Origin: Myxococcota bacterium
GTDB lineage: Bacteria; Myxococcota_A; Polyangia; Nannocystales; Nannocystaceae
Reading direction: 5' to 3'
NCBI GenBank assembly: GCA_039028615.1
Contig: JBCCHT010000023.1
Location: forward strand, 64,001 to 128,000
Length of the DNA stretch: 64,000 nucleotides
The notes under the pieces were generated by a model that was given only the letters and a program-made list of their open reading frames with translations, was not told the origin of the DNA and did not search any database. Positions 1 through 64,000 of this stretch are shown one piece after another (the first letter of the stretch is position 1; every line of letters starts with the position of its first letter). The translations under genes and the position numbers were made by a program.

Positions 1-9
1 CGCTGCTGC

Positions 10-636
10 TCACGACGCTTCGTCCTCGTCCGATCGATCGCGCAGCGACCCGGCCCAGCGCTCGAGGTTGCCGACCGTGCTCTCGCGCAGGGCCGGATCA
101 TCGGTGAGCTGCTCGACCGTGGCCTGCAGCTTCTCGCGCGCCCGCCGAAGCCGGCTCTTGACCGTGCCCCGCGGGATCCCCATCACCTCCGCGATGGCCC
201 CCGTGCCCAGGTCTTCCCAGTAGTGCAGCTCGATGACCAGCTGCAGATCGAGGGGCAGTCGTCGGAGCGCTTGGAGCAACAAGCGTTGCTCGGCCGCCTG
301 GGCCACCGCCCGCGACGGGGTCACATCGTTGGCCGGCGTGCCCTCGGAGACCGCGTCCTTTCGGCCTCGCATCGACTTCTTGCTCTGGCGCAGCCACGTC
401 ACCAGCACGCGCCGCGCGATGCCCAGCAGGTAGACCCGGAACTCCAGATCGCCGGGCACCCGGTCCCGCGATTCGACCGCGCCCAGCATCGTCTTTTGCA
501 CGAGGTCGGCGATTCGATCGGACGGCACCTTGTCGCGAAAGAAGCGCGAGAGCATCGGTAGATGGCGGCGAAGCAGCAAGCTACCCGCGTCTCGCTCCCC
601 GTCGCGCCATCTCCGCAGCAGCTCGATGTCCGCCAC
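10..636 (-). CDS. ECF-type RNA polymerase sigma-70 factor (paralog 1 of 4 of the kinase-associated family)
   Basis: Sigma2 segment DLVQKTML..FRVYLLGIAR and sigma4 segment LELHYWEDL..IAEVMGIPRGTVKSRLRRAR; GTG start. Confidence 0.9.
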   Translation of the reverse strand: MADIELLRRWRDGERDAGSLLLRRHLPMLSRFFRDKVPSDRIADLVQKTMLGAVESRDRVPGDLEFRVYLLGIARRVLVTWLRQSKKSMRGRKDAVSEGTPANDVTPSRAVAQAAEQRLLLQALRRLPLDLQLVIELHYWEDLGTGAIAEVMGIPRGTVKSRLRRAREKLQATVEQLTDDPALRESTVGNLERWAGSLRDRSDEDEAS

Positions 637-780
637 TTCCCACAGGATTCCACGTTCCTACGTTTTTTTCACGGAACGGTGATCCATTCCGACGCTTTTA
701 CGAACCCCCCAACAGAGCCCGACCCCGAAGCGAGCCCTCCCCGCATTTCCGCAGCCAGCTGCGCCTCCCGGATCCCCTTC

Positions 781-1920
781 ATGATGCGTCCGTTCACCGC
801 CCGCTGCCTGGGCTGCCTCGCCCTGCTCGCGCTCGCCAACTGCGGCACCACGGACCGCGACGACAACCCCTTCGATAGCTCTGCGCTGGAGACCGCGACC
901 ACCAACGGCGCCAGCGAGGACTCGACCATGGGCGGCAGCGGGGAGGGCCAAGCCGACGGCAGCGGCTCCAACTCGGCCGACGGCACCGACGACGGCGATG
1001 ATGATGATGACGGCACTCCCAAGCTCGACATCATGGGCGGGGCCGACGATGGCATCGGCGAGCAGGAGGGCTGCCGGGGCATCGATTTCCTGTTCGTGAT
1101 CGACAACTCGGGCTCGATGGAGGACGAGCAGGCCAACTTGCTCGCGAGCTTCCCCGGCTTCGTGCAGGCCATGCAGGGTGCGTTGGCCGAATCGGCCCAG
1201 AGCTTCCGCGTGATGGTGGTCGACACCGACGGCATCGGTACCGGCTGCGCCCCCATCTGCGACATGTTCGGCCCCATGGGCTACTGCAGCGGCATCTCCT
1301 GCGCCGGTGAGCAGTGTGACGTCAACGTGGGCGGAGGCAACACGGTCAACCGCTCCAACGGGAGTGACTGTGGTCTACCCGGGGGCAGACGCTACGCCGA
1401 CACGGCGGACACCGACATCACCAGCGCCTTCAACTGCATGGCCCGAGTCGGCACGACCGGCAGCGGCGTCGAGCTCGTCGCCGACAGCCTCCAGACCGCC
1501 CTGTCCCCCGACTACCTCGGTGCGGGTGGCTGCAACGCCGAGTTCATTCGCGACGACGCCGTCCTGGTGGTCACCATCATCACCGACGAAGACGACGCGG
1601 GCAACGACCCCTACATGACCAGCCCGGGCGAACCCGCCGGTTGGTACAACGACTTGGCCGCGGTCAAGAACTACGACCCCGATGCCGTCGTCGTGCTCGG
1701 CCTGCTCGGCGACACCAACGAGCCCGGCGGCATCTGTACGCCCTACGAAGACGGCACGGGCGACGGGGCCGAGAACGCCACGCGACTGCGGGAGTTCGTA
1801 CAGCTATTCGGAGACAAAGGCCTGCTCGGCAGCGTCTGCGCGCCCAACTACACCTCGTTCTTCGACGAGGCCGTGGGGCTCATCGACACGACCTGCCAGG
1901 ACTTCGAGCCGGAGGGGTAA
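781..1920 (+). CDS. VWA/MIDAS-like lipoprotein with acidic Gly/Asp/Ser linker
   Basis: Lipobox-like LANC; DFLFVIDNSGSM (DxSxS); VVTIITDEDD; ATG 781 chosen within ORF 562..1920; paralog at 36378. Confidence 0.75.
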   Translation: MMRPFTARCLGCLALLALANCGTTDRDDNPFDSSALETATTNGASEDSTMGGSGEGQADGSGSNSADGTDDGDDDDDGTPKLDIMGGADDGIGEQEGCRGIDFLFVIDNSGSMEDEQANLLASFPGFVQAMQGALAESAQSFRVMVVDTDGIGTGCAPICDMFGPMGYCSGISCAGEQCDVNVGGGNTVNRSNGSDCGLPGGRRYADTADTDITSAFNCMARVGTTGSGVELVADSLQTALSPDYLGAGGCNAEFIRDDAVLVVTIITDEDDAGNDPYMTSPGEPAGWYNDLAAVKNYDPDAVVVLGLLGDTNEPGGICTPYEDGTGDGAENATRLREFVQLFGDKGLLGSVCAPNYTSFFDEAVGLIDTTCQDFEPEG

Positions 1921-1973
1921 GAGAAACAAAAGAAGCAATCGTATGGCCTCGTAGGAGGCAGCCACGTCCAGTC

Positions 1974-2018
1974 GGCCACTCGCGGGAAAAACCCTCCGCG
2001 AGTGGCCATCCTTTTTTT
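1974..2018 (+). terminator. Intrinsic terminator
   Basis: 12-bp stem GGCCACTCGCGG/CCGCGAGTGGCC followed by ATCC and a T7 run, downstream of 781..1920. Confidence 0.8.
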
Positions 2019-2033
2019 GCAAACGGTGCGCAG

Positions 2034-2684
2034 CTACGCGCGGGTCGGTCGGACGAACGCGTCGCGTTGCTGCTCGATCGTCGCCCGGAACTCGCAGCCC
2101 TCGAGGTGGTCGTTGACCAGCCCCATCGCCTGCATGAAGGCGTAGACGGTGGTCGGCCCCACGAAGCTCCAGCCCCGGGCGCGCAGGTCCTTGCTGAGCG
2201 CGGTCGACTCGGGGGTGGAGGTCAGCTTCCGCAACGCCGCGTGCGTGAAGCGCTTGGGGCGAGAGGCGGGGCTCGGCTCGAAGCTCCAGAAATAGGCGGC
2301 GAGCGAGCCCCACTCGTCGACCAACTCACGGGCCCGCTTGGCGTTGTTGATGGTGGACTCGATCTTGCCGCGGTGCCGCACGATCCCCGCGTCCTTCAGC
2401 AAGCGCTCGACGCTGCGGCGGTTGAAGCGGGCGACCTTGTCGAAATCGAAGCCGGCGAACGCCTTCCGAAAATTCTCGCGCTTGCGCAAGATCGTCAGCC
2501 AGCTGAGCCCCGACTGAAATCCCTCGAGGCAGATCTTCTCGAACAGGCGGTGGTCGTCGCCCACCGGCACGCCCCACTCCTCGTCGTGATAGATGCAGTA
2601 GTCCTCGCGGTCGCCGGGCCACCAGCACCGTACGACCCCGTCTTCGCCTCGCATGAGGCCCTTGGCCAGGCGTTTGCTCGCCAC
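2034..2684 (-). CDS. tag: DNA-3-methyladenine glycosylase I
   Basis: RCWW..YHDEEWG, LFEKICLEGFQSGLSWLTILRKRENFR, FVGPTTVYAFMQAMGLVNDHLEGC. Confidence 0.95.
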   Translation of the reverse strand: MASKRLAKGLMRGEDGVVRCWWPGDREDYCIYHDEEWGVPVGDDHRLFEKICLEGFQSGLSWLTILRKRENFRKAFAGFDFDKVARFNRRSVERLLKDAGIVRHRGKIESTINNAKRARELVDEWGSLAAYFWSFEPSPASRPKRFTHAALRKLTSTPESTALSKDLRARGWSFVGPTTVYAFMQAMGLVNDHLEGCEFRATIEQQRDAFVRPTRA

Positions 2685-2756
2685 CGATCGACCGTACCGT
2701 AGCGCCGCCGCGTGTCACAACCGGCGCGCGATGCTACGGGCACCGCAGCTCGTCGC

Positions 2757-3521
2757 TCACTCCGGGGTGCCCGACTCCGAGCCGGACCCGGAGTCCGAGC
2801 CCGACTCCGAGCCTGAGTCGGAGCCTGAGTCCGCCCCCGAGTCCGAAGAGCCCTCGGTCGCGTTGCCCGTCGAGTCACCTTCGCTGCCGCCGGTCCCTCC
2901 CGTGCTCGCTTCGGTGGCCGACTCGGTCTCGGCGTCCGTGTCGGTGGCTTCGCCCGCGTCACCGGTCGACGTCGGCATGTAGTCACACGAGTCGGGATCG
3001 TTGGGAGACCCGCCGACGTTGCACCCCGGGCTCTTGTTGTGGACGAGCACGCCGTTGGCGACGAAGTTGTGGAGCTCGGACTCCACCGTGATGTCGAATA
3101 CCCGATGCACGCCAGCGTCGGTCCGCACCGCTTGGACGCGCACGACCTCGGTGCCCTGCTCGTTCACCCGCAGCATCGTCTCGGCCTTGCCCTCCAAGAA
3201 GCTCACCGCCGGGAGGTAGGTGCCCGTCTCCGCCACGTACACGGGGTGATCGGGCGTGCACACCAACGACGTGGAGCCGAGCTGCAGCGTCAGGCACTCC
3301 CGCGTCGCCGTGCGTATCGCCGTCACCCGCGTGGCATGACGCTCTCCGCTGCCCGGATCCACCGCCCACACGAGATCGCCGACCGCCAGCGTCTCGATCG
3401 CGCGCAGCCCCGAGGGCGTGGCCACCCGCGCTCCCTCGGCCACACACGAGGTTTCTTCAATAATGCAGCCCGAGGTCAGCGCCAGCGCCCCGAGCCCCGC
3501 GATCGTCCATCGAATGTTCAT
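2757..3521 (-). CDS. Lipoprotein with Hint (bacterial intein-like) domain and Ser/Gly/Asp-rich tail
   Basis: Signal plus lipobox TSGC; Hint blocks CVAEG, CTPDHP, VFDITV..HNFVANG, VHN; ATG at 3521. Confidence 0.85.
   Translation of the reverse strand: MNIRWTIAGLGALALTSGCIIEETSCVAEGARVATPSGLRAIETLAVGDLVWAVDPGSGERHATRVTAIRTATRECLTLQLGSTSLVCTPDHPVYVAETGTYLPAVSFLEGKAETMLRVNEQGTEVVRVQAVRTDAGVHRVFDITVESELHNFVANGVLVHNKSPGCNVGGSPNDPDSCDYMPTSTGDAGEATDTDAETESATEASTGGTGGSEGDSTGNATEGSSDSGADSGSDSGSESGSDSGSGSESGTPE
2761..2850. repeat. Imperfect 12-bp coding tandem repeat (SGSD/SGSE)
   Basis: Repeated GAGCCnGA(G/C)TCn units encoding DSGSDSGSESGSDSGSGSESG. Confidence 0.7.
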
Positions 3522-3629
3522 GACCAAGTCCTGAGCGAGCAACGAGCCCACCACCGGACTCACGACGATAGTGCCCCCACGGCGCGTCACGATCACGCGG
3601 ATTCGTCGTTTTTTGCCCCCGCGGCGGAA

Positions 3630-4436
3630 CTACTCGGTCAAGTACTGGCCCTTGATGCGCTCCGATAGCTTGTCGACCTCGGGGAACACCGAGAACTTGT
3701 TGATCCCGAAGGTCCGGAGCTGATTTCGTACGTGTTCGGGCTCGGTGACCTCGATGCATGCGAGGTGCGCCAGTTCCTTTGGGGCCTGAGCGAAAATCTC
3801 CTCGATCGGAGTCGAGTCGATGCCGTGCACCGTGAACACACCTTGTTGAGCCACGATTCGCGGCGTCGTGCGCTGCGGGTAGATGGCGATGGGCTTGCTG
3901 TTGTCGTACTTCTTGTCCTCGTGCTGAAACTTCGTGGTCTGCTCACGCTCCTTGACGACCGAAGGCAACCAGTTGGCAGCGAAGCTGAGTCCGGCCGCGA
4001 AGATGGCATCGATCCCGCAGGTCATCCGATTGAGAGTGCCTGCATCCATGATCCACACGCAGGGTGCATCGGCCGCGGGAGGGTCACAGACCGCGAAGTA
4101 TAGGGCTACCAGCGGGGAGAGGCTCCAGTCGGTCAGTCGGGTCGGCAAGCCATAGTGCTGCGCAGCGAAATACCACCCCCATTCGTCCCTCGGCAGCCGG
4201 CCCAAGTAGAGCTCGGCTTCGGCCCTGAACACGTGGAACATCGAGACCTCGTCGCACTTTCTCCACACCGCTCCTGGCAAGATCGAATACTTCTTGCTGA
4301 TGCTGCCGCGGTACCACAACTCCATTTCCGCCACGCCGTTCTCCTCCAGATCGGCCCCCCACTTCCCGCTGACCGACTCGACCGCGCTGACGAAACCCTG
4401 GAGATTCTTCACCGTGCGCTTCAACAACTTGGGCAT
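3630..4436 (-). CDS. FRG domain-containing protein
   Basis: WYRG, AQHYGLPTRLTDWSLSPLVALYFAV, RIVAQQGVF motifs. Confidence 0.9.
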   Translation of the reverse strand: MPKLLKRTVKNLQGFVSAVESVSGKWGADLEENGVAEMELWYRGSISKKYSILPGAVWRKCDEVSMFHVFRAEAELYLGRLPRDEWGWYFAAQHYGLPTRLTDWSLSPLVALYFAVCDPPAADAPCVWIMDAGTLNRMTCGIDAIFAAGLSFAANWLPSVVKEREQTTKFQHEDKKYDNSKPIAIYPQRTTPRIVAQQGVFTVHGIDSTPIEEIFAQAPKELAHLACIEVTEPEHVRNQLRTFGINKFSVFPEVDKLSERIKGQYLTE

Positions 4437-4774
4437 ACCGAAATCGATTTTACATGACCGACATCGGCTCGACTCGACCCCATCACAGCTCTCGTCGAGG
4501 TATTGCCACCGCAGCGACGCATCAGGATGCCGCAGGCCCGACGACTCTCACGACTGACAAACGACCTTCGGCATGCGAGCCCACCGACGCGGAACGCCTG
4601 GTGCCGCGAGCGGTCCACCCGACAACGCGCGGGCTCCCCAAAGACCCCCGCGCGACCGTCACCACCCTGATGGTGCCTTTCGAGCGAGTAGCGAACTCGA
4701 CAGCCGTGGCGCAGATCGCCGCCGAGCGCTCCGCTGCGATTCTGCTAGAGTCCGTCGCGTCTTCGGGGGCAACG

Positions 4775-4793
4775 CTAGCGCATCATGCGCTAG
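4775..4793. promoter_or_regulatory. Perfect 9-1-9 palindrome upstream of purK (possible operator)
   Basis: CTAGCGCAT-C-ATGCGCTAG, 40 nt before the purK ATG. Confidence 0.4.
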
Positions 4794-4833
4794 GAGGGCG
4801 CGGCGTCCCGGTGTCCCCACACCCAGAGGACTC

Positions 4834-6021
4834 ATGGGCGACGCACAAAGCTCCACTTCCGGCACCGTCGACGCGGACGATGCACCCTGCCCCTTCCCCA
4901 CCGTCGGCATCCTCGGTGGCGGTCAGCTCGGTCGGATGATGGCCGCGGCCGCGATGCCCCTCGGGGTCGATGTTCGCTTCTACCAAGACGTCGACGCGGG
5001 ACCGGCCTCGCCCGCGGCTCATGTGACCACGGCGGCGTGGACCGATGCCGACGCGCTGAAGTCGTTTCTCGATGGCTGCTCGGTGGTCACGCTCGACAAC
5101 GAATGGGTCGATCTCGAGGCGCTGTCCAAGCTGCTGCCCGCGGGGGTGAAGCTGTGGCCCTCGCCCGACACGATGGCGCTCATCAGCGACAAGGGCCGGC
5201 AAAAGGACCACGCGCGTGCGCAGGGGCTGCCGCTGGGCGAGTACCGGGTCTGCGACAGCCTCGAAGGAGCGCTGGAGGCCGCGAAGACCCTGGGCTACCC
5301 CATGGTCGCCAAGCGACCGCACCACAGCTACGACGGCTACGGCAACGCGACGGTGCGCGATGAAGCCGAGCTTCGGACGGCGTACGAGAAGCTGGTCGGC
5401 GACGACGGGCGACTGTTGCTCGAGGCGTTCGTGGACTTCGTGCGCGAGCTGGCGGTGATGGTCGCGCGACGACCGGGCGGCGAGGACGTGGCCTATCCCG
5501 TCGCGCACACGGTGCAACGCGACCATCGCTGCGATGCGGTCGAGGTGCCGGCTCCGGTCTCCGACACGGTGACCTCGGCCGCGGCCGAGCTGGCCCGCAA
5601 GGTCGCCGCCGTCTACGGCTGCGTAGGCGTGGTGGGCGTGGAGCTGTTCGAGCTGGCCGACGGCACGCTGCTGGTCAACGAACTCGCTCCGCGACCGCAC
5701 AACTCCGGGCACTACACCATCGATGCCTGCGTGACCTCGCAGTTCGAAAACCACCTGCGAGCGGTGCTCGACCTCCCCCTCGGCAGCCCCGCGCTCAAGC
5801 GACCCGCCGCGGTGATGATCAACGTGCTCGGGCACCGCAAGGGCAGCACGTCCGCCGCGAGCCTGGGCCAGGCCCTCGCCGTGTCCGAGGCGTCGATTCA
5901 CCTGTACGGCAAGCAAAACGTACGACCCGGCCGAAAGATGGGGCACGTGACCGCCCTGGCCGATACCCTCGAAGCCGCCGAAGCGCTCGCCCGCGAAGCG
6001 GCCGACCACCTCCGCCTCTGA
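4834..6021 (+). CDS. purK: N5-carboxyaminoimidazole ribonucleotide synthase
   Basis: [45 protein letters not shown]; adjacent purE; ATG 4834 preceded by GAGGA. Confidence 0.95.
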
Positions 6022-6043
6022 GCGAACCACGGAGACCGAAGCG

Positions 6044-6562
6044 ATGACCAAGCCTCAGCCCCTGGTCGGCATCTGCATGGGCAGCAAGTCCGACCTCCCC
6101 GTCATGACCGCCGCCGCGGACATCCTCCGCAGCTTCGAGATCCCCCACGAGGTCCGCATCATCTCGGCTCATCGCACGCCGATCGCAATGGTCGAGTACG
6201 GCCAGACCGCGGTCGAGCGCGGGCTCGAGGTGATCATCGCGGGGGCCGGCGGTGCCGCCCACCTGCCGGGCATGCTCGCGTCCCTCACCCCGCTGCCCGT
6301 CATTGGCGTGCCGGTACCCCTCGCGCGCCTCGACGGAATGGACTCGCTGATGTCGATCGTGCAGATGCCCAAGGGCACGCCCGTGGCCACGGTCGCGATC
6401 GGTCAGGCCGCCAATGCGGGCCACCTCGCGGCGCGCATCCTCGGCGTCGGGCGGGCCTCGATCCGCGCGGCCATCGAGGGCTATCAGAAGCAGCAGGTGG
6501 TGACCGTGGGTGGTCACGACGACGAAGTGGCCGCGTCGTTCCGCGACGGCACGAACGAGTAG
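6044..6562 (+). CDS. purE: N5-CAIR mutase
   Basis: [42 protein letters not shown]. Confidence 0.97.
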
Positions 6563-6568
6563 TCGGGT

Positions 6569-7708
6569 TCAGGCCCGAAGCCTCGCGGCGACCACGATCA
6601 CCCACAAGCCCGCGAACCATCCCCACGAGTCGGACTGGGCTCGTGGGGCGATCGAACACCCCTCGGTCGATGGATCGGCGGCTGGGGGCTCGGGCGCTTC
6701 ACATGCGCTCGGGGTCCGGGCGACGCACTGCGCTCCGGTCACCACGCCGTCTTCGCACCACCAGACGTTGCCGTTGCAGTCGCAGCAGCCCTGAGCGTCG
6801 AGCGATCCGCAGGGCCCCCCGGGATCGAGCTCGGCCGGGCACGAAGGTGCAGAGAGCTCCCCTCCCCGGGCGCCGCCACAGGTCGCTCCCACGCCGTCGG
6901 TCCACCCGCACAGACCCCCCGAGACCCCTTCGCCGCGGCCACACACCAGGGGCTCGCGGTCGGCCCAGTCACAGGCAGGGGCACCCACTGCCGGATCGAC
7001 CCCCGCCGCCTCCCCCGGTAGCACCACCTCGGCATGCGACTGCACCCAGTCGATGTGCATCGAGGCGTCCGTGTACGCGGTCTGCCCTCGACACTCGGCA
7101 TCACCATGGGACGCGGCCCCGAACACGCGCCAAGAACCATCGCCGAGCCGAATGAAGGCCGGGCCCCCCGAGTCCCCGAAGCACGCGTCCACCCCTTCAC
7201 GGCCGAGGTCCACCTCGCCGTCTTCGATCGCCTGGATCTCGGTCGTCGCCTCGAGCTTGGACCCACAGGGCGCCCCCCGATCGTTGACCCCGTAGCCCAC
7301 GATCGTCACCTCGTGGCCGGGCGCGAGCACCCATGCCTCGTCGGGTCGCAAGATCGGTACGACGGGCACGTCGTCGACCGCTTCGGCCAGTCGACAATAG
7401 GCAAAGTCGCCCCCCGGCTCGCCCCAACGCGGCGAGCGATGACACTCGTCGATGTCGACGGATCCGCCCGTGCCCCGGCTGCCCAGATACACCCGCTCCC
7501 ATGCAGTGCCGCAGTGCGCCGCGTAGATGACGATCTCGGGGTGCACCAGCGTGCCCGTGCAGCCCCCGAGGCCCAGCGAGACCGCCGAAGGCCACGCGCA
7601 CGGCTCCGAGACCACCCCGCCGTAGATCCCCGACGGGTCCGCGGCCGTAGCGAGGGCACTCGCAGCATCGACCGCGATCACAGTGGCCAAGACAAAGGAG
7701 GTCAGCAT
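6569..7708 (-). CDS. Secreted trypsin-like (S1) serine protease with Cys-rich region and MYXO-CTERM-like tail
   Basis: IYGG N-terminus, YAAHC, GDSGGP; C-terminal GCS..hydrophobic helix..RLR. Confidence 0.85.
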   Translation of the reverse strand: MLTSFVLATVIAVDAASALATAADPSGIYGGVVSEPCAWPSAVSLGLGGCTGTLVHPEIVIYAAHCGTAWERVYLGSRGTGGSVDIDECHRSPRWGEPGGDFAYCRLAEAVDDVPVVPILRPDEAWVLAPGHEVTIVGYGVNDRGAPCGSKLEATTEIQAIEDGEVDLGREGVDACFGDSGGPAFIRLGDGSWRVFGAASHGDAECRGQTAYTDASMHIDWVQSHAEVVLPGEAAGVDPAVGAPACDWADREPLVCGRGEGVSGGLCGWTDGVGATCGGARGGELSAPSCPAELDPGGPCGSLDAQGCCDCNGNVWWCEDGVVTGAQCVARTPSACEAPEPPAADPSTEGCSIAPRAQSDSWGWFAGLWVIVVAARLRA

Positions 7709-7729
7709 GGGTGAGACCGATCGGCAGGC

Positions 7730-7775
7730 AAAAGGGGGGGCCGGGCCTCGACTCTCTTTTCGAGACCCGGCCCCC
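7730..7775 (-). terminator. Intrinsic terminator of 7783..8472
   Basis: Minus strand GGGGGCCGGGTCTCGA/TCGAGGCCCGGCCCCC hairpin followed by a short T run. Confidence 0.7.
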
Positions 7776-7782
7776 GTCGCGA

Positions 7783-8472
7783 CTAGAACTGAGCCGGCAG
7801 CACGCCGAGCCAGACCCAGCTGGCGAAGCGATGGCAACCGAATCCGGTGTTGCCGATCTGCGTCACACCGAAGCCGTCATCGTCGGTGTTGGTCCAGCAG
7901 GCCTGCGTGCTCGGCCAGGTGATGGGCTGAGGGAAGCCCTGCGGCTGCGTCTGCACGGTGTAGTCGGTCCAGGTCTGGAACTGGAACTCGTTGTAGTCCG
8001 CGACCGCGGCCACGTTGCCCGAGATCTGCATGGAGCCCCAGTACCAGTTGCCGTAGTAGAACCAGGCGTTGGTGCTGGTGGTGTTCTCGAAGCAGATCCG
8101 GTTCCCCGTGAAGTTGACGCCCGAGTACATCACCAGGGGCGAGACCGAGATCGAGCCACAGGAAACCTGCCCCCAGACCTTGGGCTCGGCGCCTTCCTCA
8201 TAGAGGCGCTGCATCTCGGCCGCATCGGCGAGCATTTCTTCTTCGGTGAGCTCCACCGCCCGCACCAAGTGCGGCACGCCGTCGTCGTCGACCTCGACGG
8301 TGGAGATCCAGTAGCTGTCCTCATCGGCGCCCTCGGGCAGCACGTTGAAGGCCTCGAGTTCGGGCGCCTGTCCCGGCACCATGGCTTCGCGCTCGACCTC
8401 ACCCTCGATTCCCTCGGGGTCGCAGGCAGTGGTGAGCATCACAGCGCAAAGAGCAAAGAGTGTCTTGTTCAT
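7783..8472 (-). CDS. Lipoprotein, possible beta/gamma-crystallin-like domain
   Basis: MNKTLFALCAVMLTTAC signal and lipobox; LVMYSGVNFTGNRICF resembles a Greek-key motif. Confidence 0.65.
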   Translation of the reverse strand: MNKTLFALCAVMLTTACDPEGIEGEVEREAMVPGQAPELEAFNVLPEGADEDSYWISTVEVDDDGVPHLVRAVELTEEEMLADAAEMQRLYEEGAEPKVWGQVSCGSISVSPLVMYSGVNFTGNRICFENTTSTNAWFYYGNWYWGSMQISGNVAAVADYNEFQFQTWTDYTVQTQPQGFPQPITWPSTQACWTNTDDDGFGVTQIGNTGFGCHRFASWVWLGVLPAQF

Positions 8473-8882
8473 GATCGTTTCTCTCTATCGACGCGGTCGC
8501 CATCACGGCGCCGCTCGAGAGGACCCGTGCGGCAAAACCCGGTGAACAATTTGTTCCGCGAGAGAAAAAAACGACGGGCCGACTCACGGTCAAAAAATGG
8601 CCATGACGAAACATGATCGACCTTCACGTGTACGAGGAAATCGTTGCGTTGATTGCAACGGCGGACAGGCCGATTGTTCGCGGAAGAACTCGTTCCGGGG
8701 TCACCAACTGTGACCAAAATACTCCACCGCAGAGCGGCCTTCGCCGATATGCATGGGGTCGAATGAAGGAGAAATCTGCGCAAGACGCCCTCGGCAAATT
8801 CGTCGGCCTTCACTCCCCTGCCTTTGCTCACCAACCGAAGCGCCACGGCTGCGGCCACGAGCGCTCGTGCTAGCTTGCCGAG

Positions 8883-9500
8883 GTGGAACGCGAATGTGAA
8901 CTCGTCGACGCCTGGCGGTCGGGCGACGAGCAAGCCGGGGAAGCGCTGGTGGAAGCGTACTTTCCCGCGCTTCATCGCTTCGTTCGCAACAAGATCGACC
9001 ACGGGGTCGAAGACCTCATCCAGTCCACGTTCCTCGCGTGCCTCGAGGGTCGCGATCGCTTCGAAGGGCGCTCGAGCTTCCGCGCCTACCTGTTTGGAAT
9101 CGCGCGTCACCTGCTCTATGAGCGATATCGCAAGAAGGCCACGCACGGGGCTGATTTCGTGGCCGAGCGCAGCTCGGTGGCCGACCTCGAGACCGGGGTG
9201 AGCACGCTGGTCCGCCGCCGCTCCGACGAAGAGCAGCTGTACCGGGCGCTGCGCTGCATCCCGGTGGAGCAGCAGCTCATCCTCGAGCTGTACTTCTGGG
9301 AGTCGATGACCGCGCGCGAGATCGGTGAGGTCCTCGATCAACCCGAGGGCTCCATCCGCACCAAGATCCGACGCGCCCGCCTCCAGCTGCGCGAGCGACT
9401 CGAGGCCGAGGGCAGCGAGACCTTCGACTCGATCCCCGTCGGCGGTGGCATCGAAGCCTGGGCCAACTCGATCCGCGAGCGCTGGAAGCCGCCCGCGTAG
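8883..9500 (+). CDS. ECF sigma factor (paralog 2), directly upstream of a Ser/Thr kinase
   Basis: EDLIQSTFL..FRAYLFGIAR; LELYFWE..PEGSIRTKIRRAR. Confidence 0.9.
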   Translation: MERECELVDAWRSGDEQAGEALVEAYFPALHRFVRNKIDHGVEDLIQSTFLACLEGRDRFEGRSSFRAYLFGIARHLLYERYRKKATHGADFVAERSSVADLETGVSTLVRRRSDEEQLYRALRCIPVEQQLILELYFWESMTAREIGEVLDQPEGSIRTKIRRARLQLRERLEAEGSETFDSIPVGGGIEAWANSIRERWKPPA

Positions 9501-9506
9501 CCGACC

Positions 9507-12500
9507 ATGGACATCGACGAGCCCACCACCGCCCCGCTGTCGACGGAGGCCGAGCACCCGGGCCCCTCGGGGACGCCTCAGGGGCCGAGCGACCTCGATG
9601 CCGAGGCGGTGCGGGCCGCCGTGTTCCGCGATCTGTTTCCACGCCGCTTCGACCGGGTGCTCCTCGGTCGCTACACCCTGCTGCACAAGCTCGGTGAGGG
9701 CGGCATGGGGGTCGTCTACGCCGCGTACGACGACGTGCTCGACCGCAAGGTCGCGGTGAAGTTCATCCACACTCGGCAGGCCCATCGCAGCACGGCCCAG
9801 GCGCGGCTGCTTCGCGAGGCCCGGGCCATGGCTCGCGTATCCCATCCCGCGGTGGTCACGGTCTTCGACGCGGGGCGTACCGACGAGCACGTGTTCATCG
9901 CCATGGAGTTCGTGGAGGGGCGCTCGCTGTCCAAGTGGATGGAGGAGGGGTCTCACCCCTGGCGGGACGCCCTGTCGCTGTTCATCGCGGCCGGTCGCGG
10001 GCTGGCGGCCGCGCACGGAAACGGCGTGGTGCACCGCGACTTCAAGCCGGGCAACGTGCTCATCGATAGCCACGGGCGGGCCAAGGTTGCGGACTTCGGC
10101 CTGGCCGGGCTCGAGGCGGGCGAGCCTCGTCCCATCGAGAGCACCAAAAACAGCGAAGCCGAGTCGGCCCTGACACGAACGGGGGCGGTGATGGGCACGC
10201 CTGCGTATATGGCTCCCGAGCAGTTCGCTGGCGAGGCGGCGACGCCCGCCTCCGACCAGTTTTCGTTCTGTGTCGCGCTATTCGAGGCGCTGTTCGGGGC
10301 CCGCCCCTTCGACGGGCAGAGCCTGCGCGCGCTCGAAGCCAACGTGAAGGCAGGCCGGCTGCTCTCCCCCCTGCCCCCCGCCGAGGTGCCCACGCGGCTG
10401 AAGGACATCGTCATGCGAGGGCTGTCGAGCTCGCCCTCGGAGCGCTTCGAGTCCATGGAGCAGCTCGTCGCCGCCCTCGAGCAGTCTCGCCGTGGTCGCT
10501 GGCAACGACCCTCCACGGTGGGGCTGGCCGGGGTCGGCCTGGGGAGCCTCGCGTTGCTCGGCGGGCTGGCCTTGCAGGAGCCGACGACGAGCCCGTGCTC
10601 GGGTGGCCGTCAGCAACTCGAAGGGGTGTGGGATCCCGAGCAGCGGCAGCGGATGGTCGATGCTCTGTCCGCCGTCGATCGTCCCTACGCCGAGGGCACC
10701 GCCACCGGGGTCGCCGAAGGCCTGAGTACGTACGCCGACGCATGGGTCGCGGGCTTCGAAGATGCCTGCCTGGCCACCCGCGTGCGCGGCGAGAGCTCGG
10801 AGACCCTGCTCGATCGCCGCATGGGCTGCCTCCAGGGCCGACGACGCGAGCTTTCGGCCCTGGTCGACGTCCTCGCCGAGCCCGACCCTCGAGTCCTCCG
10901 CGGAGCGGTCGAGGCCGTCGAGTCGTTGCCCGCGGTGCAGCGCTGCGACGACATCGACTACGTGCTGGCCGAAGTGCCACCGCCGGGCGCCGAGCGGGCC
11001 CCGGCCATCACCGCGGCCGAGGTCGAGATCTCCGAGGTCCGGGCCCGTCGACGGGCCGGCCTCTACGACGCCGCCGCGACCAAGAGCGCGAAGGTGCTCG
11101 AGCAGGCTCGTACCTTGGAGTATCGCCCGCTGGTGGCCGCCGCCCTGGTGGAGCACGCCGCGGTGCTCGAAGGCCAGGGAAACTACGCCGAAGCCCGCGA
11201 GCACTACCAGCGGGCCTACGCGGTCGCCGACGAAGTCGGCGCGGACGAGCACCGCCTCGATGCCGCGCTCGGGGTGGTCACCGTGACCGCGCAGCACCTG
11301 CGGGAGACCGACGCGCTGCAGCCCTGGGACGCCCTGGCCCCGGCCGCGTGGCGCCGGATCGGCGAGCCTCCGTTGCGCGAAGCCGATCTTCGCCTCGCTC
11401 TGGGCACCGGGTCCTATCTGCGGGGGAACCTCGACGATGCGATCGAGCAGCTTCGCCGCGCGCTCGAGGTGGTGATGCGAACTCGCGGCTCGGGCCTGCA
11501 CGCGGCGAGAGTCCGAGGCCAGCTGGGCACCGTGCTCTCCGACAACAGCGAGCGGGAGGCGGCCGAGGTGCAGCTGCGGCAAGCGCTGGACATTCGGCTG
11601 GCCGAGCAGGGCCCCGACCATCCCGACGTCGCCGCGGCCCATCGTGAGCTGGGCACCTTGCTCATGCTCGGAGACGACCCCGCCCCGGCCGCGGCCAGCC
11701 TACGCGAGGCGCTGCGGATCCAGCTCGAAGCTTTGGGGTCCGAGCACCCGGAAGTCGCGATCACCCGCAACCAGCTCGGTCGGGTGCTCCAGCTCCAGGG
11801 CGAACTCGAGGCCGCGCTGTCCGAACTCCGCAAGGCGCAACAGATCGCCGGCCAGAGCCTCGGCGGCGAGCACCTCGTGGTCGGACGGCTCCACAAGGAC
11901 ATGGGCAGCGTGCTCATCGAGATGGGTCGCATCGAGGAGGGCCTCGACGAGCATCGACGCTCCCTCGAGCACATGCGGGCGGCGTTCGGCCCCGAGCATC
12001 GAGCCCCGGTCATCGTGCAGCTCAGCTTCGGGCAAGCCCTCGCTGCGCACGGTCGGCACGCCGAGGCGCTCCAGGAGCTCGGGGAGGCGCGCGACGTGGC
12101 GCGCTCCGGGCTCGGGCCCGACGACATGCTGCTGGGCTTCATCCTGCACGGGATCGGCCGCAGCCACGAAGCCACCGGGCAGCTCCAGCAGGCGGGCGAC
12201 GCCTACCGAGAGGCGCTGCGGGTCCGCCGAGCGGTCGAGCCGAGCGACCCGGCCGCGATCGCGCAGAGCCGAGCCTTCCTTGCGCACACGATGGCTCGTT
12301 CCGGGCGCGGGGAAGAGGCGCTCGAACACGCGGAAGCGGCCATGGCGTACCTCGACGACCCCGACATCGGGCCCATGGCTCGGGTCGCCAAGGCCGAGGC
12401 TCGGCTCGGGATGGGTCGCGAGTCGGACGACGCTCTCGCCGTTCTTCGCGAGGTCCGAGCCGCCACGAAGGACCCCTGGCTACGCGCGCGAATCGACGAG

Positions 12501-12527
12501 AGCCTGGCCGGTCCACCCCCGCAGTAG
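9507..12527 (+). CDS. Hanks-type Ser/Thr kinase - TM - Cys domain - TPR repeats
   Basis: GEGGMG, VAVK, HRDFKPGN, DFG, GTPAYMAPE; hydrophobic segment; GPDHP-type TPR repeats. Confidence 0.93.
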   Translation: MDIDEPTTAPLSTEAEHPGPSGTPQGPSDLDAEAVRAAVFRDLFPRRFDRVLLGRYTLLHKLGEGGMGVVYAAYDDVLDRKVAVKFIHTRQAHRSTAQARLLREARAMARVSHPAVVTVFDAGRTDEHVFIAMEFVEGRSLSKWMEEGSHPWRDALSLFIAAGRGLAAAHGNGVVHRDFKPGNVLIDSHGRAKVADFGLAGLEAGEPRPIESTKNSEAESALTRTGAVMGTPAYMAPEQFAGEAATPASDQFSFCVALFEALFGARPFDGQSLRALEANVKAGRLLSPLPPAEVPTRLKDIVMRGLSSSPSERFESMEQLVAALEQSRRGRWQRPSTVGLAGVGLGSLALLGGLALQEPTTSPCSGGRQQLEGVWDPEQRQRMVDALSAVDRPYAEGTATGVAEGLSTYADAWVAGFEDACLATRVRGESSETLLDRRMGCLQGRRRELSALVDVLAEPDPRVLRGAVEAVESLPAVQRCDDIDYVLAEVPPPGAERAPAITAAEVEISEVRARRRAGLYDAAATKSAKVLEQARTLEYRPLVAAALVEHAAVLEGQGNYAEAREHYQRAYAVADEVGADEHRLDAALGVVTVTAQHLRETDALQPWDALAPAAWRRIGEPPLREADLRLALGTGSYLRGNLDDAIEQLRRALEVVMRTRGSGLHAARVRGQLGTVLSDNSEREAAEVQLRQALDIRLAEQGPDHPDVAAAHRELGTLLMLGDDPAPAAASLREALRIQLEALGSEHPEVAITRNQLGRVLQLQGELEAALSELRKAQQIAGQSLGGEHLVVGRLHKDMGSVLIEMGRIEEGLDEHRRSLEHMRAAFGPEHRAPVIVQLSFGQALAAHGRHAEALQELGEARDVARSGLGPDDMLLGFILHGIGRSHEATGQLQQAGDAYREALRVRRAVEPSDPAAIAQSRAFLAHTMARSGRGEEALEHAEAAMAYLDDPDIGPMARVAKAEARLGMGRESDDALAVLREVRAATKDPWLRARIDESLAGPPPQ

Positions 12528-12541
12528 TCCGGCCGCCGCGG

Positions 12542-13516
12542 CTACGCCTCTCGCTGCAGCAACATCGCGTGGAGCGAGAACTCGCAGCGCAGGCGGTCGT
12601 GGATGCGCAACGACCAGGGAACATCGCGATCGCTCCAGCAAAGCCGCATGCGGGGCAACAAGGCCTGCACTCGTGCCTCGACTCCCTCCGCATGGTCATC
12701 GCCCGGAGCCACGTCGGCATCGAGGCGCAGCGAAGGCTCGGTCACCCCGTCGTCCCAGTTGAACGGACTGCTCAGCAACAGCCCCCCCCCCGGTGCCAGC
12801 AAGGCCTGCGCCTGCTGCAACAACACCGCGGGGTGGGTGATCGAGTCGACGAGGTTGAGCGCGAGCACGATGGCGAAGGTGCCCGGCCGCAGCGGCGGCT
12901 GGCGAGCATCGGCGGCGATCCACTGGAGCTTCCGCAGCCTCGCTCGCACCGGCTCGGGCAGCTCGATCCGGCGTCGCGTCCAGCGGTTGGGGGTCGTCTG
13001 CACGGGGAGCCACTGGTCGCTCCCGGCCAAGCTCGAGGCGAACGCGAGCTGGACGATGCTCCCGTCGAGCACCACCACGTCGCGCGAGGGTGGCAGGCAC
13101 AACGCCTCGGCTCCGGTCGCCGCCCCGAGCAACAGCGCGGGGCCAGGAGGAATGGACGGCACCCGCTCCAGCGCATCGGTGATCCACCGCAACGAGGACG
13201 TCGACAACGGCGGCCGAGCCCATTGCCCGAAGTGTGCCCCCCCGAAGATCGCCAAGGACGAGGCCTCGCTCGGGTGGGCAGCGAGGGCTTCGGCAAAGTG
13301 CTCCTGGTCGAGCCCCTCGAGGATCTGCTCGGTGGCACCGAGTCCGGCGGCGGCGTCGTCGTCATCCAGCAGCACTGCGACGGAGGGGCCATCCCCCACC
13401 GAGACCGATGGATGGCGGATTCCACAGCCCGGGCACGTCAGCTCGACATCCAGCACCCGCTGGTGGTCAGGGCGGCAGCGAGGGCAGACAAGCTCCACGC
13501 CCGAGGCCTCAGCCAT
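12542..13516 (-). CDS. Class I SAM-dependent methyltransferase-like protein with N-terminal CxxC..CxxC
   Basis: LVCPRC..CPGC; LLLGAATG; ADARQPPLRPGTF..LNLVD; LLAPGGGLLLSSPFNW. Confidence 0.7.
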   Translation of the reverse strand: MAEASGVELVCPRCRPDHQRVLDVELTCPGCGIRHPSVSVGDGPSVAVLLDDDDAAAGLGATEQILEGLDQEHFAEALAAHPSEASSLAIFGGAHFGQWARPPLSTSSLRWITDALERVPSIPPGPALLLGAATGAEALCLPPSRDVVVLDGSIVQLAFASSLAGSDQWLPVQTTPNRWTRRRIELPEPVRARLRKLQWIAADARQPPLRPGTFAIVLALNLVDSITHPAVLLQQAQALLAPGGGLLLSSPFNWDDGVTEPSLRLDADVAPGDDHAEGVEARVQALLPRMRLCWSDRDVPWSLRIHDRLRCEFSLHAMLLQREA

Positions 13517-13561
13517 CGCCGATGAACGCTCCGAGCATTGCGCGTGAACGTAGCACGGCGC

Positions 13562-16411
13562 TCATTCGAGCCGATGCGTCTCGAGCCACTGCTCGAACGC
13601 GGCGAGCTGTGCGGTGTGCTCTCCGGGGGAGGCCCGCAACACCGCCGCGGCATCTTCGACCAATGCCCGGCCGCGAGCTCGATCTCGCTGGTCGCCTTCG
13701 ATATCCCACAAGATGGCACCGAGCATCTGGCCCACGTTGCCTCGGTCGCGAGCGACGACGTCTTCGCGACCGTAGAACCGAGTCCAGGTCTCCTCGGCGA
13801 GCGCGAGAGCGGGCTCCAACCGACCCGCACTCACCATCGCAGTCGCCAGGCTGTCCCGTATCTCCGCCATCTTTGGATGATCTGGCCCCTGGGCGTCCTC
13901 CCAACGAGCCATGACCTCTCGGTACTCCGACTCGGACTCCGCGTGCTTGCCTTGCTCCGAGAGCGATTTGGCGAGCGTGAGCTGCACGTCCACGACGTTG
14001 GGGTGACCGGGGTCCATCACCTTCTCCATCGACCTCAGCACGGCTCGATACTCGAGCTCGGCCTCGGCGTCCTTGCCGGCTGCGCTGAGCAGGGTTGCGA
14101 GGTTGTGGCGCGCCCCCAGGACATACGAATGCTCCGGTCCGAGCGAGCGTTCCCACGATTCCAACGCGGCCCGAAACTCCGCCTCCGCCGGCTTGCCCTG
14201 CTGAGCGAGCACGCTGGCGAGGTTGTTGCGGGTGAGCGCGACCTCGGGGTGGTCGGGGCCCACGAGTCTTTCCCTGAGCACCAGCGCCTGTCGGTACAGG
14301 TCCTCCGCCTCGGCGAACTTCTGCTGGCGCTGCAAGGCGATGGCGAGCTGGATCTGCGCGGTCGAGGTCCTCCGCTCTTCGAGCTGAAGCTCGCCCGGCG
14401 GTCGCTCGAGCACCGCCCGGTACTCGGCCTCGGCTTCGGCGTACTTGCCTTCGATCTCGAGCACGCTGCCGAACAGGATCCTCGACCACGCCTCGCGACG
14501 GGGATCGCCACGCACCAACCCCTGGACCAGCGGCCAGTAGCGACGCGCTTCCGAGCTCCGCCGCTGACGCTTTCCCACGAGCGTCATCATGCGTATCGCG
14601 GCATCGGCGAGCAGCTCGCGGTACCAGCCCTCGGTCGCGCGCTGGAGAGCGACTTCGTAGGCCTCGCCGGCCTCCTCGTAGTCGCCCAAGACCTCGAGCA
14701 CGTGCCCCTCGAGGAGCTTCTGCTCGACGAGGATCGGGCCATAGGTCACGTCGGAAAGCAGCGCAGCGGCGGCTTCGGCCTCGCGCTGCGCTGCGTCGTA
14801 GCGCCCCGCCAGTCGCTCCGCTCGCACGCGGGCGAGTCGCTGCTGGGCCCGCGCCACCACCTCGGCTTCTTCGGGGAGCGGGGGCTCGACATCGGCCTCG
14901 AGCGCGTCGGTATCCGAGCAGCGCGACAGCGGCCGCAGACCCGCGACGAGCTTGTGCGCCTTGTCGACGACCTTGGTGTCCGCGTTGGCCAGCGTGTCCA
15001 CCGTCGCGCCGAGATCCACCGAAGCACGGTGCAAGCACGCCATGCGCAGATCGAGCAGGCGCTGCGACTGCTCGCGACGCACCGCGGTCGCCTCACACGC
15101 CTCGGTGTGCAGCGTCACCCAGGACTCCGCGTAGTCGTCGAGCACTCGCCCGGTTCGGGTCCACACGTCTTCGACGTAGGGCCGCTCGACCGCCGTGAAC
15201 GACGCTTCCACCTCGGCCCGACGGGCCTCGTCCCAGACCCCCTCGAGCTTCGCCCGCGCCCCGACGCAGGGCTCGGCGCGACGATTGACCCAGCCATGAG
15301 CCGCGGTGCCCCCCAGGCCCAGCACCGCCACCCCCAGCAGACCCAGGGTCCAGACCTGGCGGCGCCGCCCGGGGTCCAACCGCAGGGCGCCGAGCAGGAC
15401 GTCCATCGAAGGCCATCGCTCCGCTGGCACCGCTGCCAGCCCGCGTCGAAGCGCATCCGTGACCGCGCGCGGCAACGCAGGCGCCCCCGATGGCCAAGGC
15501 GGCGGACCCTCGAGCTTGGCGAGCAGCAGCTCCTCGAAGGTCGTGCCCGCGAACGGTCGAGTCCCGGTCAGCCCCTCCCACAACGCCACACAGAAGCCGT
15601 ATTGATCGCTGTGCTCGTCGACCGCCGTGCCCTCGTGCTGCTCCGGCGACATATAGGCCGGAGTCCCGACCACCACTCCCGCCTGGGTCAGCGCCTCGAA
15701 CGTCGACGAGGCGGAAAGGTCCGAAGTGTCGTCGACGTCGATGTCTTCGGCTGCGCTCGACTCGCGGGCGAGCCCGAAGTCCAGCACCTTCACCACCCCG
15801 TCCTCGGTTCGCATCACGTTGTGGGGCTTGAAGTCGCGATGCACCAACCCCGCCCCGTGGGCCGCCGCCAGCCCTCGGCCGGCTTCGACGTAGGCCGCCA
15901 GGAGGTCTTGCCACGGCGGGCTGGACCGCTGCCAGTCGCCCAGACTCTCGCCGCGCACGAACTCCATCGCCACGAAGACATGACCTTCGCTACGACCCAC
16001 CTCGTGCACGGTGACGACGTTGGGGTGCGAGAGCCGAGCGAGGGCTTGCGCCTCCCGCCACAGCCGCTGCTCGTCCTCTTCGCGGCCCAGTCGATCGACG
16101 CGGAGCACCTTGATCGCGATCTTGCGGTCGAGGTGCGGATCGTAGGCCGAATACACCAGGCCCATGCCGCCCGCCCCGAGGCGATCGAGCATCGTGAAGC
16201 GACCCATGCGAACGACGGCCAAGCCCTCGCCCTCGCCCTCGCCCTCGCCCGGCAACGAGTCGAGCCCGTCCTTGGCCGTGTCGTGCCCGGGGTCGTCGAC
16301 GGGGCGGGTCTGTTGCTCCCACCGCGCGCCCCCAACCGGCGCCGCGGCTCGGGTGTCCTCGTCGTCGAGTCCCGCCGACGGTGGCGCGCTGTCGTCATCC
16401 CCTGGCGCCAC
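13562..16411 (-). CDS. Ser/Thr kinase - TM - Cys domain - TPR repeats
   Basis: GAGGMG, IAIK, HRDFKPHN, DFG, GTPAYMSPE; TPR repeats. Confidence 0.93.
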   Translation of the reverse strand: MAPGDDDSAPPSAGLDDEDTRAAAPVGGARWEQQTRPVDDPGHDTAKDGLDSLPGEGEGEGEGLAVVRMGRFTMLDRLGAGGMGLVYSAYDPHLDRKIAIKVLRVDRLGREEDEQRLWREAQALARLSHPNVVTVHEVGRSEGHVFVAMEFVRGESLGDWQRSSPPWQDLLAAYVEAGRGLAAAHGAGLVHRDFKPHNVMRTEDGVVKVLDFGLARESSAAEDIDVDDTSDLSASSTFEALTQAGVVVGTPAYMSPEQHEGTAVDEHSDQYGFCVALWEGLTGTRPFAGTTFEELLLAKLEGPPPWPSGAPALPRAVTDALRRGLAAVPAERWPSMDVLLGALRLDPGRRRQVWTLGLLGVAVLGLGGTAAHGWVNRRAEPCVGARAKLEGVWDEARRAEVEASFTAVERPYVEDVWTRTGRVLDDYAESWVTLHTEACEATAVRREQSQRLLDLRMACLHRASVDLGATVDTLANADTKVVDKAHKLVAGLRPLSRCSDTDALEADVEPPLPEEAEVVARAQQRLARVRAERLAGRYDAAQREAEAAAALLSDVTYGPILVEQKLLEGHVLEVLGDYEEAGEAYEVALQRATEGWYRELLADAAIRMMTLVGKRQRRSSEARRYWPLVQGLVRGDPRREAWSRILFGSVLEIEGKYAEAEAEYRAVLERPPGELQLEERRTSTAQIQLAIALQRQQKFAEAEDLYRQALVLRERLVGPDHPEVALTRNNLASVLAQQGKPAEAEFRAALESWERSLGPEHSYVLGARHNLATLLSAAGKDAEAELEYRAVLRSMEKVMDPGHPNVVDVQLTLAKSLSEQGKHAESESEYREVMARWEDAQGPDHPKMAEIRDSLATAMVSAGRLEPALALAEETWTRFYGREDVVARDRGNVGQMLGAILWDIEGDQRDRARGRALVEDAAAVLRASPGEHTAQLAAFEQWLETHRLE

Positions 16412-16565
16412 CAGGAAATCTTTTCATCGATACCCGTGCCTTGGCAACGAAGCACCATCGCGCCAGAGGTCTCCAGCGGGACGTCGTTTTCTTCGCCCTC
16501 CCGCGAAAAGGCCGGGTCCCCTCGGAGACCCGGCCCGTGCTCGAGATCGATGGGAGGTCTCGAGG

Positions 16566-17135
16566 CTACTGGACGGCCTCGATCTCGATGGTCACCGCGT
16601 CGTCGCTGAAGTTGGCGGCACGAAGACCGCGGGAGAAGTAGTCGGCGTAAAAATCTACCGTCCACGTCAGGCGTACTTCGGCCGCGGGCTCCTCACCGAA
16701 GTACTCGAAGCGCATCCGCTGGGGCTCGGCGCAGCTGCGACCCGAGCCGCCCCAGTCGTCGTCGAGCCGAAGATCGAACGCGAGGTCGTCACCATCCTCT
16801 CCCCATTCGTCGATCTGTTGCGGAGCATCGAGATCCAGTTGGTCTTCGAAGCGCTCTTCGTCGCCCCCCTCGAGCAGGCCTCGGAGCAGACCGCCTCGCT
16901 CGCCCCCCGTGACCTCGACGTCCGCGTTCACGAAGATGGTGGTACTGCTGATGCTGTCGACGCGACGGGGGATGTCCATGCACACCGTGACATCGAACTC
17001 GGCGATTGAATCGGCCGCGGTCATCGTGACTTCGGGGCCTTGCACTTGCTGGTGGACATGCGGCGGCGAGCAAGCAGCGGCCGCCAAGAGCATTCCGCAC
17101 AACAACGACCGGGGATTCAGCTCGAGCATTTTCAT
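16566..17135 (-). CDS. Hypothetical lipoprotein
   Basis: MKMLELNPRSLLCGMLLAAAAC lipobox-like N-terminus; acidic, beta-rich body. Confidence 0.6.
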   Translation of the reverse strand: MKMLELNPRSLLCGMLLAAAACSPPHVHQQVQGPEVTMTAADSIAEFDVTVCMDIPRRVDSISSTTIFVNADVEVTGGERGGLLRGLLEGGDEERFEDQLDLDAPQQIDEWGEDGDDLAFDLRLDDDWGGSGRSCAEPQRMRFEYFGEEPAAEVRLTWTVDFYADYFSRGLRAANFSDDAVTIEIEAVQ

Positions 17136-17332
17136 CGTGATCCGGTAGTGCCCCGAAGGACGTCGACGATCAGGACAATAATCAACAATTTCAGATCGTT
17201 GCAGTCCGCAACACCGCGACGGATCGGGGCATTGCAAAGTGCAACGACGCCGCGTCCGAACGGAACGCACTGGTCCGCCCACGGACGAAATGGCGCCACG
17301 TCGGTGATAGGGTCCGCGCAAGGTACGAAGAC

Positions 17333-18166
17333 ATGCTCTACGCATTGATTGGCGTTCCCGTCGTGGCGGTCTTGGGGCTGTTCGTCTACCTGGGCTGGCG
17401 GATCGACCGACCGCCTTCGGGGACCGCACGGCAGATCCGCGCCTCCGAAGGTCACCCCGTGCTGCTGTGCCTGGGGGACTCGATCACCCACGGCAACCTG
17501 GGGGGAAACTGGGTGGATGGGCTGCGCACTCGCTTCGCGGCCAGCGGAAGACTCGTGGCCAATGCGGGGATCAACGGGCAGCAGGCCTGGAACGTCGCCC
17601 AGCGTCTCGACCGCGAGCTTTCGTGCAAGCCGGATCTGGCGTGCCTGATGATCGGCAGCAACGACGTGATGGCCGCGGATCGGCCCGACCGCGCGGCGGC
17701 CTATGTCAAGCAGAACGAGCTGCCGCGCACGCCCGATCTCGAGTGGTCCCTCGCCGAGCTCGAGGCCCTGGTGCCGCGCATCGTCGCCGCGGTGCCTCGG
17801 GTCGCCCTGTGCACCATCCCGCCGCTCGGCGACGACGACCAGCAACCCATCGCCGCCCTCGTAGCCCGCTACAACGACCGCGTGCGAAGCCTCGCCGAGC
17901 AACACGGCTGCGTCCTGCTCGACGTGCACGAGGCCATCGTGCCGCTGCTCTCGGACGCCAAGACGGCCTACCAGGGCGCGCAGAAGACGGTGATCCGCCT
18001 GGTGGGCAAGGTGGCCGCTCATCACTATCTGATGAACAAGAGCTGGGACGACATCGCCCGGTCGCTGGGCTACGGGGCCACGGCCGAGGGCATCCACCTG
18101 TCCGACACGGCCGCCGCCCGGGTCGAAGAGCTGGTCGCGGGATTCGTTCGCGACGCCGAGGCTTGA
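17333..18166 (+). CDS. Membrane-anchored SGNH/GDSL hydrolase
   Basis: GDSIT, NAGING, IGSND, GIH blocks; N-terminal TM. Confidence 0.88.
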   Translation: MLYALIGVPVVAVLGLFVYLGWRIDRPPSGTARQIRASEGHPVLLCLGDSITHGNLGGNWVDGLRTRFAASGRLVANAGINGQQAWNVAQRLDRELSCKPDLACLMIGSNDVMAADRPDRAAAYVKQNELPRTPDLEWSLAELEALVPRIVAAVPRVALCTIPPLGDDDQQPIAALVARYNDRVRSLAEQHGCVLLDVHEAIVPLLSDAKTAYQGAQKTVIRLVGKVAAHHYLMNKSWDDIARSLGYGATAEGIHLSDTAAARVEELVAGFVRDAEA

Positions 18167-18206
18167 CATCCCAGAACCATGGTTTAATAGTTATATAGTA
18201 AACTAT
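18163..18206 (+). promoter_or_regulatory. Promoter/operator of the GntR operon
   Basis: TTGACA at 18163, TATAGT at 18194, inverted repeat ATAGTT-N8-AACTAT (18187-18206) overlapping the start codon; AT-rich island in GC-rich DNA. Confidence 0.65.
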
Positions 18207-18591
18207 GCCGCTCGACATCGAGCTCGACTACGATCGGGGCGTCCCGGTCTACCGCCAGATCTACGAGGCGGTCACGCGTGCGCTCGCCAATGGGCGCCTC
18301 GCCCAGGCGGAGAAGCTGCCCACCATCCATGGGCTGGCGGCTGCTCTGCAGATCAACCCCAACACCGTCGTGCGGGCCTATAAAGATCTCGAAAAGGACG
18401 GCTACATCGTCTCGCGGCGCGGCCGAGGCACCTTTGCTTCGGAGACGCCCAGCGGCGGCAAGGTCTCCAAGCGCGCCAAGGAAAAGGCCCTGCGCAGCAT
18501 CTACGACCGCGCCATGGTCGAGGCGGCACGTCACCAGATCGGACCCTCGCAGGTCGTTCGCTACTTCCAAAAGGCGCTCAACGATGAGTGA
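18205..18591 (+). CDS. GntR family regulator (short, YtrA-like)
   Basis: PVYRQI..KLPT..LA..INPNTVVRAY..RRGRGTF. Confidence 0.92.
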   Translation: MPLDIELDYDRGVPVYRQIYEAVTRALANGRLAQAEKLPTIHGLAAALQINPNTVVRAYKDLEKDGYIVSRRGRGTFASETPSGGKVSKRAKEKALRSIYDRAMVEAARHQIGPSQVVRYFQKALNDE

Positions 18592-19549
18592 ACCGAGCAA
18601 GGGCGGCAGCATTCGGCGTAGCCGCGCCATTTTGCGGGCCGCGTTCCAGACCCTGCGTCGAAATCCCCGACTGGCGTGGTTCCCCATCCTCAGCGGCCTC
18701 GGCATGGTCGCGCTGATGCTCGCGGGTGGGGCCATCGTGGGGCTCGGCACTGCGGTCTCCGAGCACTCCATCAGCGGCGTCGAGTCGGTGGTCGGCGCGG
18801 TGAGCTTCGGCGATCACGGCGACCCCGCGATCACCCGCGCCGCATCCATCGGCGGCATCTTGCTGTTCGTGGGCGGCCACCTGCTCATGGTCGGCATCGG
18901 CGTGGCCATGACCCACGCCGCGCTCGAGGCCCTGGCCGGCCGCCCCTGGTCGGTCCGTGGCTCCCTGCGGGTCGCGAGCCAGCGCCGTCGGGCCGTGGCG
19001 ACCTTTGCGTTGATCCAAGCGGTGGTCAGCCACGTGCTCCGCGGCGGTGGGTCCCGCAAGGGCAAGCGTGGGCGTCGGCGCAGGCCGGGGCTATTTCGCC
19101 GGCTGGCCCAGTTCGCCTGGTGGGCCCTCACTTACCTCGCCTTGCCGGTCATCGCCCGCGAGGGTCGGGGCGGCATCGCGGCCATCGAGCGCTCGGCCTC
19201 GCTGCTGCGCGAGACCTGGAAGGAAACCGTCGTCGCCCGGCTCACCCTGCGATGGCTGTGGGTGCCCGCCATCCTCCTGTCCGTCGTGCCCGTGGTGCTC
19301 TGCGCCGCCCTCGGCCTGCGCGACCCGGTGCTGCTCACCGTCACCGTCGCCATTCCCCTGTTCGGCCTGGGTGTGCTCGGTCTCGTGATCCACACCCTCG
19401 ACGGCATCTACCGCGCCGCGCTGTACACCTATGCCACCGAAGGCGTCGTCCCCGAGGCGTTCGTCCACGACGACCTCGACGAGATCTGGGAAACCCGGGT
19501 CGCCACCGGGGAGGTCATCGACGCCGAAGAAGTCGATCGCGAAGACTGA
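18584..19549 (+). CDS. Polytopic membrane protein (DUF6159-like)
   Basis: Several TM helices, ERSASLLRETW, IYRAALYTYATEG; overlaps the GntR stop. Confidence 0.7.
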   Translation: MSEPSKGGSIRRSRAILRAAFQTLRRNPRLAWFPILSGLGMVALMLAGGAIVGLGTAVSEHSISGVESVVGAVSFGDHGDPAITRAASIGGILLFVGGHLLMVGIGVAMTHAALEALAGRPWSVRGSLRVASQRRRAVATFALIQAVVSHVLRGGGSRKGKRGRRRRPGLFRRLAQFAWWALTYLALPVIAREGRGGIAAIERSASLLRETWKETVVARLTLRWLWVPAILLSVVPVVLCAALGLRDPVLLTVTVAIPLFGLGVLGLVIHTLDGIYRAALYTYATEGVVPEAFVHDDLDEIWETRVATGEVIDAEEVDRED

Positions 19550-19741
19550 TCGACACACCAGTTCCGTCCGCTCGCATCACCGTCACATCGTGCCCTCCCG
19601 CTGCGGGTCGACGACCGGCAGCGACGGCCGGGCGCCCACATGCCCTCCAAACCGGGGCGTCCGTCCTCGATGTGGCGTGATGCGAGCCCCCTTTCGAGGT
19701 CGTAGCCGCGGGCCGGAGCTGGTACGCTCGTAGGCGAATCG

Positions 19742-20287
19742 GTGGCTTGGATACGAACACGCAGCGCATCTGCGGCCCTGCTGGCCGTAGTCGTGACATC
19801 ACTCGGGGCATGTGGACCCCGCGCGGCCGAAGAGTGGATGTTCGGCGTGTTCTCGCAGGTCGAAACCGAGTCCGGGCCCAGCCGCTACAACACCGCGATC
19901 TGGACCATCGTGATCCTCGACGACGGCACGGGCTACCAAGAGAAGTACGCAGGGACATGTGAGCCGGCCGACACCCCGAGCTTCACGTGGGAGCGAGAAG
20001 GCGAGGACTCCATCCGGCTTTCGCCCATGCCCGGCGCGGTGGTGGGTCGGAGGATCGAGGGTCGACTCGCCCGAACCGGGCGGTGCTCCGAGTCGGGGCT
20101 CCGAGAGTTCGACTACGTCGCGCTGGCCAATGGCAGCGAGACAGAGGGCTCATCACACGTGTTCTACGAGAGCAACCCGTGCCCCTACTTCGCACCAGTG
20201 CCGGAGTGCGAGCCCAATACCGAGTGCGACGACGTGCTGTGCGGGATCGAGTGGTGTGATGCGCCACCCGAGCCCTGCGTACGATAG
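19742..20287 (+). CDS. Hypothetical lipoprotein with Cys-rich C-terminus
   Basis: GTG start, SLGAC lipobox. Confidence 0.6.
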   Translation: MAWIRTRSASAALLAVVVTSLGACGPRAAEEWMFGVFSQVETESGPSRYNTAIWTIVILDDGTGYQEKYAGTCEPADTPSFTWEREGEDSIRLSPMPGAVVGRRIEGRLARTGRCSESGLREFDYVALANGSETEGSSHVFYESNPCPYFAPVPECEPNTECDDVLCGIEWCDAPPEPCVR

Positions 20288-20406
20288 ACCACGTTCAGCG
20301 CATCTCCGCTGGCGGCCAAGGCGAACAAAACGTGCCGGCCGACGGCCTTGGGCGTGCCCGGGGGCGCTTCTCGATTGCGGCCGGGGTTGCTAGGTTTCGC
20401 CGACCG

Positions 20407-22140
20407 TTGTCCTCTCGACACCCAGAGGCGGGGCCGCAACGCCACGAGCTCGAGCTCAACCGAGTCCCCATCGTCTTCGACATGGAGCGCGGCTCGCTGA
20501 GCTTCTTCGGGCTGTCGTCGGCGCTGTTCTGGACGGACCCCTCGCTGCTCAAGCTGCTGCAGCCGCTGGTCGAGGAGATCGGCCGCGATCTGTTTCGGAT
20601 CTTGGTGGCGCACTCCTCGAGCCACGGCACCGACGAGGACTATCACCAGATGGTGACCTCGCTGGGCGAGAACTTCGAGGAGGGCTTTTTGGCCTGGGGC
20701 TCGGCGGTCTCGGTCGCGGGCTGGGGCCGCTTCGAGCTGCCGGTCTTCGACGCGGAGAACAAGAAGGCCACGGTGGTCATCCACAACCCGTGGGAGCTCG
20801 AGATGCAGCGCAACCTCGAGCCCTCGCAGCAGTGGGGCTGCCCCTTCGCCATGGGCAAGATCATCGGCATCTTCACCCATGCGCTCGGGACCACGTGCTG
20901 GGCCAACGAGGAGCTGCACTTCGACGCCGAGAGCAACCGGGTGAGCTTCTCGGTGTACCCCTCCGACCGAACCATCGCGCAGGAGCTCGCCAAGCTGCGT
21001 CGCATGCGAATGCAGGAGCGGGAGCGGGTCCTCACCGAGCAGGTCGACGGCAAGACGACGGAGCTGCGCGCCGCCCAGCACCGCCTCGAGCGTTACTCCG
21101 AAGAGCTCGAGCAGCGGGTCGACGAGCGCACCCACGAGCTGCGCCAGGCCCAGAGCCGGCTCGTGCAGTCGGAGCGAATCGCGGTGCTCGGCCAGCTCGT
21201 GGCCGGCGTCGCCCACGAGATCAACAACCCGCTGGGGGCGATCAAGGCCTCGGCCGCCAGCGTGCAAGAGGTGCTCGAAGAGTTCCCGCGCGACTGGGTC
21301 CGACTGCAGCAGTGGTGCCGGGCCCCGCAGGAATACGAGCTCGCCACCGCCCTGATGATGGAGGTCAACCGCCCGCGCGAGTTCCTCGACTTTCGCGAGC
21401 GTCGCAAGCTCAAGGCGAAACATCGCTGCACCCTCGAGACGCACGGGGTCGAAGATGCGGCGGCCTTCGCCGACGAGCTGGTGCACCTGGGCATCCACGA
21501 CGACGCCAGCCGCTGGGTGCCCTTGCTGCTGCACCCCCGCTGTGAGGACATCATGGGGGTGATCGGGCGCTACTCCACCATGAGCGCGGGCGTCAGCGAC
21601 ATCTCGGGGGCGGTGCTCCGCGCCTCGAAGATCGTGTTCTCGCTCAGCCGCTACGCCCACCAGGACGCGATGGGCAAGCCCACCCGCGATCGCATCCAGG
21701 ACGGCCTGGAGACGGTCCTCACCCTCTATCACCACCTGCTCAAGCGCGGGATCGAGGTCGAGTGCGACTTCGAGGACCTGCCGCCGTTGCTCGGCTACCA
21801 CGACGAGCTCAACCAGGTCTGGACGAACCTCATCCAGAATGCGGTGCACGCCATGGACGGCGAGGGGCGCCTGCGCCTGGTGCTGCGCGGGACCGAGGAA
21901 CACCAGATCTTCGAGATCCACGACACCGGCTGCGGCCTCACGGACGACGTCCGAGACCGGATCTGCGAGCCCTTCTTCACCACCAAGCCCGCGGGTGAAG
22001 GCACCGGCCTGGGCCTGTCGATCTCCAGCGAGATCGTCTCCCGCCACGGGGGCACCCTGGACGTGAAGAGCACGAAGGGCGAGGGCACCGCCTTCATCAT
22101 CCGCCTGCCCATGGCCTTCCTCGAGGAGAGCGCATCGTGA
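20407..22140 (+). CDS. Cytoplasmic sensor histidine kinase with N-terminal V4R-like domain (start uncertain, 20332-20482)
   Basis: GWGRFE..GCPFAMGKIIGIF (V4R-like); AHEINNPL H-box; NLIQNA, DTGCG, PFFTTK, GTGLGL. Confidence 0.9.
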   Translation: MSSRHPEAGPQRHELELNRVPIVFDMERGSLSFFGLSSALFWTDPSLLKLLQPLVEEIGRDLFRILVAHSSSHGTDEDYHQMVTSLGENFEEGFLAWGSAVSVAGWGRFELPVFDAENKKATVVIHNPWELEMQRNLEPSQQWGCPFAMGKIIGIFTHALGTTCWANEELHFDAESNRVSFSVYPSDRTIAQELAKLRRMRMQERERVLTEQVDGKTTELRAAQHRLERYSEELEQRVDERTHELRQAQSRLVQSERIAVLGQLVAGVAHEINNPLGAIKASAASVQEVLEEFPRDWVRLQQWCRAPQEYELATALMMEVNRPREFLDFRERRKLKAKHRCTLETHGVEDAAAFADELVHLGIHDDASRWVPLLLHPRCEDIMGVIGRYSTMSAGVSDISGAVLRASKIVFSLSRYAHQDAMGKPTRDRIQDGLETVLTLYHHLLKRGIEVECDFEDLPPLLGYHDELNQVWTNLIQNAVHAMDGEGRLRLVLRGTEEHQIFEIHDTGCGLTDDVRDRICEPFFTTKPAGEGTGLGLSISSEIVSRHGGTLDVKSTKGEGTAFIIRLPMAFLEESAS

Positions 22141-22559
22141 GCAAGGAAGCAATCGTGTGCGTGGACGACGAGCCGCTCGTGCTGCGAGCGATGTCTCGGA
22201 TCCTCAGTCGCAAGCTCGGTGAGCGGTACGAGATCGAGATGGCGACCAACGGGGCCGAAGCCCTCGAGCTCATCGAGGAGCTCGACAACGAGCAGACCTC
22301 GCTGCGCATGGTCGTCTCCGACGCGATGATGCCGGTCATGGATGGCTACGAGCTCATCCGGTGGCTGCACGAGAACCGACCTCGGGTGCCGAAGATCATC
22401 GTCACCGGGTATGGGCAGCAGGCCAAGCTCGATCAGCTCCGCGAGGAAGCCGGGCTGCTCGCGAGCTTCGACAAGCCCTGGGAGCCCGACGAGCTCGTCG
22501 CCTTCATCCGGCAGACGCTCGAGGGGCCCGACCCCGACTCGAATACGCCGGCCGACTAG
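22137..22559 (+). CDS. Single-domain response regulator (receiver)
   Basis: VDDE, SDAMMPVMDG, TG, KPW; GTGA overlap with the kinase stop. Confidence 0.9.
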   Translation: MSKEAIVCVDDEPLVLRAMSRILSRKLGERYEIEMATNGAEALELIEELDNEQTSLRMVVSDAMMPVMDGYELIRWLHENRPRVPKIIVTGYGQQAKLDQLREEAGLLASFDKPWEPDELVAFIRQTLEGPDPDSNTPAD

Positions 22560-23304
22560 CGCGCGGGCGACCGCGGGCGAGCACCCACTCGCCGACCGCC
22601 ACGTTGATGATCCAGCCCGCGCACATGCCGATGCCGATCACGAGATCGTCGACCTCGCCGAGCGCGACGAACACGGGGATGAGCAGCCAGCGCTGCGTGG
22701 CGGGAGCGAGCCCGATGGCGAAGGCCCGTACCATCCACATGCGGTGACGGGCGACGTCGCCACGCCGAATGGCCAGCACCGCGAGCACGAGCGAGAGCAC
22801 CATGGCCACGCCGAAGACGTGGGTCGACACGTACTTGAGCATGCCGCCCACGTTGGGGAGCACCGCGTTCATCCACACTCCGCCCAGGCCCATCACGAGG
22901 CCGGCCGCGACGAAGACTCGCCCCGCGACGCGGTGCCAGGCGGGAAAACGACGGCGAAAAGACGCGCTGAACTGCAGCGGTCCCAGAGCGACGAACACGA
23001 TGCCGAGCACCATGTGCGACCCGGCCACGAGCGCGTGATCGAGATAGTGCGCGCCGTCGTAGTCGTCGGGCACGGGCTGCCCTGCGAGACCCTGCCCGAT
23101 GAACACCAGGCGCGCGATGGCGGTGAGCACCGCGATGCTGCCCACCGCCCACAGCGTCGCGGGAGCCCGCCACGCTCGAGGTGGAGGGGGAGCGGAGGCC
23201 GGGTCGAGCAGAGGCATGGCCGACGAGGTGGCAGACGGAGGCGGAACGACGGGGGTGGGACGTGAGCTCATGGCGATGACTCCAACGCGCACGGGCGCGC
23301 GCAT
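22504..23304 (-). CDS. DUF2306-like membrane protein (start uncertain)
   Basis: GPLQF..RRRFPAWHRVAGR, AIRRGDVARHRMWMVRAF; several TMs. Confidence 0.78.
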   Translation of the reverse strand: MRAPVRVGVIAMSSRPTPVVPPPSATSSAMPLLDPASAPPPPRAWRAPATLWAVGSIAVLTAIARLVFIGQGLAGQPVPDDYDGAHYLDHALVAGSHMVLGIVFVALGPLQFSASFRRRFPAWHRVAGRVFVAAGLVMGLGGVWMNAVLPNVGGMLKYVSTHVFGVAMVLSLVLAVLAIRRGDVARHRMWMVRAFAIGLAPATQRWLLIPVFVALGEVDDLVIGIGMCAGWIINVAVGEWVLARGRPRASRPAYSSRGRAPRASAG

Positions 23305-23371
23305 GCATGGCGCCGACGCGGATGCGCCGACGAACGAAGAACCGAAGAGCGAGCGAGCCGAGGCCGCGGGC

Positions 23372-23593
23372 TCACTCGTCGTGCGGATACCGGAAGACGT
23401 CGTCGAGCGTCACGCCGAAGACACGCGCGATCCGAAAGGCCATCTCCAGCGAGGGCGAGTAGCGACCCCGTTCGATGGCGATGATCGTCTGCCGGGTGAC
23501 ACCGAGCCGATCGGCGAGTTGAGCCTGGGTCATTTCACCGTGGGCAAAGCGCAACGCCCGAATCTGGTTTTCGACCTTGGTCGGCTTCACCAC
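23372..23593 (-). CDS. XRE/Cro-CI family HTH regulator
   Basis: MTQAQLADRLGVTRQTIIAIERGRYSPSLEMAFRIARVF. Confidence 0.93.
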   Translation of the reverse strand: MVKPTKVENQIRALRFAHGEMTQAQLADRLGVTRQTIIAIERGRYSPSLEMAFRIARVFGVTLDDVFRYPHDE

Positions 23594-24015
23594 GGCGCCA
23601 CCCCCCGGCGATAGGCAACGAGTTTAGCCACCGTGCCGACAACAGAAGCCACCACCAAGTTCAGGTACAGCGCATTGGCGATCCAGAAGTGAGCCACCTC
23701 GATCATCGCCAACACCAATGGCCCGAGCACGCCGAGCGACAGCACCCATAAGGCGATCGCATCGCCGTGACGACTGATGACCTCGTCGCGCTCATCGGTC
23801 CGATCGGCCTCGCGGGGGTTGGCCATCGACGCGATCACCGCCCCTACCACCGTGAGCACCACCGACGCCACGAAGCTGGTGACGAGGGGGCCGACATACG
23901 CCGTCTCGGCCAGCGGAGCGTCGCCCGCACGCACGAAAACCACAATGATGTAGGTCAAGTAGCTGATCGTCAGACAGGCGCTGAAGATCCAGGCGGTCTT
24001 CTCGAGGACGGACAT
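23587..24015 (-). CDS. 4-TM membrane protein coupled to the XRE regulator (DUF2178-like)
   Basis: DERD motif between TM helices; overlaps the XRE start. Confidence 0.75.
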   Translation of the reverse strand: MSVLEKTAWIFSACLTISYLTYIIVVFVRAGDAPLAETAYVGPLVTSFVASVVLTVVGAVIASMANPREADRTDERDEVISRHGDAIALWVLSLGVLGPLVLAMIEVAHFWIANALYLNLVVASVVGTVAKLVAYRRGVAPW

Positions 24016-24024
24016 GAGGCTCCG

Positions 24025-24091
24025 ATGTCAATGATGTTTGACATGAGTCGATGTAAAGCACAAGCGACTTCATGTCAAAGATATTAAACAT
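24025..24091. promoter_or_regulatory. Array of 20-bp palindromic operators with sigma70 promoter elements
   Basis: ATGTCAATGATGTTTGACAT (24025), degenerate ATGTAAAGCACAAGCGACTT (24051), ATGTCAAAGATATTAAACAT (24072); TTGACA on the minus strand. Confidence 0.7.
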
Positions 24092-24438
24092 CTACGCGTC
24101 AATCACGCAGTCCCGCACACCCAACACCGGGTCGTGGTGTCGCACAGTTCGGCACCTGCGCGGGGCGGTGGCGGACGTCGAACCGCGGCGAAAAAGCATT
24201 GGTGCACCTCCTGCTCGTGTGACCAAAGCCGTGCCCAAACTGCACTGATCCGTTCGTCCATCGTGCGGACCTGGAACAGCGATGAAGCACGTCGTTCGAC
24301 TCTCGCCACAATTGGTCGAAACCGAACCTCTTCGATCGCTTCGACGCACGACACGAGCTGACCCAACGTCATTGCGACGACCACTCGGGCCTGCTGGCGA
24401 ACGCTTTGCGCCGTGGTAGCGTTTTGCACCGAACTTCG

Positions 24439-25434
24439 ATGTGGAGCCTCGCCAATCGGACCCCACTTGCGGTCGAACGCAATTGGATTCGCGACAAAGA
24501 CGGTGTGCACTGGTGGGTCGTGGCGATCCGAGCGACCTACGACGTGGACGCCCAGGGCAAGCTCGAGCTCGCCGAGGAGCAGCTCCCGCCGCTGCTGGCT
24601 CCCGAGTACTTCGGTGACGCCGGACAATCCAGCCTACGGCAAGACTCCGATCTCCTCGAGGCGAAGCCGGGCACCGACGTGCTCGTGCACGGCAGCGCGA
24701 TCGCTCCCCGTGGTCGTCCGGCGGAGAGCGTGCTCGTCAACCTCCGGCTCGGGCCGATCGACAAGCGCATCGTCGTCTTCGGCGACCGCGTCTACTACGA
24801 AGGCGCGCTGGGACAGAGCACCACGTCTCCCAAGCCCTTCGTCGACAAGGCCATCCGCTACGAGTCCGCGTTTGGCGGCGGCGACGTCAGCGATCCCGAC
24901 CCGGCGAAGTGGACGCTCGACGAGCGCAACCCGGTGGGGCTCGGGTTCGGGACCACCCAGGCCAACACCCCGGCGCACTCCATCGAGTACGCCTCGGGGC
25001 GCCCGAACGCCGCGGGCCCGGCCGGCTTCGGCCCCATCGATCGCGGGTGGCTCCCGCGGCGCACGTTGGCCGGCACCTACGACGCCGCGTGGGTCGAAGG
25101 CCGCAAGCCTCTGCTCCCCGCCGACTACGACCCGGCCTTCGCCCTGTCGGCGCCCGCCGATCAGCGCACGCCCGTGCCGCTGCAGGGTGGCGAGCGCATG
25201 GCGGTGTCGAACATGACGCCCGAGAGCATGCTGGTAGTGGAGCTGCCCCGAAAGCAGTTCGCCCTGAGCACTCGCTTCGGAGCCAAGGAGCAGCCGCACG
25301 CCGCCAAGATGACCACCGTGCTGCTCGAGACCGACGAGCGGCGGCTGTCGCTGGTGTGGCAGAGCTCGCTGAGAGTCCGAGCCCCCGAGGTCGACCATCT
25401 CGACGAGACCACCATCGAGGAGCTGCCCGCATGA
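24439..25434 (+). CDS. DUF2169 T6SS/PAAR adaptor
   Basis: KPGTDVLVHG, VFGDR, YESAFGG, RNPVGLG, PAGFGPI..WLPRR..AGTYD..W, APADQ. Confidence 0.9.
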   Translation: MWSLANRTPLAVERNWIRDKDGVHWWVVAIRATYDVDAQGKLELAEEQLPPLLAPEYFGDAGQSSLRQDSDLLEAKPGTDVLVHGSAIAPRGRPAESVLVNLRLGPIDKRIVVFGDRVYYEGALGQSTTSPKPFVDKAIRYESAFGGGDVSDPDPAKWTLDERNPVGLGFGTTQANTPAHSIEYASGRPNAAGPAGFGPIDRGWLPRRTLAGTYDAAWVEGRKPLLPADYDPAFALSAPADQRTPVPLQGGERMAVSNMTPESMLVVELPRKQFALSTRFGAKEQPHAAKMTTVLLETDERRLSLVWQSSLRVRAPEVDHLDETTIEELPA

Positions 25435-26468
25435 TCGAAGTGGTCGGTATCGGAGCCCGCACCCCGGTTGGACTGACGGCGGCCACCAGCGCGGCCGCGA
25501 TCCGAGCCGGTGTGGCTCGTCTGCGCGAGTTCTCGTTCGTCTCCCTCGAGGGCCAGCCGATCGTGGTCGGAGCCGATGCGCTGCTGCCGGACTCGCTGCA
25601 GGGCGCAGAGCGCATGCTCGCCCTGGTCGAGGCGCCGCTGCAGGACGCGCTCGACGGCGTGAACCCCAAGGCCGTGCCCGCATGCAAGGTGTGGCTGTCC
25701 CTGCCCGAGGCTCGCCCCGGTTTCTCGGACGAAGACGCGACGAGGCTGGGCCAACACATCGTGCTTCGCATCCAGAAGCTCGGCTTTCGCTGCGATGCCG
25801 CCATCGGCGGTCGCGGTCACGCCGGGGTGATGGGCTGCGTACGCTCGGCGATCGCCACTCCGAACGACGAGGTCCTGCACATCGTGGTCGGCGTGGACAG
25901 CCACTGCGACGACGAGTGCCTGGTGTGGCTCGAGCGCGAGCGCTTGCTGGCCCAAGAAGGCACGCGCGGCGGCTTCACGCCGGGCGAGGCGGCGGGCGTC
26001 ATCGTGCTCGCCCATCGGCGGCTCGGAGAACGACTCGGACGCAAGAGCCTGGCCACGATCTCCGGCGCGGGCCTGCAGGTCGAGACCCGCCTTCGCGACT
26101 CGGACGCTGGCTCCTTCGGAGAAGCGATGAGCCGCGCGGTGCAAGAGGCGGGGCGCAAGCTCAGCCTCCCCGCCCAGGCGGCCGACGACGTCTACTGCGA
26201 CATCAACGGTGATCGGTACCGCAGCGAAGAATGGGGATTCTTCGCGATGCGCTCGTACTCGGCCGTGGCCTCCTTGGGCTACGAAACGCCGTGCCCGAGC
26301 GTCGGTGACATCGGGGCATCGTTCGGCGCCGTCGCGGCGGCGATGGCCACGAACGCGTTCGAGCGGGGCTACGCCCGGGGCCCCCGCGCCCTGGTGATGG
26401 CCGGATCCAACGCGGGCCATCGCGGCGCGATGTTCCTGCACGAACCACAGAGCAAGGCGAGAGCATGA
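25431..26468 (+). CDS. Thiolase/ketoacyl-synthase-like accessory protein, probably non-catalytic
   Basis: GARTPVGL..AAIRAG, VGVDS, PGEAAG, DINGDRYRSEEWG, GDIGA; typical neighbour of DUF2169; ATGA coupling. Confidence 0.85.
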   Translation: MIEVVGIGARTPVGLTAATSAAAIRAGVARLREFSFVSLEGQPIVVGADALLPDSLQGAERMLALVEAPLQDALDGVNPKAVPACKVWLSLPEARPGFSDEDATRLGQHIVLRIQKLGFRCDAAIGGRGHAGVMGCVRSAIATPNDEVLHIVVGVDSHCDDECLVWLERERLLAQEGTRGGFTPGEAAGVIVLAHRRLGERLGRKSLATISGAGLQVETRLRDSDAGSFGEAMSRAVQEAGRKLSLPAQAADDVYCDINGDRYRSEEWGFFAMRSYSAVASLGYETPCPSVGDIGASFGAVAAAMATNAFERGYARGPRALVMAGSNAGHRGAMFLHEPQSKARA

Positions 26469-27790
26469 AGACCTACGTCAACCCACCGAAGACGCCCGTC
26501 ACCAAGGGCAGCATGGGGATCGCGGCCGCGACGATCCCCAACGTGTGCAAGATGCCGGGTCCGCCCGCTCCCTTCGTCCCCGTGCCCCTGCCCAACATCG
26601 GCAAGAGCGGCGACTCTCCCAAGGGCTACACCAAGAAGGTCAAGGTCGAGGGCAAGAACGTCGCGATCAAGGGCGCGACCTTCAAGTCGATGGGCGACGT
26701 GGCCAGCAAGGGCACGGGCGGCGGCCTCGTCTCCGCCAACACCCACGGCCCCACCAAGTTCGTCGGCCCCGGCTCGCTCGACACCAAGTTCGAAGGCAAG
26801 AACGTGCAGCTGCTGGGCGACCCCATGCTCAACAACTGTGGCGGCAGCGGCAGCCCTCCCAACTCGGCCACCCTGGTCGGCGTGCTGCAGTCTGCGGGGC
26901 TCACCGCGGTCGCGGGCGACGAGCCCTGCCCGCTGTGCAACAAGCAGCACGGCACCGACAGCAAGCTCGAGGAGGACGAGGACACCAAGGGGGCGTGCAG
27001 CACCCTCAAAGCCGCCATCGACACCACCATCGCCCAAGCCCGGGCCGCCAACGCGGCGCGCCTGGCCGCAGTCGAAGCGGAGATCGCCAACGAGAAGATC
27101 GTCAAGGCGTCCAAGCCCCGCAAACAGCGGGGCCCGCACACCGAGAAGATCAACGCGCTCGAGAAGGAAAAACGCGGCCTGGCGGTGAACCTCACCGGCA
27201 TGATGGGCGTGGTCAAGTGCAAGGACCACGGCTACATCTTCGCGGGCATGTCGCTGTTTCAATACACGGACCTGCAGGCCAACATGCCGGGCGGTTGGCA
27301 CTCGCCCAAGGCCTACGGAACCCTGAAAAAGAAGCCCGATCGCGACACCTTCGACAACAAGATGTCGAGCTACTTCGCGTACGGCAAGGGCTCGGTCGGC
27401 TCGTTCGCGGCCGAATGGGCCAAGCTGGAAGTGAAGTCGGAAGATTCGCTCAACAATCGAACCGACGAGGTCTACTACCCACCCGGAAGCTGCGCCGCCC
27501 AGCAGATGGTGCTGCTGTGCATGGACCACGGCGACCGCCCCATGGGGCTGACCGAGCGCTACTACACCACCAACCCTTCGGCGCCTCCGCTGTCGAAGCT
27601 GTGGATCCGCAAGCCGGGCAAGCACGGCCCCAAGCGTGCCCGCTTGGCCACGCCCGAAGAGCTCGGGCCCGGCAAGCCCATCCCGCCCTGCGGCACCTGT
27701 CAGGTCATTCTCACCATGATGATGTGCAATGACGACGACTGGAAGTGCGACCACAAGAAGCCGAAGGACGGCGTGTGTCACAAGTGCTAG
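26465..27790 (+). CDS. PAAR-like (DUF4150) protein with C-terminal putative toxin domain
   Basis: PNVCKMPGPPAPFVPVPLPN, VKVEG, KFEGKNVQLLGD; CPLCNKQH linker; C-terminal CAAQ..PCGTC. Confidence 0.85.
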   Translation: MKTYVNPPKTPVTKGSMGIAAATIPNVCKMPGPPAPFVPVPLPNIGKSGDSPKGYTKKVKVEGKNVAIKGATFKSMGDVASKGTGGGLVSANTHGPTKFVGPGSLDTKFEGKNVQLLGDPMLNNCGGSGSPPNSATLVGVLQSAGLTAVAGDEPCPLCNKQHGTDSKLEEDEDTKGACSTLKAAIDTTIAQARAANAARLAAVEAEIANEKIVKASKPRKQRGPHTEKINALEKEKRGLAVNLTGMMGVVKCKDHGYIFAGMSLFQYTDLQANMPGGWHSPKAYGTLKKKPDRDTFDNKMSSYFAYGKGSVGSFAAEWAKLEVKSEDSLNNRTDEVYYPPGSCAAQQMVLLCMDHGDRPMGLTERYYTTNPSAPPLSKLWIRKPGKHGPKRARLATPEELGPGKPIPPCGTCQVILTMMMCNDDDWKCDHKKPKDGVCHKC

Positions 27791-28536
27791 AGCCCGAACT
27801 CGAGGCCCTGCTGCTGCGGCTGGTGCCCAACCTCGAAAAGGAATGGGCCCCCGCACCGCAGGAGATCCTCGAGGAACTCGAAGATCGGGTGGAGCTGACG
27901 GGGCACGACTTCCCGCAGTGCCACCAGTGGTTCATGTCGAAGATGGGCGGTAGCGTGGGTGCGCTCGAGCCTTCGCTCGGCGGATTCACGGCGGCGAAGG
28001 TGCTCGAAGCCTACGAGAGCGCTACCGTCGATCTGGGCCCCAAGCAGTTCCTCATCGGTCGCATGCCCGATCCGCTGATGCCGCTCGACGTCTTCTACGA
28101 CTTCGAGCACCCGGTCCGCGACGACGCGTTGGTGTGTCGAGCCGTGGTCGAGGCGGGCCCCGTCGTGAAGATGATCGAGACCTTCCGCGAGTACATCGCG
28201 GTACAGGCTCTGATGAACCATAGGGTGATGACCGCCCCCCAGCGCTGCTTCGGAGCATTCGTCACTTCGAGCAGTGGCATGGGCGAAAAGCTCGACGAGG
28301 TCATGGGCACGCTCGGCTTCACCACGCCGGTCGCCACCGGCTCGTATTGCGGGCTCTACGAGACCGAGGACATGACGATGGTTGCCCGGGCCACCATCAC
28401 CCCGGAGAACGAAGGCATTCGCGTGTTCCACGTCAGTGGCCCCAGCGTCACCGCCATTCGTCGGCTACTCGGCGAGATTGCGACCGCCACGACGTTCCAG
28501 GTCGACGCCGACGAATGGACCCCCGCGGCGAGCTAG
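27775..28536 (+). CDS. Putative immunity protein, SUKH/SMI1-KNR4-like N-terminus
   Basis: EILEELEDRVELTGHDFPQCHQWFMSKMGG; overlaps the toxin 3' end; GTG start inferred. Confidence 0.65.
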   Translation: MSQVLEPELEALLLRLVPNLEKEWAPAPQEILEELEDRVELTGHDFPQCHQWFMSKMGGSVGALEPSLGGFTAAKVLEAYESATVDLGPKQFLIGRMPDPLMPLDVFYDFEHPVRDDALVCRAVVEAGPVVKMIETFREYIAVQALMNHRVMTAPQRCFGAFVTSSSGMGEKLDEVMGTLGFTTPVATGSYCGLYETEDMTMVARATITPENEGIRVFHVSGPSVTAIRRLLGEIATATTFQVDADEWTPAAS

Positions 28537-28610
28537 CGCCCTTGTCCACCTCCGACGAGCTGGCAGCCGGCTGAAGCTCCCTCTTCGCCGGCCACCCGCG
28601 TCGCCCGCTC

Positions 28611-29138
28611 TCACTTTTCGGGCGACAGCTTCGCGATGTCCTCGCAGCTCGCCGAGCGCAGCACCATCACGGTAGCCCCGCTCGTGCGCTTTTCGGGGAT
28701 CTCCGCCATCGACGTGTAGTGGCCCGCCGTCAGCGGGAACGCGTCGTCGGCCGAGGCCGTCCGGACCAGTCGGGGCGCACGCTTGCCACCACCGATGTCG
28801 TAGTGACTGAGGGTGACGTCGAGGGTCGCGTAGCACTGGGTGGACAGCACGGGGACCACGGTCGTCTTGCGCTCGGTGATCTCGAAGCTGCGCTCGAGCT
28901 TGGCGGGGGAGAGCACCTCGATGGTGTGCGACCCCACCCCCAGCTCGGCCTCGTGGCGCCCCTTGGCGGAGATCTCGATCGGAGGACCGCCGTCGATCGA
29001 CAGCTTCACCGGCTCCCCCGGACCGAGGAGCACCACATCGCCCACGGGAGGGAGGTTGGAGAAGTAGAAGTACGCCCCGCCCATGCCCAGCACGAACACC
29101 GCGAGCAGGCTCCACAAGATCGCCTTGACGATCTTCAT
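28611..29138 (-). CDS. Membrane-anchored hypothetical protein
   Basis: N-terminal TM; small beta-rich (PEGA-like) segment. Confidence 0.6.
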   Translation of the reverse strand: MKIVKAILWSLLAVFVLGMGGAYFYFSNLPPVGDVVLLGPGEPVKLSIDGGPPIEISAKGRHEAELGVGSHTIEVLSPAKLERSFEITERKTTVVPVLSTQCYATLDVTLSHYDIGGGKRAPRLVRTASADDAFPLTAGHYTSMAEIPEKRTSGATVMVLRSASCEDIAKLSPEK

Positions 29139-29464
29139 CGCTTCACCCCCAGCTCGGCCGAGAGAATGCCCTCGACGCGCTCCGCGAGCGCGCGCTGCTT
29201 GGGCATCACCGTGACGGCAAAGATGACCAGCCCGAGGCCGGTGAGCATGATCAGCAGCATGCCGAGCATTGCGGGCATGTCACGCACCAGCGGCATGACG
29301 GTGACCGTCTTTCCCTGGCTGTTGACGGCGGCAGCGACCCAACGGGAGCTCGACGCGGTGATCATGGGCCCCACGGAGCCCAGGTCCAGGTCGGGGCAAC
29401 GCGCCTGCAGGAGGCTACGGATCTGGTCCTTGGATACGGGTTCGGCGACTTTGATGTTGGCCAT
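29135..29464 (-). CDS. Small membrane protein
   Basis: One long hydrophobic helix; 4-nt overlap with the next gene. Confidence 0.6.
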   Translation of the reverse strand: MANIKVAEPVSKDQIRSLLQARCPDLDLGSVGPMITASSSRWVAAAVNSQGKTVTVMPLVRDMPAMLGMLLIMLTGLGLVIFAVTVMPKQRALAERVEGILSAELGVKR

Positions 29465-29549
29465 TCACCCGGTCATCGCGACGCCCCGGGGCCGTGTGCA
29501 CACTTTCTCGAAAAAAGTGCACGACCGCGTCGCACCGCCGCTCCGTTCC

Positions 29550-31748
29550 CTATTCCAGCGCCTCGCGGTGCTGGGCGACCGCCTGCATCATGTCCGGGAC
29601 CAGCGCGTGGGCCTTGGCCACCCGGTCGAGCATGTCGGGAACCTCGTCTGCCCGCCCGGCCGCCCGCAGCTGGGAGACCAGCCCCTCGAGGGTGGGGACC
29701 GCGAGGTCCGGCTGCAGCGCGCCCTCCAGCGCACGTTCGAAGGCGGAGATGGCCGAGCCGCGGTCACGGTCCCGCGCCGCCAGATACCCCCGCACCACCT
29801 CGCGGCGGGCGAGCTCGGAGTCGGTGGGCGGCACCTTGCCGTCGAGCCGCTCCGCCGTCTGTAGCCAGCGCCGTGACTGCGCCACCTCGTCGGTGCCGAG
29901 CATGTACCAAAAGGCGAGCTGCTCCGCCGCCTCTCGCATGACGCGATGGTGCTCGGCCGGCTGAGCGAACCCCACCGCGTTGTGCAGCCCTTCGAGCGCG
30001 CCCTGAGTGTCGTTGGCCTCCGCCAGGATTCGCCCTCGCGACAGCCACACCTCGGCGAGCAGCGGCGGGTCACCCGTGTCTTCCGCGATCTTCAGCGCCT
30101 CGTCGATGTCGCTGCGAGCCCGGCTCACGCGGCGGGCCGCTCGAGCCGCTTCGGCCGTGGCCAGCAGCCCACGGGCTCGCTCGACCGCTTCGAGCGTCTG
30201 GCCTTCCGGCAGCGTCAGCGCCTCGACCATGTGCGTGCTGCACCGAGACAGCATGCTCCGATGCTCCCCCAGCGCCGCGCGGAAGGTTCGCTGCGGCGGC
30301 TGCTCGATGAGCGCGTCGACCCGCCGTAACACATCGACCAGGCACGCTCGCCGCAGCTGATGGGTCGAGGTCGTCGCCTGCTCGGGATCGATGCACGTGT
30401 CGGTATAGAGCGAGCGCCACGTGTCCCCGAAGCGTCGCACCCGATCCACGGTCGTCGTCGCGTTGACACGCCCCACACCCGACCAGCCCTCCACGAGCTT
30501 GGGATGGGCGTCCTTGCCGGGCCGCTCCGGCCACCACGACTTCTCGAAGGCCCGCAGCTCGGCCTTGCGCTCGTCGTTCCACACCGCCGACCACCGCTCG
30601 TCGACGTCTCGACACGCGTCCGCGGTCGGAGCCGCGGGAGCAACCGTCGCCGCGGCCGCAGGTGCACCGACCCGGGGCGCGGCTCGAGACGAAGACATCC
30701 ACACCGTGACCCCGGCCGCCAGCGCAGCGCTGACCAGCAGCCCGCCGCCGATCGCCACCACGTTCGCCCGCCCGGGTGTCGGACGCAGCTGAGCGAGCAG
30801 GTCCTGCATCGACGGAAAGCGATCCTCCGGTCGACGTGCCAGCCCACGTCGCAGGGCCCGATGGACGCGGCGAGGAATCGGTCGGCGCGGCGGTATGACC
30901 AGGCCCGCTTCCATCGCGGCCGCCAGCGCAGCCAAGGTCCCGCCCTCGAAGGGGCGATGACCCGCCAGCGCTTCGTACAGAGCAACGCAGAAGCTGAACT
31001 GATCCGAGCGCGGATCGGCGGGCGCCCCCGTCAGCTGCTCGGGTGCCATGTACGCGGGCGTCCCGAGCACCATGCCCGTCTGGGTGAGCGCCACGTCGGT
31101 GACCACCTGCGACCCGTCGGCGTGATCGGGCGTGCCGTCGCTGACGAGACCGAAGTCGGTCACCCGCACGTGGCCGCGCTCGTCGAGCATCGCGTTGGAC
31201 GGCTTGAAGTCGCGGTGCACCAGGCCCGCCTGGTGAGCGATGGCCAAGCCCTCGCCCGCCTCGACGAAGCGCGCCACGATCTCTTCGGCGGGCCGCGGCT
31301 GCCGGAGCCAGTCCTCCAGCGTGCCGCCCTGGACGTACTCCATCGTGATGAACAGCGAGCCCTCGAAGTCACCGACCTCGTAGATCGCCACGATGGAGGG
31401 GTGCACCACCCGGGCCAGCGCCCGCGCCTCGCGTTCCAGCCGCGCGTGCGCCCCCGGATCTAGGCGATCGCCCGACAGCACCTTGAGCGCGACGAGCCGA
31501 TCCAGCCGACGATCCCGTCCGCGGTACACGATGCCCATCGCCCCCCGGCCCGCGATGCCCTCCACCTCGAAACGGCCGATGGTGCGAGGCAGCTCGGGAC
31601 GACCCGCCCGTGGCCCCGTACCGCCCGCCGCCGCGGCCACCAGCATGCGACACGTCGAGCAGGTGTCGATATGCGCCAGGATCTCGTCCACCGCCGACAG
31701 CTCTCCACGAGCAAACGCCAGCGCGGTGGCATCGTCGAGGCAGCTCAC
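29550..31748 (-). CDS. Ser/Thr kinase with N-terminal zinc-finger (ZAS-like) motif, TM and short TPR region
   Basis: SCLDD..HIDTCSTC; GRGAMG, HRDFKPSN, DFG, GTPAYMAPE. Confidence 0.92.
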   Translation of the reverse strand: MSCLDDATALAFARGELSAVDEILAHIDTCSTCRMLVAAAAGGTGPRAGRPELPRTIGRFEVEGIAGRGAMGIVYRGRDRRLDRLVALKVLSGDRLDPGAHARLEREARALARVVHPSIVAIYEVGDFEGSLFITMEYVQGGTLEDWLRQPRPAEEIVARFVEAGEGLAIAHQAGLVHRDFKPSNAMLDERGHVRVTDFGLVSDGTPDHADGSQVVTDVALTQTGMVLGTPAYMAPEQLTGAPADPRSDQFSFCVALYEALAGHRPFEGGTLAALAAAMEAGLVIPPRRPIPRRVHRALRRGLARRPEDRFPSMQDLLAQLRPTPGRANVVAIGGGLLVSAALAAGVTVWMSSSRAAPRVGAPAAAATVAPAAPTADACRDVDERWSAVWNDERKAELRAFEKSWWPERPGKDAHPKLVEGWSGVGRVNATTTVDRVRRFGDTWRSLYTDTCIDPEQATTSTHQLRRACLVDVLRRVDALIEQPPQRTFRAALGEHRSMLSRCSTHMVEALTLPEGQTLEAVERARGLLATAEAARAARRVSRARSDIDEALKIAEDTGDPPLLAEVWLSRGRILAEANDTQGALEGLHNAVGFAQPAEHHRVMREAAEQLAFWYMLGTDEVAQSRRWLQTAERLDGKVPPTDSELARREVVRGYLAARDRDRGSAISAFERALEGALQPDLAVPTLEGLVSQLRAAGRADEVPDMLDRVAKAHALVPDMMQAVAQHREALE

Positions 31749-31777
31749 GACGAGCAGAGTATAGGATTGCCGCCATC

Positions 31778-32689
31778 GTGGCCGACGAAACCCTCATCGC
31801 GGCATTCGAGACCGGCGGGCCTGCGGCCTCCGAGCGCTCGGACGCCGCCGAGATCGATGGTGCACTCCTGTCGGTGCTGCGACGGTCGCGGGAGCACGGC
31901 TCACGCCCCGCGGACGACGAGGCCTTCGTGGCCTACCTCGGGCAGCGCTGCGACACCGAAGACATCGTCGCGTTCCTCGAGCGCCTCGACGTCGAGGCCA
32001 TGGCGCTGGCCTTCGCGTGCCGCGACGGGGCGGGGCCGGGCCTCCGACGCTTCGAAGCCACGTACTTTCACGAGGTGAAGGTCGGCGCCTCCCGCCTGGG
32101 CTGCACCGAGGACGAGCTCGATCAGATCCGGCAAGCCACTCGCGAGGCGCTCTTCGGCCCGGGCCCAGACGGTCGGCCCAAGCTCCTGGCCATGACGGCG
32201 CGCGGCGAGCTCCGGGCGCTCATCCGTTTGATCGCGCTGCGAGCGGGGATTTCCCTGCGACGCAAGGAGCAGCGTCATACCGGCGACAGCGACGACGCCC
32301 TGCTCGCGATCGACGACCTGGGCGCCACCCCGTCGCTGGCCGTGGTGAAGGACCAGCACCGCGAGCGCTTCGCCGAGGCGCTGCGGGCCGCGGTGGCTCG
32401 GCTCGACGTGCGCGCGCGGACGCTGCTGCGCATGTACGAGATCGACGGGCTCGACCAGCGCGCCCTGGCCACCATGCACCGGGTCGATCGCTCCACGGTG
32501 GCGCGGTGGCTGGCCCGCGCTCGTCAGGACCTGCTGGCGCACACCCGCCGCGAGCTCGCCGAGCGCTTCGGCGTGCGCCACGGAGAACTCGACAGCTTCC
32601 TCGACGTGCTGCGCTCCGGCTTCGACGTGAGCGTCTTTCGCTTCCTGCGGCAGCACGACGCCGACTCGAGCGATCCCCCCGCCCGATGA
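31778..32689 (+). CDS. ECF sigma factor, Myxococcales family with N-terminal extension
   Basis: LAFAC..G; RTLLRMYEIDGL..LATMHRVDRSTVARWLARAR; paralog at 44540; GTG start inferred. Confidence 0.82.
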   Translation: MADETLIAAFETGGPAASERSDAAEIDGALLSVLRRSREHGSRPADDEAFVAYLGQRCDTEDIVAFLERLDVEAMALAFACRDGAGPGLRRFEATYFHEVKVGASRLGCTEDELDQIRQATREALFGPGPDGRPKLLAMTARGELRALIRLIALRAGISLRRKEQRHTGDSDDALLAIDDLGATPSLAVVKDQHRERFAEALRAAVARLDVRARTLLRMYEIDGLDQRALATMHRVDRSTVARWLARARQDLLAHTRRELAERFGVRHGELDSFLDVLRSGFDVSVFRFLRQHDADSSDPPAR

Positions 32690-32692
32690 GCG

Positions 32693-34465
32693 TCACTGAC
32701 CGGCTTGGATTCCCAGCCGCCCGGCGCCCTCGATCACCTGGTCCTCGACCCAGCGCAAGAACTCGGGGCTGGGTGCGAAACCACTCCCCAGTTCATACTC
32801 GAGCCCTTGCAGGAGCTTGCGCTCCGGGCCTTCGAGGGTCGTGCGTGCGGGGATGACCAGAACCCGTCCGTTTGCGCTCCCGCGCTCGACGATCCCTCGA
32901 ATCCGCTCGATCTCCGGACCGCGCTTTTTCGGCCAGTCTTCGCGCCAGGTCCCAATCTCGATCGCCCGAAAGTCATTGCCCCCCTGTTCCTTCATCTGGC
33001 GAGCGAGCGACTCGAGGACCCTGTTCCAGTGGTCGTTGTCCTCATCCTCGCCGGCCCCGTGTGCCACGACGAGGACCGTCTCCCGGCTCGGGTCTCGGGA
33101 CAACGCGCGAGCACGCCCGAGCAACGCGCCCGCGAACAAGGCGTCGTCCTCGATCCCTCCGACGCTCACCATGTGAGCCGTGCTTCGAATCCGCGGTCCA
33201 TCGTTCATGCCGTGGTGCCCGTGACCGCCGCGGGCCCTCCGGGAGCGTCCGCCGTGCTCGTGGTGCATGCCGTGCCCATGATGTCCGCCCTCGACGTCCT
33301 GGCCGAGCATGCGATCGACGGTCGGCACGAAGCTGGACTCGAGCCCGAACACGCGCACCACGACGATGGCCGACGCGCCCCGTGCTTCGAGGCGACGTAC
33401 GGCCTGCTCGACCACCGGCCGATCCGCCATCGAGAACGCGAACTCGACCTTGTACTTGGCGGTCAGCGGCTCGACGGCGTTCCTCATCGTCTCGTTCCAG
33501 TCGAAGGTCGCGCCATGGGCCAGGAACACCACCCCCAAGTCGTCGATCGTGAGTTCGCGGTGACGGTTCAGCTCGCGCTGCATCCACTGCGCCACGGCGG
33601 GATGAGGCAGCACGTCACCGCCGACGTATTGCGAGCGGCGGGGAAGGTAGCGCTTCACGAACCCCGAGATCGACATCATCGAGTCGAGCTTGATCCCGAG
33701 GTTGAAGGGCACCACGGCCGTCCGGCCGAGCCGAAGCATCTCTCGCGCAAACTCGCGGGTCACCTCCTTGCGGCGCTCCTCCTCGTCGGGCGAGTCGTAC
33801 TCGTGCCAGACCAAGCTGCGGACCCGACGCAATCCCAGACCCGCGGAGGCATGCTTCGCGATGCGATCGAGATCGGCTTGCATGGCCACCCGCTGCTCTG
33901 GCGTGAGGGCGCCGTAGGAGAGCAGCACGGTGTTGTGTCGCTTGGGCTTTTCGATCTGCCGCAGGCGCTCCGCGAGGATCTCCACGGCGAAATACGACTC
34001 ACCGAAGGGCGCGGACCACTTCGCTCCGACATCGGCAAGGAGGGCCTTGGCCTCGACGAACCGCGGGTGGTCGTCGGAGATGAACAGGGGCAAGACCACG
34101 ACCGAGTCCGACGCGAGGTGGTCCAGGGCGCGGCGTAGCTTGGCGTCGTCGCTCTTCCCCGTGAGCAACACGAGCTGAGCCCGGGCCCCGGTCGCAGCCA
34201 CGAATTCGCCGACCGAATCACGAAGCTCCTCATTGCCCATGAAGCCGCGATCGGCCGCGATCACGAGGACCGGAGGCAGCGACACCTCGACGGTCTCGGA
34301 GGCGGATTCATCGGCGGGCGGTGCCGGCTGTGGCTGTGGCTGTGGCTCCGCTGCCTCGGGAACGGCTCGAGGGGGCGCCGGCTCGGTCGGCGGAGCCACC
34401 TCGTCGGCCGGGGACGCGAACATGGTGACGAGGGCAAAGGCGAAGGCTCGCGTGAGTCCCAGCAT
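32693..34465 (-). CDS. Exported CbiX/SirB-like chelatase-fold protein with His-rich loop
   Basis: Signal-like N-terminus, Pro-rich linker, VVVLPLFISD, FLAHGA, VVAHGA, HHGHGMHHEH..HGHH. Confidence 0.65.
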   Translation of the reverse strand: MLGLTRAFAFALVTMFASPADEVAPPTEPAPPRAVPEAAEPQPQPQPAPPADESASETVEVSLPPVLVIAADRGFMGNEELRDSVGEFVAATGARAQLVLLTGKSDDAKLRRALDHLASDSVVVLPLFISDDHPRFVEAKALLADVGAKWSAPFGESYFAVEILAERLRQIEKPKRHNTVLLSYGALTPEQRVAMQADLDRIAKHASAGLGLRRVRSLVWHEYDSPDEEERRKEVTREFAREMLRLGRTAVVPFNLGIKLDSMMSISGFVKRYLPRRSQYVGGDVLPHPAVAQWMQRELNRHRELTIDDLGVVFLAHGATFDWNETMRNAVEPLTAKYKVEFAFSMADRPVVEQAVRRLEARGASAIVVVRVFGLESSFVPTVDRMLGQDVEGGHHGHGMHHEHGGRSRRARGGHGHHGMNDGPRIRSTAHMVSVGGIEDDALFAGALLGRARALSRDPSRETVLVVAHGAGEDEDNDHWNRVLESLARQMKEQGGNDFRAIEIGTWREDWPKKRGPEIERIRGIVERGSANGRVLVIPARTTLEGPERKLLQGLEYELGSGFAPSPEFLRWVEDQVIEGAGRLGIQAGQ

Positions 34466-34493
34466 CCGGTGCCCACTAGCGCACTCGCTCCTA

Positions 34494-34512
34494 AATGAAA
34501 ACAGTTTTCTTT
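34494..34512. promoter_or_regulatory. Fur-like box
   Basis: AATGAAAAC-A-GTTTTCTTT, an imperfect 9-1-9 AT-rich palindrome about 30 nt upstream of the CbiX-like gene. Confidence 0.55.
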
Positions 34513-34632
34513 TCGAGCTACGAGAATCCCCTTCAGGATCGACCACGGAGATTCTTGGGCCCCCGAATGATTCAGGCTTTCAAAGTTTGGGTCGAGGGTG
34601 CCCGATCGATGCGAGCACCCCCGACTCGTTCT

Positions 34633-36237
34633 TCAGTAAACGTCGGTTCGATAGCGGCCCGTCTCGACGAGCTGGCGTACGTACGCCTCGCCATCACAGT
34701 CGCCGTGCTCATGCGCCACCTGGGCGAACGCGGCCGCCACGGCTGGCGCCATGCTCTCCGCATCACCGCACACGAAGACGTGAGCGCCCTCCGTCAACCA
34801 CGTCCACAGCTCTCGACCGCGCTGAAGGATCTTGTGCTGGACGTAGACCTTCTCCTCCCGATCCCGAGACCATGCGAAGTCGGCACGATCGAGCACGCCG
34901 CGCTGCAGCCACGACGCGATCTCCTCGCGATAGAGAAAGTCGGTGGCCCGGTGCTGGTGCCCAAAGAACAGCCACGTCGCCGTGTCCATCTTCGCGGATT
35001 CGACCTCCTCGAGGTACCCACGGAAGGGGGCGATCCCCGTCCCCGGCCCCACCATGATCACTTTGGCGGCGTCGCGAGGGAAATGGAAGCTGGCATTGGG
35101 CACGAAGTGCATCGCCACGCGGTCGCCGACCTGCATGTCGTCGGCCAGCCACCCCGATGCGACGCCACGGAGCTCACGGCCGCGATGTCGATAGCGAACG
35201 GTCTCGATCGTGAAGGCCACGCGCTCGGGGTCCTTGGTCGGAGACGAGGCGACCGAGAACAAGCGCGGCTGTAGCTTGCGCAAGTTGTCGACGAGCACCT
35301 GCGGCTCGACCCCCGAAGCGTCCTGCTCGGTGAGGACATCGATGAGTCGACGACCGCGGACATAGTCCTGGACCGCTTCCTTGTCGCCCTCGCTCGCTCT
35401 GCGAGCGGGCCCCGATGCGCAGGAAGGCAACGCAGCGATGGTTTTGATGAGGTCTGAGCGCAGCTGAGCGAAACATGCCCCTTCGAGTGCGGCACGCAGC
35501 GAGCATGATTGACCGCGCCAATCGACGGGTTCGGTGCCGTCGAGCTTCAGTGCTTCGAGCACCGCCGCGACCTCCTCTTCACCATTGGGGGCGTGAACGC
35601 CGAAGCAATCGCCCACCTCGAACTCGACGTCCATCTCCGAGAGGTCGAGCTCGTAGTGCATCGTCTCCTTGGTCGAGCCCGGCTTGGACAGCAGGCGTTT
35701 GGCCAGGACCTTCGCGTGGGCAATACGCCCCGGCTGTCCCGCCGCAGGAGCCTCCGCGCGCGCTTCGGAGGCCGAAGGCTCTCCCTTCGGCGGATTTTCG
35801 TTCACATAGGCCAGGGCCGCATCCTTGAACTCGTCGAAGAACTCCTCGTACTCCTCGTCGCAGTCGACCCGGTCGAAGACCTCGTTCGCGCCGTGGCGAA
35901 GCATCTCGGTCTGGAAGTCCTTTCCACACTGCGCGAAGTTCTCGTAGAAGCTCGAGCCGAGACCGCAAACCGCGAAGCGAACCCCGGCCAGGTCCAGCTC
36001 TTCTTTCTGGAGGAACTCGAGCAGCTTCATCGCGTTGCTGGGGGGATCGCCGTTGCCATACGTGCTGGTGACGATGAACAAGAGCGGATGGTCGGCGAGC
36101 TCGCCCGGCTGGAAGCTCCCCATGTCGACCGACTGCGCCTGTCGACCCCGCTCGTTGATGGCCTTGGCCAGGAGCTCCGCGCACTCCTGAGCGTTGCCGG
36201 TCTCGGTCCCGAATAAGATTGGAATTGGGCGACCCAT
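34633..36237 (-). CDS. Diflavin (FMN/FAD/NADPH) oxidoreductase, CysJ/CPR-like
   Basis: FGTETGNA, TSTYGNGDPP, GLG (flavodoxin); RLFSVASS, GVASG, GPGTGIAPFRG, FFG, VCGDA..MA, RYRTDVY. Confidence 0.92.
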   Translation of the reverse strand: MGRPIPILFGTETGNAQECAELLAKAINERGRQAQSVDMGSFQPGELADHPLLFIVTSTYGNGDPPSNAMKLLEFLQKEELDLAGVRFAVCGLGSSFYENFAQCGKDFQTEMLRHGANEVFDRVDCDEEYEEFFDEFKDAALAYVNENPPKGEPSASEARAEAPAAGQPGRIAHAKVLAKRLLSKPGSTKETMHYELDLSEMDVEFEVGDCFGVHAPNGEEEVAAVLEALKLDGTEPVDWRGQSCSLRAALEGACFAQLRSDLIKTIAALPSCASGPARRASEGDKEAVQDYVRGRRLIDVLTEQDASGVEPQVLVDNLRKLQPRLFSVASSPTKDPERVAFTIETVRYRHRGRELRGVASGWLADDMQVGDRVAMHFVPNASFHFPRDAAKVIMVGPGTGIAPFRGYLEEVESAKMDTATWLFFGHQHRATDFLYREEIASWLQRGVLDRADFAWSRDREEKVYVQHKILQRGRELWTWLTEGAHVFVCGDAESMAPAVAAAFAQVAHEHGDCDGEAYVRQLVETGRYRTDVY

Positions 36238-36269
36238 GTCGTGTCCTCTGACCCGAGGAATATATGAAA

Positions 36270-36286
36270 TTGATATTCGTTTTCAA
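36270..36286. promoter_or_regulatory. Fur-like box
   Basis: TTGATATTCGTTTTCAA (reverse complement TTGAAAACGAATATCAA) about 33 nt upstream of the diflavin reductase. Confidence 0.6.
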
Positions 36287-36377
36287 CATAATCTAGCTCA
36301 CCGCGTTCTCGCCCTTCGCCCTTTTCCGCACAATCACTCCCCTGCGTGGCCAACAGGAGGACAGGGAGTGGTGACGC

Positions 36378-37448
36378 ATGCGACGACTGTGGCTGACGAT
36401 CGGGCTCGGAGCCCTCGGCGCGCTGGTGGGCTGTAACGGCGGAGCCGGAGACAACCCCTTCGACGATCCGACCACGGCCGCGGGGGCCACGGGCGACGAC
36501 CCCGGGCCGGACACCGACGGCACGCCATCGGGGGAGACCGGCTCGGCGCCGTCGGGGGACGCCCAGACCTCGAGCGAAGACGAGACGGGACCGAGCGACG
36601 ACGACGGCTCGGGGATCCTGCTGGACGTGGGCTCGCCCGATACCGACGGCCCGCCCACCAAGGGTGGCGACGGCTGTGCGTTCATCGACGTGTTGTTCGT
36701 CGTCGACATCTCGGCGTCGATGATCCAGGAGAAGGACAACCTCGCGGCCAACTTCCCCGACTTCGTGCAGGTGCTCGACGACTACATCGCCGACCCCAGC
36801 AGCAACGCGACGGGCTATCGCCTCGGGGTGACCAACTCCTCGGTGGTCGACAACGGGGCCAACCAGTCGACGATGGGGCTCGACGGCGAGCTCTTCGACG
36901 GCACGCCCTTCATCGGCGACTGCGGCACGGGCGGCTCACCGTGGCTGGACGGCCCCTCGCCGAGCATCACCGCCAACTTCAACTGCCTGGCGCCCGACCC
37001 CCGCTCCGATTGCGCCTCGTGCTCCGATTTCGGGCACGAGCGCCCGCTCGACGTGATCGAGATGTTCATCGAAAAGGCGGCCCCGGGCGGCGTCAACGAT
37101 GGCTTCTACCGCGGCGAGGATGCCCTGCTGGTGGTCGTGCTGCTCACCGACGAGGACGACGACGCGATGTTCTCGACGACCACGCCGGGCGCGACGAAGG
37201 CGGCCCTCGATGCGTTCGTGGGCGGCGAGGAGCGCCACGTGGTGGTGACCATCGCGGGGCCGGAGGCGGGCAGCTGCAACTCCGCCTTCGGATCCGCTTC
37301 GGCGGCGCCACGCCTGCACGAGTTCACCAACGCGTCGCCCAACGGGCTGATGGGCGACATCTGCCAGGGCGATCTGGCCGACCCGCTCGCCGACGCGCTC
37401 GCGCTCATCCAGCTGTCGTGCGACGCCCTGCCGCCCCCCGCGGGCTGA
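36378..37448 (+). CDS. VWA/MIDAS-like lipoprotein (paralog of 781..1920)
   Basis: LVGC lipobox, DNPFD, DVLFVVDISASM, VVLLTDEDD. Confidence 0.78.
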   Translation: MRRLWLTIGLGALGALVGCNGGAGDNPFDDPTTAAGATGDDPGPDTDGTPSGETGSAPSGDAQTSSEDETGPSDDDGSGILLDVGSPDTDGPPTKGGDGCAFIDVLFVVDISASMIQEKDNLAANFPDFVQVLDDYIADPSSNATGYRLGVTNSSVVDNGANQSTMGLDGELFDGTPFIGDCGTGGSPWLDGPSPSITANFNCLAPDPRSDCASCSDFGHERPLDVIEMFIEKAAPGGVNDGFYRGEDALLVVVLLTDEDDDAMFSTTTPGATKAALDAFVGGEERHVVVTIAGPEAGSCNSAFGSASAAPRLHEFTNASPNGLMGDICQGDLADPLADALALIQLSCDALPPPAG

Positions 37449-37527
37449 CTCTCGAATCGGGCCCCGTGGCGGCTCGTGCCTCGACCCGGGACGGCGGGGC
37501 ACGAGTCGCCACATCATCGACGCAGGC

Positions 37528-38559
37528 TCAGGCGTCGGGCTGATACCGGTGCCAGTTGAGCGCGTTGCTGCGGCTGACCAGGTCGTTGTAGGCGCGGCTC
37601 AGCTTGGCCGGCGTGCCGTCGACGGCGAACGCCCCCGAGCGCATGCGAATCTTCTCGTGGTCGGTGTAGGCCTTGTCGTCCCGCTTGCGGCGCATGAGTT
37701 CCTTGGCCGCGGTCTGCATGTCCCCCGCGGTATCGTGGAAGGTCGAGAAGATCGTCACCGTGCCCACCTCCTTGGGGTGAGCCTCGACGTACTCGTTCAG
37801 CTCCTTCAGCGCGGCGGCGTACTTGGCGATCGCGGCCTCGAACTTGGGCAGGTCGAGCTCGGGGTAGTCGGGCACGTCGCCGACCTTCAGCAGGGCCTTG
37901 GCCTCGGCCATCACGAGCGCGGTGAGGAAGCGAAGCTTGCGCCCGTCCTCCTTTTCCATGCGCTCGAGGTTCTTGCGCTGGATCTCGTCGTTGCGAACCT
38001 CGACCGCGTCTCGTAGCGCCCGATCGGCCTGCTCGAACGCCTTGAACGCCTCGGCCAGCTTCGGGTGGAACTCCTTGCCCTTGGCGAAGTCGTCGTCCAG
38101 GTAGTCCTTTTGATCGTAGTAGCGGTGGGCCTCGATGATCTCCGCCTGGGCCGTCTCGTAGGCGCCCTTCCAAGCCGTGGCAGCGGACTCCAGCTCTTCA
38201 TCCTTGGGCTCGGCCGCGTTCGAGGTGTCGATGCCCGTCAGGCACTTGTCGTCGCGCTTGACCTCGTAGAGGCCGTAGACGTTCTTCTCGGAGCCGGTCA
38301 CGCCCTTTTCGAAGTCGACCCAGCTGTAGTAGCGACGGATGGCGTCGTGCACGCGCGACGAGGCGTGGTTGATGCACTGGATGTAGCCCTGGAGCTTCTC
38401 GCCACGCTTGTCGTGCTCGCTGCGCTCGGGCGCGTCGGGGTTCGACTCCTGGCCCACGGCCATCTCCGCCCCCTTTTCCAGGGCGTCGGCGAAGTCACAG
38501 CCGGGCGAGAGCAGGGCGGCAGCGAGTAGAGAGACGAGGCTGAGTGTCGTGCGTTTCAT
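37528..38559 (-). CDS. YiiG/DUF3829-like lipoprotein
   Basis: SPGC lipobox; KLQGYIQCIN, YYDQKDYLDDDFAKGKEFH, YNDLV. Confidence 0.8.
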   Translation of the reverse strand: MKRTTLSLVSLLAAALLSPGCDFADALEKGAEMAVGQESNPDAPERSEHDKRGEKLQGYIQCINHASSRVHDAIRRYYSWVDFEKGVTGSEKNVYGLYEVKRDDKCLTGIDTSNAAEPKDEELESAATAWKGAYETAQAEIIEAHRYYDQKDYLDDDFAKGKEFHPKLAEAFKAFEQADRALRDAVEVRNDEIQRKNLERMEKEDGRKLRFLTALVMAEAKALLKVGDVPDYPELDLPKFEAAIAKYAAALKELNEYVEAHPKEVGTVTIFSTFHDTAGDMQTAAKELMRRKRDDKAYTDHEKIRMRSGAFAVDGTPAKLSRAYNDLVSRSNALNWHRYQPDA

Positions 38560-38612
38560 GGATTGGTGAGGGCGGACGGGGCCGCCAGCGGTGAAGTGAT
38601 CCGGGGCCCCGA

Positions 38613-38658
38613 GGGGTTCACGACTTTTTTCGGCCCGGGGAAAAAGTCGGTGAACCCC
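38613..38658. repeat. Long inverted repeat between divergent genes
   Basis: GGGGTTCACGACTTTTT ... AAAAAGTCG(G)TGAACCCC. Confidence 0.75.
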
Positions 38659-38741
38659 CGAGGCCGTGGGGACACTGGACGATCGGCGAGCCTTCCGCCC
38701 GCGTCGCTCCTGCCGATGCCGTTAGGCTTGCGGCCCCCGCC

Positions 38742-41684
38742 ATGCGCCCGCCCCCTCGACCCACCGCGCCGAACTCCGAGCTCGACGCCTTGCGTGCGCT
38801 CAAGCCGGTGGCGCAGCGCGGCGTCGAACGAGAAGCGGGGTTGGGTGCCGTGCTGGCGGTGGCCCTCGGGCACTCGCCGACTCCGCTGAGCGTGGGCCGC
38901 TTCTCGCTGCAGGAAAAGCTCGGCGAGGGTGGCATGGGCTCGGTGTTCGCGGCGTGGGATCCCGAGCTCGAGCGTCGGGTCGCGCTCAAGTTCCTGCACT
39001 CGGGGGACTCGGAGCGCGAGCGCGAGCACATGCTGGCCGAGGCCCGCGTCCTCGCGCGCTTTTCTCATCCGCACGTGGTGACCATCTACGACGTGGGCGT
39101 GGCCGATCGCCGCGTCTACTTCGCGATGGAGCTGGTCGAAGCGGGCAGCCTCGACGACTGGCTCGATGCGCACCCCGACGCGGGCGCGCCGACCCTGCTG
39201 CAGATCTTCGAGGACGCCGCCCGCGGGCTGGCAGCTGCTCACGCGCGGGGCTTGGTGCATCGCGACTTCAAGCCCCGCAACGTGCTCGTGGGAGACGACG
39301 GCCGGGCCCGGGTCAGCGACTTCGGCCTGGCCACGGAGGACGAAGGCGCTCACCCCACCGACGAGTCGCACCCCGCCTCGCCCACGGAACGAGCCGGCAC
39401 GCCCGACTACATGTCTCCGCAGCAGCGGCGGGGTGAACGAGTCGACGCCCGCGCCGACCAATACAGCTTCGCGCGGGCGCTCGAGCGCTGCCTCGAGCGG
39501 CTCGACGGGCCCGCGCTGCGGGGCCGATCGCGACGACGCCTCGACGCCCTGCTCACCCGGGCACTGGCCGAACAGCCCGAGGATCGCTTCGACTCGATGC
39601 AGGCGGTGATCACCGAGCTTCGCGCGATCCGCCGCCCCCGACGATGGCGACGTCGCCTGGCCCTGGCGGCGCTCGTACTGGGCGGCGGCGTGGTGGCCAT
39701 CGCTCGCAGTCCCGTCGATCCCCTCGACCAGTGCATGGACGGTGCGAACGCGCTGGCGGTGGCCACCGATCAGCAATGGCCCGCGATCACCGATGGCTTG
39801 TCGACGCAGCCGCTGGGCACCGACGCGCTCGCGGTCATCGAGGGCCCTCTACGCCGCTACGCCCAGACCTGGCGCACGGCGTGGACCGACGCGTGCCGAG
39901 CCACGTGGCGCGGCGGAACCCAATCGACGGCGGCGCTGGATCTGCGCCTGCAGTGCCTGGAGCAGCGCCGAACCCATATCCAGACCGTGCTCGAAGCGCT
40001 GACCCACCCCGACGAATCGCTCGCCGTGTCGGCTCCAGTCGTCGTGGGCACCCTGCCGGAGGTCGACGCCTGTGCCCGCGTCGATGTGCTCGCCCGGGAG
40101 GCACCCGAGCCCGATGCCTCGCCGCAGCGGGTCTTGGAGGTTCGTGCAGCCCAGCAACGCCTGGCTCGCGCCCGGGCTCGCTTCGAGGTCGGCGACTTCG
40201 ACGGGCTGAGCCCGCTCCTCGAGCAGGAGCTGGCCCGGGCGGAGCGACTCGACCACGCGCCCACCCTCGCGCAAGCGTTGTTGCTGCACGCCACGATGAT
40301 CGACGTGGGAGGCAATGCCGAACTGAAGGCCCCGCTGCGCCGCAGCTATGTGCTGGCCCAGCGCGCGGGTGACGATGCATCGGCCTTCGATGCCGCCCTC
40401 GAGATGTCGTCGTTCGCCGCCGACGTCGACGACGACTCCGCCCTCGCCGAGTTTTGGGCCGATACCGCCGAAGCGATCGCCGAGCGCATGGGGGCGACCG
40501 ACTGGGAGCGATTGCGGGTCGCCGATACGCGCGGGCGGGTGGCCATGACCACCCTCGACTACGCCGAAGCGGCCGCGCGCCTCGACGAAGCGAGCACCCT
40601 CGCCGCCACCATCTCCGACGCCCAGATCCCCCGCTTCATCGTGGAGATCAACCGCGCGCAGATGCTCGACCTGTCGGGGCACTCGGATAAAGCCCTCGAG
40701 GCCATCGAGTCCGTGCTCCCCGAGATGAAGGACAGGCTGGGTCCCTTCCACCCCTACGTCTTCAACGCCCGATCGACGCACGCCACGATCGCGCTGGGCC
40801 TCGAGCGACTCGCGGAGGCTCGGGCGGCGTACGAACAGCTACAGCGCGACTACCAGCGCTCGCCGCTACCCCATACCCGCGGCCGCATCGTGGTGGCCCT
40901 CAACCTCGGCGAGCTGGAGCGAAGGGCCGGCCGCCTCGAGCTGGCAGAGACCCACATTCGCACCGCGCTGGCGCTGCTCGACGAACACGAGGGCCCGGCT
41001 CGGCGCTACCGCACCGCCTACGAGAACCTCTCGGCGATCTTCGAGGCACAGGGGCGATACGAGGAAGCCCTCGATGCCCTGCGGCGCAGCGACGAGCACC
41101 TCCCCGCGGCAGAGCGAGAGCAACGGCCGGAGCTGGTGGCGCGCAGCCAGGCCACCGCCGGCATCATGCTCACTCGGCTGGGGCGCCTGGACGAAGCCGA
41201 GGACGCACTGGTCGCCGCTCAGGCGGCCGCCGACGAAGGGCTCGCCCCCGAGCACATCCACCGGGTCTATCTCGCCAACGCCTGGGCTCTGCTCGCGCTG
41301 CGGCGCGAGGACTGGACGACCGTGGCCGAGCATGCCCAGCGGGCCATCGATGGACTCGTCGCGACCGATGCGATCGAGCCCGACTTCTGGAGCTTCTCCG
41401 CGGCCATGCTGGCCGAAGCGCACCTCGAGCTGAACCAGATCGACCAAGCTCAGACGGCGCTCGACGAATCACCCGAGACGTCGCAGGAGCGACGGAGCAC
41501 CCTTGCGTGGACCCGATGTCTGCGGGCCCGCATCGCATGGGCACGCGGCGATCGAACGGCAGCCATCGATCACGCCCGCGCGGGAATCGAGGTACTGGCC
41601 GAGGCCGCCGGGGCCCAAGACCGCGAGCGACACGGGCGCTGCGTGCAGTGGCGAGACACCTACGAAGGCGCGTCGACGGGCTGA
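38742..41684 (+). CDS. Ser/Thr kinase - TM - Cys domain - TPR repeats
   Basis: GEGGMG, VALK, HRDFKPRN, DFG, GTPDYMSP; TPR repeats. Confidence 0.9.
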   Translation: MRPPPRPTAPNSELDALRALKPVAQRGVEREAGLGAVLAVALGHSPTPLSVGRFSLQEKLGEGGMGSVFAAWDPELERRVALKFLHSGDSEREREHMLAEARVLARFSHPHVVTIYDVGVADRRVYFAMELVEAGSLDDWLDAHPDAGAPTLLQIFEDAARGLAAAHARGLVHRDFKPRNVLVGDDGRARVSDFGLATEDEGAHPTDESHPASPTERAGTPDYMSPQQRRGERVDARADQYSFARALERCLERLDGPALRGRSRRRLDALLTRALAEQPEDRFDSMQAVITELRAIRRPRRWRRRLALAALVLGGGVVAIARSPVDPLDQCMDGANALAVATDQQWPAITDGLSTQPLGTDALAVIEGPLRRYAQTWRTAWTDACRATWRGGTQSTAALDLRLQCLEQRRTHIQTVLEALTHPDESLAVSAPVVVGTLPEVDACARVDVLAREAPEPDASPQRVLEVRAAQQRLARARARFEVGDFDGLSPLLEQELARAERLDHAPTLAQALLLHATMIDVGGNAELKAPLRRSYVLAQRAGDDASAFDAALEMSSFAADVDDDSALAEFWADTAEAIAERMGATDWERLRVADTRGRVAMTTLDYAEAAARLDEASTLAATISDAQIPRFIVEINRAQMLDLSGHSDKALEAIESVLPEMKDRLGPFHPYVFNARSTHATIALGLERLAEARAAYEQLQRDYQRSPLPHTRGRIVVALNLGELERRAGRLELAETHIRTALALLDEHEGPARRYRTAYENLSAIFEAQGRYEEALDALRRSDEHLPAAEREQRPELVARSQATAGIMLTRLGRLDEAEDALVAAQAAADEGLAPEHIHRVYLANAWALLALRREDWTTVAEHAQRAIDGLVATDAIEPDFWSFSAAMLAEAHLELNQIDQAQTALDESPETSQERRSTLAWTRCLRARIAWARGDRTAAIDHARAGIEVLAEAAGAQDRERHGRCVQWRDTYEGASTG

Positions 41685-42280
41685 ACCTCGGCCACCCAGC
41701 GCTCGACGACCTCCCGCACGCTCTGCTCGACCTCCGACGGCACCACCAGCGCCTCCATGGCCTCGCGCAGCAGCGTGCGAGCGCGATGCAGGCGGCTCTT
41801 GATCGTCCCGGCAGGCACCCCGAAGACCTCGGCCAGCTCGGGCCCGGACAGCTCCTCCCAGTACGTCAGCTCCAACGCCAGCTGCAGCTCGAGGGGCAGC
41901 GTCTGCAGGGCTTCGACCATGATCCGCTGCTCGCGACGATGCCACGCCGCCGTCGACACGCCCGGGTCGAGATCGCGGATCGACGCCACCTCGGGGTCCG
42001 GCTCGAGCATGCGAGCCTCGCGGGCCCGGGCGCGGATCTTCTCGAACAACACGTTGCGCGCGATGGCGAACAAGAACGCGCGAAAGCTGCCGCCCTTGTA
42101 GCGGTCGCGGGCCTCGGCACACCGCAGGAAGGTGCGCTGCACGAGGTCGTCGACATCACGATCGGTCTTGGTACGAAACAACCGGACGATCGCATCGTAG
42201 TAGCGCTCGATCAGCCGGGCTCCCGCCTGGTCGTCGCCGTCTCGCCACGCCAGGGCGAGGGGTGCATCGTCGTCCGACAC
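41660..42280 (-). CDS. ECF sigma factor (paralog 3), convergent with the kinase
   Basis: DDLVQRTFL..FRAFLFAIAR; LELTYWEEL..PAGTIKSRLHRAR; GTG 42280 inferred. Confidence 0.9.
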   Translation of the reverse strand: MSDDDAPLALAWRDGDDQAGARLIERYYDAIVRLFRTKTDRDVDDLVQRTFLRCAEARDRYKGGSFRAFLFAIARNVLFEKIRARAREARMLEPDPEVASIRDLDPGVSTAAWHRREQRIMVEALQTLPLELQLALELTYWEELSGPELAEVFGVPAGTIKSRLHRARTLLREAMEALVVPSEVEQSVREVVERWVAEVQPVDAPS

Positions 42281-42405
42281 GCGGCGCAACGTAGCAGATT
42301 GAAGTGCCCGACACCCCCTCGGCTCCTCGACGCGGTCGCTCGACCGGCGCCGTGGGGCACGCAAAGCGCAGGCGTCGTCGCCGGCGCCTGCGATACCCTC
42401 TCGCC

Positions 42406-43446
42406 ATGCGTCGCTGGCTGCTCCCGTTCGTACTCCTGGGCTGCCTGACCACCCCCGAGTCGATCGCCCGGCCCACCCCTCCCACCGTGGTGGTGATGCG
42501 ACTCGATGCCGAAGAAGTCGCCGCGCTACAAAAAGCGGTGCCGGGGGTGCGGCTCGTGGCCGCCGAAGACGAGGCGGCCGCGTTGGCGCTCATCGGCGAC
42601 GCCGATGGGCTCATCGGCGTGCCCACGCCTGCGCTCGTGGAGGCCGGCACCCGCCTACGCTGGGTGCAGGTGTATAGCGCGGGCGTCGACCGCTACCGCT
42701 TCCCCGAGCTGTCCGACAGCGAGATCGTGCTGACCAACGCCAAGATCGTGCAGGGGCCCAACGTCGCCGACCAAGCGATGGCCTTGCTGCTGGTGCTGAC
42801 GCGCGGCCTCTACGTCACCGAGCGCGCGCGCGACCAGCATGACTGGCGAGGCGGTCGCACCACGCTGAAGAACGGGCCGCGGACGCCGATCGAGCTGCAC
42901 GGCAAGCGAGCGCTGGTGGTCGGGCTCGGAGGTATCGGCACCGCCATCGCCGAGCGAGCGGCCGGGTTCGGCATGGAGGTGGTCGGCATCAAGCGCAACG
43001 CCGACGATCCGCCCGTGCCCCCCGTGAGCGCCGTGTTCCCGCCCGGAGCCCTCGCCGAGCAGCTCGCCCTCGCCGATGTGGTGTTCCTGGCCGTGCCGCT
43101 GACCGAGCAGACCCGCGGCTTGCTCGACGCCGAGGCCCTCGCCGCCATGAAGCCCGAGGCCTTCCTCGTCAACATCGCCCGCGGGGCGGTCATCGATACC
43201 GACGCCCTGGTGGCGCACCTGCAGGCGGGGCACCTGGCGGGCGTGGGGCTCGACGTCACCGATCCCGAGCCCTTGCCTCGCGATCATCCGCTGTGGTCCA
43301 TCGATCGGGTCGTGCTCACCCCGCACATGGGCGGCACCTCCGACCAGGTCTGGGCCCGCAAGCTCGCGCTGCTGGGAGACAACCTCCAGCGTTTTGCCAC
43401 CGACGCCCCGCTACGCAACGTGGTCGACCACGAGCGAGGCTACTGA
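42406..43446 (+). CDS. D-isomer-specific 2-hydroxyacid dehydrogenase with lipoprotein-like N-terminus
   Basis: SAGVD, VGLGGIG, NIARG, DVTDPEP, TPHMGG; MRRWLLPFVLLGC. Confidence 0.88.
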   Translation: MRRWLLPFVLLGCLTTPESIARPTPPTVVVMRLDAEEVAALQKAVPGVRLVAAEDEAAALALIGDADGLIGVPTPALVEAGTRLRWVQVYSAGVDRYRFPELSDSEIVLTNAKIVQGPNVADQAMALLLVLTRGLYVTERARDQHDWRGGRTTLKNGPRTPIELHGKRALVVGLGGIGTAIAERAAGFGMEVVGIKRNADDPPVPPVSAVFPPGALAEQLALADVVFLAVPLTEQTRGLLDAEALAAMKPEAFLVNIARGAVIDTDALVAHLQAGHLAGVGLDVTDPEPLPRDHPLWSIDRVVLTPHMGGTSDQVWARKLALLGDNLQRFATDAPLRNVVDHERGY

Positions 43447-43464
43447 ACCGCATCGACGACGGCG

Positions 43465-44004
43465 TCAGCCCTTGGGCGTCAGCGTGATCCGGCAGGTCCG
43501 GTCACCTTCGTCGAGCTGTTCGTACCCGACGGTGTAGTCGTTCGCGCCCGAGAGCCGAGGGTGCGCCGCGATCCCCTGCAACAGGCCATGTTCGAACGCC
43601 CGAGGATAGGGCGTGCTGCACTCCACGACGAGGCGGCCGTCGTCTTCGCGCTGCACGTGATAGTGGCCGACGTCGCCCTCGTGGTTGAGGTAGTAGATCG
43701 TGTCGAGGGCCATCACGACCTTCTCCACCGAGTCGAGCTCGGGCGGGAAGTGAGCCGCTTCGATGATCGCCCGACCGGTGCCCTCGAGGAGCCGGCCCCC
43801 CGAGCGCTCTTGGAGCTGCCGCATCGCATCCAGCCACGCCTGCACGGGCACTCGCGCGTCGGGGGTGAGCTGATCGGGCTCGATGCCGTGTTGGCGAATC
43901 AGCCACTCCCCGGCGCTCTGCATCGTCTGGAAACCCGCGAGTGTGGCCTTGACGTTGGCCCCCCGCACGGTGGCCTGCGGATCCTTGCAAACAAACTCCA
44001 CCAT
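43465..44004 (-). CDS. Conserved hypothetical protein, stand-alone V4R/H-NOX-like fold suspected
   Basis: SD-like AAGGGGA before ATG; YYLNH.G, TPYPRAFEHGLLQGIA, CRITL. Confidence 0.6.
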   Translation of the reverse strand: MVEFVCKDPQATVRGANVKATLAGFQTMQSAGEWLIRQHGIEPDQLTPDARVPVQAWLDAMRQLQERSGGRLLEGTGRAIIEAAHFPPELDSVEKVVMALDTIYYLNHEGDVGHYHVQREDDGRLVVECSTPYPRAFEHGLLQGIAAHPRLSGANDYTVGYEQLDEGDRTCRITLTPKG

Positions 44005-44176
44005 CAATTCCCCTTGTATCACTCGCACTACGAACAACCCGTGATCTGAAGTGACCCGTTTTGCGGCTCGAACGAGGCGATCACCGAGCGAACGTTGATC
44101 CTCTCCACTTTTTCGAGACAACGATGCGCCAACGCAGGTCTCCCCGCGTCATCGACGTAGAACACCGAGAAGCCTC

Positions 44177-44513
44177 GTGCCCGTCAGCAACTCCAGCCCA
44201 CCGCAGCCTCGTCCCGAAGGGTCCGCGTGTCCCCGACGAAGACACGATCGTCGCGTTGGTCTCGAGTCTGGCCTCGAACGAAGTTCAGGTTCGCTTCGAC
44301 CGGCACATCGAGACCTGCGAGAGTTGCTATGTGATGTGGTCGGCCCTCGGAGGCGCGACTTCGAGCGAGAACTCGAAGCGGCTGAGGCCCCCGGCCTCCT
44401 CGCCGACCCGGCTCGGCCGCGATCTGGTGCTCGACCCCCTAGGCTCGGGGGCCAACGGGCGAGTGCGGGCCCCGTACGATCCGCACGCAACGACTCGAAC
44501 GGGGGAAGAATGA
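44177..44513 (+). pseudogene. Frameshifted, truncated ZAS-type Ser/Thr kinase remnant
   Basis: SAC-P|DEDTIVAL joined across the C4 run at 44231-44234; HIETCESC; degenerate Gly-loop LGRDLVLDPLGSGANGRVRAPYDP, then stop. Confidence 0.75.
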
Positions 44514-44539
44514 ACGGTCGAACACGTTATCGTCGAGCC

Positions 44540-45445
44540 ATGAGCGTGGAGGCGTTGCTCCTCAGTCACCCGCTGCTGGAAGCCCGGGTGGTCGACGCCG
44601 AGCTCAGGACCCGAGCGGTCGTGGCCCTCGAGGCCCTGCTCACCCAGGCGCGCGAACGTTGGCCGGGCGTCGAGCAGTCCGACGAGGCCTGCATCGCTCA
44701 CCTCGCCCCGCGGCTGTCGCCCGCCGGACCCTTGCACGAGGCCATCGAGGCGATTCGTGGAGACGACTTGGTCTTGGCGCTGGCCTGCGCACGAGGAGAC
44801 CGCCGCGCCATCGCCCATTTCGAACAGCTCGTCCGCAAGGACCTGGCCGCCATATTTCGTAGCCCGACCTCCCGCGGGGTCGACCCCGACGACCTGCGCC
44901 AGATCCTCAACCAGCGGTTCTTCGCCTCGCCCGGGGACCGCCCGCCTCGCATCCTCGAGTACTCCGGCCAAGGTCCTCTGCGCACCTGGGTGCGGGTCTC
45001 GGCCACGCGCGAGCGCATCAGCGCCGACCGCCGCAAGGGTGACAAGGCGGCGAGCCTGCCCGAGCGCGACGAACACATCATGAACGCGGCCGGAGGAGAC
45101 GACCCCGAGTTCGGGTTTCTCCAGGCGCACTACCGGGTCCACTTCAAAAGAGCCTTCGGCCGAGCGATGGGGGGTCTCACCGCGCGGCAACGCAACCTCC
45201 TGCGACTCACCACCTACGATGGACTAAGCGCCACCGACCTGAGCAAGCTCTACAACGTCGACCGCTCCACCTCCAAGCGGTGGCTCGTCAGCGCCCGCGC
45301 TCAGCTGCTCGCCGACACTCGCACCTCCCTGGCCGAGGACCTGGACGTGAGCATCGAAGAACTCGAGAGCATCCTACGACTCATCGAGAGTAACCTCGAA
45401 GTCAGCATGCAGCGACTCCTCGGCGAGGACAGCGACGACGAATAG
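44540..45445 (+). CDS. ECF sigma factor, Myxococcales family (paralog of 31778)
   Basis: DDLVLALACARGD, YSGQGPLRTWVRV, RQRNLLRL..DGL..YNVDRSTSKRWL. Confidence 0.85.
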   Translation: MSVEALLLSHPLLEARVVDAELRTRAVVALEALLTQARERWPGVEQSDEACIAHLAPRLSPAGPLHEAIEAIRGDDLVLALACARGDRRAIAHFEQLVRKDLAAIFRSPTSRGVDPDDLRQILNQRFFASPGDRPPRILEYSGQGPLRTWVRVSATRERISADRRKGDKAASLPERDEHIMNAAGGDDPEFGFLQAHYRVHFKRAFGRAMGGLTARQRNLLRLTTYDGLSATDLSKLYNVDRSTSKRWLVSARAQLLADTRTSLAEDLDVSIEELESILRLIESNLEVSMQRLLGEDSDDE

Positions 45446-45529
45446 GCGAGTTCGGCCGAGGCCCTCCAGTGCTCGCGCGACCGGTTCAGCCCCGAGCCCG
45501 CGCCGATTCGGGATATCATCGCCAGGCTG

Positions 45530-45988
45530 ATGAGCGGTCGCGGGATACTGGGTGGTGTGGTGATGCTCGTGGCGGCGTGCGCCAAGCCGCTGGCGCCCGC
45601 ACCGACGACTCCCCAAGTCGAGCCCGCCCCCGCCCCCGCCGAGCCGGACGACGCTCGGTCGTATCAAATGCCGCGAGACCCCAAGGGCGGATACGTCAGC
45701 GACGATCCCCCACCGCCACGCGACCCCGTGCCGGATCGTCCGCCACCTCCCCCGCACGATCCCCCACCGCCGCCGCAGGACCCCGAACAGCCCAAGTGCA
45801 CCCGCGCGCAGTTCGTGGTCGAGCGTTGCATCACGGGTGGCGCCCCTCGTCGAGGCCCCGACGGCCGCCTGGAGGGGCGCACGAGCTGCTCCACCCGCTG
45901 CGAAGCCAAGCCCCCGGCACCCCATCCGTCTCGACAGTGCCGAAAGATCGACGCACGCCACTATCAGTGCAAGTCGTTCGCCCCCTAG
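45530..45988 (+). CDS. Pro-rich lipoprotein with C-terminal Cys domain
   Basis: VAAC lipobox; DPPPP repeats; six C-terminal Cys. Confidence 0.6.
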   Translation: MSGRGILGGVVMLVAACAKPLAPAPTTPQVEPAPAPAEPDDARSYQMPRDPKGGYVSDDPPPPRDPVPDRPPPPPHDPPPPPQDPEQPKCTRAQFVVERCITGGAPRRGPDGRLEGRTSCSTRCEAKPPAPHPSRQCRKIDARHYQCKSFAP

Positions 45989-46127
45989 ACCGCCCGCGTA
46001 CGACGTACGACGGCGTTGTCTCGGTTCTTTTCAAAAAAGTCGATCGCAGCGCAATCGATTCGCCGAGTCGTTGCACTTCATCGCGCCGAGCCACCGAAAG
46101 CCGCTCGGCACGAGGAAAGCCAACGTC

Positions 46128-46922
46128 ATGCATCGCCATCTCGTCATCACCGCCTTGGTCGGGCTGCTGCTGCCCTGGTCTTCGCCTGCGCAGGCGGAGT
46201 GTGGGACCTACTCCATCACCACTTGCTCCGAGGGGAACTTCGTTCCTTCGGGTGGATCGGGATGGGCCTGCAATCCCACCGTTACCGTGCAATCGGGCAC
46301 CTGCTACGCCGACGGCACAGTCGTCGAAAACCCCACCACCACCGTCGTGGGCAACGACCCCGCACATCCCTCCAGCCTGACCTGCAACTACTGGAGCTCA
46401 CCGCAGGTCACCAACTACTGCGGCGTTCACTATCCCCAGCCGCTCGAGGAAATCACGGGGTGCTGTGCCTGCACCCCCACCACCTGCGAGGCGGCAGGAA
46501 TCGAGTGCGGCACCATCGACGATGGCTGCGGCGGCACGCTCGACTGTGGCACCTGCGACGGCACGGGCATCTGCGGTGCGCTGCAGCAAAACATGTGCTG
46601 CGAGCCCTTCGGCTGTCACGACTACGGCCTCGAGTGCGGCACCGCGGACGACGGCTGCGGCGGCACGCTCAACTGCGGCGAGTGCACGGACCCGCTCGAG
46701 CCCTGCTACGAGTACGTCGGCACCCCCTGCGTCATCCTCGGGGGCATCCTCTGCGACGAAGAGTTCATGGAGGTCGACACGCTCGGCAGCTATGTGCACG
46801 CGCCCGGTGAGGACTACGCGACCTGCGAGCCCAACGACAAGGAGTGGTACGTCCAGTACTGCGAGGAGCAGCCGCTCGAGGTGCAATGGATCAGCGCCCC
46901 CGAAGAAGACTGCCTGCCCTAG
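46128..46922 (+). CDS. Secreted Cys-rich repeat protein
   Basis: Signal peptide ending AQA; two ECGTxDDGCGGTLxCGxC repeats; GAGGA SD. Confidence 0.75.
   Translation: MHRHLVITALVGLLLPWSSPAQAECGTYSITTCSEGNFVPSGGSGWACNPTVTVQSGTCYADGTVVENPTTTVVGNDPAHPSSLTCNYWSSPQVTNYCGVHYPQPLEEITGCCACTPTTCEAAGIECGTIDDGCGGTLDCGTCDGTGICGALQQNMCCEPFGCHDYGLECGTADDGCGGTLNCGECTDPLEPCYEYVGTPCVILGGILCDEEFMEVDTLGSYVHAPGEDYATCEPNDKEWYVQYCEEQPLEVQWISAPEEDCLP
46500..46686 (+). repeat. Two copies of an approximately 55-bp coding repeat
   Basis: TCGAGTGCGGCACC..GACGA(T/C)GGCTGCGGCGGCACGCTC at about 46501 and 46631. Confidence 0.8.
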
Positions 46923-47029
46923 TCGCCGGCGGATGGCGATTTGCTCGGGCTTCCCGTGCCACGGCCGTTGCCGCAGTGCGCTAGCATGACTGCGCGGCGA
47001 CTGAATCCGAGCACGGGAGGCCACGCGCG

Positions 47030-50000
47030 ATGTCGGACGGAGAACCCCAACCCTTTCACGAGACGAAAGAATGGACGGCGCTTCGTACCCTCATCCGCCG
47101 CGGCCAGAACAATCCCGCCGATCGACCGATCCTCTGGGTCGGGGCGGGGCTGTCCATCGCCGCCGGGTACAAGTCCACCCAACAGCTCGTGAACACGCTC
47201 GCCGAGGCGAGCTTGGTTCCGCTCCCTCGCTACGACCCCCATGCCGCGCCGAACGACGTGAGGGTCATCCGAAACTACGACGGTTGGGTCGACCTGTTTT
47301 GCCGAGAAAACTCCCCCGGAGAACTCGTCGGCCCCCTCAGCCGCGCGTTCGGGGCCGACCACCCGCCCACGCCCATGCATCGGCGCTTGATGTCGATCCC
47401 GTGGCACTCGGTGATCACCACCAACTACGACCTCACGCTCGAGAAAGCGCTCTCCGAGCTCGGGCTTCCCCACGTCCCCGTGACGCTCGAGCAGAACATC
47501 GAGCTGGTCGATGACGAGCGGCTCCGCGTGGTGCACATCCACGGCAGCGTCAACGACATGGCCAACGCCGTGTTCTCCAGCCGCTCCTACGACGAGTTCG
47601 CGACGAAGCACGCCATCCCCGATTCCCGGCTGAGCATCGAGCTTCTGCAGCGCCCCGTGGTGTTCATGGGCTGCTCGATGACCGATCGCCGCATCTTGGA
47701 GCTGATGCGCTCCTATCGAACCCACGGCATGATCGACCGCCGTCGCTTCACCGCGTGCATCATGACCGAAGGCGACTGGGGCTACCTGTCCGACGATCAG
47801 CGGGCGTTCCTCACCGACTGCCACATTCGACCGATCCTCTTGCAATCGCACAACGAGTTGCCGGGGGCGGTGGCTCGGCTCGCGCCCGAGCTGGCAGCCG
47901 TACCCGCGTACGAGCTCCATCCCATCAAGGAGGAGCTGCGAGCCCTCGAGGACATCGTGTTCGGCCAGCTCGGCCCGCTCGTGCTGCGCCTGGTGGGGGA
48001 GCTGTGGGCATCTCCGCTGTTGCGCTCGCGGGAGTCGTCGGTCTCGGAGACGCTCGCCGAGCTGGGCGGGCGGCGCCTGACTCGGGCCTTTGGTGCGCTG
48101 TTCTTCCCCGTCGAGCGCCCGCTGTTCGAGATCCTCCAGCAACGACTCGAGCTGCATGCCTCGAGCGACGGCGGCACGGATCCGCTCTCTCGGAAGGACC
48201 TGCTCGCCGCGGCCATCGCCACCGCGGAGCGTCTATCCGAGCGGCTCCAGAACCTGCGTCTGACCCGAGCCTTCGCCGAACGCCACGGCTGGAATGCGAA
48301 GGCGGCGAGCACCGACCTCGCGGCTTCAGCCGACGGCGAAGCACGGGAAGACGAAGTGTCGCAGCTTTCGCTCGTGCTGGGCCTGATCTTCCTGTGCACG
48401 TCCACCCTCCCTCCCCTGTCCCGAGACAACGCCGAGACGCTGATCCATCAGCCCGAGGACACGCTCGCTTCGCTCGAGCAGCGCCTGTCCAACATCGCCA
48501 AGCTGACCGAGGTGGGCGGCTCCCGAGGGTACAAGAACACACAGACCACCTATCTCGAAGCGTTCGAGAACAAGCACGGCGGCGTGGGGCTCATCAACTC
48601 GCGGCTCGACGATCCCCTGCGGACGCTGCCGGTCTCGCAGGTCTTCGTTCCCCCGCGGTGCCAGGTCTGGGCCACCTCTTCCACTCACCTGGAGCCCAAG
48701 GAGATCGAGGCCGGTAACCTCCTCGAGCATTGTCGCAACCGTGAGCTGGTCGTCGTGTTCGCCGACGCGGGCTTCGGCAAGACGACGCTGCTGCAATGGC
48801 TGTCGATTCGAGCCATGGGCTTCACCGACGCCGACCGCGAGCGCAGCGACCAGCGGAAGCTCGTCCCCTTCCTCGTGCAGCTGCGCTTCTTCGCCGAGAC
48901 GGACTTCCCCCGCCTCGCCGACCTGGGCACGACCCTCGGCCTCGAACCGACGAAGGAACTCCGAGCGTGGACCGCCGCCGTGTTCGAGGAGGGCTCTGGG
49001 TTGATCCTGCTGGACGGCCTCGATGAGCTCCCCAAGGAGCGCCGCAAGGCCTTCGCGACATGGCTGCGCGAGCTGAGGGGCGAGGTCGAGGCCCTCGCAC
49101 CGAAGCGAAGCTCGCGCTCGGAGGATGGCGGAGCCGGTCGACCGCCGATCGTCCTGACCCTGCGGCCGTCGGCCGAGGCCAGCATGCAGGGCACCCTGCG
49201 GCAGTTCCCCCATGTGGAGCTTCAGCGGCTCGAACGTGGGCAGATCTTCACGCTCATCAAGCGATGGCATGCCGCGATCTCGTTGCTGGTGGAGAGCGCG
49301 GCCAAGTCGAACGTCCGCGCCGCCCACCAGCGCCTGGTCGCCCAGCTCAAGAGCGACTCGGCCCTGGCCAAGCTGGCCGCGAACCCGCTGATGTGTGCCC
49401 TTTTGTGCTCGATGAATTACCTCGAGCGCGGGCGGCTTCCGACTCGTGACTACGAGCTGTGCAAGGAGGGCATTCGCATCCTGCTGCACGATCGCGACGT
49501 CAAAAAGGAGGTCCCGTTCTCCGGGGACGCCTCACCGCTGCGGCCGATCCTCGCCGAACGAACGCTCGGCAGCGCCGCGATGTGGATGCAGTGCGAGAAC
49601 CGTATCTCGATTCACCGCAGCGAGATGCTCGAGGTCATCAAGGAACGCACCGCCCTGTGGGACCACGAGAACCGGCGCTCTCCCGAAGAAGTCCTCCAAC
49701 ACCTGCTCGAGCGTTCGGGCATCGTCCGCGAGCCCGGGGACGGCGAGATCATCTTCACGCATCGGCTGTTTCAGGAGTACCTCGCCGCGAGCCGGCTCAT
49801 GGGCGACCGCATCGAGCAGCGCGGGGTCAAGGTGCTGATCGACAATTCCGCCAACGACTTCTGGGCCAAGACGATCACGATGGCCGCCGCCATCGCGGGC
49901 GCCAACCGAGGCAACAAGCTGGTCCTCGGCTTGCTCAACAAGCATGGCCGGCTGGCCAAAGGCACAGAGAGAGCACGGCTCGGCCTGTTGCTCATCGAGT

Positions 50001-50734
50001 GTGCCTCCCGACTCCCCGAGAAGCTCCCCGCCGTCCAGGACGGTCTGCGGCAGATCGTGAAGACCTACTTGCCTCCCGCCGACAGAGAGACGGCCAAAGC
50101 CATCGTGCAGTGTGGCGATCTCGCCGTTCCGCTGCTGGCAAAGAAAGCCTCGCACTCCGAATCGCAGAAGCTCGGATGCGCCTCGTGTCTGCTGGACATC
50201 GGTACCCGGAGCGCACACGAAGAGCTGCTGCCCTACCTCAGGGCCACCGACCAGGAGCCACACAGCGGTCACTACTGCACGGAGCTGAGCTTCCTTATTG
50301 GGCACCAGGGCCATCAAGGCTGCAAACGCCTGCTCAACGACCTTCCGCTCGCGGACCTTCTCACCTTGCCCGAGGTGATCCGCATCGCGCTCGCACGGGC
50401 TTCGATGGACTTTCGCGTCGCACGGGGACTCGCCTGGGCGCACGAGTACACCACCCTCGAGCTTCGCGATGCCGACATCGACGAGATCCTCGGACTCGAC
50501 GCACTGGAGAACCTCGAGCGCCTCGACATCAACGGCAGCTCGATCCGAAGCCTCGAAGGCATCGCCGAACTGAAGCGGCTGACCTACATCGACTGCTCCG
50601 ATACCGAGCTTTCGAGCGACACGATCGACGAACTCGCCCGCCTGCCCCGCACCGTCGGGATCCTGGCCATCGACACGCCAGGCGCATCCGCAATCCCCCA
50701 CGCGGTCACCGACAACCCGGTCGAGACGGGATGA
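47030..50734 (+). CDS. SIR2-like - NACHT NTPase - LRR protein (bacterial NLR-like, probable anti-phage)
   Basis: WVGAGLS, TTNYD, HIHG, FMGCS (SIR2-like); ADAGFGKTT, LILLDGLDE, NPLMCALL, FTHRLFQEYLAA (NACHT/WHD); LERLDING..LEGIAELKRLTYIDCSDT (LRR); SD GGGAGG. Confidence 0.9.
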   Translation: MSDGEPQPFHETKEWTALRTLIRRGQNNPADRPILWVGAGLSIAAGYKSTQQLVNTLAEASLVPLPRYDPHAAPNDVRVIRNYDGWVDLFCRENSPGELVGPLSRAFGADHPPTPMHRRLMSIPWHSVITTNYDLTLEKALSELGLPHVPVTLEQNIELVDDERLRVVHIHGSVNDMANAVFSSRSYDEFATKHAIPDSRLSIELLQRPVVFMGCSMTDRRILELMRSYRTHGMIDRRRFTACIMTEGDWGYLSDDQRAFLTDCHIRPILLQSHNELPGAVARLAPELAAVPAYELHPIKEELRALEDIVFGQLGPLVLRLVGELWASPLLRSRESSVSETLAELGGRRLTRAFGALFFPVERPLFEILQQRLELHASSDGGTDPLSRKDLLAAAIATAERLSERLQNLRLTRAFAERHGWNAKAASTDLAASADGEAREDEVSQLSLVLGLIFLCTSTLPPLSRDNAETLIHQPEDTLASLEQRLSNIAKLTEVGGSRGYKNTQTTYLEAFENKHGGVGLINSRLDDPLRTLPVSQVFVPPRCQVWATSSTHLEPKEIEAGNLLEHCRNRELVVVFADAGFGKTTLLQWLSIRAMGFTDADRERSDQRKLVPFLVQLRFFAETDFPRLADLGTTLGLEPTKELRAWTAAVFEEGSGLILLDGLDELPKERRKAFATWLRELRGEVEALAPKRSSRSEDGGAGRPPIVLTLRPSAEASMQGTLRQFPHVELQRLERGQIFTLIKRWHAAISLLVESAAKSNVRAAHQRLVAQLKSDSALAKLAANPLMCALLCSMNYLERGRLPTRDYELCKEGIRILLHDRDVKKEVPFSGDASPLRPILAERTLGSAAMWMQCENRISIHRSEMLEVIKERTALWDHENRRSPEEVLQHLLERSGIVREPGDGEIIFTHRLFQEYLAASRLMGDRIEQRGVKVLIDNSANDFWAKTITMAAAIAGANRGNKLVLGLLNKHGRLAKGTERARLGLLLIECASRLPEKLPAVQDGLRQIVKTYLPPADRETAKAIVQCGDLAVPLLAKKASHSESQKLGCASCLLDIGTRSAHEELLPYLRATDQEPHSGHYCTELSFLIGHQGHQGCKRLLNDLPLADLLTLPEVIRIALARASMDFRVARGLAWAHEYTTLELRDADIDEILGLDALENLERLDINGSSIRSLEGIAELKRLTYIDCSDTELSSDTIDELARLPRTVGILAIDTPGASAIPHAVTDNPVETG

Positions 50735-50741
50735 GGCTCGC

Positions 50742-51368
50742 GTGACGTCATCGATGGAGGGAAACGACGAGGAGCTGCTGGTGCGATGGCGCGAGGGCGA
50801 TCAGCTCGCGGGAAGTGAGCTGCTCTCCCGCTATTTCTCGCCGCTGTACGACTTCTTCGCGACCAAGATCGACACGGGCATCGACGACCTCATCCAGCGC
50901 ACCATGCTGGCCTGCGTGCAGGCCCGCGACCGAATCCGCGACGCGCCCAATTTCCGGGCCTTCGTCTACGGCGTGGCGCGCCATGAGCTCTACGGGTGGT
51001 TTCGCGATCGCGCCCGCGGGGCACGGGTGCTCGACTTCGAGGCCATCTCCATCGCCGACCTCGGCTCCACGCCCAGCCGACGACTGGCGGGCAAGCAAGA
51101 GCAACGGCTCATGCTCGAGGCGCTGCGGCGGATCCCGCTCGATCATCAAATCTGCCTGGAGCTGTTCTACTGGGAAGGCATGAGCGGCCCGGGCCTGGCG
51201 GCGGTGCTCGACGTGCCCGAAGGCACCGCCCGTACTCGCCTGCGGCGCGCTCGTCAGCTGCTACTACTCCAGCTCGAAGCGCTCGCCGAGACGCCCGAGG
51301 TCCTGCAGAGCACCCGGGACGGCTTGGAGCGCTGGGCCTCGGAACTCCGCGCCCGCGTTCGATCGTAG
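50742..51368 (+). CDS. ECF sigma factor (paralog 4), convergent with the kinase
   Basis: DDLIQRTML..FRAFVYGVAR; LELFYWEGM..PEGTARTRLRRAR; alternative ATG at 50754. Confidence 0.9.
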   Translation: MTSSMEGNDEELLVRWREGDQLAGSELLSRYFSPLYDFFATKIDTGIDDLIQRTMLACVQARDRIRDAPNFRAFVYGVARHELYGWFRDRARGARVLDFEAISIADLGSTPSRRLAGKQEQRLMLEALRRIPLDHQICLELFYWEGMSGPGLAAVLDVPEGTARTRLRRARQLLLLQLEALAETPEVLQSTRDGLERWASELRARVRS

Positions 51369-51386
51369 GGGGCGCTGCTCCCGAGT

Positions 51387-54203
51387 TCACTCGGCGTCCA
51401 GCGGCACCCCGTGCGCGCGAGCCCACGGTGTCACTCGATCGATGGGGTCGTCCCGCCACGGCACCGTCTTCGACAGCTCCCGAGCGCGACGCAACTGCGC
51501 GATCGCCTGGTCGGGTGCCTCGCCGAGCAACCACATCGCCTTGCCCAGGTCGACTTCGCAGAGCACCCGCTGAACCGGCGCGCCCCCGCTCGCTTCGAGC
51601 ACCTCGATGCAACGACGCGAGGCCTCGACCGCGGCATCGAAACGATCGAGGGCCAGGGACGCGGTCCCGAGGTTGACCAGAATCGGCACGAGCTGAGCGT
51701 GATTGGGGCCGAGCGCAGCCACGAGCGTGTCGTGGGCAGCGTGCAGCTCGTCCACCGCGACCGCAGGCTCTCCCATCTCGAGCAAGGTGCGACCGATGGC
51801 CAAGCGCACCAGCGCGACGTCGGGGTGCTCGGGCCCGAGCGCGGCCAGCTGAATCTCCAATGCTCGCCGAGACGCCGCCAACGACTCGGGGAAGCGCTCG
51901 AGGGCCGACAAGACCAGCGCCAGGTTGCCCAGGCCGTTGCCGACCCGCGGATGCTCGGGACCGAGACTGCGGGTCCAGACCTCCACCGCACGCTCGAACG
52001 GAGCGACCGCGCCCTCGAGATCCCCCATGGACGCCAGCGCCGTGCCGAGCGAGTTGCTGGCCATGGCCACATCGGGATGGGTCGGCGAGCGCGAGCGCCC
52101 GAAGATCTCCAGCGCGGTGCGAGCGTGCTCGGCCGAGCGTTCGAAACGGGCCTCGGCCAGCTCGACGGTCGCCAGGTTGTTGTGCACCAAGCCGACCCGC
52201 GGATGCGATGCACCCAGCACACGACCGTACTGTGCCCGCGCCTGCTCGAGCTGGTCCCGCGCCTCTTCGGTCCGACCGAGTTCACGCAGGGTGGTGGCCA
52301 TGGTCACCCGCAGGGCGCCGATGCGGGCGTCGGCCTCGGGATAGACCCTCAGCGCACGCTGGAGCGCGAGTTCGTGCTGCTGCTGCGCGTCGTCGTAGTG
52401 CCCCCGCGTGAACAGGATGTTGCCGCGGGCCCGATGGAGCTCGGCATGCAGCACATCGGAATCGTCCATCTTGCCCACGACGGGCGTCGCCAGCGTCGCC
52501 CACTCGAGCCCGGCATCGGCGTCGGCGAGCCGATAGCCGAGCAGCTCCGCGAGCAAGACCATGCCGCGCGCTCGCGTCCGCAGGTCGTCCGCGCGCTCGG
52601 CCGCCCCGATCGCCGCGATGAGCTCGGTGCGGGCGCTCTCGAAGTCGGCTTCATCGAGCAGCGCGATGGCCCGGGCTTCGTGCAGGCGCGCGCTCAGCCG
52701 TGCATCGGGCTCGAAGCCGTCGGCCGGCTCTCGTTCGAGCACGGTCAACGCTTCCGCGGGCCGCCCCGCGGCCGACAGCGCCCGTGCGCGATAGATCTGC
52801 TGCTGGAGCGCCTCCGTCTGCGGGCTCGAAGTCTCGGACGCCGACGACGAGGTCTCGTCTCGACACGAACTCGCGGGCGCCAGCTGCTGCACGGCCAACG
52901 TGGCCCGAGACGCGGCATCGGGCAACGACTCGGCCAGGACATCGAGCTGTACGCCGAGCGCCTCCAGCCGCTGGTCGAGGCACGTCAGGCGACTTTGGAG
53001 CGCGGCGCTGGACTGAACGCCATCGACATGGGTGGCGCGACAGGCATCGTCCAGCTCGGCCGTCCAGGCCTGACCGTAGCCTTCGAGCGCCCGGGTGGTG
53101 GCCTCGAGGACTTCGTCCGCACGCGCGGGAGCATCGGAGCGCAAGCGAGCCTCGAGCCCTTCGCTCCGCGCCGTGGTCCAGGTCTCGTCCCAGTGGCGCT
53201 GGCGAGCCCGGCAAGCCTCGAGCGGCGAGTCGCTCGACCCGAGCCACCATGTGCCTCCCGCCAGCGCCAGCGTGGCGAACCCGAGCCCGAGCCATCGACC
53301 ATGTCGCGACGGTCGCAGAGCCTGGGCGATCGCCTCGAGCAGCGCATCCATCGATTCGAAGCGAGCCTCGCGGTCGCGCGCCAAACCGCGGCGCAGCGCG
53401 GCATCGAGTGCCGTCGGCCACGGCGAGGACGAGGTCGCGGCGCCCTCGGTGCCCGGCCGATGCCCGTGCAAGGCCTCGTAGAGCGCGACACAGTACGCGT
53501 ACTGATCCGAGCGCGGATCGGCGTCCCCTTCCCATTGCTCCGGCGACATATAGGCGGGAGTCCCGAGCACGGCTGGCCCTTCGGTCGAAGCCTCCGCGGC
53601 GAGCCCCGCCAACCCAAAGTCGGCCACCAACACCCGTCCGTCGTCACCGAGGAGCACATTGCCCGGCTTGAAGTCGCGGTGGATCAACCCGCTGCGATGC
53701 GCCGCGGCCAAGCCATGGCCCGCGGCCACGAACACCTCCACGACCTCCCGCCACGGCCGTTGCTCATCCAGCCAATGCCGAAGGTCCACGCCCTCCACCA
53801 GCTCCATGACCAGGTAGCCCTGGCCCTCGAACTCGCCGAACTCGTGCACCGTCACCACGTTGGGATGCGTGAGCCGAGCCATCGCCCGCGCCTCGCGACG
53901 AATCCGTCGGCGCCTCGGCTCCTCGTCGGGCCCCGCCCCCCAGCGCAGCAGCTTCAGTGCGACCTGGCGATCGAGCTCGGGGTCGTGCGCGCGATAGACC
54001 TCGCCCATCGCCCCCTGGCCGATGCGCTCGTGAACGGTGAAGCGCCCGAGGGTCTGCGAGGGTCGCTCATGGCCGAACATCCGGTGCTGGAGCTCGGCGT
54101 GGATCCGAGCGGCCTCGAGCCCCTGGCCCTGCCGCAGCTGTGCGATCCCTTCTCGCACTCGGCTGCCATCCGCCGCGGCCGTCGAAACACTCCCCGATGG
54201 CAT
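51387..54203 (-). CDS. Ser/Thr kinase - TM - Cys domain - TPR repeats
   Basis: GQGAMG, VALK, HRDFKPGN, DFG, GTPAYMSPE; GPEHP TPR repeats; start 54203 inferred. Confidence 0.92.
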   Translation of the reverse strand: MPSGSVSTAAADGSRVREGIAQLRQGQGLEAARIHAELQHRMFGHERPSQTLGRFTVHERIGQGAMGEVYRAHDPELDRQVALKLLRWGAGPDEEPRRRRIRREARAMARLTHPNVVTVHEFGEFEGQGYLVMELVEGVDLRHWLDEQRPWREVVEVFVAAGHGLAAAHRSGLIHRDFKPGNVLLGDDGRVLVADFGLAGLAAEASTEGPAVLGTPAYMSPEQWEGDADPRSDQYAYCVALYEALHGHRPGTEGAATSSSPWPTALDAALRRGLARDREARFESMDALLEAIAQALRPSRHGRWLGLGFATLALAGGTWWLGSSDSPLEACRARQRHWDETWTTARSEGLEARLRSDAPARADEVLEATTRALEGYGQAWTAELDDACRATHVDGVQSSAALQSRLTCLDQRLEALGVQLDVLAESLPDAASRATLAVQQLAPASSCRDETSSSASETSSPQTEALQQQIYRARALSAAGRPAEALTVLEREPADGFEPDARLSARLHEARAIALLDEADFESARTELIAAIGAAERADDLRTRARGMVLLAELLGYRLADADAGLEWATLATPVVGKMDDSDVLHAELHRARGNILFTRGHYDDAQQQHELALQRALRVYPEADARIGALRVTMATTLRELGRTEEARDQLEQARAQYGRVLGASHPRVGLVHNNLATVELAEARFERSAEHARTALEIFGRSRSPTHPDVAMASNSLGTALASMGDLEGAVAPFERAVEVWTRSLGPEHPRVGNGLGNLALVLSALERFPESLAASRRALEIQLAALGPEHPDVALVRLAIGRTLLEMGEPAVAVDELHAAHDTLVAALGPNHAQLVPILVNLGTASLALDRFDAAVEASRRCIEVLEASGGAPVQRVLCEVDLGKAMWLLGEAPDQAIAQLRRARELSKTVPWRDDPIDRVTPWARAHGVPLDAE

Positions 54204-54316
54204 CGCAAAGACCAGTGTAGCGGGGTCACGGCTCGCCCGGCGCCGCTTCGACCAAACCGTCGATCCGCGCCACCAGCCAACGTTCGCGGTTCCGTGCTCG
54301 GGCTCGTCGGGGGCGC

Positions 54317-55282
54317 TCAGACCTCGAAGAGCCGCATGGCCATGGAGACCATTTGATCGATGTCTTCGCGGCCTTGGACCTCCAGGCCGAACTGCTGAAG
54401 CATCGGCGCCATGTTCCGACGCACCATCGCCACCTCGGTCGGTGTGGTGTCGTAGCCTTCGAATGGCCCGCTCAACGCCTGCGCCGACGCCCGCTGGGTG
54501 GCTGCGACGACGTAGTTCCGAATCGCCGCCATCTTGTCGTAGTCGAGCCGGTCCGGGGTGTCGGTGGGCATGTGGTAGTGCTCCCAGCGAGCGCACGTGA
54601 GAAACAAGTAGGGCCGCTGGTCGAGCCGAAATGCATGGTAGTCGCTGAGATCACCGATGTAGCGGGTCAACAGCGGCACCGCACGAACGCCTCGGACTTC
54701 TGCTCCCGCCTCGATCACGGGCTCGAGCCCCGGGTCGCTCTCCATACCCGTCACGAACAACAGGTCGCCACATCCGGGGATCGGGACCTCATGGCCGCAC
54801 AGGTCGAGCACGATGGCGCAGTGCACCGGCCCTTTTCGCTGAGCGCGATAGAAGTACGTCGACCCCATGTTCGGGGTCAGGAAGCGCGGTGGCTCCTCGC
54901 CGTCGAAGAACGCGAACACCACGTCACGCTCGAGCCGAGCCGAGCGCAGCGGCTTCACCGAGGACAACGAGATCGCGATGGCAGCGGCGTTGTCATCGGC
55001 GCCCGGCTGCCGGCCACACGTGTCGTAGTGCGCCGCCAGCAGCATCGGAGGCAGGCTGGGGTCACGACCGGGGAGTCGACCCAGCACGTTCACCTGCCCC
55101 GAGTTTCGCGGGCCGTAGGGCCATTCGAACGCGTCCCCATAGGGCTGCAACCCGAGCCTCTGCATCCGCTCGAGCAACCATGCCCGGGCCGCCCGATGCC
55201 CCTTGCTCCCCACGACCCGCTCACCCGGCTCGGTCAGCGCTTCGACATCCGCCCGTAGGGTTTCGAGCAGCTCGTACGACAT
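54317..55282 (-). CDS. M28 family metallopeptidase
   Basis: AHYD, GADDNAA, FDGEE, SDY..F, YHMPTD. Confidence 0.88.
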   Translation of the reverse strand: MSYELLETLRADVEALTEPGERVVGSKGHRAARAWLLERMQRLGLQPYGDAFEWPYGPRNSGQVNVLGRLPGRDPSLPPMLLAAHYDTCGRQPGADDNAAAIAISLSSVKPLRSARLERDVVFAFFDGEEPPRFLTPNMGSTYFYRAQRKGPVHCAIVLDLCGHEVPIPGCGDLLFVTGMESDPGLEPVIEAGAEVRGVRAVPLLTRYIGDLSDYHAFRLDQRPYLFLTCARWEHYHMPTDTPDRLDYDKMAAIRNYVVAATQRASAQALSGPFEGYDTTPTEVAMVRRNMAPMLQQFGLEVQGREDIDQMVSMAMRLFEV

Positions 55283-55317
55283 GGCCGAGACCATACGCCC
55301 CCCGCCGAGATCCGCAA

Positions 55318-56916
55318 CTACTGCACGCCGGCCGACGGGATCCGCGGGAGCTCGAACGCGAAGTCCCAGGCGTCGCCACCCGTCGTCCACCCGAGCACCA
55401 TCGGCGCGGCGTTGGGATCGGAGAAGTGCCCGTCGATCGAGCTGGCCGGCTGCGCCCCGTTGCCGTCGGCCCCTGGCCATACGACCTCGTTGTAGAAGCA
55501 GCTCTCGGCCACCGCGTGGGTGCTGAAGGGCACACCACCGCCCGGGCCCGAAGCCGTGCCCACGCTGAAGCTGGAGACGATGGCCGGCGGCGTGTCCCAG
55601 TCGGGATAGGCGGAAAACGCCCCGGCGACGGGTCCGACGGCAGGAGCATCGTGGGTGCCTTCGGCGTGACCCGAGGCATAACAACGCTCCACGATCTGAT
55701 CGCCCAGCGCGTTCGGCAGCGGATCGAAGTGCGCGACGAGTCCCCCAGCAACGCCCGCATGGACGTCGCCCGTGGCGTAGCAATCGTGAATCGTATAGGC
55801 GGTCAGGCCCTCGCTGCCTCCCGTGAGGCCCCCGCCCACGGAGACCGACCAGGGAAAGCGCGGCACCGCGGTGACCTGCCCCGTCGCGTAGGACCACTCG
55901 AGGGTGCCCGAACCGACGGAGCCCACGAGCCCACCCGCGAGATCCTGCGCGGTCACGTCTCCGGTGGCAAAGCAGTGATCGACGTTGCCGCCCTGCGCCG
56001 CACCGACCAGGCCACCGCCCACCCGATGGCCATCACCGAGCACATCGCCGTGGGCCTCGCAGTGCCGCAGCTGCCCAGTCAGGGCCCCGACCAAGCCGCC
56101 GATGAAGATGACGCTATGCTCGATCTCCGGGTTGAGCTGGACGTCCCCCCGCGAGGTCGCATTCTCCACGAGGCCGCCATACACCCGCCCCGCGAGCCCT
56201 CCGGTGTGGCTTCCGCCCGAGACCAAGACCCCGACCTGAGCCCCATCCACCGTGGACTGCCGCAGCTCTCCGGCCAGGCCTCCGACCTCCTGCAGACCGG
56301 TCACCGATCCGAGCTCGACCCCGACGTCGATCAGCGTGACGTCCTGGCCGTAGCCGATCATCGCCCCGACCCACCCCGACTCGGGCCGATCGACGGAGAC
56401 CTGCACGAGCGTGAGACTCTCGATGTGCGCCCCCTCGGCCCAACCGAAGAGCCCGTAGGCGAAGGGCACGAGGTCTTGCTCGAGCCGGAGCCCGATGATG
56501 TCGAAGCCCTGCCCGTCGTACGAACCGCTGAAGGGGACCTCTTGAGTGCCGATGACAAACTCGCCGCTGCCGTATTCGTACTGCGGCCACAAGTCGATGT
56601 CGTTGCACTGCACGAAGTGGCTCGCCCACGAGGCGGGGTGTGCCGCGAGATCGGCCAGCTGGTGGTGGCTGTAGATCTCGAAGGGCGAGTCGACGGTGCC
56701 CGCCCCGACCGCATCGTGGGCCACGGGGCTGACCTGGCCCGTACACGGGGTGCCGCCCCCTTCCTCGCCACCGCCCCTCGACCCCTCGACCGCATCGATC
56801 CCGGACCGGAACTCCGCGGGCGAATCGGAATCGCAGCCGCTCGATGCCACGAAACCAGGGAGCGCACACGATAGAGTGAGGACGACGAAGCGAGGCTGCA
56901 CGCCGGGTATTGACAC
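55318..56916 (-). CDS. Secreted/lipoprotein with GLUG-type beta-helical repeats
   Basis: FSGSYDGQGFDI, GLFG, repeated VGGLVG and CYATGDV units; SSGC lipobox-like. Confidence 0.8.
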   Translation of the reverse strand: MSIPGVQPRFVVLTLSCALPGFVASSGCDSDSPAEFRSGIDAVEGSRGGGEEGGGTPCTGQVSPVAHDAVGAGTVDSPFEIYSHHQLADLAAHPASWASHFVQCNDIDLWPQYEYGSGEFVIGTQEVPFSGSYDGQGFDIIGLRLEQDLVPFAYGLFGWAEGAHIESLTLVQVSVDRPESGWVGAMIGYGQDVTLIDVGVELGSVTGLQEVGGLAGELRQSTVDGAQVGVLVSGGSHTGGLAGRVYGGLVENATSRGDVQLNPEIEHSVIFIGGLVGALTGQLRHCEAHGDVLGDGHRVGGGLVGAAQGGNVDHCFATGDVTAQDLAGGLVGSVGSGTLEWSYATGQVTAVPRFPWSVSVGGGLTGGSEGLTAYTIHDCYATGDVHAGVAGGLVAHFDPLPNALGDQIVERCYASGHAEGTHDAPAVGPVAGAFSAYPDWDTPPAIVSSFSVGTASGPGGGVPFSTHAVAESCFYNEVVWPGADGNGAQPASSIDGHFSDPNAAPMVLGWTTGGDAWDFAFELPRIPSAGVQ

Positions 56917-57106
56917 GAGCGACGATTTGGTTGGTTCGACGATCGGCTTTTCTTTCCCCGCGCGTTTTCGCCATCAGCGTGGAACATCGTCCCCTGGGAG
57001 GCGATCCAGGCTTACGCGTAGAAAGCGCAGAACGGCGCCGTCGAAGTTTTTGAACCAGTGACTCGATCGTTGCGCGATCGAGGGACACTACCGGTCCGGA
57101 CGCGCC

Positions 57107-58783
57107 ATGGCTTTTCGACTCCCCTGGACCCTCCCCCTCGCGGCGTGTGCCGCGGCCCTTGCCCACCTCGCGCAGCCCTCGGTCGCGCACGCCTGCGGCG
57201 GTACCTTCTGCGACGCGGGTCCACAAGCGATGCCCGTCGATCAGACGGGCGAGAACATCCTGTTCGTGGTCGGGCCGGAGTCGGTCGAAGCCCACGTCCA
57301 GATCCAGTACCAGGGCAATCCCGAGCAGTTCGCGTGGGTCGTGCCCGTGATGGCGGTGCCCGAGGTCGAGATCGGCTCCGACCCGCTGTTCGACAACCTG
57401 CTCACCGCCACCGTGCCCACGTTCATCTTGGACACCCAGCGGGAGGACAACTGCAACGACAACTCGGGCGGTGGGTTCGGCTGTGCGGCGGTCGCAGATC
57501 TGGCCTTGTCCTCCGACAGCGAAGGCATCGGGGAAGACCATGACAACTCGCCGACGGTCCTCGTGCAAGACACGGTGGGCGCGTTCGAATACGCGGTGCT
57601 CGAAGGCGGCACGGTCGAGGGCGTGACGCAGTGGCTCGACGAAAACGGCTACGCGCAGGACGACGAGGCGCCCGCCATCCTCGGCGAGTACCTCGACGAG
57701 GGCTTCTCGTTCGTCGCGTTCAAGCTGGTGGCGGGCGCGGGCGTCGACGAGATCCACCCCGTCATCCTGCGAACGCCCGGCGGTGAGCCCTGCGTGCCGC
57801 TGCGGCTCACTCGCATCGCGGCCAAGGAAGACATGGGCATCCGTACCTTCTTCCTGGGTGACGGCCGGGTCGTGCCCACCAACTACAGCCATGTCGAGAT
57901 CAACCCGCTCCACATCGACTGGCTCATCCCCGGCTCCAACTACGAAGAGGTGGTCACGCGCGCCGTCGATGAGCCCGGTGCCAGTGGCCGGGCGTTCGTG
58001 ACCGAGTACGCCGGGACATCGCAGACCGTCTCGCCCGACGGGATCCACTCCGAGCGGTGGAACTCGGCCCCCTTTTCGGAGATCGGGCCGAACCAGCTGA
58101 GCCGGGTGCTTCAAGACCAAGGCTTTTTGGACTGCACCTTCGAGTGCGGCTTCACCCACCCGCTGATCCAAGGGTTGCTCGAGACCTACCTGCCCGTGCC
58201 GCCCAACGTGGACCCGGTGGAGTTTTATATGTGCACCGAGTGCTTCAGCGACTTCATCGACGAGGAGCGCTGGGAGCCCAGCGAGTTCGCGGCGGCGCTC
58301 GAGGAGCGAGTGATCGGTCCGGCCGAGCACGCCCTCGACTTGCTCGAGCTGCCCTACCTGACGCGGATGTACACCACGATGTCGCCGCACGAGATGACCG
58401 TCGATCCGCTCTTCCATACCCGCGCCGACTTGCCCGAGGTCTCCAACCAGTTCTCGGCCACGCGCATCATCGACTGCGAGGGGCCCGACTCCATCATCCT
58501 CGAGGACGGGCGAGAGATCGTGTTCGATGAGCTCGACCGCCAGCCGGACTTCGAGGACATGCCTTACTCGGCGGTCATCGAGCGGATCCCCGAGCAGGGC
58601 GCCCCCATCCTCACCGTGGACTCCCGCGACGCCATCAACGACGCGCTCGAGGACTGGAACGACGACCACCGCGTGGCCGACGGCTGCAACTGCCGCGTCA
58701 CTCGCCACACCTTCGAGGGCGGCAGCACGATGATGCTGATGGTGTTGCTCGGGCTCCGCGCCCGCCGACGCCGACGCGACTGA
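57107..58783 (+). CDS. DUF2330-like exported protein with MYXO-CTERM-like tail
   Basis: AHA-CGGTFC, FAWVVPV, WLDENGY, FVAFKL, PLRLT, FVTEYAG; GCNC..hydrophobic helix..RRRRR. Confidence 0.82.
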   Translation: MAFRLPWTLPLAACAAALAHLAQPSVAHACGGTFCDAGPQAMPVDQTGENILFVVGPESVEAHVQIQYQGNPEQFAWVVPVMAVPEVEIGSDPLFDNLLTATVPTFILDTQREDNCNDNSGGGFGCAAVADLALSSDSEGIGEDHDNSPTVLVQDTVGAFEYAVLEGGTVEGVTQWLDENGYAQDDEAPAILGEYLDEGFSFVAFKLVAGAGVDEIHPVILRTPGGEPCVPLRLTRIAAKEDMGIRTFFLGDGRVVPTNYSHVEINPLHIDWLIPGSNYEEVVTRAVDEPGASGRAFVTEYAGTSQTVSPDGIHSERWNSAPFSEIGPNQLSRVLQDQGFLDCTFECGFTHPLIQGLLETYLPVPPNVDPVEFYMCTECFSDFIDEERWEPSEFAAALEERVIGPAEHALDLLELPYLTRMYTTMSPHEMTVDPLFHTRADLPEVSNQFSATRIIDCEGPDSIILEDGREIVFDELDRQPDFEDMPYSAVIERIPEQGAPILTVDSRDAINDALEDWNDDHRVADGCNCRVTRHTFEGGSTMMLMVLLGLRARRRRRD

Positions 58784-58814
58784 TCGGCGTTTCCGGGAAA
58801 AATGACCTCCACCG

Positions 58815-58844
58815 CGGGCGAGTCAGAATTTTCTGACTCGCCCG
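58815..58844. terminator. Perfect 14-bp inverted repeat (terminator or operator)
   Basis: CGGGCGAGTCAGAA-TT-TTCTGACTCGCCCG; no U-tract. Confidence 0.5.
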
Positions 58845-58909
58845 TCGCGCATGGGCCCGTCACCGCTCGCCTTTGTCGTTGGCCCGAGCCTCGCAAACGA
58901 ACGGGGTGA

Positions 58910-61900
58910 ATGCTGAAGGGCCTCGTTCACGCCGCGTTCGGTGCGTGGTTGTTCATGGCGGGGGCCAGTGTCGCCGACGCGCGGACGACGACGGCCCCGA
59001 CCAACGAAGAGATCGAGGACGCGGTCGAGCACGCCGCGCTCGCGCTGGGAAACTACGAGAACAACGACTGGGAGGCAGCGGCCGAGCACGGTCAGGCCGC
59101 CCTCGAGGTGCTCGGCCCCCGCTTCGGATGGGACGAGCCGAAGGTGGTCCAGCCCGTACTCGCGCTGACCATCGACTCGCTGATGAAGCTGGGGCGCAAC
59201 GCCGAAGCGGATGTCTTGATCGCCAAGCTCAAAGCGACCCAAGCCGCGAAGCCGAAGCCCACGCCCGAGCCGTCGTCCGCTCCTGCCCCCGAACCCGAGC
59301 CCAAGGAGAGCGCGCTGGACCAGGCCAACCGACTCGCGACCGAGGCCTTCCTCGCGTTCGTGCAGGGTCGCAACGACGAGGCGCGGGACAAGGGCCAGCG
59401 AGCGGTGACCGAGCTGGAGTCGCTCGACCCCGATGCGAAGTCGTTGCCGCAGATGCGAAGCCTGCTGGCGATCCTGTACGAGCGGCGCCTCGAGTACGGG
59501 AAAGCGGAAGCCCTGCTCGAGGCCAACCTCGCCAAGGCGCACGCCTCGGGGGACACGGTCGCGCAGGCACGGTGGACCGACGCCCTGGCTCGCACCGCGC
59601 TGAAGCAGGGCAAGGCCGACGAGGCCGAAGATGGCTTCGGGCGCGCGCTCGAGCTCGGACGAGAGGCGGACGATCTCGCGTCGCAGGCCGACGCGGTGGG
59701 AGGCCTGGGCGACGTGGCCTCGTTCCGGGAGCAGAGCACCCAGGCGATCGCCGAATACCGCCGCGCGCTGGCGATGCACGAGCGACGCCGGGACTTCGGC
59801 GCCTCGCATCTCGTCTCCCCGCTGCACGACCTGGGTGTCGCGCTGGAGCTGGCCGGTCAGTTCGAGGAGTCGGAGGCCGTCCTGACCCGGGCGCAGGCCA
59901 TCGCGACGCGGAGCTTCGGCGCCGACACGCCCGCGACCTGGAGCACCGCGATGTCGCTCGGGCGCCTGTATCGCTCCAAGGGGGATCACGATCGCGCGGT
60001 GAAGCTGTTCGAGGACACGCTGACCGCCCAGGAGGCCAAGCTTCCTCCCACGTCGCCCGGCATCGCCGCGTCGCTCAATCACCTCGCCGAGACCATGTGG
60101 GCCCGAGGCGATGCCCCGCCGCGGATCGTGGGGCTGGCCACGCGAGCGGCCGAGATTCACGAGCGCGAGATGACGACGGTGCTGCGCTCGGGCACCGAGG
60201 GCCAGAAGCGAGCCTACCTGGAGCGCTACCAGTCGGGCACGGACCGGATCATCTCGTATGCGGTCCGCGACGCGAGCACCGACCCGGGCGCGGTGCGGCT
60301 GGGGGCGACGACGGTGATCCGCCGCAAGGGTCGGCTGCTCGACGCGGTGAGCGATCAGTTCGCGCTGCTGCGTTCGCGGGCGGACGACGACACCCGGGCC
60401 AAGCTCGATCGCCTCGCCGAGGTGCAAGCCCAGATCTCCGCGCTGGCGCTGCGCGGCCCCGACGAGAACCTCGATGCCGCGGCCCATACCGAGCTATCGA
60501 ATCAGCTCCGCGCCGAGCTCGAGCAGCTCGATGACGCGCTCGCCGATGTCGTGCCGCCGGATGAGCGCTCTACGGTGCAGCTGGAGGACGTCGCCCGGCG
60601 GCTCGGCTCCGACGAGGCCCTGGTGGAGTTCGTGCTCTACCGGCCCTTCGACGTGCAGTACAAGAGCATGCTCACCGCCTTCGGCACGGAGCACTATGCC
60701 GCCTTCGTGGTGCATGGCGACGGGAGCACGGCCGTCGTCGACCTCGGTGAAGCGGCGCGCATCGACGAAGCGGTCGTGGCCTACCGCCGAGCGCTGGCCG
60801 ACCCCCGCACCGAGCCCGAGCGCATCGGTCGACAGCTCCACGGTTGGTTGATGGCCAAGATCGAGCCCGCGCTGGGGGGTAAGACGACGGTCTACGTCTC
60901 CCCCGACGGCATGCTCAACCTGCTGCCCTTGGCCGCGCTGGTCGACGCCGATCGCCGCTACCTCGTCGAGCGCTATCAGTTCACCTACCTCAGCAGCGGG
61001 CGGGACCTGCTGCGCCTGGCTCGCTCGGAACTCCCCCGCGAAGGGCCCCTGCTGGTCGGCTCCCCCGAATTTTCCCACGCGGGCGGCACGACGAGCACGG
61101 GCACTCGATCCGTCGGGCTCGCCGATCTGATCTTCCCGCCCTTGCCCGGTACCGCGGCCGAGCTCGACGCGCTGGCCAAGGTCCTGCCCAACGCTTCTGT
61201 ACGGCGCGAAGACGAAGCCACGGAGTCGGCGATCAAGCAGGCGCAGGGGCCCCTGGTCCTACACATCGCCACGCATGGGTTCTTCCTCGCCGACGAGCGG
61301 GCGGGCACCGAGGGCACGCGCGGGGTCACCTACGTCAAGGGTGACTTCGTACCGCCCTCGAAGGCCGAAAACCCGCTGATCCGCTCCGGCCTCGCGCTCG
61401 CGGGCGCCAACCTCCGCACCGGTCCCGATGGCCAAGACGGCATCCTCACCGCGCTCGAGCTGGCGTCGACCGACCTGCACGGGACCGAGCTGGTGGTGCT
61501 CTCCGCCTGCGAGACCGGGGTGGGCGAGGTTCGCAACGGCGACGGCGTCTACGGCCTGCGACGCGCCTTGGTGATCGCGGGCAGCCGCAGCCAGATCATG
61601 TCCCTGTGGCAGGTCGACGACGAGGCCACGCGCGATCTGATGACCAAGTTCTACCGCCGCCTCGATCGCGGCAAGGGCCGCTCGGAGGCGCTGCGGTCCG
61701 TCCAGCGCAAGATGCTGCGCAACAAAGCCACCGCGCATCCCTTCTACTGGGCCGCGTTCATCCCCAGCGGTGACCCGGGCTCGATGAAGCTGAAGGCCCC
61801 CAAGCCCCAGCCCCCGCGGCCGGGCAAGGTCGGCGGCTCGGGGGAGCTTCGCGACTACTGGAGCGACCGCTTCGACGAGCCGATGATGCTCTTCGGGGGC

Positions 61901-62428
61901 AGCTACATCGGTGTCGTCGGCACCCCGCGCCTGGCCGACGACCCCGCCGATCACATCCGCGGCTGGGACTTTCGGATCCGCGGCTTCACCCGCCCCCACG
62001 TGCAGTTCGGCTTCGACTTCAACCGCCAGGTGTGGCGGGCCCCCTCCAGCCCCCGGCAGACGAACCTCAACGTCAACCGCATGGAGTTCGTGTTCGGCGT
62101 CGACGTGCTGCCCCTGCCCTACGACTGGCGGGTGCGACCGGCGTTGGTGCCCTACGCGGGCCTCGGCCTGGCGTGGGGCAAGGTCCGCGACACCGCCCCC
62201 GACTCCTTCTCCCGCAGCGACGACCTCGTGGGCGGAGCCGGGGCGACCTTCGGCAGCGACTTGATCCTCTTCATCCGCCTCGGCGACCGCTTCCTGGTCG
62301 GCCTGCGCGGAGGCATCAGCAAGCCACTGTACCGACTCCGTGCGGGCGGCGAGCGCTTGGACTTCGACGACGAATTTCCCCGAGCCCTGCGCTGGCAGGT
62401 GGGGCTCGACTTTGGAGCAACCCCATGA
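58910..62428 (+). CDS. Exported TPR-CHAT (caspase-like) protease with C-terminal predicted outer-membrane beta-barrel
   Basis: Signal peptide (..VADA); TPRs; SPDGMLNLLP, HIATHGFF, VLSACETG, SLWQVDD, HPFYWAAF; Pro linker; eight amphipathic strands ending WQVGLDF. Confidence 0.88.
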   Translation: MLKGLVHAAFGAWLFMAGASVADARTTTAPTNEEIEDAVEHAALALGNYENNDWEAAAEHGQAALEVLGPRFGWDEPKVVQPVLALTIDSLMKLGRNAEADVLIAKLKATQAAKPKPTPEPSSAPAPEPEPKESALDQANRLATEAFLAFVQGRNDEARDKGQRAVTELESLDPDAKSLPQMRSLLAILYERRLEYGKAEALLEANLAKAHASGDTVAQARWTDALARTALKQGKADEAEDGFGRALELGREADDLASQADAVGGLGDVASFREQSTQAIAEYRRALAMHERRRDFGASHLVSPLHDLGVALELAGQFEESEAVLTRAQAIATRSFGADTPATWSTAMSLGRLYRSKGDHDRAVKLFEDTLTAQEAKLPPTSPGIAASLNHLAETMWARGDAPPRIVGLATRAAEIHEREMTTVLRSGTEGQKRAYLERYQSGTDRIISYAVRDASTDPGAVRLGATTVIRRKGRLLDAVSDQFALLRSRADDDTRAKLDRLAEVQAQISALALRGPDENLDAAAHTELSNQLRAELEQLDDALADVVPPDERSTVQLEDVARRLGSDEALVEFVLYRPFDVQYKSMLTAFGTEHYAAFVVHGDGSTAVVDLGEAARIDEAVVAYRRALADPRTEPERIGRQLHGWLMAKIEPALGGKTTVYVSPDGMLNLLPLAALVDADRRYLVERYQFTYLSSGRDLLRLARSELPREGPLLVGSPEFSHAGGTTSTGTRSVGLADLIFPPLPGTAAELDALAKVLPNASVRREDEATESAIKQAQGPLVLHIATHGFFLADERAGTEGTRGVTYVKGDFVPPSKAENPLIRSGLALAGANLRTGPDGQDGILTALELASTDLHGTELVVLSACETGVGEVRNGDGVYGLRRALVIAGSRSQIMSLWQVDDEATRDLMTKFYRRLDRGKGRSEALRSVQRKMLRNKATAHPFYWAAFIPSGDPGSMKLKAPKPQPPRPGKVGGSGELRDYWSDRFDEPMMLFGGSYIGVVGTPRLADDPADHIRGWDFRIRGFTRPHVQFGFDFNRQVWRAPSSPRQTNLNVNRMEFVFGVDVLPLPYDWRVRPALVPYAGLGLAWGKVRDTAPDSFSRSDDLVGGAGATFGSDLILFIRLGDRFLVGLRGGISKPLYRLRAGGERLDFDDEFPRALRWQVGLDFGATP

Positions 62429-63447
62429 CGCGACTTCTCTGCATCGCATGCGCGGCCCTGCTGCTGACCGCGTGCAAGACCACCGACGAGCCCCACGCGC
62501 CCAGCAACGACGTGACCTGCCCCGATGGCACGCTCCGCCCCCAGATCGACTGCCGCCAGGACGTCGGGCTCAAGGGCAAGGTCGTCGACGCCAACGCTTC
62601 GCTGGGCAATATCGGCCTCGGCTTGGGTGCATCGTACGAAGAGGGCGCGGTCGGAGAGGTGACCGACTCGACCTATCAGCTCGCGCTCCAGCTCGAGTCG
62701 CTGTGCAAGGACTACAACGCCTGCGTGATGGATCCGTCCGGGTATCAGGCGGCGTCGTCGGAGATCCGCCGCCAGCTCTCCGATCACGTGCGCTTGGTGG
62801 GTCGACTCGAGGGCACGGGGAGCTCGGCCGAGACCGGTGACGCGGTCTGGGCCAACGCACGGCCCGACCTCGCGTCGCAGCGAATCGCAGTGGACTACCG
62901 CATCGAAGCCGCCAAGGGCGGCACCTCGCAGACGATCATCCACCGCAGCGGCGATCGCCTCACCGCGGGGGACGGCTTCCGCGTGGTGCTGCGACCTTCA
63001 ACCACCGCCCACGTCTATGTGCTGCTGCTGTCGAGCCAAGGCGATGCGACCGTGCTCTATCCCGATCCCACCATGGGCATGCCCAACCCGATGAACGCGG
63101 GCACGGAGGTCGCCATCCCGCCCGACGGTTGGTTCGTGCTCGATGCGGCGCCCGGCACCGAGACGGTGCAGGTGCTGGTCTCCAAGACCCCGCTCACCGA
63201 CCTCGAGACGCGGCTGGCCGAGCTTCGCAGCGGCAAGAAGCAGGAGCCCAAGGGCGTGCTCGAGCGAGTGGGCACGCTGCTGTGTCCGCCCAAGGGCAAG
63301 CGAGGGGTGAAGTACACGAAGACGTCTGCGAGCTGCGATGGTCAGACGCACCGAGGGGTCGTCTACAAGAAGACCAAGCAGCCGCGGATCGCCGCCGTGC
63401 CCGGAGACGACCTGGTGGTGCTCCAGCATGTCGTCGAGCACGGCTAG
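62425..63447 (+). CDS. Lipoprotein with C-terminal DUF4384-like domain
   Basis: LTAC lipobox; GDGFRV..HVYVL..G..TVLYP..IP..F.LD..PGTETV; ATGA coupling to the CHAT gene. Confidence 0.8.
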   Translation: MTRLLCIACAALLLTACKTTDEPHAPSNDVTCPDGTLRPQIDCRQDVGLKGKVVDANASLGNIGLGLGASYEEGAVGEVTDSTYQLALQLESLCKDYNACVMDPSGYQAASSEIRRQLSDHVRLVGRLEGTGSSAETGDAVWANARPDLASQRIAVDYRIEAAKGGTSQTIIHRSGDRLTAGDGFRVVLRPSTTAHVYVLLLSSQGDATVLYPDPTMGMPNPMNAGTEVAIPPDGWFVLDAAPGTETVQVLVSKTPLTDLETRLAELRSGKKQEPKGVLERVGTLLCPPKGKRGVKYTKTSASCDGQTHRGVVYKKTKQPRIAAVPGDDLVVLQHVVEHG

Positions 63448-63947
63448 CCTGGCCAGATGTAGCCGCCGTCCGAGCTGCTGTACCCGTCGTTCCGCCACGG
63501 GTTGTCCCCCGCGCGATACGACGCGGCCATCCAGATGACGCCGAGTACGGGCAGCAGCCACACCGCGGCGAGTTGCTTGCCGCGATCGGTGGCGTCGAGG
63601 CATCGCTCGCGGAGGATCCGGGCGGTCACCACCACGTTGCCGAGCACGTGCACCACCAAGGTCAGCCCGCCGAAGACGGACGGGAACTGCTCGGGGGTCC
63701 ACTGCAGCACCCACAGACCGGCGGCGAAACAGGCGAGGCCGATGCCCCAGCGGGTGCGGCCGGCCTCCCCCGGCATGCACAGACGAACGCCACCGAGGGC
63801 AATGGCGAGGACGGCCGCGGCCCACAGCACCACGCTCACCGCCTGTCCTGCTTCGGTCTCGAGCCCCCACTGCAAGCCCGCGCCGAGACTGAACACCAGG
63901 ACACTGACCAAACCCAGTGCCACGCTGGCCAGCCCGAATGCACGCAT
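63444..63947 (-). CDS. Hypothetical membrane protein
   Basis: About five hydrophobic helices; VWLLPVLG; ATG 63947 (TTG 63977 is an alternative). Confidence 0.6.
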   Translation of the reverse strand: MRAFGLASVALGLVSVLVFSLGAGLQWGLETEAGQAVSVVLWAAAVLAIALGGVRLCMPGEAGRTRWGIGLACFAAGLWVLQWTPEQFPSVFGGLTLVVHVLGNVVVTARILRERCLDATDRGKQLAAVWLLPVLGVIWMAASYRAGDNPWRNDGYSSSDGGYIWPG

Positions 63948-64000
63948 GAGGTCGCGGTAGTAGTTTCGCCGGTTCAACTCGTTGGGCTACCCGGCGTACG

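Follow-up and report, generated by a model that had tools for sequence, protein, structure and literature searches.

A single gene in a 64,000-nucleotide stretch of DNA from a Myxococcota bacterium (the window) raises the question of whether a bacterium carries the effector, switch and sensor of an NLR-type receptor in one chain, and whether such a protein would serve in defence against phages. The open reading frame at positions 47030-50734 of the forward strand is a single frame that lacks internal stops, and the start codons of its relatives fall at the position equivalent to its ATG. Its parts are as follows:

47015..47020, + strand: Shine-Dalgarno-like GGGAGG, 9 nt upstream of the ATG, from direct reading of the sequence
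47030..50734, + strand: whole gene, 1234 aa, SIR2-NNH1-like-NACHT(NBD-HD1-WHD)-HD2-short LRR
47057..47899, + strand: immune-type SIR2 (SIRim) domain, aa 10-290, from Pfam SIR2_2, ThsA alignment and fold
47918..48511, + strand: diverged NNH1-like all-helical domain, aa 297-494, from hhalign and the PF22733 matches of relatives
48527..49219, + strand: NACHT nucleotide-binding domain, with Walker A 578-586, Walker B 660-666 and sensor-1 R712
49220..49804, + strand: HD1 and winged-helix domain, with H911 equivalent to NLRC4 H443, and L913
49805..50446, + strand: HD2 with the helices that follow it, aa 926-1139, from the AlphaFold2 model
50447..50677, + strand: short internalin-type LRR, aa 1140-1216, three repeats and a cap strand

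Structurally, the protein is a SIR2 effector set before a common NNH1-NACHT-LRR chassis. The original prediction described an NLR-like effector-NACHT-LRR layout, and the SIR2 domain, NACHT, helical domains and LRRs are indeed joined in this one intact frame, as is characteristic of the tripartite effector-NACHT-sensor organization of bNACHT proteins. The motifs begin at residues 38 (GAGLS), 130 (TTNYD), 169 (HIHG), 578 (ADAGFGKTT), 660 (LLDGLDE) and 909 (FTHRLFQEY). Mis-assembly of the gene can be rejected, since an independently assembled 46-kb contig spans 44819-56000 with 0 differences; this contig is probably from the same sample, so the agreement excludes mis-assembly only. An AlphaFold2 model of residues 1-1200 reached a mean pLDDT of 85.7 with a checked alignment of 84 rows, in which two SIR2 fragments lie off the SIR2 columns, and a single-sequence run reached 36.5. 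A 142-row alignment was dropped because its N-terminal half was misaligned.

The SIR2 domain, first recognized by its intact GAGLS, TTNYD and HIHG motifs, is supported by a Pfam SIR2_2 match at residues 127-269 (73.9 bits, cut-off 24.5). In the alignment, residues N132 (47423-47425) and H171 (47540-47542) occupy the catalytic positions of ThsA and DSR2, with N132 falling on ThsA N112, and their equivalents are invariant in nine of nine aligned family members. The modelled fold superimposes on SeThsA with Z 25.9 and an rmsd of 2.6 over 263 residues; its nearest neighbours are ThsA and KomC (Z 22.8), and classical sirtuins are listed at 13.9 or below. The domain therefore combines the features expected of SIRim proteins, namely the GxG and xxNxD motifs named in bioRxiv 10.1101/2024.09.18.613514, the catalytic Asn and His, and a ThsA-like fold. 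In DSR2, mutation of the residues matching N132 and H171 abolishes NADase activity, according to the available text of PMC11087589. On sequence and model, the domain is a candidate NADase of the immune type with both catalytic residues present.

The NACHT and winged-helix motifs read earlier from the sequence also hold up, with a Pfam NACHT match at 574-748 (48.4 bits, cut-off 26.7). The residues expected of a bNACHT module are present, including the Walker A Lys (K584), DGxDE (D662/D665/E666), the sensor-1 Arg (R712), the HD1 Pro (P786) and the winged-helix His (H911), with the deviations G578A and T913L. The first Walker A glycine, here alanine, is kept in 134 of 135 matched relatives, and position 913, here leucine, is T or S in 138 of 139. 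Overall, 9 of 55 conserved positions in residues 570-925 deviate, the joint highest number among 74 rows (median 1.5), and the branch of the present copy in a NACHT tree is 2.32 compared to a median of 0.63. The best fold matches of the NACHT-LRR part are NLRC4, NLRP3 and NOD2. Downstream, the expected helical region is seen as HD2 in the model, with one deviation among 13 family-conserved positions in residues 926-1075. The anticipated three to four LRRs amount to three repeats of 22-24 aa at 1140-1207 followed by a final strand; the modelled strands begin at 1142, 1164 and 1186, and the model ends at residue 1200. Pfam LRR_4 matches residues 1161-1201 at 21 bits, under the cut-off of 27, compared to 49-121 bits in intact marine relatives.

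About 230 amino acids between SIR2 and NACHT had been left unassigned in the original prediction, which suggested that they may constitute a new domain. The region is real and helical (297-494 in the model), but it is assignable: judged by sequence profiles, it is a diverged copy of NNH1 (PF22733), and the new-domain proposal is rejected on this homology. Profile-profile comparison by hhalign with 130 canonical N-termini gave 97.8% (E 8.4e-13, 170 columns), against 0.6% for the reversed control. A profile built from five relatives scores the region at 33.1 bits, with 500 shuffles at or below 9.9, and all five relatives beat their own reversed controls on the canonical NNH1 profile; one of them, L075, exceeds the PF22733 Pfam cut-off (35.1 versus 27). 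By its own sequence, the region matches no Pfam family across aa 281-537, scores 1.1 bits on the canonical profile, equal to its reversed control, and reaches 6.9% in single-sequence hhalign. It therefore stays below the Pfam cut-off and is filed as NNH1-like rather than as a Pfam member. An Atlas search with the middle region alone as query gave no usable match. Because SIR2 and NACHT filled the matches of the whole-model PDB search, the NNH1 fold was barely compared with the PDB. In this part of the protein, 11 of 16 conserved positions in residues 296-569 deviate, the highest of all 74 rows (median 1), and the leader at 500-545 ahead of Walker A is strongly diverged.

The layout is rare: 13 further genes that share it were found, mostly in marine Alteromonadales. 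The intact marine relatives, among them WP_101217446.1, are longer (1358-1527 aa), have longer LRRs and reside in gammaproteobacterial hosts. The distribution is accessory and patchy, with the layout found elsewhere in 6 of 201 and 1 of 137 genomes. No match covering both modules occurs in 72 family genomes or 400 phylum genomes of the host; the gene is thus neither core nor syntenic in the host's relatives, whereas a core gene syntenic in all relatives would have refuted the original prediction. In five of six marine loci the G+C content of the gene lies below that of the remaining locus, and adjoining genes encode IS200 or IS110 transposases in two of six and nucleases in two of six. Two relatives from one cluster are set apart by a single 22-aa LRR insertion, and one relative is frameshifted. 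Four close genomes carry the relative in syntenic position, and dN is much lower than dS across every domain including the LRR, so that an arms-race signature is absent; by this sequence measure, these relatives are under purifying selection. The nearest relative, P0039, likewise has a short LRR, and its NACHT deviates to the same degree. Seven loci on viral contigs carry SIR2 fragments only, with no full-length relative.

In the NACHT tree, which includes six outgroup rows, the protein lies inside the NNH1-NACHT-LRR clade (support 100/100). Proteins of this group (PF22733, PF05729 and LRR) are colinear in NNH1, NACHT, HD2 and LRR, and they give the best matches for each segment tested; the present protein differs by its added SIR2 and by its highly diverged NNH1 and leader. 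The named NNH1-NACHT-LRR matches are mostly from Actinomycetota. A chimera with another NACHT clade is unsupported, with five of five segments best matching the NNH1-NACHT-LRR set among the proteins compared. Among 149 representatives of the set, 142 have the NNH1 region, only three have SIR2, and seven have more than 40 aa ahead of NNH1. The sister NACHT clade (100/99) bears an N-terminus that, from its RxxxxH motif, we take to be HEPN-like. These sequence comparisons indicate that effectors have been exchanged on the NNH1-NACHT-LRR chassis.

The family scan of ORFs at 34.6-62.4 kb of the window yielded generic kinase and TPR matches only, and hence no defence island. Codon usage is native (GC3 0.857 compared to a median of 0.869) in every domain and does not point to a recent acquisition; with repeat and promoter/terminator signals absent as well, both recent transfer and a mobile element were rejected. 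A frame for an ECF sigma factor, read in the same direction, starts 7-19 nt past the stop codon, and a convergent kinase-TPR gene lies beyond. The host genome contains 91 matches to this sigma at E<=1e-20, so that the adjacency is expected by chance and an operon is unsupported.

Several known systems share parts of this architecture. The bNACHT proteins of Kibby et al. (bioRxiv 10.1101/2022.07.19.500537), in particular the LRR-bearing bNACHT16 (WP_005534681.1), are likewise single genes of the effector-NACHT-repeat type with the winged-helix His, whose mutation causes toxicity in bNACHT16; the available text names SIR2, NNH and LRR as domains of bacterial NACHTs. The present protein differs from this group in having SIR2 ahead of NNH1, three LRRs only, and Leu at the S445/T584-equivalent position. 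No paper on the four-part SIR2-NNH1-NACHT-LRR layout was found in a literature search that took in the text of that preprint. Avs5 (AVAST type 5) also combines a SIR2 NADase, activated by assembly, with a STAND NTPase in a single chain, and the accessible portion of PMC11897194 describes no NNH1 or LRR and an inactive NOD. Whole-chain superposition on Avs5 gives an rmsd above 19 A. PADLOC 2.0 holds AVAST models, and none was among the 12 PADLOC and four NCBIfam matches, so no curated profile places the protein in Avs5/AVAST. These matches are to SIR2 or short NACHT pieces, and none of the curated defence models spans the full protein.

ThsA of Thoeris and DSR2 have the same SIR2 NADase fold and catalytic Asn and His, but their matches end near residue 285. 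The Dsr2 model scores 33.6 bits against a cut-off of 1400, over residues 110-193 only, and a NACHT is present, unlike in DSR1/DSR2. The PADLOC ThsA match is confined to residues 35-231, and no TIR/ThsB partner of a Thoeris system is found among ORFs scanned at 34.6-62.4 kb. Animal NLRC4, NLRP3 and NOD2 are alike in NACHT-LRR fold, with identity to the structures of only 12-18%. Animal NLRs have CARD/PYD adaptors and long LRRs. The SIRim-nucleotide-binding-repeat layout is noted in fungi and animals and is shared with eukaryotic SIRim-NACHT-repeat proteins (clade A; bioRxiv 10.1101/2024.09.18.613514), although those named there have ankyrin or TPR repeats instead of LRR. SIR2-NACHT and NACHT-LRR combinations are already published, and the protein brings neither a new domain nor a new principle.

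Given the order of its domains, the preserved residues for catalysis and nucleotide binding, the folds, the patchy distribution and the effector exchange, we consider it probable that the protein is a stand-alone bacterial NLR-related (bNACHT) receptor-executioner for single-gene, NAD+-depleting abortive defence. By analogy with the NLR and SIR2 families, phage sensing would lead through oligomerisation to NAD+ depletion. At rest, the NACHT would be kept closed on ADP via His911. HD2 and the short LRR would respond either to a product of the phage or to an alteration that the phage brings about in a protein or nucleotide pool of the host; with three LRRs only, guard-type (indirect) recognition is no less likely than direct binding of a ligand. 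Nucleotide exchange would then permit NACHT oligomerisation, clustering the SIR2 domains into an active multimer whose NAD+ hydrolysis would arrest or kill the infected cell. NNH1 most likely would be a helical spacer or adaptor linking switch and enzyme. Counted for defence were the ThsA/KomC-like fold, N132/H171, the NLR-like NACHT, the toxicity of the winged-helix His mutant of bNACHT16, the assembly-activated NADase of Avs5, accessory distribution, the lower G+C of the gene in marine loci, adjoining transposases and nucleases, the sister clade with its HEPN-like N-terminus and the LRR insertion; counted against were the lack of a whole-protein defence model or island, native codons, purifying selection, the long NACHT branch, eroded motifs and the viral loci.

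An NAD+-depleting death switch might instead be used against something other than phage, in kin or non-self rejection, developmental death, or as a guard against competitor or predator effectors. The host looks myxobacterial, with a Myxococcales sigma family and a 12.3-Mb genome that holds four NACHT matches above the Pfam cut-off plus a pair of SIR2-CHAT-STAND paralogues, of which one has TPRs and the other is truncated at a contig end; multiple NACHTs have been linked to multicellularity (available text of bioRxiv 10.1101/2022.07.19.500537), and the missing island and long residence of the gene fit such a use. This reading is nevertheless doubtful, given that most relatives are in unicellular marine Alteromonadales, that searches of the host's relatives did not recover the gene, which is unlike a developmental gene, and that the bNACHT and SIR2-STAND proteins characterised in the accessible parts of that preprint and PMC11897194 are anti-phage. 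Judging from sequence, the present copy is the most diverged of its layout, its LRR reduced and the motifs next to the switch eroded, and could be a relaxed or decaying relic of a functional family that no longer responds. The extreme deviation of the leader and NACHT, L913, the lost Walker A glycine, the LRR with its three repeats and weak Pfam match, and the frameshifted relative point this way. We regard decay as unlikely in view of the 3.7 kb open frame, native codon bias, confidently folded model and retention of K584, D662/D665/E666, R712, P786, H911, N132 and H171; P0039, with its similar LRR and NACHT, fits an old sub-lineage better than decay.

Two further readings are much less probable. 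In one, NNH1 would be a docking platform on bacterial NLRs and the present copy a sensor-reduced 'helper' executioner, a joint proposal we hold to be improbable. Most NNH1 domains may be bare and recruit an effector in trans, with few fused ahead of NNH1; the fused effectors may have been SIR2 at least twice independently and a HEPN-like domain once. The minimal LRR and rewired leader may mean that other STAND receptors in the genome act as the trigger, possibly through co-assembly with the SIR2 of the two SIR2-CHAT-STAND paralogues, which belongs to the same subfamily and is only 33% identical. If true, this would constitute a bacterial sensor/helper NLR network resembling those of plants. 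Least probable, and very much so, is a SIR2 whose output does not kill but passes, as ADP-ribose signalling or protein deacylation, to the neighbouring pair of ECF sigma and Ser-Thr kinase. The close same-strand sigma frame and the kinase-TPR gene would fit, but chance adjacency is expected and no ECF lies directly downstream in the marine loci with visible downstream DNA. Zinc-binding deacylase sirtuins carry Cys pairs, and the ThsA-like SIR2 here lacks them.

For the preferred reading as an abortive-defence receptor, the intact marine relatives are better test subjects than the present diverged copy. If active, the protein would provide a bacterial example of the complete NADase-NACHT-LRR logic of eukaryotic NLRs. 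With NAD+ as a simple readout, it would therefore be a useful reporter for the large and functionally obscure NNH1-NACHT-LRR clade, whose triggers would be screenable by toxicity.

The candidate defence gene lies in the window with the following neighbouring features.

47030-50734, + strand: the candidate gene, a single uninterrupted frame of 1234 aa
46128-46922, directly upstream: Cys-rich protein of 264 aa that contains an internal repeat of 43 aa (129 nt), has no Pfam match and is probably secreted
50754-51368 with 51387-54596, and 38742-41684 with 41660-42364: genes for ECF sigma factors and Ser/Thr kinase-TPR proteins
58910-62428, some 8 kb downstream: gene for a TPR-CHAT protease of 1172 aa

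A GGGAGG site precedes the gene start by 9 nt. Codon usage is native to the host genome (12.3 Mb, 68% G+C), and the genes around it resemble myxobacterial ones (Myxococcales sigma family). Positions 44819-56000 match a separately assembled contig with zero differences, although this contig probably derives from the same sample and therefore excludes mis-assembly only. Every motif named in the original prediction is present, and the SIR2 and NACHT domains it claimed both exceed their Pfam cut-offs (SIR2_2 and NACHT). The Pfam LRR_4 match is under its cut-off, and the three to four LRRs counted initially correspond to three repeats plus a cap strand.

An AlphaFold2 model of residues 1-1200, based on a checked 84-row alignment, has a mean pLDDT of 85.7. 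Upon superposition, residues 1-291 of the model match SeThsA (Z 25.9, rmsd 2.6, 263 aligned) and KomC (Z 22.8) more closely than any of the classical sirtuins listed (Z at most 13.9). Residue N132 aligns to ThsA N112, a position replaced by Ala in the 8BTO construct, and both catalytic residues (N132 and H171) are invariant in 9/9 aligned family members. PMC11087589 states that the NADase activity of DSR2 requires N133/H171. A model search with residues 500-1200, the NACHT-LRR part, returned NLRC4, NLRP3 and NOD2 as the closest folds. H911 corresponds to the His of the winged helix; according to a preprint on bacterial NACHT proteins (bioRxiv 10.1101/2022.07.19.500537), mutating this residue hyperactivates NLRC4, bNACHT25 and bNACHT16, the last of which also bears LRRs. 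The architecture and key residues are directly visible in the protein.

The region between SIR2 and NACHT had been proposed as a possible new domain. The best NACHT relatives carry the helical domain NNH1 (PF22733) at their N-terminus; the window protein alone scores below both the Pfam NNH1 model and a profile of canonical NNH1. Residues 300-495 score 33.1 bits against a five-relative profile, compared to at most 9.9 for 500 shuffles. A six-row profile in turn matches that of 130 canonical N-termini (97.8%, E 8.4e-13, 170 columns; reversed control 0.6%), and within the marine group L075 exceeds the Pfam NNH1 cut-off by itself. Judged by these profile matches, the region is a diverged NNH1 and not a new domain, with a homology that is transitive, through relatives.

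At least 13 further genes share the SIR2-NNH1-NACHT-LRR layout.

P0039
P0040 (cluster mate WP_101217446.1, Pseudoalteromonas)
P0041 (Psychrosphaera)
L024, L027, L030, L031 and L034
L146, L148 and L149: three additional Thalassomonas-like copies
L025:9330-12618 (Pseudoalteromonas shioyasakiensis): split by a frameshift directly after SIR2 that leaves a stand-alone 319-aa SIR2 frame
L075: cut within its SIR2

These counts are lower bounds, because genomes were scanned with two short patterns and the matches from metagenomes are those listed. Eight aligned relatives are 24-28% identical to the window protein. Among 149 NNH1-NACHT-LRR representatives, 142 have the NNH1 region and three have SIR2, making the SIR2-bearing form a minority.

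In a NACHT tree on 41 rows chosen out of 91, three proteins that differ at their N-terminus form the sister group (100/99) of the marine SIR2 proteins. An RxxxxH motif, which we take to be HEPN-like, occurs in two of the three and in a full-length cluster mate of the third; this N-terminus lacks Pfam support. N-terminal extensions of ~380 aa with a HEPN-like RN-x3-H motif, found in the sister NNH1-NACHT-LRR clade (P0042, P0045, P0201 and L028:5336-9798), had no Pfam or PADLOC match. The L028 gene spans two frames and adjoins two adenylate/guanylate cyclase genes. A single clade of all nine SIR2 rows, a group defined once a quick tree had been seen and including the window row as a long branch, was rejected (p-AU 0.001), while SIR2 plus HEPN-like rows as one group were neither shown nor rejected. 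These results imply at least one effector exchange on the NNH1-NACHT-LRR chassis. L111:3962-7867 encodes SIR2-NNH1-NACHT-FGS with a SIR2 outside the subfamily of the window protein, and is an independent SIR2 fusion on the same NNH1-NACHT chassis with a different sensor. Unannotated extensions before NNH1 in L039:8273-9500, L115:4612-5100 and P0153 (residues 1-235) are possible further effectors.

CHAT-STAND-TPR proteins also carry the SIR2 subfamily of the window protein (99/97). The host genome has two such paralogues on contig C14 (locus L005), divergent and separated by 7 kb.

L005:10495-14982, + strand: complete SIR2-CHAT protease-STAND protein, 1495 aa, TPRs at its end
L005:1-3507, - strand: second paralogue, running off the contig end, with GEG in place of GAG

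This layout, read as a putative receptor with tandem NADase and caspase-like effectors, recurs in P0213, L058, L026 and others.

The gene is not core. Matches occur in 16/73 family genomes, and in none of the 72 besides the host does a match span SIR2 together with NACHT (best 82 bits). Among 400 other genomes of the phylum, with two candidates scored per genome, three matched, by a single module only. The original prediction had called for this presence/absence comparison, which finds no full-layout gene in either set. None of five genus relatives keeps the 17-kb flank together as a block. Elsewhere, there are six full-length matches in 201 genomes and one broken gene in 137, each count including the seed genome. 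Next-door genes in six marine loci, of whose contigs four end inside the gene or just after, include transposases (L024, L031) and nucleases (L030, L034), with nothing defence-like beside L025 and L027. Gene G+C is below the rest of the locus in five of the six. Four other NACHT-type matches in the host genome (C26:140851, C1:666558, C85:11578 and C60:24814) differ in layout; by sequence ends alone, they start with TIR-like or phosphoesterase-like regions (one with a kinase) and end in FGS-like or WD40-like regions.

We consider it reasonably probable that the window protein provides self-contained, NAD+-depleting abortive defence. NACHT would rest closed on ADP until a trigger is sensed via HD2/LRR; oligomerisation would then cluster the SIR2 domains, causing NAD+ loss. 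Each functional step is inferred from DSR2, Avs5 (PMC11897194) and the bNACHTs. A cell-death switch with a non-phage role is an unlikely alternative. The ORFs between 34.6 and 62.4 kb matched generic kinase and TPR domains but nothing further related to defence. In four close genomes, the gene is syntenic and dN lies far below dS across all domains, a pattern that speaks against an arms race; identity is usually lowest in the LRR, without an elevated dN/dS there. Non-lethal signalling to the ECF pair is highly improbable; the ECF sigma beside the gene belongs to a family of at least 91 members in the host genome, going by its 91 matches.

Slightly less likely than the cell-death switch is that the window copy is a relaxed relic. 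Its NACHT branch length is 2.32 against a median of 0.63, and it deviates at 11/16 conserved positions in 296-569, mostly in the NNH1-to-NBD leader, and at 9/55 in NACHT, including G578A and T913L. The equivalent of position 913 is T/S in 138/139 matched relatives, and Pro at this position activates bNACHT16 (bioRxiv 10.1101/2022.07.19.500537). Decay is possible but not the favoured reading, given that this copy retains its core catalytic residues and shares the short LRR with P0039.

SIR2 effectors, NNH domains and LRR sensors all appear in the same preprint, which describes effectors as strongly variable among bNACHTs; the SIR2-NNH1-NACHT-LRR layout may already be in its figures or Table S1. 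Eukaryotic SIRim-NACHT-repeat proteins are described in bioRxiv 10.1101/2024.09.18.613514. A literature search, mostly without subscription papers, found no bacterial SIR2-NNH1-NACHT-LRR protein, and a term search of the accessible supplementary files of PMC13581612 gave no match. Both the bNACHT class and NNH1, to which the proposed new domain belongs in diverged form, are already known. The window protein is a real, intact and rare member of this class, with a putative function.

Follow-up and report, generated by a model that had tools for sequence, protein, structure and literature searches.

The main result of this study is that a predicted exported caspase-like protease and the lipoprotein encoded directly behind it share a short arginine-led motif, which is conserved among their relatives and changes from lineage to lineage in step in the two proteins. 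The pair, called genes A and B here, lies in the window, i.e., the whole 64,000-nucleotide stretch of Myxococcota DNA that was analysed, and the stop of gene A and the start of gene B overlap as ATGA. We put at about even the chance that the motif is a substrate-like element with two uses: within the protease itself as a latch or a site of self-processing, in the manner of C11 peptidases, and in trans on the lipoprotein. The features on which the argument is built are as follows.

58910..62428, + strand: gene A, predicted TPR-CHAT protease with export signal and probable C-terminal barrel (1172 aa; ORF, Pfam, AF2)
58910..58984, + strand: putative Sec signal peptide of gene A (~residues 1-25; by inspection)
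58997..60544, + strand: TPR/helical-repeat region (~residues 30-545; Pfam TPR_12, TPR_10 and others; all-helical in AF2)
60821..61774, + strand: CHAT domain (PF12770; residues 638-955; Pfam)
61100..61117, + strand: GTRSVG loop (residues 731-736; R733 at least 90% conserved; loop 721-746 with pLDDT <50)
61274-61276, + strand: catalytic His789 (ATHGFF from residue 787; invariant in 16/16 orthologues)
61319..61339, + strand: RGVTYVK, the protease copy of the motif, in the His-Cys insert (residues 804-810; R804 invariant)
61508-61510, + strand: catalytic Cys867 (SACETG from residue 865; invariant in 16/16 orthologues)
61832..62425, + strand: C-terminal 8-stranded beta domain, a probable outer-membrane barrel (~residues 975-1172; AF2)
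62425..63447, + strand: gene B, DUF4384 lipoprotein (340 aa; ORF, Pfam)
62566..62874, + strand: N-terminal helical domain of gene B (~residues 48-150; AF2)
62962..63192, + strand: DUF4384 core (PF14326; residues 180-256), an Ig-like/macroglobulin-like beta sandwich (Pfam, AF2, VIA)
63235..63366, + strand: disordered loop of gene B with Cys287, Cys304 and the motif copies (residues 271-314; pLDDT <50)
63301-63321, + strand: motif copy 1, RGVKYTK (from residue 293; R293 and Y297 invariant)
63352-63372, + strand: motif copy 2, RGVVYKK (from residue 310; R310, G311 and Y314 nearly invariant)
63412..63441, + strand: last beta strand, downstream of the motif loop, completing the DUF4384 sandwich (residues 330-339; AF2)

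Judged by its sequence, the product of gene A is a predicted clan CD CHAT cysteine peptidase with a His789/Cys867 dyad. The CHAT profile matches it with E 7.4e-88 and 295.2 bits (curated cut-off 24), and in the AF2 model (mean pLDDT 78.7) the two dyad residues come right after strands 783-788 and 861-866. Foldseek searches with this model returned Csx29/Craspase, separase and DdvA as the best matches. The residue two positions before Cys867 is Ser865 and is not acidic, while the acidic residues invariant in the 16 CHAT orthologues, and so candidates for binding an Arg, are D843, E850, E868, D903 and D904. The Arg-binding Asp of separase presumably lies in an LW-x-V-x-D region resembling gene A residues 899-904. 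With the CHAT alignment, PDB sequence searches retrieved nothing but TPR proteins, and with residues 780-960 alone they reached a best E of 0.28, so they gave no alignment of the S1 pocket with that of separase or Csx29.

The N-terminus of gene A is hydrophobic and runs into an Ala-x-Ala-like site by inspection, and the N-termini of the orthologues are alike. At the other end of the protein, the model shows eight long strands with a pLDDT across the block of mostly 80-94, and we regard this domain as a probable outer-membrane barrel. Clade I, clade II and lineage L224 all keep it, and its feature matches in the atlas are to OMP_b-brl-type clusters (0.91-0.93, a lead only); a Pfam search with the C-terminal 213 residues gave nothing at E up to 10. 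A terminal Phe is found in the clade II and L224 proteins and is absent from the protein of the window. The sequence-only reading had placed the pair in the cell envelope because of its export signals, and while those signals are recognised by inspection, the probable barrel strengthens that placement.

Gene B carries a signal peptide and the lipobox LLTAC, with L-T-A-C at residues 14-17 and a Cys17 that is invariant in 20/20 homologues, and on this inspection its product is a predicted lipoprotein. The DUF4384 profile matches it with E 2.6e-9 and 37.5 bits (cut-off 27). In the AF2 model the sandwich is formed by strands within 155-253 together with the last strand, and VIA-align relates it to Ig-like or macroglobulin-like sandwiches at Z 7-9 in alignments that span 153-340. 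For the helical domain, VIA returned generic helical bundles only. Foldseek with the lipoprotein model found nothing at E<=1e-3, NCBIfam held no match for the protein, and no Csx30 N-terminal domain was detected in it by Pfam or NCBIfam. As all of its structural matches are generic, the fold of gene B suggests no function.

The three motif copies, and likewise ATHGFF, SACETG and GTRSVG, are present in the translations where the sequence-only reading had located them. Taken in one genome, the resemblance is not significant alone: 17 pairs of 7-mers from A and B share at least 5/7 residues, compared with 11.0 +/- 4.6 when B is shuffled, and one 7-mer of A matching two separate 7-mers of B arises in 6.7% of 300 shuffles. 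It is conservation across relatives that makes the motif real beyond chance. R804 is invariant in 16/16 aligned CHAT orthologues; in 20/20 aligned lipoproteins C287, R293, Y297 and C304 are invariant, which include the two Cys residues noticed around the first lipoprotein copy, and G294, R310, G311 and Y314 are at least 90% conserved. An Arg-Gly/Ala-hydrophobic-x-hydrophobic motif occurs in the His-Cys insert of all 25 long-CHAT pairs, within an insert of 30-50 residues and ~15 residues past the catalytic His, and in the same pairs the lipoprotein has one to three further copies in a disordered loop flanked by Cys residues. A His-Cys spacing of 77-96 marks the long CHAT type; in a short type it is 46. 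Both motif-bearing segments are predicted by AF2 to be disordered (insert 789-843 of gene A also has pLDDT <50), as is expected of sites accessible to a protease. Conserved and co-varying positions are the Arg and those on its C-terminal (prime) side; the residues preceding the Arg are unlike between protease and lipoprotein. Recent gene conversion was considered as a source of the resemblance and rejected, since the three copies are identical at only 14-16/21 positions of DNA and their flanks are unrelated. The GTRSVG loop, pointed out earlier as a second loop of the protease, is indeed a conserved, disordered, Arg-bearing loop, but with nothing corresponding to it in gene B it was rejected as a further shared site.

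Co-variation of the motif in homologous gene pairs was borne out by the lineage strings and by permutation. The residues after the Arg vary by lineage and agree inside each pair. In clade I, protease and lipoprotein alike have R-G-V-x-Y-x-K, and in clade II R-A-L-E-Y-D-A-G stands against R-G-L-E-Y-D-A-G; both proteins have R-G-L-E-L in L224, R-G-(I/V)-I-L-E-D-E in L238, R-G-hydrophobic-x-(I/V)-(T/A)-x-E in L155 and R-G-L-(D/E)-L in L153. Over 20 pairs, identities past Arg-Gly sum to 80 vs 51 with permuted partners, a value reached by none of 20,000 permutations. Within clade I alone (14 pairs) the sum is 50 vs 43.9, reached by 45 of 20,000 permutations, and clade II alone (6 pairs) gives no within-clade signal. 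With one representative per lineage (n=6), matched pairs have 22/42 identities where the permuted mean is 10.7 and 2/720 permutations reach 22; all of these figures overstate independence because the lineages are few and kin.

From these observations we infer binding of the motif in the active-site cleft, hydrolysis of the Arg-Gly bond, a disulfide and latency of the enzyme. Gene A would be exported by Sec and held at the outer membrane by its barrel, its TPR and CHAT regions facing the periplasm, and gene B would present a flexible, probably disulfide-bridged loop on its helical domain and DUF4384 sandwich, Cys287 and Cys304 bracketing motif copy 1. Arg-(Gly/Ala)-hydrophobic-x-(Tyr/Leu/Ile)-x-x would be the element recognised by the substrate-binding cleft of the protease. 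The copy in the lineage-specific insert may then act as a cis pseudosubstrate latch or as an autoprocessing site that keeps the enzyme latent, and those that the lipoprotein exposes in its loop, one to three in number, may be the target in trans, the likeliest cut being the one after the invariant Arg. The sequence-only reading also suggested that a disulfide might tether the cut fragment and that the new N-terminus might act as an activating strand. Under this proposal cis and trans copies drift together because both must fit one cleft. Complex prediction from alignments of CHAT 400-960 and lipoprotein 150-340 reached scores of 0.03 and 0.14, where the mark is 0.32, and weighs neither way on binding.

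The strongest competitor, which we hold to be possible and clearly less probable than a substrate-like element, is that the motif is a non-catalytic docking strand for a groove outside the active site, either in the TPR superhelix or at the edge of the CHAT sheet. The lipoprotein copies would displace the cis copy from this groove, and the pair would be a tether or allosteric switch with no cut at Arg-Gly. TPR domains are peptide binders, and the specificity of clan CD enzymes usually depends on P1 and the non-prime side. The observed pattern therefore suits a docking strand equally well: the conserved, co-varying Arg and the next 5-7 residues form a strand-like alternation. Some distant homologues also have extra tandem motif copies that end exactly at the C-terminus and resemble terminal docking peptides, and separase too has docking motifs apart from its cleavage site (PMC10317155). 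Against docking, an invariant Arg followed by a small residue resembles the scissile P1-P1' of an Arg-specific clan CD enzyme, the protease copy occupies the autoprocessing position of C11 peptidases (PMC4850288), and no groove was identified. Of the suggestion that the motif is used for self-processing, what stands is where the protease copy lies, 15 residues past the His; the cut itself has in the docking strand an equally fitting rival.

The C11 peptidases provide a precedent for a substrate-like copy next to the dyad. PmC11 autoprocesses at Lys147, 14 residues past His133 and before Cys179, which is required for activation, and the loop concerned, behind the His-bearing strand, blocks its active site until cut; in clostripain a nonapeptide is excised at Arg181/Arg190 (PMC4850288). 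The order His133/Lys147/Cys179 in PmC11 is paralleled by His789/Arg804/Cys867 in gene A. In contrast, PmC11 has its S1 Asp177 two residues before the Cys (PMC4850288) where gene A has Ser865, a point against the substrate-like reading, gene A has no Peptidase_C11 match in Pfam, and a partner with the same site is not described for C11 peptidases in the available text of that source.

Separase resembles gene A in joining a helical-repeat region to a CHAT-like protease, in being autocleaved in an insert and in having substrate-mimicking blockers in cis and in trans (PMC10317155), and its structures are among the Foldseek matches of gene A. Its cuts fall after Arg, it also cleaves itself, and both pseudosubstrate loops and securin block it (PMC10317155, PMC11506125, as far as these sources were available). 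The differences are that separase is eukaryotic and nuclear, that it has an (S/D/E)xExxR motif situated on the non-prime side, and that securin escapes cleavage by lacking a P1 Arg whereas the copies in genes A and B all keep the invariant Arg.

Craspase offers the best Foldseek match (8eey_B, E 1.5e-11), sharing the TPR-CHAT fold, and Csx29 is encoded beside its protein target Csx30 as gene A is beside gene B. The cut made by Csx29 falls in the C-terminal beta domain of Csx30, and in some Csx30 proteins the C-terminal domain belongs to DUF4384 (10.1101/2022.08.17.504292). Craspase is, however, cytoplasmic and RNA-activated through Cas7-11, with Met or Leu at P1, whereas the A/B pair is exported and conserves Arg, and gene A has a motif copy of its own and a probable membrane barrel end; the neighbours checked show no Cas7-11/gRAMP association, and the export signals of both proteins, recognised by inspection, speak against the cytoplasmic location that marks Craspase. 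DdvA of Myxococcus xanthus is likewise a myxobacterial periplasmic TPR-CHAT protein (8rot_A, E 6.4e-10). For DdvA, self-cleavage in a flexible segment is proposed, not shown, with trigger and cut site unknown (PMC11506125, in the portion available). It is a transmembrane anti-sigma factor with an N-terminal TM helix and a cytoplasmic sigma-binding domain, which gene A does not have: only ~25 residues, a signal-peptide-like helix, precede its TPR region. DdvA has a His862-Cys907 spacing of 45 and neither insert, DUF4384 partner nor barrel, and gene A has the first two and probably the third. DUF4384 itself is a recurrent companion of caspase-like domains in orthocaspases and CHAT fusions (PMC7475262; 10.1101/2022.08.17.504292); these are same-chain arrangements for which the accessible parts of both sources describe no shared motif, while gene B is a separate lipoprotein with a co-varying one.

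How the lipoprotein family is distributed bears on a further alternative. At E<=1e-3, the profile built from the full-length lipoprotein had matches in 7413 cluster representatives. In the first set of loci fetched, the lipoprotein adjoins a long CHAT in 16/20, more pairs coming from later sets, and the other four have a short CHAT (2), a barrel-only neighbour (1) or a contig end (1). Motif-intact homologues with no CHAT in the locus DNA make up 15/23 loci, most on short contigs; at locus L106 no CHAT was found within 5 kb among four ORFs checked by Pfam. Such homologues count against the substrate-like reading. Only 2/40 DUF4384 loci surveyed in the phylum have a CHAT within ~7 kb by our own HMM, which divergent CHAT domains may escape, so CHAT pairing is a trait of this lipoprotein family and not of DUF4384 overall. 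In the wider family, at least one Arg-Gly-hydrophobic motif lies between the DUF4384 core and the last strand in 100/119 full-length representatives, and several DUF4384 proteins of the phylum carry the motif with no CHAT within ~7 kb. Both facts would suit a reading in which the DUF4384 sandwich is the receptor: the lipoprotein loop would bind it in cis, and the loop of the protease would mimic that loop in order to dock. We find this unlikely. AF2 leaves the loop unpacked on the sandwich (pLDDT <50), and in genus g15 (G035, G038), where the neighbour has lost its CHAT part and a search with the CHAT region of gene A found nothing elsewhere at E<=1e-10, both lipoprotein copies have lost Arg-Gly although DUF4384 is intact (E 6.3e-11); this joint loss also speaks for the substrate-like reading. 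Furthermore, short CHAT partners with neither insert nor motif remain beside the lipoprotein at six loci (L068, L069, L101, L223, L227 and L229), which also indicates that the cis copy is dispensable.

The motif-bearing homologues at loci without CHAT are likewise consistent, if not directly, with a third factor that reads the motif in both proteins, for example a housekeeping protease of the periplasm or an enzyme of sorting or modification, with no mutual action between the two. This is decidedly improbable, as the third factor would itself have to co-vary for the two proteins to match lineage by lineage, and conservation of the surroundings stops at genes A and B: homologue searches over 27 related loci gave none for any of the five window neighbours, and in all-against-all clustering of 24 loci solely genes A and B and their antisense shadow ORFs recur. 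A functionless resemblance by chance or composition would account for the shuffle counts from the window and is the least credible of all, given the invariance of the motif residues in orthologues, matching that spans six lineages and a motif 9x as frequent in the tails (1.08 vs 0.12 per 100 residues, with a regular expression built from the motif).

In the literature examined, as far as it was available, the CHAT-type proteases with named substrates are only the CRISPR-linked Csx29 (Csx30) and separase, and the accessible parts of the DUF4384 literature (PMC7475262, 10.1101/2022.08.17.504292) do not describe such a motif. Here sequences alone nominate a partner, an invariant-Arg site and a self-regulatory loop, and so the specificity and activation of exported caspase-like proteases, a large group, become testable by a few point mutants. 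DUF4384 may thereby gain a concrete candidate role as carrier of a protease-recognised loop. A bolder version, which we offer tentatively as a speculation, is that the pair is the best-resolved case of widespread, undescribed periplasmic "caspase and bait" modules, the co-evolving motif being both zymogen latch and cleavage site of the DUF4384 partner, with the exposed, disulfide-held partner loop competing with the latch so that substrate activates the protease. If so, the cut lipoprotein would be nicked but remain assembled, primed to dissociate or signal, and bacteria would have a proteolytic path for envelope signals.

The pair is a self-contained two-gene module that occurs in Nannocystaceae and other Polyangia. 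Its neighbours in the window encode DUF2330, GLUG and M28 proteins, a small membrane protein and a kinase (the kinase by ORF reading); the neighbours checked showed neither a CRISPR gene nor an ECF sigma gene, and PADLOC matched the pair with TPR models only. The genome has 25 CHAT paralogues, and a regular-expression survey found the dyad in 9, then 11; among these 11, the long insert with the motif occurs only in gene A.

The pair consists of two overlapping genes, delimited as open reading frames and by their translation:

58910-62428, + strand: protease gene, encoding a predicted exported TPR-CHAT protease of 1172 residues
62425-63447, + strand: lipoprotein gene, encoding a DUF4384 lipoprotein of 340 residues

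The overlap is an ATGA that holds the stop of the first gene and the start of the second. Pfam places TPR families at ~165-400 and a CHAT domain at residues 638-955 (E 7.4e-88) of the protease, and a DUF4384 domain that exceeds the cut-off at residues 180-256 (E 2.6e-9) of the lipoprotein, which had no match in NCBIfam. Translation placed every string of the sequence-only reading where it had been claimed: ATHGFF at residue 787 (His789 being the catalytic His), SACETG at 865 (Cys867 being the catalytic Cys) and GTRSVG at 731 of the protease, with the motif beginning at residue 804 of the protease (RGVTYVK) and at 293 and 310 of the lipoprotein (RGVKYTK and RGVVYKK), the first of these two bracketed by Cys287 and Cys304. 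The host genome (12.3 Mb, 94 contigs, G+C ~70%) holds 25 CHAT matches and only 1 DUF4384 match.

In this genome alone the motif likeness is not beyond chance. Pairs of 7-mers with at least 5 of 7 identical residues between the two proteins number 17, against 11.0 +/- 4.6 after shuffling, and a single protease 7-mer matching two separate lipoprotein sites arose in 6.7% of 300 shuffles; the case thus rests on the sequences of relatives. Gene conversion is ruled out as the cause of the likeness, since the three copies are identical at 14-16 of 21 nucleotides and their flanks are unrelated.

Of 73 genomes of the order searched, 27 have the lipoprotein at E<=1e-5, and 20 lipoprotein loci were taken with ~6 kb on either side. 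A long CHAT gene, that is, one with an insert between the catalytic His and Cys, adjoins the lipoprotein gene in 16 of these; two others have a different short CHAT that lacks the insert, one has a barrel-only neighbor and one lies at a contig end. In the closer clade (51%–78% identity) the gene order is CHAT then lipoprotein, with the ATGA overlap retained in 7 of 11 loci with two readable starts, while in the distant clade (26%–29% identity) the genes are adjacent and divergently transcribed. Further loci came from one metagenome scan and one scan of a genome collection. The lipoprotein family was found in Nannocystaceae (Myxococcota), including Paraliomyxa miuraensis, in which the pair is present (locus L083).

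The post-Arg residues of the motif vary among lineages and agree inside each pair.

Motif in the protease and in its partner lipoprotein, by lineage
Clade I: protease R-G-V-x-Y-x-K; lipoprotein, same pattern
Clade II: protease R-A-L-E-Y-D-A-G; lipoprotein R-G-L-E-Y-D-A-G, twice
Locus L224: protease R-G-L-E-L; lipoprotein R-G-L-E-L
Locus L153: protease R-G-L-D-L; lipoprotein R-G-L-E-L
Locus L155: protease R-G-F-N-I-T-x-E; lipoprotein R-G-L-T-V-T-x-E and a second similar copy
Locus L238: protease R-G-I-I-L-E-D-E; lipoprotein R-G-V-I-L-E-D-E

Sub-clades of clade I match as well, locus L067 having a T-Y-N variant in both proteins. The same motif class occurs in both partners in all 25 long-CHAT pairs readable on both sides (20 used for permutation, plus L112, L153, L155, L224 and L238). 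Over the six positions after Arg-Gly, the 20 pairs score 80 against a permuted mean of 51 (0 of 20,000 permutations reach 80) and the 14 pairs of clade I score 50 against 43.9 (45 of 20,000 reach 50), although both tests overstate independence because the sequences are kin. Clade II by itself (6 pairs) gives no signal, with 30 against a mean of 30.7 and every permutation reaching the score. The fairest test takes one representative from each of the six lineages, and here the co-variation between protease and partner that the sequence-only reading had proposed as a check is borne out, at 22 of 42 against a mean of 10.7, a score reached by 2 of 720 permutations. R804, His789 and Cys867 are invariant across the 16 aligned proteases; the 20 aligned lipoproteins have C287, R293, Y297 and C304 among their invariant positions outside the core, and G294, R310, G311 and Y314 are at least 90% conserved.

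The AF2 model of the protease (mean pLDDT 78.7) has helical repeats at 30-545, the CHAT fold at ~565-955 and eight long strands at 992-1170. Three of its loops are disordered, with pLDDT <50: 721-746 with GTRSVG, 789-843 with the motif, and 868-879. Structure comparison matched the model best to Csx29 of Craspase (8eey_B, E 1.5e-11), separase and DdvA of M. xanthus (8rot_A, E 6.4e-10). In the model the C-terminal strands resemble a barrel of outer-membrane type; this domain had no match in Pfam, and the similarity of its features to OMP_b-brl-type Atlas clusters (0.91-0.93) is a lead only. Clade I, clade II and L224 all keep the domain, and the clade II and L224 proteins end in Phe, as do many barrel proteins. 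His-Cys spacing is 77-96 residues in the insert-bearing proteases compared with 46 in the short CHATs, and it is 45 in DdvA (H862, C907; PMC11506125). Ten host-genome paralogues had a dyad that could be found by regular expression; nine have a spacing of 37-48, and the tenth, at 70, lacks the motif. Given this long spacing, the motif is located in a lineage-specific insert.

The lipoprotein model is less confident (mean pLDDT 68), with a helical domain at 48-150, a beta sandwich at 155-253 that has only generic Ig-like or macroglobulin-like matches (VIA-align Z 7-9), a disordered stretch at 271-314 bearing both Cys and both motif copies, and a last strand at 330-339 that rejoins the sandwich. 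As modeled, this return of the chain means that a cut in the loop would nick the DUF4384 domain and not release it.

The reading we favor, to which we give an even chance, is that the motif is recognized by the protease cleft: the protease's own copy, in the His-Cys insert, would act in cis as a latch or autoprocessing site, and the copies in the lipoprotein loop would be a target in trans, probably cleaved after the invariant Arg. Every element has precedent in PmC11/clostripain, separase, Csx29-Csx30 or DdvA. PmC11 autoprocesses at Lys147, 14 residues past His133 and ahead of Cys179, its active site being blocked as long as the loop is uncut; clostripain loses a nonapeptide at Arg181/Arg190 (PMC4850288). 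Separase cleaves after Arg and also cleaves itself; substrate-like loops and securin both block it (PMC10317155). The cut that Csx29 makes in Csx30 falls in a hairpin of the Csx30 C-terminal domain, which in some Csx30 proteins is DUF4384 (10.1101/2022.08.17.504292), and for DdvA, a periplasmic TPR-CHAT protein, self-cleavage is proposed only (PMC11506125). The sequence-only reading also suggested a disulfide tether and an activating new N-terminus, which are possible, their basis being only the two invariant Cys.

Two points count against cleavage: the residues that protease and partner have in common follow the Arg, on its prime side, and the protease lacks an Asp two residues before the catalytic Cys, where PmC11 has Asp177. 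The prime-side pattern would suit a non-catalytic docking strand equally well, a serious though less likely alternative.

Natural variants bear on the mechanism. Six loci (L068, L069, L101, L223, L227 and L229) combine a motif-intact lipoprotein with a short CHAT of 855-969 aa that has a lipobox and lacks both insert and motif; in L068 its gene is directly downstream of the lipoprotein gene. Two of these genomes have no insert-bearing orthologue elsewhere (E<=1e-20). The lipoprotein copies can thus do without a protease copy. DUF4384, whose sandwich the motif-bearing loop leaves and rejoins, might itself be the receptor, but we judge this improbable in view of genus g15 (genomes G035 and G038). 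There the lipoprotein's neighbor is a protein of 461-516 aa (L075 in G035, 4340-5722, - strand; L222 in G038) that keeps only the barrel, preceded by 250 residues in which Pfam matches nothing, and neither genome has a match elsewhere to the CHAT region of the protease (E<=1e-10). In the g15 lipoprotein Arg-Gly is gone from both copies and DUF4384 is intact. Though a single evolutionary event, this loss ties the motif to the protease and not to the DUF4384 fold.

In L119 (1003-2622, + strand), an 895-aa CHAT adjoins a truncated lipoprotein gene, the partner's tail lying past the contig end; the CHAT has the loop variant Arg-Arg-Ser-Phe-Glu-Leu-Glu and, in place of the barrel, a hydrophobic stretch with an Arg-rich tail.

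The other genes of this part of the window are:

51387-54596, - strand: long Ser/Thr-kinase-like protein with TPR-like repeats (ORF reading), upstream of the pair
54320-55264, - strand: M28 peptidase, upstream of the pair
55318-56916, - strand: GLUG-motif lipoprotein-like protein, upstream of the pair
57107-58783, + strand: exported DUF2330 protein of 558 aa (Pfam E 3e-27)
63444-63977, - strand: predicted multi-pass membrane protein of 177 aa without a Pfam match, convergent with the lipoprotein gene, the stops overlapping by a few bases

The DUF2330 protein ends in a Cys-containing stretch, a hydrophobic helix and an Arg-rich tail, which we take to resemble a MYXO-CTERM-type sorting signal. 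None of the five is conserved beside the pair in relatives, with no homologue in 27 related loci, and clustering of all ORFs over 24 loci returned only the two genes of the pair and their antisense shadows. Since no further gene is conserved around it, the conserved unit is two genes. Set beside this two-gene unit, a third factor that recognizes the motif in both proteins seems to us quite remote. Coincidence, which the host genome alone would allow, is the least credible account beside the six-lineage result.

As Craspase shows, a CHAT protease encoded next to its target is a known kind of system. What is new relative to Craspase is the exported location, the outer-membrane barrel anchor, the DUF4384 lipoprotein partner and a motif co-evolving in enzyme and partner, the first three as predicted here. 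DUF4384 has been described as part of some Csx30 proteins and in fusions with proteases (10.1101/2022.08.17.504292) and among orthocaspase accessory domains (PMC7475262), with no shared motif described in either account.

The lipoprotein profile matched 7413 cluster representatives at E<=1e-3, of which 1616 reach E<=1e-10. Among the best 150, which were surveyed for the motif, 119 have at least 280 residues; in these 119, the last 130 residues carry at least one copy in 100 proteins and at least two in 62. The family consensus is a Cys followed by (Arg/Lys)-(Thr/Ser)-Arg-Gly-Leu-x-Leu-(Glu/Asp), and the regular expression, itself derived from the motif, is 9 times commoner in tails than elsewhere. 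In a sample of 301 genomes from the phylum, 96 have DUF4384, and an in-house HMM found a CHAT within ~7 kb at only 2 of 40 loci, both of which carry the motif in both proteins. Association with CHAT is not a general property of DUF4384; other loci adjoin kinases, a caspase-domain protein, FGE-sulfatase or WD40 proteins.

The short DUF4384 proteins of family f10 (L230-L237, L239 and L240) form a subfamily of their own, with a conserved four-Cys tail (D-R-R-L-C-E-Q-L-x-L-P-C ... C) without the Arg-Gly motif, and the in-house HMM found no CHAT near them. In L186 (8542-10329, - strand, and 6633-7601, + strand), a family member with a single Arg-Gly-Val copy and a membrane-anchored Peptidase_C14 (caspase domain) protein that lacks the motif are encoded ~1 kb apart, on either side of an FGE-sulfatase gene. 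Four ORFs scanned within 5 kb in metagenome contig L106 included no CHAT. This contig is one of several with distant lipoprotein homologues that have extra tandem copies (also L107, L108, L115 and L118, and the homologues P0052, P0055 and P0082), two or three Arg-Gly-x-hydrophobic(3)-Glu units following the last strand and the last unit ending precisely at the C-terminus.
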